Assembly (NCBI GenBank): GCA_002269645.1
Contig: NIVC01002971.1
Location: 64,287-128,286 of the forward strand
DNA length: 64,000 bases
Direction: 5' to 3'
DNA from: Macrostomum lignano
Taxonomy: Eukaryota
Shown here: positions 1 through 64,000 of the stretch, in pieces
Position numbering within the stretch: position 1 is the stretch's first letter
How the letters are laid out: each line of letters starts with the position of its first letter
Made by a program: the position numbers and the translations under genes
The notes under the pieces: model-generated
Databases searched by the model: none
Seen by the model: only the letters and a program-made list of their open reading frames with translations
Told to the model about the DNA's origin: nothing

Positions 1-3000
1 TCGGCTCTCCTGTCGAGAGGAAAACCGGGATTAGCCTCTATAATCATAATTTTCGATTTTATAATTACCATGGCTGCTATAAATTTGTTAAAGTATCAAG
101 CTCAATTAAATAATTGTAAATTTTTAGCGCAATTAAATCTCAGGTGATTATAACACAAAGGATGGCATTAGTGTATCACGTGATGATACAAAGGAGTTAA
201 TCTTCGGATTGTGTTAGTTGGTAATCGTGTTAAACTATTAGCTATTAAAACTGTCATCTCTGATTGCCTTCTCTCCAGCTCGGCAAGCCGCCTGGCCTCC
301 TCAGCGAGTCGCCTCAGCCGCTCTCTGTGCGGGGATCAGCGGGGATTTTGTGATAAAGTGGCGTGGGCTGGAGCTGAAATTGTTTGTCTCATTGATGCGC
401 GGCTTTGAGAAAACATCTGATGCCATGTTTATAGGAACGACTGGGGCTAAACAACGTAGTTAAAACAGTTTTAACTCGTAAAATATGAAATAAATAGGGC
501 ATTGAGAAAAGCCATTTTGAAAGATATGTACACTCTACCCTCCCTCCACTGCTCTCCTCTCCTCTCCTCTCCTCTCCTCTCCTCTCCTCTCCTCTCCTTT
601 CCTCTCCTCTCCTCTCCTCTCCTCTCCTCTCCTCTCCTCTCCTCTCTTCTCCTCTCCTCTCCTCTCCTCTCCTCTCCTCTCCTCTCCTCTCTTCTCCTCT
701 CCTCTCCTCTCCTCTCCTCTCCTCTCTTCTCCTCTCTTCTCCTCTCCTCTCCTCTCCTCTCTTCTCCTCTCCTCTCTTCTCCTCTCTTCTCCTCTCTTCT
801 CCTCTCCTCTCCTCTCCTCTCCTCTCCTCTCCTTTCCTCTCCTCTCCTCTCCTCTCTTCTCTTCTCCTCTCGTCTCTTCTCTCTTCACATCTCTTCTCCT
901 CTCTTCTTCTTTCCTCTCCTCTTCTTCCCGATCTCCTCTCTTATTTTCTTTTCTCTTCTTCACTTCTCTCCTCACCTCCTCTCCTCTCTTCATCAGTATA
1001 TTTTTAGAATTGTCACCAATGCAAACAAAAGACAACCAGAAGTCATAGCATACAACAGCAACAGCAGCAGCAGTCACTGTGTGCTCAAGCACGCTGCTGC
1101 AGAGCTCAACAGCGCTGTGTCTCACCAGCGACCCAGCGATGTGGCCACAGCCTGAGGCCTCCACTGCGCCAGCCGCCAACTTGTCGGCGGTGCGTTACCG
1201 CGCAGTGCCGGCAAGTCGCTGTCAGTCAGCAAGCGCTGACGCGGCACCTGAGGCTGCCGCTGTCGCCGCCGCCAGCCAGACGCCAGCGATGGCAGTTGCG
1301 TCAAAGTCAACGACTGAGCGCAGAGTCGCGCTGGGTCAGAGTAGGGCCCCGCCCTGTTTATTGCGCAAGCAGGTGTTAGCCGCATTGTTAGTATGAGCAA
1401 GTCAGTCATTCTCATTCTGCTGACGCTCATTATCAGGCATGTGACACTCTGATCTGCGCCTTGGGGGGCCCAATCAATAATCTGATTATTGCTAAGAGTG
1501 GGGCTGGCCGCCAGCCAATCAGACACCCCCGTAGTCTAAAGCAATGTACATTCAATGTACTTAGTCAAGTCAACTCCACGGTGTGGCCGACTTATAAGCT
1601 TGATTAAGTAGTGCATAGGCTTTTTAACCAATCAGAGACAAGTAGTATCTATACCATTAGTCAGTTATAATTGCTATCGATAGTCTAAATGCTAAAAGTT
1701 ATAGAAGCTGTTTAATATATGCAGTATTGCAAGCACAATGCAAGTAATCGTAGTGACTAAAAGGTAATCACCAACCTTTCGGACTCGTCATCGTCTAAGT
1801 CCAGACCTGAATCGTGTTGACCTTGGCCTAGAAAATAATTCGAGAGGAGGGCAAATTCATTATGAGTGGGACACAAGACAATCATTTTGACTAATATGTA
1901 ATATGTGACAATTTGACAAATAGATATAGATGAATAATGATAAGAGTAGAGGGGATTAGAGGAGGTGAAAGGAGAGGAGAGGAGAGGAGAGAAGATGAGA
2001 TTAAATAAGATGAGATAAGATGAGATGAGATGAAAATAGATTAGAGATGAGATGAGATGAAAATAGATTAGAGATGAGATGAGATGAGATGAGATGCGAT
2101 GAAATGAGATGAGATGAGATGAGATGAAATGAGATAAGATGAGATGAGATGAGATGAGATGAGATTAGATGAGATGAGATGAGATCATGAGATGAGATGA
2201 GATGAGATGAGATCTCGAGATGAGATGGGATGAGATGAGATCATGAGATGAGATGAGATAAGATGAGATAAGATGAGATGAGATGAGATGAGATGAGATG
2301 AGATGAGATGAGATGAGATGAGATGAGATGAGATGAGATGAGATGAGATCATGAGATGAAATGGAATGAGATGAGATCATGAGATGAGATGAGATAAGAT
2401 GAGATAAGATGAGATCTCGAGATGAGATGGGATGAGATGAGATCATGAGATGAGATGAGATCATGAGATGAAATGGAATGAGATGAGATCATGAGATGAG
2501 ATGAGATAAGATGAGATAAGATGAGATGAGACGAGAACAGGGTCAGAGGCGCAGGAGACTTACTGCCGGCGGTGCCAGGCCGGGAGCTCAGTCCCGGGTA
2601 GCTCTGCATCGGGTAGGGCCCAATGTAAACTCCGGTGCCTCCCTTCTGCGTCACCTGCGGCACTTTTCCGTGATAGACGGCTGCAAAGAAGTTGATTTCT
2701 TTGTAAAAATAAAAATGTAGGAAATTGATTCCAAAGACCACCAGCTGGGACGTCCTTGACCCCTCTTACTTGTCTGGTTCAGCCGCTTGTGGAAGCCTGA
2801 GCGACTGCCTGAAAAAAGTTCAACAGTCCGTGTGGTTAAATTTTCATTATTCGAGGAGACTCACTCTTATTGAAATGAAAATTCATTCAATTTGCTCATT
2901 ACTGCTCTGTTCGGTGTTGTTGGACCTGTTGGAAGCCATGGAACCGTTTGAGCTGGTCTGGGATCGTCTGGCCACCTCGGAGTCAAGCACGAATATCTCA

Positions 3001-4806
3001 GGGCAGTAGGCCTAGGAAACAGTCGCAGTGAGAGCTCTGTAAGGCTAGTGGCTAACCAGAAATATGATTCCAGGAACTTTGGACTACTTTAGACAAAACT
3101 TACGTGAGGTGGCAGAAAGTGCTTTACTTTCATTTCTTGCTCCTGGTGACCCCGAACCTGAAACAATGCGGGTTGAATCTGTTTTAAATGATACATATGT
3201 CACAAAGCAATAGACACTGTCACAAAGCACAGACACTGTCACAAAGCACAGACACTGTCACAAAGCAACAGACACTGCCACAAAGCACAGATACTGTCAC
3301 AAAGCAACAGACACTGTCACAAAGCAACAGACACTGTCACAAAGCAATAGACACTGTCACAAAGCAACAGACACTGTCACAAAGCAACAGACACTGTCAC
3401 AAAGCAACAGACACTGTCACAAAGCAATAGACACTGTCACAAAGCAACAGACACTGTCACAAAGCACAGATACTGTCACAAAGCAACAGACACTGTCACA
3501 AAGCAATAGACACTGTCACAAAGCAACAGACACTGTCACAAAGCACAGACACTGTCACAAAGCAATAGACACTGTCACAAAGCAATAGACACTGTCACAA
3601 AGCAATAGACACTGTCACAACATACTGTTACGGGCTACAGGGTGTCCCATTTACAGCTCAAGAAATTGACTTCACACCTGAGTAAGGCACCGCCCCACGC
3701 TTTTGCAATAGACAAAACTTCTTGGCACAACTTCAAAGCCCAGCTGTTTTTCAATTTCGCTTCGCAAATGATCCAAATGAGTGTCTGGTGGGACTCTGCA
3801 ATGAGAAAGAAAGTTTGGCGAGATTGAAGCAATATTTCAATGAATTAATTAAACGAAATTGGCAGAAATATTTCACTCACCTAACGAAACCCGCAGATAC
3901 GCTCTCTCCAATCACTTGGTTGAAGGCACTGCGAAGACGGTCGTGCCACAGGTAAGCCGGCACAACATAGATGTGAAGATCCACCAACTGCAAACGAAAT
4001 TGCATCTTAATTTTTTGACATTCATATTAATTTAGTAAATATAAGTTTAACAGTGCAATCCATTGCATAAGATAAAACAAAAATTAAATTTCAGCTTGTG
4101 TTTTTAGTGAGGTGTTTTATTTATTGCTAAGTGTGTTTTGAATGCATTATGAATTACAACTTGTACTTATAAATATATTCAACATTTTATTATTATTTTG
4201 TAGCATTATTAATAACTACACGAAAATTAATGAAGACAAAGAAACTAAGCAAAATATTTAATTTTCTAGGGTTGATTTTTTGTTTACAGCTTTTGTTAAG
4301 TCTGAATTTTCTGTTGGCTATTAAAAAACTAAAAGAAGCTTTTGAACGTTGATAAGTTTCGTTATAAAGGGAGACTTGAACTTTATTCAGAAAATAATTA
4401 TATAGTCCCTGTCATTTGAAATAATTTCTTTCACAGGGCATTTTATACGAAAGTAGTCGTAGATATTTTTTACTTCTACAGTAACTAATAAAAGCAGGCG
4501 GCATTTACCTAAATAGTAAGTAATTATTTCGTGAAAAGTACATGCAAATTAAAAAAATGTGTTAAATGACAAGCCAAAAAGTACTCTTGATTCTGGTAAT
4601 CTGGTATTGAGTGTTTGACTATTTCAACTATTACGACAAGTTAAATTACAGCTGGAAAGTCCAAATTAAATCCAAGAGAAAGTAGTCACCGAGCCTCCTG
4701 AAAATATTACGAGCGTAAAAAAGGCTTGATAGTTCATTCCATTCCATAAATTCAATATGCTTACTTGTTCGGATGGTGGCCGGTATGTAGGTCTGTCATA
4801 GTTCAT
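1..4806 (-). CDS. SPATA1: SPATA1-like (spermatogenesis-associated protein 1) multi-exon gene, 3' end off the left edge. Exons read by hand: 4765-4806, 3881-3987, 3678-3795, 3104-3157, 2903-3011, 2770-2808, 2564-2680, 1776-1827, an exon starting at 1353 (end uncertain), and probable further exons at ~250-324 and 1-9
   Basis: Each fully delimited exon has GT/AG boundaries and the phases chain without a stop: MNYDRPTYRPPSEQ|LVDLHIYVVPAYLWHDRLRSAFNQVIGESVSAGFVR|VPPDTHLDHLRSEIEKQLGFEVVPRSFVYCKSVGRCLTQ|VRGHQEQEMKVKHFLPPH|AYCPEIFVLD... This matches my recollection of the vertebrate SPATA1 N-terminus (LVELHVFYVP...FISAGFLRV...QESELKLKSFAPPYALQPELYLL). Family call from memory, no database search. Confidence 0.8.
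540..990. repeat. (CTCCT/CTCTT)n pentanucleotide microsatellite in a SPATA1-like intron
   Basis: Directly visible; accounts for the LLSSP/EERRG ORFs. Confidence 0.95.
1970..2530. repeat. (GAGAT)n pentanucleotide microsatellite
   Basis: Directly visible; intronic. Confidence 0.95.
3205..3622. repeat. 19-20 bp minisatellite (ACAGACACTGTCACAAAGCA)n
   Basis: About 20 tandem copies between SPATA1-like exons 3 and 4. Confidence 0.9.
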
Positions 4807-7315
4807 TCTTTCTTTCGTTAAAGTTAAAAACACTAGTCTGCTCTTTTATACAGTAATAAATGGTCAGTCGAAAACTATCGTCGATTTTTGAACAAAATAA
4901 ATTATTTATCGCACTTCTGCATCGTAACGAGTATTTAATCCCTTATGCAAATTCAATAAAATTTGAATTTAATTTGTTTGTATATTTTTTGTTGAGAAAA
5001 GCTTCAGTTTTGAGCTTAGAATGACTATCCAGATAACTTTGTTTAAATTAAGGCCAACAGGCCACACCGTTAAACAGCAAGACGACTGACAATTGACATC
5101 CTTAGATTATAGCAAGCCCTGTTGTTATTTGAATAATAGGAAGGCTATAATTAGCAACAATAAGTTTCATAATTAGATTTTCGATTTAAAATGAATGCAT
5201 ATGCATGTTTTCTATACTCATCTAAGGCTTGCTTGAGATGTAATTAAGATATGTGTGAGATATTCAGAGATTTGTCTGAATAACCCACAGAATATCACAA
5301 ATTAAAGAGGTATTCTGTGAAATCGCTTAATTATTGCGAGATTTTTTTCTTTTATTCCAGAGCACAGTGTACAAAAATGACGAGTTTTTTACAGTTTTTA
5401 TAGGACGTAGACTCTGCAAAGTTTGTGTGATTTTTGATACAACTTCCTGGGAAAAAAGACACCGCGGAGATTGGAAAAAACCATATTCTGTCATCCTTAT
5501 AATCAATGATTGCATTTAATCTGGGTTAGTAAAGATTACTGTTCCTGTAATTTAGCAATGCACAAACATATGTTACTCTCTGCTATCTTATATTATATAG
5601 GTAATGTACATGTAGTCGTGTATATAAGTACATGGTATCGGCATGTATGCAGAAACAATACTCATTAAAAATATACCTACAATAGTGGCTTGAATACCTA
5701 AATGCAAATTTAACTTTTTTACTACAAATATGCTTAATATCAAAACATAAAGTTAAGCTATAGCCTTTTGTGAGTATTAACAGTGATTATGAATTAATAA
5801 CTGCATGTTTAAGTATATGTACATGTAGCTGTACTCGTTTATAATGTACTATATTAATATACATGTACATGTACACTTTTAAACGTATACATTTTACTTC
5901 TGATGCCATTTGACGCATATGTACATGTACAGTACAGTAATAACAGTATGGATATGGAAATCAGCCAGAACAGTGGCTCACGCAAACAGCAATTATTGGC
6001 TTGGGTACACATGTAGATGTACATGTTTATACTGCTTGAGACTTCAGGGTAACCCGAACATATACAGTACATGTACATAATGCGCGATAAGGCGCTTTCA
6101 CACGGGCTCAATCATATCAGGTAACCTTGATACATGTACAGGTATTAAACACAAGAAATAAAACAAATTTGTATCTCATATCCTTAAATTTGCGTTAGCC
6201 GATTAGTAACTCAAAAAGCGATACAATTACAATATTTAGGGTACAATATATGTCCAGTTTGCAGTAGTGTGTATTTTTCTATTAACCAAAGTACATAACT
6301 GATTCGTTAACAGTATAAATCGATCTCAGTTAAAACATCGAGTATAGATGTTTATAGCCAGACAGGTAAGAATTTCTCTTGGGGCCAAACTTAAGCCCAG
6401 AGTAAAAACACGCGCAAGAGACGGAGTGGGTTGATAATAATGATTGAAAAAATAAACTGAAGCACCTGAAGGACAGACAGTTTCATGGGGGCTGACAATA
6501 TTACGGCTGGTTGGCTGGCACATCAGCGATTAATAACAGTTAACACCTGCCCCTTGACTAATACTAAGCCAGTTGTTAAAAGAAGTTAAGTCCGCACAGA
6601 AGCGGTTAGCAGTGAGGCAATAAGCGTTGTCTTTGTTGGAGTAAAGCGGGACAAAAAAGTTTTGATAACCCAAATCTACAATTATAAATTATTAAGGAAT
6701 TGAAGCATTGATACAAACAGCATATTTTCTATCCGGTACTACTAATAAGTAGACAAGCAGGAAATTTGCACTGAAATAAACATAAATTGACCAAAATCGA
6801 GCAGTTAAAGGAAAACCACTGCCTCTGGAATTGGTGTTGCCTGAAGTATGAAACAGAACAAGCAACGGATTCACACTCGGGTGCGATAGATTATAAAGTT
6901 TGTACGACACTACTGCCAGTAAAGCAGTTAGGGACATAACCATCTACAGTCACAGCAAGGTATATAATGGAGAAAGGAACTAAAAGACAGAAAAGATTGT
7001 GTTCAGGTAATTGAGGGAGTGCGGGGGCTCAACAAGCAACAGAGGCGATGTTGAAAAAATCTATGCATTACACAAATTATATTCGTCATGCCCGTTACTC
7101 GCTACTAAACCGTGGCCTGAAGACAAACTACTGGTGAGCGAGGAGCGGTAAACTTATTAAGAAATATATTTATATAGGCTGTTCATTGAAAGCTGGAGCA
7201 TCTGATAGTAGATTTTGCTTGTTTATTTTTGGTTGACAACGGAACTAAACATCTGCGGAGGGACTTGCAGCGGCTGAGACAGCGGCAGGATGAGTTTTAT
7301 AAGCAAATTAATTCC

Positions 7316-8974
7316 TCACTGATTGAGCAGGTGCTCGGTCGCCCGCTCCAGGTTCCACACGTTGGAGGACAGCGCCACGCGGCAGTCGTGCTGCAATCAA
7401 ATTTTTCCCAGGAATTGTGTCGGGTGGGAAGTCGAAAGGTGAAATATCGTTGGGATGTTGAATTACTGTGCTAGGTTTTGGGGATCTTTTAGGATCTGAC
7501 AACCTTTAATTGTGGGGGATTTTGGGATTTGACAACCCTGTGGAATACTTTGGGGATATTCTGGGATCTGACAACCCTGTGGGAGATTTTGGGACTAGAC
7601 AACCCTATGGGAGATTTTGGGGATATTTTGGGATCTGACAACTCAGTGCGATATTTTGGGGATATTTTGTGATCCCTGTGGGAGATTTTGGGGATAGATG
7701 GAACTTAACAAATCTGTGGGAGATTTCGGGATATTTTGGGATCTGACAACACTGGGAGATTTTGAGAAAATTTTGGGATTGGACAACCCTGTAAGAGAAT
7801 TTGGGTATATTGGGGATAATTTGCGATCTGACAACCCTATGAGATTTTAGGGATATTTTGAGATCTGACAACCCTGCGGGGCATTTTGGGATCTGAAATT
7901 CCTAAGAGATTTCGAGGATATTTCAGGATCTGACAACACTGTGAGGGATCTGATCCAAACGGGCCCCGGCCATTTTGGGAGATTTAATTTCACCAGAGCC
8001 AGACGCAGTTCCTGCCTCACCTCGGGAAATCCCATCTGTTTGAGCGACTCCACCTTGGCCTTGAGGTCGGGCTCCCTGTCCGGGGCGCCAGCATAGGCGT
8101 GGGCCCAGTGCCTGGCCGTCTGCAGGAACACGGCATGCTGCTCCCTGTACTGCTTGGCAACCACCGCGTCCTGCGGGTCGTCGGGTTCTGGCGAGGCCAG
8201 CAGGGCCTGCAGGGACAGCAGCACGGTGCGCAGGGTCATTGCGGCTGCCCACTGGTCTTTGAGGATGTCTAAACAGATGGCACCGGTCACGGAGCTGATG
8301 TTCGGGTGCCAGATCCTGGTGATGAACTTCACTTTTGGCGGCGTGAACGGATACGTGTCCGGGATCACCACCTCCAGCTGGCCGAGGAAGAAAATGAGGG
8401 GGAAGTTGAGGCAGCGCTTGAAGCATAAATCAATCATTTATATTTGCTATATTGCAATGTACCATACTTGAGCTGGTAAGCAACTGACTACCGACTTAAA
8501 CCTAACCCCAACAAATCATAAACCTAAACCCAAACTCTTAACTAAACCCTAACCTAAACCTAAAACCTAAATCTAAATTGCCGGCAGTCAATTATCGTTC
8601 CTTCCTATTATTTTCACAATACGTGCGTAAACATGTTCTTCTCACTCTACTGTTAGTAAAAATATTAGTTTTTTCTTTTGTTTTATGAAAATATCGGAAG
8701 GCTGAATTGAGGTTTGTTATTAAGGATACTTTTAATACTTTTTATGGAACATTCATGATGTAGCAAAGTGAGACACTGTGAGTGAAAATCCGGCCCCGCA
8801 AACCTGGAATTTGCCGTGCTCATAGGGCGTATCGGGTGGACCGCAGATTTCTCCACGCAGTTTTCGCAAATTATCGGAGACTGGCTCCACCCGGATGTGA
8901 TGGCTGGCAATCTCGTTACTCTTCATCACCTCTTTGAACTCTCGCCTGATGCGTTGGTCTGCAATGTTGCTCAT
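7316..8974 (-). CDS. UBE2K: Ubiquitin-conjugating enzyme E2 K (E2-25K/HIP2), join(8804-8974, 8021-8377, 7316-7390), 200 aa
   Basis: UBC fold with HPNISSVTGAICLDILKDQW (catalytic Cys), N-terminal MSNIADQRIRREFKEV, and a C-terminal UBA domain (KVESLKQMGFPE|HDCRVALSSNVWNLERATEHLLNQ*). Canonical GT/AG junctions, all phase 0; 57+119+24 = 200 aa. Confidence 0.95.
7480..7960. repeat. Degenerate tandem repeat (core GGGATCTGACAACCCT / GGGGATATTTT) in UBE2K intron 2
   Basis: Recurrent GATCTGACAAC core at irregular spacing. Confidence 0.75.
8482..8593. mobile_element. Small MITE-like insert with a CCTAA-rich interior in UBE2K intron 1
   Basis: Imperfect 12-bp inverted ends (AACTGACTACCG / CGGCAGTCAATT, 10/12) around AACCTAA-type repeats. 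Confidence 0.35.
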
Positions 8975-9440
8975 CTGGATTGCTGGGATGCATGAACGGT
9001 ATCAGTGATGGAGTGGTGAGGCTGTCACAGAGACAATTTGCAATGCTAGTGATCAAAACGGCCCTTTTAAGGGCAAAACGGTTGTAAATGAGTGAATGAT
9101 AGCCAGGGTTGTCAGCTGAAACTTAGTACCTAGCAAGTTCTTTTTTGTCCAACGCATGTTAGTCATTTAGCTTCTAAGGTTAAAATGATGAACATTAGTA
9201 GACAAATAACCAAGATGTAGCAATGCATGATAGAAGGTTATATCTTTTTTAAATAAGATGACTTTAATTAAAATTATATCATTAAAACATTCTAAAAGTT
9301 ACTCTTTAATAGGACTTAATAGTCATTTAACAATATTGCCATTTTGGTACAAACTGATTGAGTTTATTAATATTAAAAATAATAATAGCAATAATTTTAA
9401 CAATTGATTACACCTGCCCTAATGGCAATATATGCAACTA

Positions 9441-9680
9441 ACAGCTCAGCCAAAGCTATTGTGCAGCATATCTGAAAGCTGCATATGGCTGTTCAGTCAG
9501 ACTGGGGGTCGCCACACACACCTTCAATTACCCCAGCTAATACTAGGACAGCTGGGTGAACTGCAGCAATGCAGAGTTAAGTGTCTTGCTCAAGGACGCA
9601 AATTTTTATAGTGAGATCAAGAATTGAATCCTTAACCTTCAAGTTGTGAGTCTGATGCCCTAACCACTAGGCTACAACCC
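9441..9680 (+). mobile_element. SINE/LINE 3'-tail-like interspersed repeat (L2-type tail), copy 1
   Basis: Colinear similarity to 46987-47241 (ACAGCTCAGCC..GCTATT, GTCGCCACACAC..CAATTACCCCAG, ACAGCTGG, TGTCTTGCTCAA, CACT(A/T)GGCTACAACCC). The TGTCTTGCYCAAGG and CTAACCACTAGGCTA motifs are as I recall them from L2-clade tails. Confidence 0.6.
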
Positions 9681-9919
9681 TTTAATAATAAACAAAGTCT
9701 AAGATTATATAATCTAAAGCCAAAAACAAAACTGCATGATAGCCAATATCTAACAAAGTGGAACTCCTCCTTCGGAGGAGAAAGGGGAAGAACTCCCATC
9801 ACCGGAATTCTATTCCCTGAAATATCCATCAACTGAAATTCCATGTCTTGAACCCTATCTTCCAAATCGTCTCCAAATTCTTTACAAAACCTTTCAAAGC
9901 CCATAGCTTAAAGACTCTC

Positions 9920-10334
9920 ACGTCTCTCATATCTCCTCTCCTCTCTTCGCTATTATCGTGACTCTCTTCTCTCTCCTCTCTCTCATCTCATCTCTACCCC
10001 TACTCCCTTATTTATCTCTTCTCCCTCGTCTTTCGTCTGTACCCTCTCCTGTCTCTTGTCTCCTCTCTTCTCTCATATCTCTCCTCTTCACTTCTGTCTC
10101 CTGACTTCTCTTCTCTTCTCTCTCATATCTCATATCTACTCACTTATCTATCGTCTCTCCTTAACTCTCTCTCTCTCTCTCTCTCTTCTCTTTTCTCTCC
10201 TCTCTGCTCTTATTTCTCATATCTCATATACGCTCTCACTCTCTACTTTCTTATCTCCCATCTTTTTTTTCTCCTTTCCACTATCCTCTGTCTCTTCTCT
10301 TCTCTCTTTTCTACCCTCTCCATTCTCTCTTCTC
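9920..10334. repeat. CT-rich low-complexity tract
   Basis: Directly visible; abuts the gypsy LTR. Confidence 0.85.
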
Positions 10335-10495
10335 TGTTGTGTTGCGACACAGAAGTCTTATGTTTCCAGATGCTTGTATGGATATAGAGCAGCTGTGTAG
10401 TTATAAGTGCTCTTTAACACTCGTTTATTAGTCGTGTCCATAGACATAAATCAAACACACAGAGAATGAGTCTATGAGTCTATCATAACATAACA
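10335..10495 (-). repeat. 3' LTR of gypsy element 1 (161 bp)
   Basis: TGTTATG...CACAACA in element orientation, immediately after PPT GAAGAAGGGAGA. Confidence 0.8.
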
Positions 10496-12508
10496 TCTCC
10501 CTTCTTCAGAGGGATTCCTATGTGTAAGTAAAATAAATCCTCTTTCCGGAAGTTCCGTTCTACACTGACACCTTTTCATTAGTCAATGTGCCTGAAATCG
10601 CACGACTGGCTTCACCACACGTCCACTCCGTGTTGTATAGCCATTTGTCGTCCTAGGTGACTGACATAGTTGTGCATTAGGTGCTTGTGCTGATGGTTTG
10701 CTGCCTATATTTTCCTCCACTGCTTCGTGCTTATCCGGTTGACTTTAAGAAGCTTTCAGTGGTGCGGTAGTTTCCTTTCCGAATGCGTCTTCAAGGGTTT
10801 CTCTTTGTGGAACAGCGATTTCTTCTGCTGCTCCAGTCCGTTGAGTCAAAAACGATTTGTTCCGACGTAGTAGCTTTCCTTGTTCATCGCGAACTATATA
10901 AGAACGGTCATTCACTCTCATGTGCACTTCTGCTGGCTGCCATCGTCGTGTTGATTCTTGCATCCAAACCTTTTCTCCACAACCAAATTCTCTCCTCTCC
11001 TTAGATCCACGGTTGTAATATTCTTCGGCCTTGTTCTGCTGGTCCTTTAGCTTCTGCAGTACTTTCCTGAACATGACCTGTCTAGGAATTAGATCTGCTT
11101 TTGGGATCGGCAAATCATAGCGCAGTTTGTGTCCAAAGACTAGCTCAGCGGGTGATGGCATTCCATGCTCGATAGGAGTGTTCTTGTAATGCAGCAGTGC
11201 CATGTGCTCGCCTTCATTGCTCTTCAGAACCTTCTTTAAAATATTCTTGATCGTTTGAACGCCTCTTTCCGCTAATCCGTTGGACTGGCTGTACTTCGGC
11301 GATGATGTAGCATGCTTGAAGCCGTACTCTTTCGCGAAACGACCAAATTCTCTTCCCGAGAATGGAGGTCCATTGTCAGATCTTAAAATCTCGCAAACTC
11401 CATAGGTCTGGAAATACTTCTTTAGTTGGGGAATCACAGAGGCAGCTGAAGTATTGTTGATCTTAGCGTATTCGATCATCCGACTGTATTTATCAACATA
11501 TATCAAGAAATTCTTCCCGTCAATATGGAAAATATCCGTGCCACATTCCTGAAATGGGTAGTCCGGTAGGCACTGAGCCACCATCGGTTCCTTCTGTGGC
11601 TTTCTTTGGCTTTCCTGGCAGGCAATGCACGCTGAAGTCATTTCTTGAATATCACATGTAATTCCAGGCCAGTAGACGCTCTCTGACGCCTTTAAGCTTG
11701 CCTTCACAATTCCAGGGTGTCCAGTATGCAGCTTCTGTAGCACTTCCATTCTCATTGAGTTTGGAACGACTATTCGGTTCTTCATCCAGATCAGATTGCC
11801 ATGCGCAGTCAGATCATGTCTGACGTTCCAGAAACAACGAAGCTCAGTCACGAGCTGGCTTCTGTGGTGAGGCCAACCAACACCGATGATCTCAGCGAGT
11901 TGTTGCAGTGTTGAGTCCTTTGCCGTTTCATTTTCCAGTTTCTGCATCAGTTCTGGGAATCCAACCGACATTCTAACACCGAGCACGTGACCTTCGATGT
12001 CATCTTCGAGTTGTTTAGAGGCATGTACGTTCTTTAAGAAAGCGCGGCTTAGAGTGTCTGGAATGTGCAAGTCTTTACCGGGAACGTATATAATGTGCAG
12101 GTCGTACTTCTGAACTAGTAGCATCAGTCTCTGCAATCTTGCTGTAAGAGTTGAAATTGGCTTCCGGAAGATGTTCTCTAGCGGCTTGTGGTCGCTCTCG
12201 ACCGTTACCTTGTGTCCCCAGACGTACTGGTGGAATCGCTTGCAGCCAAACACAATAGCCAAAAGTTCCTTTTCGATCTGAGCATACTTCCGTTGGGATG
12301 GCGTCAGTGATGACGAAGCGTATTCCAGCGGGTGTCCATCTTGCAGGATAGTTGCTCCGAGACCGTGTTGACTAGCATCGACTGACAGAGTAAGTGGTGC
12401 ATTCGGGTTATAGCGAGCTAAGACTGGTGCGTCGCAAAGACTCTGCACAATTGATTCGTACGCTTTTTCGTGTTCATTTGTCCAGTTCCACTGAGCATTC
12501 TTCGTCAG

Positions 12509-13344
12509 CAATGTAACGATATATACCGATTTTTTTCGGCAGCAATTGCGTAAGCTGAAGCCGCGTAGCGGCTGAAGCTTAGTAGAGCAATTGCTGCCAA
12601 AAAAATCGGTACATGTCATTATTGTACCCTTTTGACTTCCCTTGTCTATGGCCCAGACATAGTGCGGATGCTGAGTATGAAATGCGATTGTTGCCGGAAT
12701 GCGCTTTGAAAGGGTTGTAGAGATAATCAATCGTCTATGGCAAATTTAGTTGCTCTCTAAATGAAAGGGTTGTAGAGATAATTAATCGTTTATGGCAAAT
12801 TTAAAGGACAGTGAAGACAGCTAGCCTGGCTGCCATGAGTTAATTCTCAAGTTGATTTTGAGCTTGAATTAATTCTCCTATTCGGAGTGCAAATAGGAAA
12901 AGTAGCTATGATTCGCTACGCAAACATTCCTGGCGGAGAAATATGTGGACTCTCCACGGACGAGTTGGCTTTTGTCACCCGAGAGTCGAGCACGCGCTAC
13001 GTTCTGGAGATGGACAACCTGGATGCGTCGTCCAGTTCCAACGGGCTGCCTGAGCTAGGTAGCGAAGATCTGGAAATGTTGGACCGACTTGAGAGTGACT
13101 CAGTGCCGAAATCGACCGAGACGCAACGGAAGCTTCACGTGGCAAGGTTCCGACAGTTCCTCAACGAGAAGGGGCTCTGCCAGGAGTTTGAGCGTGTTCC
13201 GGATCGATTTTTGAACGATTATCCTTGTTTTGATAGCCAAATACATTCGTCTGAAATCCGGCAACAATCGAAAAAAGCCGACAAACAATTAAATTGTTAC
13301 CGCAAGTATGAATGCCGGAAACCATAGACAAAAGGGAACAATGT
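12509..13344 (+). mobile_element. Non-autonomous, internally deleted Crypton-like tyrosine-recombinase element nested in gypsy pol
   Basis: 6-bp direct repeat CAATGT at 12509-12514 and 13339-13344; removing 830 bp restores the gypsy frame (AAPLRT-LLTKNAQW). No terminal inverted repeats. ORF 12887-13327 (EMLDRLESDSVPKST...HVARFRQFL...LNDY) aligns by eye with the N-terminus of the YR at 50798 (EMDRIEIESLPEDT...HGQRFRDFL...LNQY), then breaks at ~13225. Confidence 0.8.
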
Positions 13345-15199
13345 GCGTAGCGGTGCTGCTTTAGATGACAGATCCGAAATGAATTTGGACAAAAAATTTG
13401 CACATCCTAGAAATCGCATAAGTTGCTGCTTTCTCTCATTGCCGGATAGAGTATCTGGTTGGGGCATATCGCGCATTGCTTTTACTTTGTCTGGGTCGAC
13501 TTTAATTCCGGTGTGCGAAAGTATGTTGCCGAGGAATTTCAACTCCTTCAATCCGACTTTCCGCTTTTTATAATTCAGGCGCAAATTCTTCGCACGGCAC
13601 ATTTCCATAAGCTGCTTCACAGCTTCATCGTGTTCTTCAACAGTCTTGCCCCAAACAATGAAGTCGTCAATAAAATTGTTGCAGTTTCTGATCTTGTCCA
13701 AGATCTCCTCCCGAACTCGCTTCTGGTAGACTTCCGATGCGGAACAAATTCCATAGGGCATTCTCAGCCAACGATATCGTCCAAAAGGTGTGTGAAAGCA
13801 CGTCATCAACGAACTTTCATAATCCAATGCAATCTGGTGAAAACTCGCAGTCGCATCAAAAGTTGAGAACAGAGCAGCGTTTCTGATTTCTGCAATAATT
13901 TCGTCATAAGACGGTATCTGATACTGCTCTCTCATTATGTTGGCATTCAGATGCTGAGGGTCTAGGCAAAGACGTATAGTCTTGTCTGCCTTTTAGACGA
14001 CGACCACATTTGAAACGTACTTCGTGGGCTCATCACACTTGGTGATGAGTCCATCCGAAACCAGGCGATCTAATTCAGCCTTCAAAGGTTGCATTGCTGC
14101 AAATTCTTTGTCATCGCGCAGGCTGATGTGATAACTCCCAGGTAAGCAACCTGTTCCTTCAAAGACATTGGGATACTCTCGAAGAAATCTTTCATCTGTC
14201 CACGTGGACTTAAACCCTTCAGGTTGAACAGAAACTCCGAAGTTGAATTTCACCAGGCCTATCTCTTCTGCAGTTTTCCATCCGATGAGTGGAATGAGCC
14301 TCTCTTTAATCACAATAAATTCATTTTCATGCTTGACTCCTTCATATTCCAGTTTCAATTGTACCTTCCCTGCGACTGTTAGGCGCGACCTTTTATAGCA
14401 AAAGAGTCTACAAGACGTTGCTTGTATCGACGTGTTTGGTGCAATCTGCCTAAGCAGATGTTCAGGGAGTACATTTGCATCCGCTCCTGTGTCGCATTTG
14501 CAATTCACCAGCTGACCTTCGATTTTGATACCAACAGTTGTTCTACTATCTCTGTCGTTGCCACCCGGTCGCAGAGATGCTGACATGACCCACGAATCTT
14601 GACGATCAGATTCTGAGCTTTCATTTGTATTTCGATCCAAGGCTCTTACGGTCTTATTCCGACAAACGTTGCTGAATTGGTTTTGCTTTCCGCAAGATTT
14701 GCACGTCTTGCCATATGCAGGGCATGAACCTTTCTTGTGTTTCTTACCACAGAATGAGCAACCCTCCAACTTTCCTACCATCGGCTTTCCATTGGACCCA
14801 AACCTTTTGTTCGGTCGTCTCTCCTTGTACTTGAGATCTGGTCTGCCTGTTGAGCGAGGCTTCACAACAGAATTGACTTCTTTCTGGATGTATTTCGAAA
14901 TCTCTCCGGAGGTGTTTCCCGTCATGATCCGCACTTGGGTCTTTGATGATTCACTTGCACGGCAGATAGATATAGCCTTATCTAGCGTCAACTCCTGCTC
15001 ACGTAGAAGCCGTTCTCGCAACTCTGTGTCTCTGATTCCGAGGACTATCTGATCTCTGATTATTGATTTGTTCACCGTCAATTCGTAGGCTGGCTTCTCG
15101 CTTGCAACACACATACACACAGACAAACATCGCGTCAGTTTTAGTGTTAGGAGATATATATATATATATATATATACAATATTATGATAATTAAAAAGT

Positions 15200-16690
15200 G
15201 CACACAAACCATTTTAGTATAATGGATTCAGTTAAATACTATTTAAATCTAAAACTTATATAGCATTTATTATAAAAGCAGCTTAATTTAACATGTTTAA
15301 AAGTTTTACATAAATTATAGGTAAACAACTCAATTGGTTTTTGGAAAAATCTTATTTTACATACTTGTTTATATAGGGGAAAAAGTATTTAATTTAAGAA
15401 TAATAATAGTCCTATTAGTATTTTCAATATAAGAGAAACTATCATAAAAAAAGAGATCATTATTATAATTATGACTTGGTATAATTACAATACACATGTA
15501 AATATTTGTTAATCAAACTTGCAGTGCCAAATTTGATTTCTATATATGTTTTAAATTGTCATTATATATAATACTATATATTTAATATATATACGTTGTT
15601 ATATAATATATATGTATAATTATAATGTATCTAGATGGCATATAAATAGAACATATTTTCTCAAAAAATATTGACTTTACAAGAAAATATAATAGAATAT
15701 TGAGTTTATTTAGGATAAAAAAACTTATATATACAGTTGTTTTGTTGTTTCATTAGAGGCCTTTAAAATTAAAGCCTTTTTGTCATAAATTCATTTTGTT
15801 ATTAAGTTAAATAGTAGGAAAGCATAGAGTCTATATGATTTTTAAGTTTTAATTGAGTGAGATGAATATTCTAGGACAATAATTTGATTTCTTCCTGAAT
15901 TAAGTCAAAATGTATCAGTAAAGAAACTTTTTTTCTCAAGTTAAGTGTTCTAAAGAAAAACCATACTATATATATTATATATTAAAAAAGGATTAATGAG
16001 CTGTGTTATCATCTACCTTAGGCCTACTTTGAACTTTTGAGTTTAAAGCTGAGTATAGTCAAAATTGTTTAATGATGATTTGATGACCAAATGTGCAAAA
16101 CTTAAACATTTAATGTGATGACTTCAACCAAAACTAAAAGCAAGGGCATCAATATTATAAGATCAATTTATAGCATACAAAACAAATCTGAATTAATTTT
16201 AGCGCCCTAGCCTAGCCTGGCAATAAAATATTTGAATTAGAATACAAGCTTTTTGTTTTAATTTCTCAGATTGTTGCAGCTATAGGCCTAACTCTCCAAG
16301 TTGCAGCTATAACTAGATACATTATTTATTATTATAATACATTGTTTTTTTAATAAAATAATCGCTCCTTTATAATCGCTCCTATAATATAGCTGAAGAA
16401 TGACGTTATATAGCTCATATATAAAAACAAATTATGTAGGTGCAATTAACAGGGTAGTAGTTACCCATACTACGGCATATCTATAGTTAGTCAAGATGCA
16501 ATACTTGAATCTAAGAAAGCCAATTACTTTTAATTTTCATTATTTTTTACTACCACGATATAACAATTACTTTAACTGTATTAAATAAAAAGCTTTAATT
16601 TAATGCTATTAGCTATGTATTACGTTTTTAAAACAGTATAACTTTATATTACCAGTCTAAACTATCTCAAATTTACATTACTCTAGCTTG
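15200..16690. other. Very AT-rich non-coding tract (duplicated at ~23744-25234)
   Basis: Visibly AT-rich; no ORF in the track. Confidence 0.7.
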
Positions 16691-17829
16691 TGACTGCGGG
16701 CCCTTTTGATCGCTGGCCTGACACTTGGTGGCGCGTCCTCAGTGGGCGAAGCCAAAGTAGTAGAGAAGGACAGAATACACCCACACAGAAGCACCATTCG
16801 ATCACTCGAAGCAGCTCAAAGCAATTTGGAAGGTCTTCTTTTTTGACTGGCCTAGGCTACAGTAATTACATGTAAGGCCGCAGACGCACGTGTGTACATG
16901 TACACACGTGCACCAAAATTTTTTTTGGAACATGCGGCTTACTCGTTAGTTTCAGAGTCAAGCAGCGGTGTAGAAGTTTTCGCTTTCTAGGATTTTGATG
17001 CTCCAGCTCTATAGCTATCTGAATCGACGTACGGACCATGCAGCTCCGATCCATGAGCTTACCCCGAACTGCAATATGGTACTGTAACATTAATTAATTG
17101 GTAGTAGTAAGAAGTAAAGGAAGGTGCGTGCATGTCCATGTACCGTGGACATGTACCGTCTGCTTCACGTAAAGCAGTATAAGAGAAACTTCTGTTGGTT
17201 CAACCCTAAACAACAATTTGAGTCAACTTCTATAATTCCTCACCGATTCCACACTAGCGGCCCCAAATTATACTGATGAGGACGCACTTTTTTCCAAATC
17301 CCGCGCTAGCACATGGGCTCTAAACTTATTTGCCTACTAACAGTGGGCAATGGGCATTTTTATCCTTTTTCTGCGAATTTTCATAGAATCTATACTAGAT
17401 ATAATGTCTGGCCATACTACTAGTAGTCATAATAACATAGGCTCAGCTTTTTGGGTCATAAATCATCGCTTGCGAAGCTGGTCTGACAGCCACCTGCGCC
17501 TCACTCAGTGTTGAGGCGGGCGCCAGATGGTCTGAGAGGATGCGGGCGGTAGCTTTTTTTCAGAGCCTATTGTTCGTGTTCACTCAAGCGTGTGACAGCT
17601 TTGACAGCTATGCGTTTTACCCCTAAAAGTACCTTGGGATTAGCGATTAGCGATTTCTCTTCATTATCTTCACTTTCTATTTAATAAGAGCTTTCTAATG
17701 TATATTTTTTCATTAATTTCTGTCAATCCTACGCGAAAGGTCATAAATCATTTTGTTGCGATTTTGAGTGATTTATGGCCGCACCTGTCATCTTTTTACG
17801 ACCCTGTGGGAACTGATAGGATCTCTCGG

Positions 17830-17961
17830 TCACGTGATTCTGGGTAGCAACAAGCTTAGCCAATCAGAAAATTCGGCGCTCATTTTAACAAAACGGCTCA
17901 GCCAATCAGAATCGACGTGTTCCATTATAACAAACTGCGGTCCAGTTGGCGGCTATTTAAA
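17830..17961 (+). promoter_or_regulatory. Pol II promoter-like module: E-box, two AGCCAATCAG boxes and a TATA-like TATTTAAA (duplicated at +8544)
   Basis: TCACGTGA 17830-17837; AGCCAATCAG 17858-17867 and 17900-17909; TATTTAAA 17954-17961. No downstream gene identified. Confidence 0.35.
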
Positions 17962-20182
17962 CCGGAGTTTTTGGCCCGCTCGGACTCAACTTTGGCTCGG
18001 GCCCAGCGCGCAACTTCTGGTTCCCAGAGCACGACCGTCGTTTCTTAATCCCCGGATTGCGACTTCCCCCATCATCATCAAGGACGAGTCCCCGGTCGAC
18101 AGCAGCGAACATCAAGCAAAGATCATCACCTGCTAGCTAACAGCGAAGATTGTGACGGCATCATTCCGAATCTACAGCTGCAGAGCATCGAGCCGATTCG
18201 GTCGCTGTGGATTACCTGGTCTCCGGCTGTTGAGTTTCTGATTGGTTGGGTGAGAGGCTACCTAGACTTGCTTGATTGGGTGATCCCTTGTCTGTCCCCT
18301 GTTGCAGTAGCTGAATTAGGCGCACACTTTTGCTCATTTTGTTCAGTGGTGCTGTTACTGAGGCAGAAATCATTCAATAATACTGCCAGTAGTCTGAAAC
18401 TCCAATTCGATCCGAAGTGTGAAGTGATCTAAGGAGAAGGTTAAATCTGACAGTTATTTTTATCGGTTTTAGTTCTTTGTTCGCCGATGGCTCAGATGAG
18501 TAGCTAAGCTAGTAGGCGCCGGTCACAGTGGACCAATGGCAAGGCGGTTCTCAGTCGATCAATCAATCAAATCAGTGAGCAAAACTGCCAGAAGTGCAGA
18601 ATCGGCGCCAGAGATGTACTTTGTGCACTCTAGGTTAGCCAAGCGGCTCGGGTAATGAATCATGCGGTCTCTGAAGTTCGAGTTAGTCTATCATCAGCGC
18701 TATGAGAGGCTAGTTGGCGCGTTGAAGGCCAAAAGTACATATCTTCGTATTTAGCAATGTAATAGTACATGTAGCTACCCCATAGACTCGCCACTGCAAG
18801 AATCCCCTGCACAAGTCCCCTCTGTACCTGCATGGCCAATGCGATCTAGTCCCAGCAGTGTCCCTTATCATCGGCTATGACTTCGAGATTGACAGCAAAA
18901 AGACACTAGTTGGCAGGTAAGTGCAAAGCCCCTTCTAGTCGGAAGCCCGATTTCGAGAGTCCCGGTGTGGTGAGCCAGGGCGTACGGGCTGGTGGCAGCA
19001 AGTTAGTTGATCTGCGGATTAGCTAATTTCTACTTTCAAAATTCTCCCTGCTCATCTCTCGCTGTCCCTCTCTTAGCTATAGGACCTAGACTGCTCGCCA
19101 CACGATCAAGCTACCATGGGGCTGACCATCTGACAGGAGTGGGGGCCAGGTCTCTAATTGATTTATTTCTGAGCCTGAGGCTCGAAGGCTTCCCTAACAA
19201 GGAGCCCGAAGGTCGAAACCCATCAATACATTTACATGTACATGTAGCACATAATTTATCAAATTGCGCAGTCATTGTGGGAGTCATTCAATATCAGTGT
19301 AGGTTTTGCAAGTGACTTTTTCCAGCTTTGGAACAAATGAAATTCTCACCCAAATCCCGCAGCTGCCTTTGATATGATCCCGACTCCACAATCGTACATG
19401 TACATGTAAAAAACCCATGCACTGTGCCCTTCTCACCTGTAGCTAGCCTTTTTATTAGAGCCAGGGGGCTGTGTGCACCCTGCCACACTAATTTAAGCGA
19501 GATTCAAATGGTAATTCATCAAAACATTATAGTTAAGACACGTCAGTCCCGGCAGTTGCGGGGGACACATGAAGTTGCCCAAAAGTTCACCAAAGCAGTC
19601 ACACATTGACGCATACATACGACAGCATGTGCAGTCGGCATTACATGTACACCAGAGCACAACACGGTAAAGCAACCTCCCAAGAAATTCTATCATAGAA
19701 ATAGTACAAAATTACCAAAATTAGCAATTGACGGGAAATTTATCAAAGCACAGCAATAATTCGAAAATTGTTTTACCTTTGTCTACAGCAAGACCATAGC
19801 TAAATTGCAACAGTACTCAAAGTAGTATGTGGTCTACATGTATATACATTTGGAGAAAAACAACACGGCTTCACACTAAATAATTGCATGCATTTTCGAA
19901 TTGCTTCCCCAAACACGATTAATGACGAATCTATGCATGAAAAATTGCAGAGCACCGCAAGCACGCGCATCCGTGATGACAGAGAGCACTTTCCTGGAGC
20001 TCCTTTCGGCAGAAAAAACAGTGCAAAACATTCTGTGGCCTTGGCCTTCAATTACAAGGAATTTGTTCGCATGAAGTGAAAACAGAAAAAAGTAGTGCCT
20101 GAAAATTTAAAAGGAGGACTAGCTTCATGACCTTAATGAGAATTGCTCTATTAAGCTGCATCTGACAACGGATCAATGGCGT

Positions 20183-31370
<11,188 letters not shown>

Positions 31371-32109
31371 AGATGGACGAACAGACAACAGACAGAGACT
31401 GACCTACATAGTCAGACACTAGCACAACAATTCCTAAAGTCTGCTTGTGCCCGACCATAAGTACATGCGTCGACATTGCGCATATCTATCTGATCTATGC
31501 ATTTCACACCTGCGCGCAGAGAAGAGCTTCCTAATTGCTAATTTCATAGCCAGCCGCGGGCCACCTTCAAGACCAGCTGTTTGACAGAGCAGGCGCAGAC
31601 TGTCGCACTGTTTTCCTGGGACTCGGGAATCAAAGCAATGCCATCACAAAGGCCAGCCGGTTTGCAGTTTTAAGCATTTATATCATCACAGACATCAAAT
31701 TACTGCGCCTCCTGGGCTGGGTGATTCTCATTTCTGCTTTGAGCAAATTACCTAATTAACAGCGCTGATTTCCGATACCTGCTGCTTTCTACTTGAGTTC
31801 CGGCTTCAAGAATGTCCTAGCATTGAAGTAAAGTATCACTCGCGAAAGTGGGAATCGAGTAAGGGGTTGCTAATCGGGGGTTGCTAGTTCCTGGTTCCCG
31901 AGATCGAGGGAGGCTGCCAGAGCTTCTGCTGGCTGGGGTCCTGGCTGTGCTTGGCCTGGCGGGTCAGCCTCCTGCAGCAACAACCGCAGCGGGAGGGCAG
32001 CAGTGCAGGATGAGCATCTTTTTTGAGTGCTCAGTGGAAACACTAAGAGAAGCGATGCTTTGCTAAGAGCGGCTAAACTAGCGTCCGCTGTGGGGTGAGT
32101 TGAGGGTCA

Positions 32110-32394
32110 TGGTAGCATCATCATCATCATCATCAACGACAACCTCATCTTCAACAACAAAAACATCATCAACAACAACAAAAGCAACAACAACAACATC
32201 CTCATCCACAACTAAAAAAACAACAACATCCTCATCTACAACTAAAACAACAACAACAACAACAACAACAATATCATCATTAACAACAACAACAACAAGA
32301 TCATCATCATCAACAACAACAACAACAACAACAACATCATCATTAACAACAACAACAACAACAACATCATCATCATTAACAACAACAACAACAG
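32110..32394. repeat. (CAA/CAT)n trinucleotide tract, left half of the gypsy 2 target
   Basis: Directly visible; resumes at 37094. Confidence 0.9.
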
Positions 32395-35300
32395 TGTTGT
32401 GGACAAGTTCTGCTATTTGTACGCTTTGTACAAGTGCGAATTCACATGTGCTTATGCTACGCTTGTATGCAGCTGGGAAGCTGTCTATGGTGCTGACGGC
32501 GCCTTGGGTACAGGCCCTCGGATGTGATCTGAGGCAAACAGCCCATAGGAAATAAAAGGAATAAGAAATAGCCAGAACTAAGGCTGCAAGCAGACCAAAA
32601 TCGGCTGCATTTTATTTTCTATCAAACCTCCGCCTTTTATTTGTTGGTTAAAGACACAACAATTGGCGTCGCAAGCAGGATATGTCCAAGAACACAGGGA
32701 AACTCCCATTGGACGATAAGTCACCCGCTAAGTTACCTGTGAAATCGCCTACCAAGTCACCTGCAAAGTCGCCCGCTAAGTCACCTGCAAAGTCGACCAC
32801 CAAATCACCTAGAGCTACGTCAAAGATGCCATTGCTGGGATTCGGTTCGACATTTCAAAGTCGTGGATATCAGCCATTCGAAGGCTTGTCCAACTGCCGC
32901 TCAATGACCAACATGGCTGAAATCGAGAAGCTTGAGGACGGCAAGATGTTCGAGCGTTGGCTAGACCGCTTCACCGTTGCTGCTCGCTTCTACCGTTGGT
33001 CAGATGAGGACATGGCTCAGGTTCTGCTAATGCGCTTGGCGCCATCACTATATGATGTATTAGCAGACCGCCTGTCGCCGGACGTCCCAAGCTCAAGGTC
33101 GTTCGAAGAACTGAAGACTGCGCTTCAGGAGATTCTTCTTCCGCAGACCTATGCGTTGGCTGAACGTTACACATTTCAGAATCTGAGGCGCGAGACGTCC
33201 GAGTCCGTCAGAGCGTTCGCGGAGCGGCTGCTTAAAGCATCGGACAAGTGTATGTTTGCTGATCGCGAAGAGCGTCTCCGAGACCAATTTATTTGTGGGT
33301 TAAACGACAAGGCGACAATAGCTAAACTACTGGTAAGGGACCACAAGGCGCTGACTTTTAAAGTAGCTGTGGCGGAAGCGGAGGCAATGTCGGCATTGAA
33401 GGACACGCAAATCATGCAGTCCGCAACAGGTCCGCGCACTGAAAGCGTCATGAAGGTGGGACGGAAGTTTCACACCAAGGCTCCGTCGAGACCGGCACGG
33501 CCGGCAGACAGGAAGCTTGGCATTCAGGCCAATTCCACAGCGAATATCAGATGCTCAAGATGTGGCGGAATGCACAAAAATAAGACCGAGTGTCCAGCAA
33601 AGGGAAAGACCTGTCGGAAATGTGGAAAGTCAAACCACTTCGAGAGGCAATGTAAGTCGAAAGGCGAAGGACAACACTTCGTGTCACAGACAAAAGATGC
33701 TCAATCGGATGACGTTCTGGCAGTTGTACACTCTACTTCGACCAGAAATGGATCTTTTCCGACTATCCCGTTGGAGTGCTTGGTCAACGGCCGAGATCAG
33801 ATGATTGAATGCCAGCTTGACACTGGAGCCACAGTGTCGGTGATGTCCAGCAGGTTGTGGAAGCAGCTGGGAGAACCTCTACTGCAGCCCAGTACAGCAG
33901 TCTTGATCGGGTATACGGACAGCCACCGGTTTGACCTGTTGGGCCAGCTCAAGATCCAAGCTGTGTGGAACAACCAAAAGTTTGTTGTCTTATTTCATGT
34001 CGTGTCTTCAAACAGAATGTTTGCTCTGCTTGGAAGAGACGTGGTGCACGTGGATCTCGAAGCAATCTCCATTGGACACAACCAGGTGCGCCAAGTTGAC
34101 CAAAAGTCACTAGTGGAAACAACGAGCAGATTTAAGGCACATCTAGAGCTAAAAATAGATGCCAGGCCAAAGTACATTAAAGCCCGTCCCGTGCCATTTG
34201 CGCTAAAAGAGAAGCTCAAGGCAGAGATCGATGAATTGCTAAAAGAAGGGATCATCGAGCCGGTCCAGTTCTCTAGTTGGGCATCGCCGATCGTACTCAT
34301 CCAAAAGCCAGACAAAACTCTTCGGTTATGCGTAGACTATAAACAGACAGTTAATCCACAACTCGTCGATGACAGTTACCCGTCTCCAACGCCGGAGGAA
34401 GCATTCTCGGCTGTTTCAGGGTGCAAGCTGTATACGATTTTAGATCTTAAGAAGGCTTATAATCAAATAGAACTTGACGAACCGTCGAAAGAGTTAACGG
34501 TCATGGCTACTCCTTTGGGGAATTTTCGCTATAATCGGCTTGTCTTTGGCATCAAGACGGCACGAGCATTTTCCAACGCTTCATCAGCGACGTAATCCAG
34601 GGCATCACGGGCTCTGTCGCTTATGTTGACGACATACTCATCGGCGGCCGAACCAGAGACGAGCTCAGACAGCGAGAGGCAGCCGTTAGGGATAGGCTAA
34701 CACGCCATCACCTCAAGATTAATGAAGCGAAGTGCCAGGTGGCAAAGAGCCGAGTCAGATTTCTTGGTTTCATTCTGGAGTCCGGGACGATCAAGCCGGA
34801 CGCAGAGAAAGTAAGGGCAATTCAGGAGATGACGGCTCCCAAGAACATTGCCGAATTGGAGTCCTTTCTGGGGCTAGTGAACTTCTGTGGACGATTCATC
34901 AGGAATCTGGCCGACCTGGTTGAACCGCTGTCGACTCTGAGGCGCAAGAATTGCGAGTTTGTGTGGACCAGCGTCCAAGAAGCAGCTTTTCAGAAGATCA
35001 AGGCGTCTCTAACTCAAAAGACGATGCTGATGTCCTACGATCCCGGCAAACCGCTCGAACTAGAGTGTGACGCTTCACAAGTTGCGATTGGGGGTGTCCT
35101 CAGCCAGGATGGAGTGCCAATCATCTTCATCAGCAAGATTTTGTCAGCGGCCGAAAGAAAGTACTCTCAAATTGAAAGAGAGGCATTGGCAATAGTTTGG
35201 TCAGTGCGGCGCTGCCACCGGTTCCTGTTTGGACGAGAGTTCACATTAGTCACAGATCATCGACCGCTTACCTATATATTTGGCCAAAACAGTAAACTAC

Positions 35301-37093
35301 CTGAAAGGGTATCTGCGAGATTACAGAGATGGGCCATCACTCTCTCAGGGTACAGTTACGTCATCACGTACAGGAAGTCGGCCGAAATGAAATCTGATTC
35401 GCTGTCGAGATTAGTTGCTCCAACTGCAGCAGTGTCTACTCATCATGTCGGACGGGTCCCACTGAGTGAACGCGGTCTCTTGAGCCTGCAGGAGGTTATC
35501 GTTCACACTCAGGAGTGTCCTGAACTGAGGAAGCTCACACATGCCATTGGAACTGGGCAATTCAATGACTCCGACATCCGATCCTACAAGCCAATTGCGG
35601 ATGAGTTGACAGTGCAGGACGGCGCGATCATTCGTGGAACCAAGTTGGTGGTTCCCATCACATTAAGGGAGAAGGCACTGGCCGCTGCCCATGGAGTGCA
35701 CCTCGGGATTGCGCGCACGAAATCTCTGCTACGAGAATACTACTGGTGGCCTCGGATGGACAAGATGGTGGAGTCACGTGTGGGAACATGCCAAGTCTGC
35801 AGGAAATCAAAGCCACGGAACAGAAACTTCTGCACGTCGTGGCCCAAGCCAGAGGGCCCATGGACCAGAGTCCACGTGGACTTTGCCGGTCCAATTGACG
35901 GGCACTACCTACTGGTGTTAGTGGACGCCTACTCCGGTTATCCAGAAGTGCACCTCACGAAAGACATGACATCAACTACCGTTGTCAACTGCTTCCGACG
36001 GACGTTTGCACAACAAGGTGTCCCAAATCAGCTCGTGTCAGACAACGGCCCCAGCTTCGTGAGCGAGGAGACGCGCCAGTGGTTAACAAGGGTCGGCTGC
36101 AACCCGATCACTACGCCCGCCTACCATCCCCAAAGCAACGGGCTAGCAGAGAGGTTCGTACGCACGATCAAGGAAGCGATCCGAGCGAACGGCCTGACAC
36201 AAGCCGCCATTGATCGATACTTGCTATTTTACCGAGCATCCGTTGGCGTAGGTGGAGCATCTCCAGCTGAACTACTGGTAGCCAGGAAGCTGCGAGCGCC
36301 GCTGCTGACAACACAGGTTACCTGGAAACCCGGGGAGAACCTGGTCTACCGGGCGGGTCAGCGAGTACAAGAGGCTACGCTTGTCTGTCCGAAGGGGTCC
36401 AACGCAGCAATAATAAAGGTTGGGCCAGAGAAATTTAAAAAAGCTCATTTGGATCAGCTGCAAAGGTTCTGCCCACGCAAAACATCGGAGGATCAGACAG
36501 AGAGGCTGGACAGTTCGGAAGGAAGCCACCCGGAAACTGCAGAGTGCACAATGAGAGGACTTGGACCAAGGCAAGACGAGCAAGCGCGGCCCTGCGAACC
36601 CGGAGGCGTGTCTGATACTGAAGTTGAGCCAGAGACTACGACGCCTGAGGCTATAGCACCCAGTGTCACTAAGAATGTGGCTCGCCCACAGACAGCAGAG
36701 CAACCGGAAGTGCGGCGAAGCTCGCGGTTGCAAGCCAAACCAAGAATTGACTACAAGGAATGAACTGCTAAGAGCCATGGAGTGCTTAAAGGGATTAGAC
36801 AGTTCTTTTTTGTAAAAGGAGGGAGGTGTTGTGGACAAGTTCTGCTATTTGTACGCTTTGTACAAGTGCGAATTCACATGTGCTTATGCTACGCTTGTAT
36901 GCAGCTGGGAAGCTGTCTATGGTGCTGACGGCGCCTTGGGTACAGGCCCTCGGATGTGATCTGAGGCAAACAGCCCATAGGAAATAAAAGGAATAAGAAA
37001 TAGCCAGAACTAAGGCTACAAGCAGACCAAAATCGGCTGCATTTTATTTTCTATCAAACCTCCGCCTTTTATTTGTTGGTTAAAGACACAACA
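32395..37093 (+). mobile_element. Ty3/gypsy LTR retrotransposon 2, full length and young
   Basis: 267-bp LTRs at 32395-32661 and 36827-37093 (TGTTG...CAACA; I found one difference, GCTGCAAG vs GCTACAAG). TSD AACAG at 32390-32394 and 37094-37098. PBS TGGCGTCGCAAGCAGGA at 32664-32680 (resembles tRNA-Ser 3' ends). PPT AAAAGGAGGGAGG at 36814-36826. Confidence 0.97.
32682..36763 (+). CDS. Gag-Pol polyprotein of gypsy 2 with a single 1-nt frameshift at ~34563
   Basis: Zinc knuckles (CSRCGGMH; CRKCGKSNHFERQC), protease LDTGA, RT (YVDD at 34622-34633), RNase H (LECDAS), integrase (HLG, CxxC, HVDFAGP, SDNGPSF, SNGLAER). GCA CGA GCA reads through as GCA CCG AGC ATT TTC CAA (APSIFQ) if one C is added. 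Confidence 0.93.
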
Positions 37094-37490
37094 AACAGCA
37101 TCATCATTGACAACAACAGCAACAACATCATCATCAACAACAACAACATCATCATCATCAACAACAACAACAACAGCATCATCAACAACAACAACATCAT
37201 AATCATCAACAACAACAACATCAACATCATTATCAACAACAACAACATCATCATCATCAACAACAACAACAACAGCATCATCAACAACAACAACATCATA
37301 ATCATCAACAACAACAACATCAACATCATTATCAACAACAACAACATCATAATCATCAACAACAACAACATCAACATCATTATCAACAACAACAACATCA
37401 TAATCATCAACAACAACAACATCAACATCATCATCAACAACAGCAATCACATTTTCAACAAAAACAACAACAACAACAACAACAACAGAA
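37094..37490. repeat. (CAA/CAT)n trinucleotide tract, right half of the gypsy 2 target
   Basis: Directly visible. Confidence 0.9.
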
Positions 37491-37818
37491 ACATCAGCAG
37501 CCGTGAATTTAGTAATGCTGACAGTTTTTGGCACTAACTAGTTAAATAAAATTTACTGTTAATCTTCTTCATTGAAAACTTTTACAACTCATTTTCAGCG
37601 ATTTCAGTGCTGTACGGTAAGTTGCTGACTAAGTCAGATTTACAATTTACGATTTAGAATTTCCAAAAAGCTGTTTTTAAGGAATTAACCGACTCTTACA
37701 TTTAGGGTTTCAATTCTTTTTTGGTGTCGCAACAGTTGTAAACACCACACGCAAAGAGGCAAGAGCCACAAGGTGATCCCCTTAACTGCATGGGGATAGC
37801 ATTGTAAATTCCCATTCA

Positions 37819-40590
37819 GCATCATCCCCCTCTGCATCATCCCTCAGCATCATCCCCCCTCAGAATCATTATTTCCCCTCAGCAGCATCCCCCCTCTTAA
37901 ATCATTAATTCCCCTCTGCATCACCCCCCTCAGAATCATCCCCCCTCAGAATCATTATTTTCCCTCAGCATCATCCCCCGCAGAATCATTATTTTCCCTC
38001 AGCATCATCCCCCCTCAGAATCATTATTTTCCCTCAGCATCATCCCCCCTCAGAATCATTATTTTCCCTCAGCATCATCCCCTCTCAGAATCATTATTTT
38101 CCCTCAGCATCATCCCCCCTCAGAATCATTATTTTACCTCAGAATCATCCCCCCTCAGAATCATTATTTTACCTCAGAATCATCCCCCCTCAGAATCATT
38201 ATTTTCCTTCAGAATCATCCCCCTCAGAATCATCCCCCCTCAGAATCATTATTTTCCCTCAGAATCATCCCCCTCAGAATCATTATTTTACCTCAGAATC
38301 ATCCCCCCTCAGAATCATTATTTTCCCTCAGAATCATCCCCCTCAGAATCATCCCCCCTCAGAATCATTATTTTCCCTCAGAATCATCCCCCTCAGAATC
38401 ATTATTTTACCTAAGAATCATCCCCCCTCAGAATCATTATTTTCCCTCAGCATCATCCCCCCGCAGAATCATTATTTTCCCTCAGCATCATCCCCCCTCA
38501 GAATCATTATTTTCCCTCAGCATTTATTTTACCTCAGAATCATTATTTTACCTCAGAATCATTATTTTCCCTCAGCATCATCCCCCTCAGAATCATTATT
38601 TTACCTCAGAATCACCCCCCTCAGAATCATTATTTTACCTCAGCATCATCCCCCCTCAGAATCATTATTTTCCTTCAGAATCATCCCCCTCAGAATCATC
38701 CCCCCTCAGAATCATTATTTTCCCTCAGAATCATCCCCCTCAGAATCATTATTTTACCTCAGAATCATCCCCCTCAGAATCATTATTTTCCCTCAGAATC
38801 ATCCCCCTCAGAATCATCCCCCCTCAGAATCATTATTTTCCCTCAGAATCATCCCCCTCAGAATCATTATTTTACCTAAGAATCATCCCCCCTCAGAATC
38901 ATTATTTTCCCTCAGCATCATCCCCCGCAGAATCATTATTTTCCCTCAGCATCATCCCCCCTCAGAATCATTATTTTCCCTCAGCATTTATTTTACCTCA
39001 GAATCATTATTTTACCTCAGAATCATTATTTTCCCTCAGCATCATCCCCCTCAGAATCATTATTTTACCTCAGAATCACCCCCCTCAGAATCATTATTTT
39101 ACCTCAGCATCATCCCCCCTCAGAATCATTATTTTCCCTCAGAATCATCCCCCCTCAGAATCATTATTTTCCCTCAGAATCATCCCCCCGCAGAATCATT
39201 ATTTTCCCTCAGCATCATCCCCCCTCAGAATCATTATTTTCCCTCAGAATCATCCCCCCTCAGAATCATTATTTTCCCTCAGCATCATCCCCTCTCAGAA
39301 TCATTATTTTCCCTCAGAATCATCCCCCCTCAGAATCATTATTTTACCTCAGAATCATCCCCCCTCAGAATCATTATTTTCCCTCAGAATCATGCCCCTC
39401 AGAATCATCCCCCCTCAGAATCATTATTTTCCCTCAGAATCATCCCCCTCAGAATCATTATTTTACCTCAGAATCATCCCCCCTCAGAATCATTATTTTC
39501 CCTCAGAATCATCCCCCTCAGAATCATTATTTTACCTCAGAATCATCCCCCCTCAGAATCATTATTTTACCTCAGAATCATCCCCCCTCAGAATCATTAT
39601 TTTCCCTCAGAATCATCCCCCTCAGAATCATCCCCCTCAGAATCATTATTTTCCCTCAGAATCATCCCCCCTCAGAATCATTATTTTACCTCAGAATCAT
39701 CCCCCCTCAAAATCATTATTTTCCCTCAGAATCATCCCCCCTCAGAATCATTATTTTACCTCAGAATCATCCCCCCTCAGAATCATCCCCCCTCAGAATC
39801 ATCCCCCCTCAGAATCATCCCCCCTCAGAATCATCCCCCCTCAGAATCATCCCCCCTCAGAATCATTATTTTCCCTCAGAATCATCCCCCCTCAGAATCA
39901 TTATTTTCCCTCAGAATCATTATTTTCCCTCAGAATCATCCCCCTCAGAATCATTATTTTACCTCAGAATCATTATTTTACCTCAGAATCATTATTTTAC
40001 CTCAGAATCATTATTTTACCTCAGAATCATCCCCCTCAGAATCATCCCCCCTCAGAATCATTATTTTCCCTCAGAATCATTATTTTCCCTCAGAATCATT
40101 ATTTTACCTCAGAATCATTATTTTACCTCAGAATCATTATTTTCCCTCAGCATCATCCCCCTCAGAATCATTATTTTACCTCAGAATCACCCCCCTCAGA
40201 ATCATTATTTTACCTCAGAATCATCCCCCTCAGAATCATTATTTTACCTCAGCATCATCCCCCCTCAGAATCATTATTTTCCCTCAGAATCATCCCCCTC
40301 AGAATCATTATTTTACCTCAGAATCACCCCCCTCAGAATCATTATTTTACCTCAGCATCATCCCCCCTCAGAATCATTATTTTTCCTCAGAATCATCCCC
40401 CTCAGAATCATTATTTTACCTCAGAATCATCCCCCTCAGAATCATTATTTTACCTCGGAATCATCCCCCTCAGAATCATTATTTTACCTCAGCATCATCC
40501 CCCCTCAGAATCAATTTTTTTCCTCAGAATCATCCCCCTCAGAATCATTATTTTACCTCGGAATCATCCCCCTCAGAATCATTATTTTCC
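37819..40590. repeat. ~2.8-kb two-module minisatellite: CAGAATCATCCCCC(C)T (15-16 bp) and CAGAATCATTATTTT(C/A)CCT (19 bp)
   Basis: Directly visible; the 401-aa ORF at 39392 is an artefact of it. Confidence 0.95.
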
Positions 40591-40826
40591 CATATAATGC
40601 CTTGAGACGCGCCCTGTGACACTAGAGACTATCCAGTGTACTTTGTTGTTGTTTCCCTCAGAATCATTATTCCCCTCAGCATGATTCCCTAAGGTACAAC
40701 CTGCAGGTGCAGGTATTTATTGGTGATCATCTTAAAGCGTCACACTCGTTCGTTCTTCGCTACGTAGAAGTTGAGCAGCTCGTCGGAAAAAAAGCTCTTT
40801 TTAGACCTAGACCTTAGACCTTTTAG

Positions 40827-41228
40827 TCTTTGGCCGGACCCAAGTGAAAAGGGAATTCGGTTCTGCAGTCTATGGCCGGACCCAAGTGGGAAAGATGCAG
40901 TCTATGGCCGGACCCAAGTGGGGAAAAACGGTTCTGCAGTCTATGGCCGGACCCAAGTGGGGAAAAACGGTTCTGCAGTCTATGGCCGGACCCAAGTGGG
41001 GAAAAACGGTTCTGCAGTCTATGACCGGACCCAAGTGGGGAAAAACGGTTCTGCAGTCTATGGCCGGACCCAAGTGGGGAAAAACGGTTCTGCAGTCTAT
41101 GGCCGGACCCAAGTGGGGAAAAACGGTTCTGCAGTCTATGGCCGGACCCAAGTGGGGAAAAACGGTTCTGCAGTCTATGGCCGGACCCAAGTGGGGAAAA
41201 TGCACACTCTATGGCCGGACCCAAGTGA
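40827..41228. repeat. 39-bp minisatellite GTCTATGGCCGGACCCAAGTGGGGAAAAACGGTTCTGCA, about 11 copies including degenerate end units
   Basis: Direct tandem copies with no unique spacers. Confidence 0.93.
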
Positions 41229-41639
41229 GAAAGAAATACCACCTAGAGCAAGCTGTACTTACAATGCCATAATTCGGTTAGCTTTAAAGTGCAAGCGAAA
41301 TCTGTGACAAAAAGCGACAGCAATAGCAAAATCAAAGACAGAGAGAGAGAATGCAAAGCCGTGAATTATGTTTGGACGGTGCCCAAATTAGAGTCATTAA
41401 CATGCAATGCCGCCTAAAAGCAGTGCGCCAGAGCAGCTTGAAAAGCTTTTAAATGTAAAAGCTTCATTCCTGATTAGAAGGCATGACGTCATGCAGGCTC
41501 AAACTGATTTCACACGTGCCTTACTGGCTAATCTTGCGCATAGTTGTCGACCTTTGCTTAGCGACTCGGATCCTGAGCCTCCCGTCTTGAGTAAAGACAA
41601 ATTTACTGTGTTCAAGCAAGACTATCCTCAGTTGCTGGT

Positions 41640-42060
41640 GCCCCCTCAAATAAAATGGCGCCCTCTAAAAATGAAATAGCGCCCTCTCAAAATAAAATGG
41701 CGCCCTCTAAAAATGAAATAGCGCCCTCTAAAAATGGAATGGCGCCCTCTCAAAATAAAATGGCGCCCTCTAAAAATGAAATAGCGCCCTCTAAAAATGG
41801 AATGGCGCCCTCTCAAAATAAAATAGCGCCCTCTCAAAATGGGATGGTGCCCTCTCAAAATAAAATGGCACCCTCTAAAAATGAAATTGCGCCCTCTCAA
41901 AATAGAATGGCGCCCTCTCAAAATGAAATAGCGCACCTATAATGAAATAACGCCCTTAAAGTGAAATGGCGCCCCTCAAAAGAAATGGCGCCTCCCAAAA
42001 GTAAATGGTAGCCTCCTCGAATGAAATGGTGCCTCCCCTCAACAGAAATGGAGCCCCCTC
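41640..42060. repeat. 21-bp minisatellite (AAAATRAAAT(G/A)GCGCCCTCT)n
   Basis: Period 21, decaying to the right. Confidence 0.88.
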
Positions 42061-42626
42061 AGATAAAAATCAACAGAAAAAGCGCTGCCTGCATAAATCT
42101 GCATAAAACCCATCCAAGTAATCTCCGCATTTTCGACAGCTGTAGCCCTTCTCTGTAGCTTTAGTGCCATTCGACCGCCGCAGGACAAAGATCTGGGCAT
42201 AGAATTTATACAGCCTCTTTAAGCCGGAAACCCTCAATCAGGACCGAAGTCCCTGAAGACAAGATGCAACCCTATAATTAAATTTGAAGCAATTACGGGC
42301 ACAAACAAAACTTTCATTGCGATGGCTGAGTCTTGCGCGCAAGTTATGCGACCCTCGAGTCCCAGGACCGCGTCTCTCGAAGTAGCAGCAGTTAATTGCC
42401 GAGCCGAAATCCGAATTAGGAAACTTTTATTTTTGTGCCTGAAGAGCACTTTGCTCGGATGTCGTGACGTCTCGGCTTCGATGCCTGAAAGCGAATAAAC
42501 GAATTGGATTCTCAGAACTGAACGCTGCCTTCTTCGTGCTGCGCTAGCCGGATTGTGAGTTAACGCATGGGCTGTCAAATGCATTTAGAGGCGAAAAAGT
42601 TTACTGGGCACACTCTAATTAGCGTT

Positions 42627-44549
<1,923 letters not shown>

Positions 44550-44869
44550 TTTGCAACAGGCGAAGCAAAAGAACTTGGCAGTTTTTTTGTTGCAAAAAAC
44601 ACATTTTTTATATTTGCGAATCGGGTGAAGAACTTTATCGGCGCGCTGCCATTGCAGTCGGGACAGTTTCTAAACCTACTGTAATTGTTATTTTAATTCG
44701 AATGAAAAAAACAGCTCTCCATTGCTATCTATTTATTTGAAGCGGTTAAAATGTAACAAAAATTATTTGACAAGGTACGCGTGTGTTACAAGCTATGAAT
44801 ACGGTTATTGTTTTTTTCTTATTTCAGTTCAATAAGGTCTCTAACCTTATTTTTTATCATAAATTTTGT

Positions 44870-45270
44870 AGTTCACTCCTGGAGCTGCAAGTGGTTCACT
44901 CCTACTGTTCTTGTCGTTCACTCTTACTATTATTGTAGTTCACTCCTACTAGTCTTGTAGTTCACTCTTACTATTCTTTAGTTCACTCCTACTGTTTTTG
45001 TAGTTCACTCCTACTGTTCTTGTAGCTCACTCTTACTATTCTTGTAGTTCGCTCTTACTATTCTTGTAGTTCGCTCTTACTATTCTTGTAGTTCACTCTG
45101 ACTATTCTTGTAGTTCACTCTTATTATTCTTGTAGTTCACTCTGACTATTCTTGTAGTGCACTCTTATTATTCTTGTAGTTCACTCTGACTATTCTTGTA
45201 GTTCACTCTTACTATTCTTGTAGTTCACTCCTACTACTCTTTTAGTTCACTCCTTCTTGCAGTTCACTCC
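44870..45270. repeat. 22-bp minisatellite (GTAGTTCACTCTTACTATTCTT)n
   Basis: Period 22; lies just past the GPCR stop codon. Confidence 0.9.
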
Positions 45271-45287
45271 GCCAGTTATTAAGCAGT

Positions 45288-46685
45288 TCAATTTCCCCGC
45301 CAGGACTTCACTCTCTCGGTCGTGGCTGCTGCTGCATGCTGCTGCTGCTGCATTTCGTTCCGGCTGCTGAAGTTCCAGCTCTGCAGCGCCACCAGCTCGC
45401 CGCAGCTGCCCCGCCTCGACTGTCCAAGTCCGCCGCCGCCGCCGTTTCCGTTGCCTCCAGCGGTGCCACCAGCAGTGCCATCAGCCGCCGGGGAGCTGTT
45501 CAGCTTGCTGCAGCCGGCGCGCAGAGCCCTGCGGAAGCTCCTGCTGTACCGCGTCAGGATGAGGAAGTTCAGGCAGGAGTCCACGGGGACAAAGGCCAGG
45601 CCCAAGTTCGCCAGGCACTCCATCCACTCCAGGTCCACCTCCAGCTCGGGCAGCGGTCTCGAGGTGCACAGGATGTACACCACGGTGACGATGTGCATCA
45701 CGGCGAACGGCAGCTCGCAGACGACGAAGCCGAGCGACAGCAGCAGGACGAGCTTGCAGGAGCGCCTGGCCGCGGCCCGGTTGAACGCCCGGCCCAGCAG
45801 CGCCGCGGCCATCCGAGCGCCCATGCCCGCGATGAAGGCGCCCGGCAGGATGCTGCCGAGGAACATCACGACGGCGTAGCGGATCAGCGTCGGCCGCAGC
45901 GCCTCACGAAGCGCTCGGCCCTCGGCGCGGCCGAAAGCGTCCGCCGGCTGAGACCGGTTGACGACTTGCTCAACAGCGGCGGCAGCGGCGGCGGTGGCGT
46001 CGGGAGCCAACTGGATGACGCTCTGGTTGACCAGCTGCACCGGCATCTTTCCGGGGGCGGTGGCGGCGGCGCTCAGCCAGACAACGGCGGTAACCATGAC
46101 AACGATGCCAATCAGGGTCTGTGCTTGGCGACGGGCGCCGAAGAATACGCCGGCCTGAGCGGCACGGAACGGCTGCACGATGACTATGAGGCGGCAGGCC
46201 GTGATGGCCAGCAGCCAATAGTTCCTGATGGCGTGCAGCGTGTGGAAGCCGGACTCCAGGTGCAGCCGGCCGGAGGCGCGGTACACGATGAGGAAGCAGA
46301 CCAAGAAGAGGCTGAGGGCGATCTCGGAGCCGGTGAGCACCAGCAAGCTGTTCGTCTTGCCGTGCCGCGACGCCTGGCGCTTCTGCGTGAGCGCCCGCAG
46401 CAGGTAGGCGTTGAGCAACACGGCGAACAGGGCGAAGGCCAGGGTGAGGCTCCAGGTGACTTCTTCGAAGGGCGGAGTGGATGGCCGCGGGTCGAACAGA
46501 CTCTGACCGGTCGAGTTGGCGAGTTGCTGTCCCATCGAGAGCAGCAGCTGCTCGGGTGCCTGCTGCATAATCAGTTTTGCATCAGTACTTCCGGGATGCG
46601 AAGCTGAAGAGCGGCTTGAAGAGGGGACGGCGCAGCAGGTGACGACTTTTCCGTCTATATTTGGGCTTTTAAGGCTCAGAACCAA
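45288..46685 (-). CDS. Intronless rhodopsin-like (class A) GPCR, divergent peptide-receptor type, 465 aa
   Basis: Long GC-rich ORF with seven hydrophobic segments. TM1 Asn (VLLN); TM3 end ACRLIVIVQPF (DRY position); TM6 FVVCELP (FxxCxxP); TM7 DSCLNFLIL followed by SRSFRRAL (helix 8). Confidence 0.85.
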   Translation of the reverse strand: MVLSLKSPNIDGKVVTCCAVPSSSRSSASHPGSTDAKLIMQQAPEQLLLSMGQQLANSTGQSLFDPRPSTPPFEEVTWSLTLAFALFAVLLNAYLLRALTQKRQASRHGKTNSLLVLTGSEIALSLFLVCFLIVYRASGRLHLESGFHTLHAIRNYWLLAITACRLIVIVQPFRAAQAGVFFGARRQAQTLIGIVVMVTAVVWLSAAATAPGKMPVQLVNQSVIQLAPDATAAAAAAVEQVVNRSQPADAFGRAEGRALREALRPTLIRYAVVMFLGSILPGAFIAGMGARMAAALLGRAFNRAAARRSCKLVLLLSLGFVVCELPFAVMHIVTVVYILCTSRPLPELEVDLEWMECLANLGLAFVPVDSCLNFLILTRYSRSFRRALRAGCSKLNSSPAADGTAGGTAGGNGNGGGGGLGQSRRGSCGELVALQSWNFSSRNEMQQQQHAAAATTERVKSWRGN

Positions 46686-46986
46686 TTCCTTCTGATTGGC
46701 TGCTCAAGCCCTTCTCCTTGTTCTCTGAGAAACCAGACAAGCAGACGTCAGGACAGAGAGTCTCTACGCCTCTACCGTTTGTTCTGTAATCAATCGTATT
46801 GACAGGTGGATACCTAGAGACAGCTCATTTTTTAGTTTATAGGATTTTATAGGATCTCTAAACTTCACAAATATTCCCCCAATGTAACTTTTCCAATCTT
46901 AGAAATAAAAAATTATTTGGGTTTTGATGGCTGTGAAGTTTGGGGACGGTGACAGCACCGATATAGTTATGGCAGACTTGCTACCG

Positions 46987-47241
46987 ACAGCTCAGCCGCA
47001 GCTATTGAGCAGCGCAACCAAAGGCTGCGCACGGCTCTTCAGTCCAAGGACCAGGGAGTCGCCACACACCCTCAATTACCCCAGTTAATGCTGGTACCCT
47101 TTTACAGCTGGTTGAGCTGTAAAATGCAATGTGAGATTTAAATGTCTTGCTCAAAGAAACAAATTGTTCCGAATGGATCGAGAAACGAATCTCAGGCCTT
47201 TCTGTCATGAGTCCGACGCTCTGCCCACTTGGCTACAACCC
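46987..47241 (+). mobile_element. SINE/LINE 3'-tail-like interspersed repeat, copy 2
   Basis: Homologous to 9441-9680; runs directly into the 18-bp array. Confidence 0.6.
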
Positions 47242-49189
47242 TCACTAGGCTACAACCCCACACTAGGCTACAGCTACAGCCCCTCACTAGGCTACAACCC
47301 CACACTAGGCTACAGCTACAGCCCCTCACTAGGCTACAACCCCACACTAGGCTACAGCTACAGCCCCTCACTAGGCTACAACCCCTAGGCTACTACCCCT
47401 CACTAGGCTACAACCCCTCTAGGCTACTACAGGCTACCCCTCACTAGGCTACAACCCCACACTAGGCTACAGCTACAGCCCCTCACTAGGCTACAACCCC
47501 TCACTAGGCTACAGCTACAGCCCCTCACTAGGCTACAACCCCTCACTAGGCTACAACCCCACACTAGGCTACAGCTACAGCCCTCACTAGGCTACAACCC
47601 CTCACTAGGCTACAACCCCTCACTAGGCTACAACCCCTCACTAGGCTACAACCCCTCACTAGGCTACAACCCCTCACTAGGCTACAACCCCTCACTAGGC
47701 TACAACCCCACACTAGGCTACAGCTACAGCCCCTCACTAGGCTACAACCCCTCACTAGGCTACAACCCCTCACTAGGCTACAATCCCACACTAGGCTACA
47801 ACTCCCCCATTAGGCTACAACTCCCCCATTAGGCTACAACTCCCCCATTAGGCTAAAACTCCCCCATTAGGCTACAACCCCTCACTAGGCTACAATCCCA
47901 CACTAGGCTACAATCCCACACTAGGCTACAACCCCTCACTAGGCTACAACCCCACACTAGGCTAAAACCCCTCACTAGGCTAAAACCCCTCACTAGGCTA
48001 CAACCCCTCACTAGGCTACAACCCCTCACTAGGCTACAACCCCTCACTAGGCTACAATCCCACACTAGGCTACAACTCCCCCATTAGGCTACAACTCCCC
48101 CATTAGGCTACAACTCCCCCATTAGGCTACAACCCCTCACTAGGCTACAATCCCACACTAGGCTACAATCCCACACTAGGCTAAAACCCCTCACTAGGCT
48201 ACAACCCCTCACTAGGCTACAACCCCTCACTAGGCTACAATCCCACACTAGGCTACAACTCCCCCATTAGGCTACAACTCCCCCATTAGGCTACAACTCC
48301 CCCATTAGACTACAACTCCCCCATTAGGCTACAACCCCTCACTAGGCTACAACCCCTCACTAGGCTACAACCCCTCACTAGGCTACAACCCCTCACTAGG
48401 CTACAACCCCTCACTAGGCTACAACCCCTCACTAGGCTACAACCCCACACTAGGCTACAGCTACAGCCCCTCACTAGGCTACAACCCCTCACTAGGCTAC
48501 AACCCCTCACTAGGCTACAATCCCACACTAGGCTACAACTCCCCCATTAGGCTACAACTCCCCCATTAGGCTACAACCCCTCACTAGGCTACAATCCCAC
48601 ACTAGGCTACAATCCCACACTAGGCTACAACCCCTCACTAGGCTACAATCCCACACTAGGCTACAACCCCTCACTAGGCTACAACCCCACACTAGGCTAA
48701 AACCCCTCACTAGGCTAAAACCCCTCACTAGGCTACAACCCCTCACTAGGCTACAACCCCTCACTAGGCTACAACCCCTCACTAGGCTACAACCCCACAC
48801 TAGGCTACAACTCCCCCATTAGGCTACAACTCCCCCATTAGGCTACAACTCCCCCATTAGGCTACAACCCCTCACTAGGCTACAATCCCACACTAGGCTA
48901 CAATCCCACACTAGGCTACAACCCCTCACTAGGCTACAACCCCCCATTAGGCTACAACCCCTCACTAGGCTACAATCCCACACTAGGCTAAAACCCCTCA
49001 CTAGGCTACAACCCCTCACTAGGCTACAACCCCTCACTAGGCTACAACCCCTCACTAGGCTACAATCCCACACTAGGCTACAACTCCCCCATTAGGCTAC
49101 AACTCCCCCATTAGGCTACAACTCCCCCATTAGGCTACAACTCCCCCATTAGGCTACAACTCCCCCATTAGGCTACAACCCCTCACTAG
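47242..49189. repeat. ~1.95-kb 18-bp minisatellite (CACTAGGCTACAACCCCT)n with variants
   Basis: Directly visible; the unit equals the last bases of the adjacent SINE-like element. Confidence 0.95.
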
Positions 49190-49911
49190 TCACCCCTTAG
49201 CTACTGTATTAACGGACTGTCAGGATATTTTGAACAACCGCAAACTTTTTTCAAGCATGGGACACATGGGGCTGAATGAAGCCATGCTCAGAGTGGGTTA
49301 CCGAGGAGCTTCTGGCTAAGAAATAAAAGTGAGAGAAAGCCTTTAAGACAAACAAGCATTTGACACAATAATTTCCTGTTGTTTGCGTGTTGACAACTCT
49401 TCTCCGCAATTCTAATTACAAAGCAGAAGCCGCTTAGAATTCCTAGGAAATTTCCACAATAAATGGAAATTCTTTGAGTTTTCCTGACTGCCGTGCATCT
49501 CCTTTCAGCGCGCGGAAGCAAGGCTCAAAAATTGACACTTCTGTAGCTGTGTAGGCAACCTACCCTCCGCGCCGCCATGCTTAACGGCCAGTCCGATTCG
49601 AGGTCTCTCAAAATATCAGGAATCAGAACGTGACAAACAGCGATACTGCTTTTTTAAGCTGAATACAAAAAGCAGCGTTTTAAAATTCAAAATGAAACGA
49701 GGCTGCCCAAACAGAAGGACAAAGGGAGACAGGAGCGCCCAAAGTCCCTAAAGCTCCACCGCTGCCTTCCGCCAAACCGGATATGAATTTTCAATAATTC
49801 AGTGAAATTGCTTTCTCTGAATTGTGAAACATGATAACTGGCTGCTCCATGCCTCACTTCCATTGTTAATTAACATGCACATCTCATTCCAAGCGAAACA
49901 ATGAAAATAAC

Positions 49912-50108
<197 letters not shown>

Positions 50109-50444
50109 AACTCTGTAACTCATCAGAACAGAAACTGTAAGCATGTGAAGTTTGTCTGCTTTTTCTGTTGTTTGTGCCACTCACTCACTCATTCCCCCCA
50201 GAGCCAGACCAAGGGTTAGCGATAGGGCTGAATGTACATGGCAATGTACAGTGTTTTGGAAAAGCTTTATTTATAGCCTTCTCTGTAGCCCGTTTAGAGG
50301 CTACGCTTAGCCATGACAGTTAAGTGAGAAATTCTAACCACTGTCCTCTGTATGGGCAAGCTCTGCAGCAGTTTAACAAAGAATTGCAATTTGCAAATCA
50401 AGGCAGCATGGTTTGTAAAAGCGAAATATTTATAAAAAAGCGAT

Positions 50445-52513
50445 GCAATGGGGGGTTAACTGGAAGAGAGAACTCCAGGCAACGGCCAAAGCCACGAGCG
50501 GCGCTAGCCGCGAGTGGAAATTTGGCCGTTGCCTGGAGTTCTCTCTTCCAGTTAACTTCATTGCAGGAAATATCTATGGCACGAATCGAAGTGGCCCAGA
50601 AGGAGGAGGCACAAACGTCTATGGCACGAAAGCCAAAAGGCGTGGAGAGTTCATGGCAATGACAATCCTATTGATTGAATGGAGGGTTGAAATGTCTATG
50701 GCAAAACTTTCAGTGGGGGTGAAGGGGTTTGTGTGAGGGATTCCCCGGCAGTAAGTAGTCTGTCCAAACCTGTTGATTCAAGAGTTTTCTGTCCATCATG
50801 AGCGACCCGATAATACATTATATTAATTGGGGTAACCTCCCGTGTGAGGACCTCGGCAACATCACGCAGGATGAACTGAACTTCCTCTCGGAATCCTCTG
50901 CCGTTGATCGGCACGACGAAGATTTCGATGCGTTCCTGAAGTATGTCCAAAATGGTCCAGCTGATACTGGGCTGCCAATGATCGATGGAGATGAAAAGAT
51001 AGACGTTTCCGAGATGGACAGAATCGAGATCGAGAGTCTGCCTGAGGATACTCGGAAGCAGATGTACCAGCATGGCCAACGTTTTCGAGACTTCCTGGAA
51101 GGGGAGAATCTGCGCAACATTCAGCATGTCAAAAATCCTACATTGAACCAATATCTTCGGTACTTCTACTTCAAGCTGAAGAAACAGGATGGCTCGTTCT
51201 ACTCGCCGGCCTCTCTCATCTGTATCCGGGCTGGAATTCAGCGTTTCCTACGCATGGTTCTGAAGCTGCCTGTCGATATAATCGGTGGTGAGGAATTCAA
51301 TTCCTGCAACGAGATGCTGCGTGTCAAGGTTCGTGATTTCCATCGAGATGGTGGCTGCACCAGGCAGTATGAACCAATTGAAGAAGGCGACATGCAGAAG
51401 TTGCGGTGCTACTTTGAAGGGACTACGGCTGAAATCGAGCAGGCTAAATTTCTGTTCTATGTTCTTTACTCCTTTGGAGAGCGTGGCCAGGAGCATCTGA
51501 AGTTCCTGAGACAAAGGGACTCGCTTGAATTGCACACGGATTCTGACGGCAAAGAGTACTACTGTCTTCCTGCTCTGCCAACGAAGAATAAGTCAGCCGA
51601 TCCTGTGAAGGCGAAGGCCAGGCCGGACAACAAACAAGCTCGGATCTACGACACGGCCAAAGTGAGGAGATATCTACAACTGCTACCTCCAACAACCAAG
51701 GACAACCATCTGTTCCCGCGTCCACTATCCAACACGGATTCCAATGGACAGCCTATGTTCTCAACAAAGCAGAATCGCGGGGAGAACTACTTCCTGCGTT
51801 TCATGCGAAACTTGAGCGAGAAGGCCGGTTTGTCCAAGATGTACACGAATCATTGCATTCGGTAAGCCTTTTTCTTCATATTGCTTTAAACCAGTTGCAT
51901 ATTTTCTATGCAATACTTTATTTCTGTTGTAGAGTGAGCAGGATTGCTGATCTAGAGGCTGCTGGGTACAACCTGGCTGACATCATGTCGATAACCGGTC
52001 AGGTTTCTGAGAGGACAACTCGCCGTTACCTGTCCAAGCGCCGTGATCGCTCGCTGCAGTCTACCAGTGAGGCTGTTTCTATGGCACTTGATTTGAATGG
52101 TTCTTCACAAGCTGTTGCGACTCCATTGCGTGAGAGTTCACCGGTGCCAGTACCTGTGTCGTCTTCCGTGCAGATCACCGGCATCAGTCATGACAATCCG
52201 TCGGTCAGGTACAGTTTCCACAACTGTTCATTCAATGGCTGCAAATTTGAGTAATGGACTCAACCGTCGTATTTTCTGGACTTTCTCCTGCTGTCGTGAT
52301 GAGAACATGACCATAGGTTAGACTTGCACTCAATTGACTAAGCAGTGTTATTGTTGGAACATTTTTTGTTGGACAAAAAAAAATATAAGAATTTCACGCT
52401 TCGTGTTACTTTTTTCGCCTATGGTATTGTTGTCCAGTCTTGTTTTTTTACCTCCAGAAAATGGCCGGTCATTGTCCGGAGGTCATTGCCATGAACAAAT
52501 ATTTCGGGCAATG
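50445..52513 (+). mobile_element. Crypton-like tyrosine-recombinase DNA transposon, apparently full length (ends inferred)
   Basis: GCAATG direct repeat at 50445-50450 and 52508-52513; perfect 36-bp inverted arms at 50455-50490 and 50521-50556; TCTATGGC motifs; YR gene. An alternative left end exists at 50240-50247 (GGCAATGT). Confidence 0.7.
50798..52254 (+). CDS. Crypton-type tyrosine recombinase (DUF3504/CryptonA-like), join(50798-51861, 51933-52254), 461 aa
   Basis: A 71-bp GTAAGC...TAG intron joins NHCIR|VSRI. Catalytic set: R in FGERGQEH, K in TKNK, HxxR (NHCIR), GH position read as TGQ, Tyr in RRYL. Also YFYFKLKKQDGSFYSPASLICIRAGIQRFL and a C-terminal FHNCSF, typical of CryptonA/KCTD1/ZMYM-type domains. 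Confidence 0.88.
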
Positions 52514-52844
52514 CAATACAACCCTACTAAATTAGTCACACCATGGAAATGGAAATTTTAACATTAAGTTTCACTCAAAGGTACTTTAAAATTTACATGG
52601 CCTTTTACGAAATGCGCATTTCCTTGGTTGTTAGACCGATGCAGACTGCAGTGGAGCTGGAGATACACAAATTTCTCCTTGGGCTGCAAATTGGCCAGAA
52701 AGATGACGTGATCAAAGCATGAGATTGAGAACAACCATGGAGTACTAAGTTTCACAAGCTGGCTTTCGTATCAGGGATGGGCAGAATTTTACCTCAAAGG
52801 CCAGATAAAGAATCCAACTCATGGCTGCGGGCCAGATGAGACTG

Positions 52845-54350
52845 GAAAGGAGACGAAAAAGACGATTCGAAAAGAGGAGAGGAGAGAGACGGGATATAAG
52901 AAAAGATAAAAGACAGAGGGGAGAAGGGAGAGAGTGGTGATAAGAGAGTGGAGATACTCAGATGAGCGAGCAGAGAGGAGAGAAGAGATAAGACAGGAGA
53001 GAGGAGAAAGGATAAATGAGAGAGTAAATGGAAGAGGAGGAGAGAGAAGAGATAAGACAGGAGAGAGGAGAAAGGATAAATGAGAGAGTAAATGGAAGAG
53101 GAGGAGAGAGAAGAGATAATATTGTAGAGATGAGAGAGATGAAGGGAGAGATGAGAGAGTAGAGATGAGAGATGAAGGAAGGGAGAGGAGAGAGAAGAGA
53201 GGAGAAGGGGGAGAGTATAGAACAGGGAAGAGAAGAGAGAAGAGGAGAAAGGAAAGAGAAGAGTCAGAAGAGGGGAAAGAGAAGAGTACACATGAGAGAG
53301 GGGAGAAGAGAGATGAGAGGAGAGAGAAGAGAGGAGGCATGAGAGAGGAGAGAGTAGAGAGAAGAGATAAGAGAGGAAAGATTAGAGAGCAGAGGGGTGA
53401 GAGGAGAGAGCAGAGACAAGAGAGGAAAGATGAGAGAGCACAGAGAGATAGAGAAGAGAGGAGAGACGAGAGACAAAGGGAGAGAGAAGTGGAGTGAGGA
53501 CAGAGGAGAGGAGAGAAGAGAGAAGATGGGAGAGAGAATCGTGAGGACAAGGGAGAGGTGGAGGGAGAGAGAGGAAAGAGAAGAGGGGAGAGAGTAGAGG
53601 GGAGAAAAGAGAGATGAGAGGACAGAGAGATAACATGATAGATGAGAGAGTAAGGAAGAGAAAGTAGAGAGAATAGAGAATAGAGAAGAGATGAGACAGG
53701 AAAGAGTAGAAAGGAGAGAGGCTCAAAACAAGAGTGGAGAGAGTAGAGAGATGGTAGGAGAGAAGAAAGAGGAGAGAGGAGAGAAGAGGGAAGTGTTGAG
53801 AGAAGAGAGAGTCAGGTGTGAGAAGAGGGGAGAGAGAAAAGAGAGGAGATAAGAGAGCAGAGATAAAAGAGGAGAAAGGAGAAATGAGAGAGCAGAGACG
53901 AGAGAGATGAGAGAGAAGAGGGGAGAGATGAAAGGAGAGAGGAGAGAGGAGAGAGGAGAGGAGAGAAGAGAGGAGAGAGAGAGAGAGAAGGGAGAAGAGA
54001 GGAGAGAAGAGGGGAGAGATGAGAGGAGAGAAGAGAGGAGAGAGAGAGAGAGAAGGGAGAAGAGAGGAGAGAAGAGGGGAGAGATGAGAGGAGAGAGAAG
54101 AGAGGAGAGAGGAGAGGAGAGAAGAGAGGAGAGAGAGAGAGAAGGGAGAAGAGAGGAGAGAAGAGGGGAGAGATGAGAGGAGAGAGAAGAGAGGAGGGGG
54201 AAAAGACGAGGGAAGAGGGGAGAGAGGAGAGAGAAAATATGAGAAAAGAGATAAGATGAGATGAGAGAGCAGAGACGAGAGGGAAGAGAGGAGAGAGAAG
54301 ACATGAGAGACGAGAGGAGGGAGAAGAGAGGAAACAGAAGAAAAGATAGA
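52845..54350. repeat. GA-rich low-complexity tract
   Basis: Directly visible. Confidence 0.9.
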
Positions 54351-55104
54351 AGTTTCAAAGGATCCAAGGGATATAGAGAGAGGCAGAGGCAGATGCCAGT
54401 TGCCAATGCACGTTTTAAACAGACATTGCCTGACATACTGCCAACAAGATCAATGCTTGTCTCAAAATTTAATTTTACACGAATTTACTCCATTTTATGT
54501 TTTCCTCTATCTTAACTATTAACAGGTTTTTGTTTGAGTATGGCCTCAGATTTCAGAATACATGCAAAAATAGTTCCAGGGATTGGAATTCCGCCGGGTT
54601 CAAAATCCGCGTGTTTCAACAGCTTGTCTTACAACTAATAAAAGTGCACACGCATCCTATCACTGACCCAGTAATGCTCGACTATATTTTAGCGAATGTA
54701 GACTTTATAGTGTTGAATTGACTCTACCTGCGTTGACAGATGAGAAAGTTCGAGATCACGAAGCGCCATGGAAGGTAGAGTCTAATTTATTACCTGTAAT
54801 TTGCAAAGGCTCAGAAACCTTAAGGTCAACCTATTTATTTTATCCACCAAAATAGACTGAATTCCAAGCAATGGTTGAAATCAGGGAAATACCAGAGAGC
54901 CTGCAGTTACTTAATTATAACTGTTGCAAGTTGAGAGGCCACGTGCTACACACCTCGCAAAAGATTTGCAAGATTTTGTTTTCAAAGCTGCTATTTATGG
55001 CTCAAAACCATGTCTGATGTCTAATTAAGGACTGAAGATTGACACTTTATATCATAACTTGCCCTCAGCGCTCCCATTTCTCTTGCCATTCCTCCCATCC
55101 GCCC

Positions 55105-57175
55105 CTCTGCGTCCCAGCTATCAGCCCTCATTCCTCCCAGCTATCTGCCCCATTCCTCCTAGCTATCTGCCCCATTCCTCCAGCTATCAGCCCTCATTCC
55201 TCCCAGCTATCTGCCCCATTCCTCCTAGCTATCTGCCCCATTCCTCCCAGCTATCAGCCCTCATTCCTCCTAGCTATCTGCCCCATTCCTCCTAGCTATC
55301 TGCCCCATTCCTCCTAGCTATCCGCCCCCATTCCTCTCAGCTATCCGCCCCATTCCTCCCAGCTATCTACCCCATTCCTCCTAGCTATCCGCCCCCATTC
55401 CTCCCAGCTATCTGCCCCATTCCTCCTAGCTATCCGCCCCCATTCCTCCCAGCTATCTGCCCCATTCCTCCTAGCTATCCGCCCCCATTCCTCCCAGCTA
55501 TCTGCCCCATTCCTCCTAGCTATCCGCCCCCATTCCTCTCAGCTATCCGCCCCATTCCTCTCAGCTATCCGCCCCATTCCTCTCAGCTATCCGCCCCCAT
55601 TCCTCTCAGCTATCCGCCCCCATTCCTCTCAGCTATCCGCCCCCATTCCTCTCAGCTATCCGCCCCATTCCTCCCAACTATCTGCCCCATTCCTCCCAGC
55701 TATCCACCCCCATTCCTCCCAGCTATCTGCCCCATTCCTCCCAGCTATCTGCCCCATTCCTCCCAGCTATCTACCCCATTCCTCCTAGCTATCCGCCCCC
55801 ATTCCTCCCAGCTATCTGCCCCATTCCTCCTAGCTATCCGCCCCCATTCCTCCCAGCTATCTGCCCCATTCCTCCTAGCTATCCGCCCCCATTCCTCCCA
55901 GCTATCTGCCCCATTCCTCCCAGCTATCTGCCCCATTCCTCCCAGCTATCTGCCCCATTCCTCCTAGCTATCTGCCCCATTCCTCCTAGCTATCTGCCCC
56001 ATTCCTCCCAGCTATCCGCCCCATTCCTCCCAGCTATCCGCCCCCATTCCTCCCAGCTATCTGCCCCATTCCTCTCAGCTATCCGCCCCCATTCCTCTCA
56101 GCTATCCGCCCCCATTCCTCCCAGCTATCTGCCCCATTCCTCCTAGCTATCCGCCCCCATTCCTCTCAGCTATCCGCCCCATTCCTCCCAGCTATCTGCC
56201 CCATTCCTCCCAGCTATCCACCCCCATTCCTCCCAGCTATCTGCCCCATTCCTCCCAGCTATCTGCCCCATTCCTCCCAGCTATCTGCCCCATTCCTCCT
56301 AGCTATCTGCCCCATTCCTCCTAGCTATCTGCCCCATTCCTCCCAGCTATCTGCCCCCTTCCTCCTAGCTATCTGCCACATTCCTCTCAGCTATCCGCCC
56401 CCATTCCTCCCAGCTATCCGCCCCCATTCCTCCTAGCTATCCGCCCCCATTCCTCCCAGCTATCTGCCCCCTTCCTCTCAGCTATCCGCCCATTCCTCTC
56501 AGCTATCCGCCCCATTCCTCTCAGCTATCCGCCCCCATTCCTCTCAGCTATCCGCCCCCATTCCTCCCAGCTATCTGCCCCATTCCTCCTAGCTATCCGC
56601 CCCCATTCCTCTCAGCTATCCGCCCCATTCCTCCCAACTATCTGCCCCATTCCTCCCAGCTATCCACCCCCATTCCTCCCAGCTATCTGCCCCATTCCTC
56701 CCAGCTATCTGCCCCATTCCTCCTAGCTATCTGCCCCATTCCTCCCAGCTATCCGCCCCCATTCCTCCCAGCTATCTGCCCCATTCCTCCCAGCTATCTG
56801 CCCCATTTCTCCCAGCTATCCGCCCCCATTCCTCTCAGCTATCCGCCCCCATTTTTCTCAGCTATCCGCCCCCATTCCTCCCAGCTATCCACCCCCATTC
56901 CTCTCAGCTATCCGCCCCCATTCCTCTCAGCTATCTGCCCCATTCCTCCCAGCTATCTGCCCCATTCCTCCCAGCTATCTGCCCCATTCCTCCCAGCTAT
57001 CTGCCCCATTTCTCCCAGCTATCCGCCCCCATTCCTCCCAGCTATCCACCCCCATTCCTCTCAGCTATCCGCCCCATTCCTCTCAGCTATCCGCCCCCAT
57101 TCCTCTCAGCTATCCGCCCCCATTCCTCTCAGCTATCCGCCCCCATTCCTTCCAGCTATCCGCCCCATGCGCCCC
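55105..57175. repeat. ~2-kb 22/23-bp minisatellite (CCAGCTATCTGCCCCATTCCTC / CTAGCTATCCGCCCCCATTCCTC)n
   Basis: Directly visible. Confidence 0.95.
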
Positions 57176-57799
57176 AGCTTATTGTGTATACTTTAAGTAG
57201 AATAGAATTGAATATCGGATTATTATATGAATATAATATTCCGACTCTATGACGTCAATACATGACTCGAAGCAAAGGTCACGGACAAAAAAATGAGGCA
57301 AGAGGAACAGAGGGTATTTGCACAGTACAAGATTCGCAAACAAGTGTGTTAGTAGAAGTTCATGAAGCAAAGAAGCCCCAACACACATCTGCTTCCGTAG
57401 CCGTGTGAGCAGTGAGAACAGTTTTAAAAACGTAGCTTTAGATGAAGCCGCATCTCACAGGTGAATTTCATGCATCCAGCGGGCAATGTTGCCTCCCCAC
57501 CTCTCACTCGCCTGTCCTACAGAAATTCGCTATCTTTCAAAGCAAGAGGCGGCTGAGATTGTAGCGAAGGAAACCTCGGGTCGACTGCTCCGTTGCTCAA
57601 TCTGCAAGTTGCGTGCGCGACAGACGGAAGCTTCTGGCAGCATGAAGATGGGCAGTTGCTGAAGACGTCACAGACAGCTAGCATTAGCTTTAACTAGATG
57701 CAACTGCTGTTCATGTGTGCAATATGATGTTTTATTTATCATATTTTGCAAGACTTTATGACAACGCTCTATTTCATTTAAATTAAAAAATTAAAAAAC

Positions 57800-58115
<316 letters not shown>

Positions 58116-59102
58116 GTAGGGCACGGTCACAATTCAGACATGCTCTGCGCATTTTTTGCAACAAAATCATTAAATTTGGAAGCGCAAAAGTGAACTGGAG
58201 ATGCGACAAAATATAAATAAGATAATTTTTCTTATCGAGATTATACGGTAGTCGGTTTCGCGGCATGCTACTCAAGCTACTTGGCAAAGTAGTCTAAATG
58301 GAATCGCTTATGAAATATTTTTGAAAACATACTATTTATTTCACCATATTTAATCATGCCTTTAGTTTCAACTTAAAAAAATTGTTTTAATTCGTATGAT
58401 TTCAATGGTCCTTGACTTTCAGATTGAACGTCCTGTTTTATCTGACATGAGCTAATCATCAGTCTTCCCTGAGCACAGCGCTGAGTAGAGTTTCGCCATA
58501 GACAAAACTTTGGTCGGGAAAAAACTGCGACCGCGACTTCTGACTGTTCTGCCAGCTCAACGACGTCATCAGCCTCCTAATGCAACGCTATTCCCATTTT
58601 TTTGCTCTAAAATATGTGAAAGACACAGTGCCGTGTCCAGGATTATCCATTGGGGGATCCATTCCATATCCATATCCATCCAAGGACCTTATTTGGGGTT
58701 GCAACAAAGTTCGCCTCTGCGAACGCCACTGAAAAGAAAAAACCCCCTCTCGTACACCCGTTGCTATACGGTTTGCGAAGCGGCCTGGGTTGTATTGCAT
58801 TTTCTTTGTACATGTGCCTTAAGTTAGTGTAGTAGCGCTGAATGTGTTTGTACATTTAAAAAAGAGAACTTCAGTTTTTACGCTAGGGAGTGTACTGTGC
58901 CAAGTGTACACTTTACTGTCCGACCGCATATACTACATGTACTTCTCTATTCCCGCTCTGCTCTCCCTTCCCCCCTCCCCCAGTTCGTGTGTACACTGCA
59001 CAGTGCATAAAACCCGGCCCTTCATGGAATTGCCGCGGGTTTTCCTTCGTTTAATAAAACCGTAGCAAGAATTAAGCTTTAATATTATTAAAAACTGCTG
59101 AT

Positions 59103-59849
59103 ATGGCTTCGCCTCTGTCAGGCCATGAGATCCAAATGGACTATTCTCAATGGGAGAATCGGCTGCAGTCCATCGCAGCTCACTGGTACCCGCAGTACAT
59201 TCAGCCATGTCAGCTGGCTGACAGCGGCTTCTATGCTCTTCCCAACAGCCAGGGCGAAGCCACTTGCTTCAGTTGCGGCTGCAGTATCAGCGACTGGTCC
59301 CGCCACACCAACGCCTGGCTGCCACACGCCCTGCGGTCTCCTCAGTGCCAGCATCTCCGCCTGCAGCTGGACCAACGGCCTGACATCCTGCTGGAGTTCA
59401 TCGTGCGCCCGATGCTGCAGCAGCCCCGACAGGACCAGCTCATCTGGTCCCTGCTCACCGGTCTAAGCACCGAAACAGCTCAGACTCTGGCGGCGAACCC
59501 TCGGGCTGCCGAGCTGCTGCAGCTCCGTCAACAGCCCACAGAGGCTCAGCGGTTGCGAAGCCTCGGAGATGAGCAGCTGCCGCAGCAGGCCAGAGACCTA
59601 GCGGCGAAGTGCGCCGTCTTCAACCGGCCAGCCCAGTTTCCCGGCTTCGAAACCGCGGACGAAGTCAAGATGCCCGCCGGTCTGGAATGTCGGATCTGCT
59701 TCGCCCAGCCGCTGCAGGTTCTCCTGCTGCCGTGCGGGCATCTCTGCTGCTGCCGGAGCTGCTTCGGCCGGATCAGCATGGAACAGCGGGCCAGGTGTCC
59801 GATCTGCAGAGCTCACCTGGATGCTCACCTGAGTGTCCGAATCACCTAG
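59103..59849 (+). CDS. Inhibitor-of-apoptosis (IAP) family protein, one BIR plus C-terminal RING, intronless, 248 aa
   Basis: BIR: RLQS..W...LADSGFY...CFSC-x16-H-x6-C. RING: CRICFAQPLQVLLLPCGHLCCCRSC...CPICR. Confidence 0.92.
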   Translation: MASPLSGHEIQMDYSQWENRLQSIAAHWYPQYIQPCQLADSGFYALPNSQGEATCFSCGCSISDWSRHTNAWLPHALRSPQCQHLRLQLDQRPDILLEFIVRPMLQQPRQDQLIWSLLTGLSTETAQTLAANPRAAELLQLRQQPTEAQRLRSLGDEQLPQQARDLAAKCAVFNRPAQFPGFETADEVKMPAGLECRICFAQPLQVLLLPCGHLCCCRSCFGRISMEQRARCPICRAHLDAHLSVRIT

Positions 59850-60814
59850 GAATTATATCTCTGTACACAAAACATTTTTGTGTTTTTTGCAAAGCATAAA
59901 TATAAAGGTGCAGATTTGTAAATACCGATTCAATTTTTACATAATGTTGTTGTTTTTAAAATTTTATTGAAAAAAAATGAAATGCAGACTATATTATATA
60001 AAATAATATTTGTAAAAGTTGAGTTGATAGGTCAATCTGAATTGCAGGCTGCAGGAAAGCAAGCTTCAAAACTTCTAGTACCTTGTAGACAGACGAAGCA
60101 ATTCAAGCAGTGAAAGAAAGACAGGCAGCCCTGCAATGGCATAGAGAGAGAAAAACCTCAATTCGCATACATTGGGCTACGTTAGATCAACGTATATTGC
60201 AGCTAAACTATACCACGCAAAAATAACAAAAAATAGAAGTCCCGAGACTTACCGCGTGACTCAGTTGGTAGGCAGAACCGGTTTAAACCGGTTTCGCTGT
60301 CTGAGTTTTCAGTTTGCCATGCAGACAAGAGCAGCTACAAGGTAGCACCGATTTAGAAAGTGCGTGAGCTCTCTGGGCATTTCAGCTGCCCTGCACCACT
60401 TCTGTCTTCTGGCCTGGCTCACAATTCCGCGGCAGGTTTTATGAATAGTTGTCTTAGCTGGCTTAGCCATGGAACTGCTCGGGAAAGCCTCCGGTTGCAC
60501 GCTTCAACCCGTACTAACCAAGGCTGATTTTCCGCGGCAATTCCATGGCAATTCCGGCACATAGCTCGTACAATTAATTACCTGGTATTACTGAAAAATA
60601 TATAAACCTTCTTTCCAAAAGGGAACCCCGTGGAATTGCCTCGGGAATAACGTGACTCGTGCAAATGCATACGTTGGATGCAACTTTCTGCGCGAAAATA
60701 CAATTTGCAGTTCATTTCGAGCACTCCAGACCCCACGCTCCACATCAGATGATTTGCTAACCATCAAGCAAGAGCTTACCTTACAGCTTACCTGCTCACT
60801 TGCTCACAGATACT

Positions 60815-61178
<364 letters not shown>

Positions 61179-61183
61179 CTCAC

Positions 61184-61485
61184 CAGTAGGCACGCAGGGC
61201 GAGCCGCCGGAACCCAGCGGCCGGGGAAGCCACCGCAGCCGGCCAGTCCCGGACTGTCCAGCCACCAGCCGCTGCTGCCGTTGCCGGAGCCCCGGCTGCA
61301 GTTCAGCGTCACCGCGGCGGACTCGCTGCCGCAGCCGGAGAACCGGAGTCCGGGCCGGCAGCCGAGCCGGTAGTGCCGGCCAGGCAGGGAGAATTCTGGG
61401 AACTCGGCCAGCTGCGGATTGTCGGACAGGTCCAGCCCTGCCGACAGCAGCCAGCTGGCCTGGGAGCCCCGGCAGGCGGAGGCCT
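61184..61485 (-). CDS. Internal exon of an unidentified minus-strand gene encoding a Cys-rich, CCP/sushi-like module; a possible small upstream exon lies at ~62046-62087
   Basis: CAG acceptor at 61486-61488 and GTGAG donor at 61183. Open GC-rich frame: ASAC...[25 protein letters not shown]...GWW...W..ARPACLL. Confidence 0.5.
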
Positions 61486-61529
61486 CTGCGATTTGGGGAG
61501 CGAATTTGCTTTTGATTGTGTTCCCACAC

Positions 61530-61980
61530 TATCAATCCACACTATCAATCCCACCCTACAATCCCACCCTATCAATCCACCCTATCAATCCACCCTATCA
61601 ATCCCACCTATCAATCCACACTAGCAATACCATCCTATAATCCCCCTACCTTACTAGGTTACTAGCATTCTGGTGCTAAAGCCATTTGGTGCTAAAGCCC
61701 CTTGGAGCCAAAGCCCCTTGGAGCCAAAGCGCCCTTGGTGTTAAAGCCCCCTTGGTGCTAAAGCCCCTTGGAGCCAAAGCCCCTTGGTGCTAAAGCCCCT
61801 TGGTGCTAAAGCCCCTTGGAGCCAAAGCCCCTTGGAGCCAAAGCCCCTTGGTGTTAAAGCCCCTTGGTGCTAAAGCCCCTTGGTGCCAAAGCCCCTTGGT
61901 GCCAAAGCCCTTGGTGCCAAAGCCCCTTGGAGCCAAAGCCCCTTGGTGCTAAAGCCCTTGTAGCCAAAGCCCCTTGGAGC
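61530..61980. repeat. Adjacent short arrays: 14-bp (CTATCAATCCACC/C)n at 61530-61625 and 16-bp (AAAGCCCCTTGGTGCT / AAAGCCCCTTGGAGCC)n at 61670-61980
   Basis: Directly visible. Confidence 0.85.
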
Positions 61981-62614
61981 TACAACCCCCTAAAACGGCG
62001 TCCCCAAGATGGCGAGCCCTAGTTGGTTACTGGCGCCCCTCTAACCTGACTCAGCTGCGGGGGGGGGGGGCTCGGGGCATCGGACTCTGACCATGACTTG
62101 ACGCCACAATTAAAGAATACTGCTGTGTTAAATGGTCTAATTCAGGCAACAAAATAAAGCTTCACAGATTTCAGAGATAGGTATGTAAATATTAGATGAA
62201 GATAGCTGCAGCTAGAAGCATTCGCAAGCCTACTGCCAGAATAGAAGTGAAACCATAAGGCCACAAGAGAGACGTAGTTGCAAATGTTTTGCTTAGAAAA
62301 AAGTAAGATAGAATCGCTGCAAACTTGTTTTAGTCTGCTTTCATGCGCCACTTGCTTCTCCGACTTACCAGGCTAAAAATAGAAATGACGCTTTTTTAGA
62401 ATTTTTGGCACAGTTTAAGTGAAGTTTGGCTGAACTAAACAGCTCATTTACTTTGGAAATGAAAATTTACTACATACGAGACTACTGATACTAGTATGTA
62501 TGGTATTATATTTGAGATTTCCATGTCTTTTCCAAAGCAAGGAGTCAAAAATTATGGAATGATCAAAATATCTCCTACCACCTTGGAAAGGAGGATAGAG
62601 GAAGAGAGTTGTAG

Positions 62615-63310
62615 ATATAGGGAGACAGGGAAAGGTAGAGAAAAAGAGAAGGACAGAGGGAGAGAGGGAGAGAGAGGGAGAGGAGAGAGGAAAAGGGAGA
62701 GGAGAGAAGGAGAGAAGGACAGAGGGAGAGGAGAGAGGGTGAGGAAGAGAAGGAGAGAGGGTGGGGGAGAGAAGGAGAGAGGGAGAGGGAGAGAAGAGGG
62801 GAGACGGGAGACGAGAGGGGGAGGAGAGAGGGAGAGAGAGAGGGGAGAGGGAAAGGGGGAGAGGGAGAGAAAGAGAGAAGGATAGAGGGAAGAGGGAGAG
62901 GGAGAGAAAAAGAGGGAGAGGAGAGAGGGAGAGGGAGAGGGAGAGGTAGAGGGGGAGAGGGAGAGGGGAGAGGGAAAGGGGAGAGGGAGAGAAAGAGAGA
63001 AGGACAGAGGGAGAGAGGAGAGGGAGAGAGAAAAGAGAGGAGAGAGGGAGAGGGAGAGGGGGAGAGGAGAGGGAGAGAAGGAGAGAGGAGAGAGAGAGAA
63101 AAGAGGAGAGGAGAGGGAGAGGGAGAGGAGAGGGAGAGGGAGAGGGAGAGGTAGAGAGAGAGGGAAAGGGAGAGAGGAACAACAAAATAGTGAAAGGGGA
63201 GGGAGAGGTAGAGAAGTGGAAAGATGAAGAGCCAAAGGACTAGACGGAAAGGAGAGAAGGGTGAAAAGATAAAGGGAAGGGAAGGAAAGAAGGGTGGGGA
63301 GGGAGATGGA
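62615..63310. repeat. GA-rich low-complexity tract
   Basis: Directly visible. Confidence 0.9.
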
Positions 63311-63681
63311 ACAGGGAAGGCAAGCATACCATAGGCTTGTAAACAATGCTAGAAATTCTATCGAGTTTCTATGGGAGCATTCAAAAGTACATTTTTCTAC
63401 TCACAATAACGCATAAATAGTGAGCCGTGAAGAAGTCGCACGGATGCTCAAGGAGCAGCGGGCTGGCGATTTGCCCGAGGGCGGTGCTCAGAGAGACGCA
63501 GAGCTGCCCGGAGATCACGAGTTTCCCGACTCGGATAGTAGGGGTTCGAGACATTCGACATCGTCAGGAGAGTCGGGAGGCTGCCAGGCCGGGCGGGGGT
63601 TGCTGGTCTGGCCAGGTGGTGCGAAGGTGCAGAACGGCTCCGGTGAACAGCGTGAGAGTTGAATGCTGCTGGAGCTGCGGA

Positions 63682-64000
63682 GTGAGTGAGTTTATGAGTG
63701 AGTTTATGAGTGAGTTTATGGAGTTTATGGAGTTTATGAGTGAGTTTATGAGTGAGTTTATGAGTCAGTTTATGAGTGAGTTTATGAGTGAGTTTATGAG
63801 TGAGTTTATGAGTGAGTTTATGAGTGAGTTTATGAGTTTATAAATCAGTTATGAGTTTATGAGTCAGTTTATGAGTTTTTAAACCAGTTTGTGAGTTTAT
63901 GAGTCATTTTATGAGTTTATGAGCCAGTTTATGAGTTTATGAGTCAGTTGATGAGTTTATGAGTCACTTTATGAATTCACGAGTAATTTGTGAGTTGGTT
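63682..64000. repeat. 12-bp (GAGTTTATGAGT)n array running to the window edge
   Basis: Directly visible. Confidence 0.85.

Follow-up and report, generated by a model that had tools for sequence, protein, structure and literature searches.

Crypton transposons bounded by a CAATG repeat and beginning with a conserved DNA hairpin

Cryptons are the least understood order of eukaryotic DNA transposons, and no transposition assay exists for them. The CryptonA elements of animals, the source of the domesticated DUF3504 genes ZMYM2-4 and QRICH1, are DNA elements of about 2 kb that encode only a tyrosine recombinase, lack long terminal or inverted terminal repeats, and give rise to non-autonomous derivatives that keep only the ends (PMC3212892). 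Published work states that no terminal repeats were found in animal Cryptons and lists them as "n.d." (PMC3212892). Here we analyzed a 64,000-nucleotide stretch of Macrostomum lignano DNA (contig NIVC01002971.1, positions 64,287 to 128,286; hereafter the window), in which an earlier note had described two divergent Crypton-like elements with a shared end architecture. Every feature described in the note is present in the sequence, and the arrangement is not due to chance. The interpretation offered in the note is partly supported: its proposals of a fixed CAATG crossover core and of a shared architecture hold, whereas its proposed roles for the subterminal boxes and for the palindrome remain inferences from sequence. 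We found no description of this architecture in the literature we could search, consistent with the note's claim of novelty.

Anatomy of the two elements

The large element (50445-52513) is an intact tyrosine-recombinase transposon of 2,069 bp, comparable in length to CryptonA-1_OL (2,073 bp). It is bounded by direct GCAATG repeats at 50445-50450 and 52508-52513. A left-end hairpin extends from CAATG to an inverted CATTG (50446-50563) and contains perfect 36-nt arms at 50455-50490 and 50521-50556, which start 4 nt inside the left repeat, with a GGGG/TT mismatch next to the core. The predicted fold has a free energy of -61.7 kcal/mol (z = -15). The apex of the hairpin (50492-50517) reads CCAC-GA-GCGGC-GCTA-GCCGC-GA-GTGG, a GC mini-hairpin with a G..A loop and a symmetric GA/GA internal loop on the sense strand. 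The hairpin ends in the inverted core CATTGC (50559-50564), and the segment 50559-50573 includes an inverted copy of the right terminus (CATTGCAGGAAATAT versus ATATTTCGGGCAATG at 52499-52513). An Rfam scan of 50300-52700 returned only a sub-threshold mir-207 match on the palindrome (23 bits against a gathering score of 88, E = 0.28), which we treat as an artefact of any long hairpin.

Downstream of the hairpin lies an array of direct boxes (50573-50702), with TCTATGGC at 50573, 50618 and 50695 and TTCATGGC at 50650. An additional TCTATGGC at 52078, not mentioned in the note, lies inside the coding sequence. We also identified a perfect 15-nt subterminal inverted repeat, GTTCATGGCAATGAC, at 50649-50663 and 52482-52496. 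The right-end block (52450-52496) carries GGTCATTG twice (52467-52474 and 52481-52488) and the inverted box GCCATGAA (52488-52495). A 10-nt complementarity between the left flank (50422-50431) and the right end (52497-52506) was judged to be chance.

The recombinase gene (50798-52254, forward strand) encodes 461 amino acids in two exons, 50798-51861 and 51933-52254 including the stop codon, separated by a GT..AG intron at 51862-51932. The catalytic residues R229, K263, H352 and R355 are invariant or nearly invariant among relatives and the tyrosine lies in RRY, while the fifth catalytic position is Q (TGQ) in this clade and H (TGH) in distant members. The protein hits Phage_integrase and QRICH1 weakly, the latter at E = 0.003, below Pfam's cut-off, and does not hit DUF3504. 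Of 14 aligned family members, 12 hit QRICH1, 9 hit Phage_integrase and 4 hit DUF3504, so that the CryptonA designation used here rests on domain hits alone. The closest solved structure is XerA (6.8e-6). One spliced ORF was found in the 2,069 bp, with no reverse transcriptase, other transposase or other enzyme gene and no other domain hits. An exact-protein look-up of the ORF returned no match.

The small element (12509-13344) is an 836-bp internally deleted element of a distant lineage, bounded by CAATGT at 12509-12514 and 13339-13344. Its left-end hairpin (12509-12625; -38.2 kcal/mol, z = -10) has arms unrelated to those of the large element, and its apical module at 12553-12579 reads AGCT-GA-AGCCGC-GTA-GCGGCT-GA-AGCT. 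The palindrome starts directly after CAATGT, at 12514-12515, and not 10 bp inside the left end as the note had stated. Its inner core is a degenerate CATTATTG; a strict CAATG...CATTG hairpin scan of the window found only the large element. The segment 12621-12637 is an inverted copy of the right terminus (ATTGTACCCTTTTGACT versus AGACAAAAGGGAACAAT at 13326-13342). Boxes (12645-12796) are found as TCTATGGC at 12645 and 12734 and as TTTATGGC at 12789, the last two within a 42-bp direct repeat (12707-12748 / 12762-12803), and an inverted ACCATAGA lies at 13321-13328. Both elements lack long terminal, inverted terminal or split direct repeats: the extreme termini are not inverted repeats, and subterminal inverted repeats of 15-17 nt and a one-sided hairpin are present instead. 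A truncated ORF (12908-13240, forward strand) is homologous only to the N-terminal part of the recombinase (residues 6-119; tblastn, 28% identity, E = 1e-7). It gave no Pfam hit and no catalytic domain is present, so the element is non-autonomous. A possible third recombinase remnant at 58748-58843 on the minus strand (tblastn, E = 0.43) was rejected as not significant.

The small element interrupts a Ty3/gypsy-like pol reading frame on the minus strand (10745-15207). Removing 12515-13344, thereby joining 12514 to 13345, restores one continuous frame through AAPLRTLLTKNAQWNW, with a single CAATGT read as Thr-Leu. A partial second copy of the small element at 21113-21888 (forward strand) lacks the left arm, and (CAGA)n abuts its hairpin apex. 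This copy is not an independent insertion, but belongs to an 8.5-kb tandem duplication (12587-21113 = 21130-29659).

Across the window, TCTATGGC occurs 18 times against 1.94 expected, an enrichment of about nine-fold, and 0 of 100 shuffles reached 18. Nine of the 18 occurrences lie in one 39-bp satellite and two in a segmental duplicate.

Ends, hairpins and boxes in relatives

We next compared contigs from other samples that encode relatives of the recombinase at 28-71% protein identity (designated L001 onward). These are short metagenome and read-assembly contigs; L002, L003, L020 and L021 do not extend far enough upstream to show the left end or hairpin. At least eight element families or copies carry CAATG at their ends, with flanks that diverge immediately after it. 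In one family, P0009 (L004-L007), CAATG(T) is present at both ends in four contigs with four different flanks. L008 has ACAATGAA at both ends, and the right ends of L010, L012, L013 and L014 finish in CAATG. Different Cryptons abut head-to-tail on one shared CAATG in L004, L012 and L013; L015 also holds two recombinase genes in tandem, across an unresolved junction. These results, together with the in-frame empty site of the small element, indicate that CAATG is a fixed crossover core, with 6-8 bp of identity per insertion, and not a random duplication. The core is specific to a clade, however, since one distant family (L009 and the first element of L015) uses ATAAT. For the large element itself, neither a second copy nor an empty site is present in the window, and its ends rest on analogy and on the right-end block, the only well-conserved stretch of the 3' non-coding region compared with L001. 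L001 stops about 15 nt short of the expected terminus.

The note's proposal of a shared architecture with a conserved palindrome is strongly supported and can be extended. A generic scan for the apical module over 106.6 kb on both strands hit nine distinct hairpins, including the two in the window, and nothing else. Eight carry unrelated arm sequences, L012a and L012b being two copies of one family, and each sits at the same place, directly after the left core. A tenth hairpin (L016) has the module too. The apex consists of a GC-rich mini-hairpin with a G(N)NA loop flanked by GA on both sides. GA/GA is found in eight of the nine hairpins, with AA/GC in L013, and all nine loops read G..A. Both features lie on the recombinase-sense strand wherever the orientation is known. 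The hairpin is not universal: L008 (43% identity) and L010, which have CAATG ends (37-44% identity), have no convincing large hairpin (z = -0.1 for L008), and L011 and the L015 junction show no apical module. In simulated circle junctions the stem extends across the junction by 8-28 pairs, with 28 pairs for the small element.

The boxes are conserved islands in the alignment with L001 and are also present in L003; they are conserved in the 71% and 45% relatives. In L001 both arms of the 15-nt subterminal inverted repeat carry the matching change GC to TT/AA. More distant families have different boxes, many of which contain CATTG. Finally, the intron sits at the same codon phase, after HC[I/V]R, in the window element, L001, L008 and L010, which argues for mobility at the DNA rather than the RNA level.

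A proposed mechanism and its alternatives

Taken together, we consider it more likely than not that both segments are CryptonA-type DNA transposons, the large one autonomous and the small one an internally deleted passenger of a distantly related lineage. In this view they would move by conservative site-specific recombination at CAATG plus 1-3 matching flanking bases. Recombination between the two directly repeated cores would excise a circle and leave one CAATG behind, and the reverse reaction would insert the circle at any genomic CAATG, preferentially at the CAATG ending a resident Crypton, thereby producing head-to-tail arrays. The sequence just inside the hairpin mirrors the right terminus, so in the circle the palindrome would span the junction. 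Family-specific boxes, here TCTATGGC and CCGGnACAAT(G/C), lie in direct orientation on the left and inverted on the right, and plausibly would bind the recombinase and pair the ends. Because the apex breaks the palindrome in the same way, on the gene-sense strand, in nearly all families, we infer that the hairpin acts when folded, as extruded cruciform or single-stranded DNA. It would then present a CAATG/CATTG duplex as the recombination site or act as a strand-specific priming site. The analysis itself establishes the anatomy, the boundaries, the fixed core and the conservation across families, whereas the circle intermediate, binding to the boxes and the function of the folded DNA are inferred. 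No circle junction was observed among the sequences examined; L006 begins ATAA-CAATG, which matches its own right end, but four bases cannot separate a circle from a tandem copy. Furthermore, there is no local dyad symmetry around the core in duplex form, unlike classical recombinase sites. The note had suggested that the palindrome is a cruciform origin or enhancer that explains copy gain. This remains a hypothesis: the conserved strand asymmetry argues for a folded single-strand or cruciform function, but the sequence cannot tell a replication origin from a recombination site.

The alternative that survives best, although we regard it as less likely, is that the hairpin works as RNA or as ordinary duplex DNA, as a 5'-leader structure or a palindromic promoter or insulator element controlling recombinase expression, with the boxes as transcription-factor or core-promoter sites. 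The hairpin and boxes always lie upstream of the ORF on the sense strand, and tandem G.A pairs are stable in RNA as well, so a role in a transcript is not excluded. A single TCTATGG lies about 65-120 nt upstream of the ATG in L001, L003, L009 and L013 and about 330 nt upstream in L011, while L008 and L010 carry CCAAT-box-like TCATTGGCTG repeats there instead. For the boxes, a promoter role is therefore an equal rival to recombinase binding, which the note had proposed. In contrast, the hairpin starts 0-5 nt from the left boundary, and a promoter that transcribes it would have to lie outside the integrated element. Its base is the crossover core and the inverted copy of that core, the boxes recur inverted at the right end, and in other families boxes contain the core motif CATTG. 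In addition, G(N)NA loops closed by C-G are classic stable DNA mini-loops.

Other readings are very unlikely. The palindrome could be a separate foldback or MITE-like insertion, or a by-product of past rearrangement, a possibility the note had set as a test of its own proposal. Palindromes are fragile, the copy at 21.1 kb is broken exactly at the hairpin apex, and L008 lacks a clear hairpin. However, this reading is largely refuted by the constant position of the nine hairpins, their shared asymmetric apex, the core at their base, and retention of the hairpin in a non-autonomous element that kept only the ends. Similarly, the recombinase could act like a telomere resolvase and produce a linear, hairpin-capped intermediate, since telomere resolvases are tyrosine-recombinase relatives that act on palindromes and the copy at 21.1 kb begins at the apex. 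Yet element boundaries lie at CAATG, 25-60 nt from the centre of symmetry, in every resolved case, the centre is a non-palindromic 3-4-nt loop, and the only solved-structure matches are XerA and an integrase. Although only two independent insertions exist in the window, ordinary target-site duplication at arbitrary sites is refuted by the same pentamer bounding at least eight families or copies from unrelated samples, tyrosine recombinases do not create duplications, and published guidance describes Crypton terminal repeats as similar across all copies (PMC8969392).

Comparison with known systems

Relative to described CryptonA elements, what is new here is that the ends are defined, by a CAATG direct repeat, a left-end hairpin and subterminal boxes. 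Such a signature would allow annotators to find complete elements and their non-autonomous derivatives, gives biochemists concrete substrates, and raises the testable possibility that a eukaryotic tyrosine recombinase uses folded DNA. A small recombinase with a short fixed core and a portable cis site could also be of interest as a genome-engineering tool.

A fixed core has a precedent in the CryptonF and CryptonS elements of fungi, oomycetes and diatoms, which have terminal direct repeats of 4-6 bp interpreted as recombination substrates, most CryptonS sharing TATGG termini. Those elements belong to different recombinase clades with accessory domains (GCR1_C, C48 peptidase), and no hairpin has been described for them. 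In the present elements TATGG appears inside the box TCTATGGC rather than at the terminus, which may be a coincidence. DIRS retrotransposons likewise encode a tyrosine recombinase, have an internal sequence complementary to their inverted termini and presumably form a circular intermediate, but they encode reverse transcriptase and RNase H and move through RNA, whereas here there is no reverse transcriptase and a conserved intron is retained. Tyrosine-recombinase integrative elements of Vibrio are reported to circularise with a strand bias (PMC9345347), a precedent for copy-out-like behaviour, although they are bacterial, have multiple genes and show no comparable hairpin.

A functional comparison can be drawn with integron attC sites and the CTX-phage attP hairpin, bacterial tyrosine-recombinase substrates that act as folded single strands. 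The comparison concerns how the elements may work and not family membership, since on domain hits the protein belongs to the eukaryotic QRICH1/DUF3504 lineage and not to the IntI or XerCD family, attC lies at the 3' end of a cassette that has no recombinase gene, and single-stranded intermediates are not in evidence here. A further reading, which we consider unlikely but not excluded, is that CryptonA transposons recombine through the folded hairpin with the CAATG/CATTG stem base as the site, only one strand being exchanged and host replication completing the event. If so, this would be the first eukaryotic counterpart of integron attC or CTX-phage integration, and would explain how a recombinase-only element can increase in copy number without a replicase and build head-to-tail arrays. 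As in attC and CTX attP, the Crypton hairpin is an imperfect palindrome whose structure, not sequence, is conserved, the core and inverse core form the base of the stem, unpaired bases make the two strands non-equivalent, and inserted units are found in head-to-tail arrays.

Identity of the two elements

The features that the earlier note listed for the two segments are all present in the sequence, and its observation is therefore confirmed. In the large segment, GCAATG lies at 50445-50450 and 52508-52513, and a perfect 36-nt inverted repeat at 50455-50490 / 50521-50556 surrounds GCGGC-GCTA-GCCGC. The box TCTATGGC occurs at 50573, 50618 and 50695, TTCATGGC occurs at 50650, and the inverted GCCATGAA occurs at 52488. 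In the small segment, CAATGT lies at 12509-12514 and 13339-13344, the palindrome has the centre GCCGC-GTA-GCGGC, and boxes occur at 12645, 12734 and 12789, with an inverted ACCATAGA at 13321. These features are not chance. TCTATGGC occurs 18 times against 1.9 expected, and none of 100 shuffles reached 18, although nine of those copies lie in one satellite and two in a duplicate. Furthermore, the two hairpins fold at z = -15 and z = -10 against shuffled sequence.

The window is from an animal genome rich in satellites. It contains host-type ORFs for a BIR + RING (IAP-like) protein at 59103-59849 (+) and a ubiquitin-conjugating enzyme domain at 7847-8437 (-), which indicate an animal host, as well as LTR retroelements. 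One of these, at 32394-37094, has 269-bp LTRs at 99.6% identity (32394-32662 / 36826-37094) and ORFs that carry protease, RT, RNase H and integrase domains; each LTR contains one TCTATGGT, probably by chance. About a third of the window is tandem repeat, including multi-kb (CAGA)n arrays, with (AGAC)n and (CTGT)n microsatellites in opposite orientations, and several 18-35-bp satellites (28731-31396, 42628-44549, 37927-40591, 47226-49189 and 55112-57179).

The large segment carries one gene, at 50798-52254, with a 71-nt GT..AG intron, and nothing else is encoded in its 2,069 bp. The 461-aa product keeps the tyrosine-recombinase catalytic residues and hits Phage_integrase and QRICH1 weakly, and its family profile matches XerA among solved structures. 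Relatives include Macrostomum lignano "Tyr recombinase domain" proteins at about 50% identity, and more distant relatives carry DUF3504. We provisionally assign the element to the CryptonA lineage described by Kojima and Jurka (PMC3212892). In contrast, the small segment keeps only an ORF fragment, 28% identical to recombinase residues 6-119, and is therefore an internally deleted, non-autonomous element of a different clade.

Element boundaries and the CAATG core

The small element interrupts a Ty3/gypsy-like pol frame on the minus strand. Joining 12514 to 13345 keeps one CAATGT and gives one continuous frame through the conserved ...AAPLRTLLTKNAQWNW... motif, and the element is therefore a true insertion bounded by the repeat. 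The large element has no second copy or empty site in the window, and thus we turned to contigs encoding relatives, which came from other samples. The P0009 family (38% identity) was recovered in four contigs, L004-L007, all of which share the element sequence and have CAATG(T) at both ends, with flanks that differ directly after it. Similarly, the contig L008 has ACAATGAA at both ends, and the right ends of L010, L012, L013 and L014 finish in CAATG. Per-insertion identity is 6-8 bp, which matches the overlap length typical of tyrosine recombinases. A distant family at 28% identity (L009 and the first element of L015) uses ATAAT instead. Based on these results, we conclude that CAATG is a fixed crossover core, as the earlier note had proposed, that it is clade-wide, and that it is not a random duplication.

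In L004 (1688-1750), L012 (about 2150) and L013 (about 2037), which are metagenome and read-assembly contigs, different or identical Cryptons abut head-to-tail on a single shared CAATG. L015 also carries two recombinase genes in tandem (700-1140), although its junction was not resolved. This pattern suggests that the end of a resident element is a preferred target. Additionally, L006 begins (1-20) with ATAA-CAATG-TAGAG, which is the element's own right end joined to its left end through one core. This is compatible with either a circle junction or a tandem copy, as four bases are too few to decide between them.

Hairpin and subterminal boxes

In both window elements the palindrome starts at the core and ends in an inverted core, which is CATTGC at 50559-50564 in the large element and a degenerate CATTATTG in the small one. 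The next 15-17 nt inside are an inverted copy of the right terminus. When the ends are joined as in a circle, the stem extends across the junction by 8-28 further pairs in six elements. The same layout appears in L004 (two families), L009, L012 (two copies), L013, L014 and L016, with arm sequences that are unrelated between families. One L004 family has a hairpin (1-95) with three successive GA/GA internal loops (GGAC-GA...GA-GTCC repeated) and a nested inner CAATG...CATTG pair around the apex, and L013 carries, in addition to its left-end hairpin, a long perfect palindrome at its right end (about 1950-2035; centre TAATGTCA-CTTT-TGACATTA).

The apex of the hairpin is conserved. It consists of a short outer stem, GA, a 5-7-bp GC-rich stem, a 3-4-nt loop (GCA, GTA, GTTA, GCTA or GATA), the return stem, GA, and the outer stem again. 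A generic scan of 106.6 kb on both strands for any 2x2 internal loop below a GC-rich mini-hairpin found only these Crypton hairpins, nine of them distinct. Eight have GA/GA and L013 has AA/GC, and all loops read G..A on the recombinase-sense strand wherever the orientation is known. A duplex palindrome bound by a symmetric protein would carry GA on one arm and TC on the other, whereas a conserved GA on both arms breaks the symmetry and distinguishes the strands. Tandem G.A mismatches and G(N)NA loops closed by C-G are stable single-strand motifs. We therefore infer that selection acts on a folded strand, either cruciform or single-stranded DNA, although a folded transcript cannot be excluded.

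The hairpin of the small element also marks the left junction of an 8.5-kb tandem duplication at 99.97% identity (12587-21113 and 21130-29659). This junction lies exactly at the hairpin apex, where (CAGA)n replaces the left arm. In copy 2 the inner 28 nt of the right arm are the exact reverse complement of the left arm of copy 1, whereas the right arm of copy 1 itself differs there. This suggests breakage at the hairpin tip or templated correction within the palindrome, but an assembly artefact is also possible.

Against L001, a relative at 71% identity, the non-coding ends are poorly conserved apart from a few islands, namely TTCATTG, the TCTATGGC boxes and a 45-nt right-end block containing GGTCATTG twice. 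The perfect 15-nt inverted repeat GTTCATGGCAATGAC (50649-50663 / 52482-52496) changes GC to TT in both arms in L001. L003 (45% identity) also has TCTATGG boxes, including an inverted pair at its 3' end. More distant families have other boxes, often containing CATTG: L004 has CATTGTCTGGACAC three times and L012 has TCATTGTTGACC. In place of TCTATGGC boxes, L008 (180-320) and L010 (25-120) carry repeated TCATTGGCTG / CTGATTGG motifs upstream of the ORF, which are inverted CCAAT-box-like and contain CATTG. Within the window, a 39-bp satellite of about 10 copies at 99% identity (40825-41227 and 41391-41409) has a unit that contains TCTATGGCCGGAC, that is, the Crypton box plus the start of the CCGGAC box. 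About 190 bp downstream lies GAGTCATTAACATGCAATG, which resembles the right end of L001 (GGTCATTAACATGAAG) followed by the core. This may be a third, degraded Crypton-derived element whose subterminal repeats expanded into a satellite.

The box patterns fit recombinase-binding sites, as the earlier note had suggested, ones that co-evolve with the enzyme. However, a single TCTATGG lies about 65-120 nt upstream of the start codon in L009 and L013, and further upstream in L011, so that a promoter role is a serious rival.

Proposed mechanism and relation to described Cryptons

The interpretation offered in the earlier note is supported only in part. The anatomy, the fixed core and the architecture shared among families rest directly on the sequence analysis, whereas passage through a circle, recombinase binding at the boxes and any role of the folded hairpin are inferred. 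The best-supported reading has two tiers. The first, which we consider likely, is conservative recombination at CAATG through a circle, the Goodwin model for Cryptons, in which the boxes would hold the ends together. The recombinase intron sits at the same position and phase, within the Arg codon of HC[I/V]R, in four families at 37-71% identity (window 51862-51932; L001 about 1313; L008 about 1367; L010 about 1141), which argues for DNA-level mobility, although L002 and L003, two further relatives, lack it there. The second tier, that the hairpin acts in folded form, is more tentative and at best about as likely as not. In this view the hairpin could act as the recombination site itself, like attC or CTX attP, or as a strand-specific priming site, and either would explain copy gain without a replicase; the earlier note had suggested a cruciform replication origin or enhancer for the excised circle. 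Against this mechanism, no circle junction was seen among the sequences examined, L008 lacks a clear hairpin, and there is no dyad symmetry around the core in duplex form.

A literature search on Cryptons with CAATG, a hairpin or a palindrome found no description of this architecture, although existing Repbase consensus sequences may contain the features unremarked. A 2022 curation guide gives a short direct repeat as the only distinguishing feature of Cryptons. Kojima and Jurka state that no terminal repeats were found in animal Cryptons, and their table lists CryptonA terminal repeats as "n.d." (PMC3212892). We regard the two elements described here as probable CryptonA members whose ends differ from that description in carrying a CAATG direct repeat together with a hairpin at the left end.
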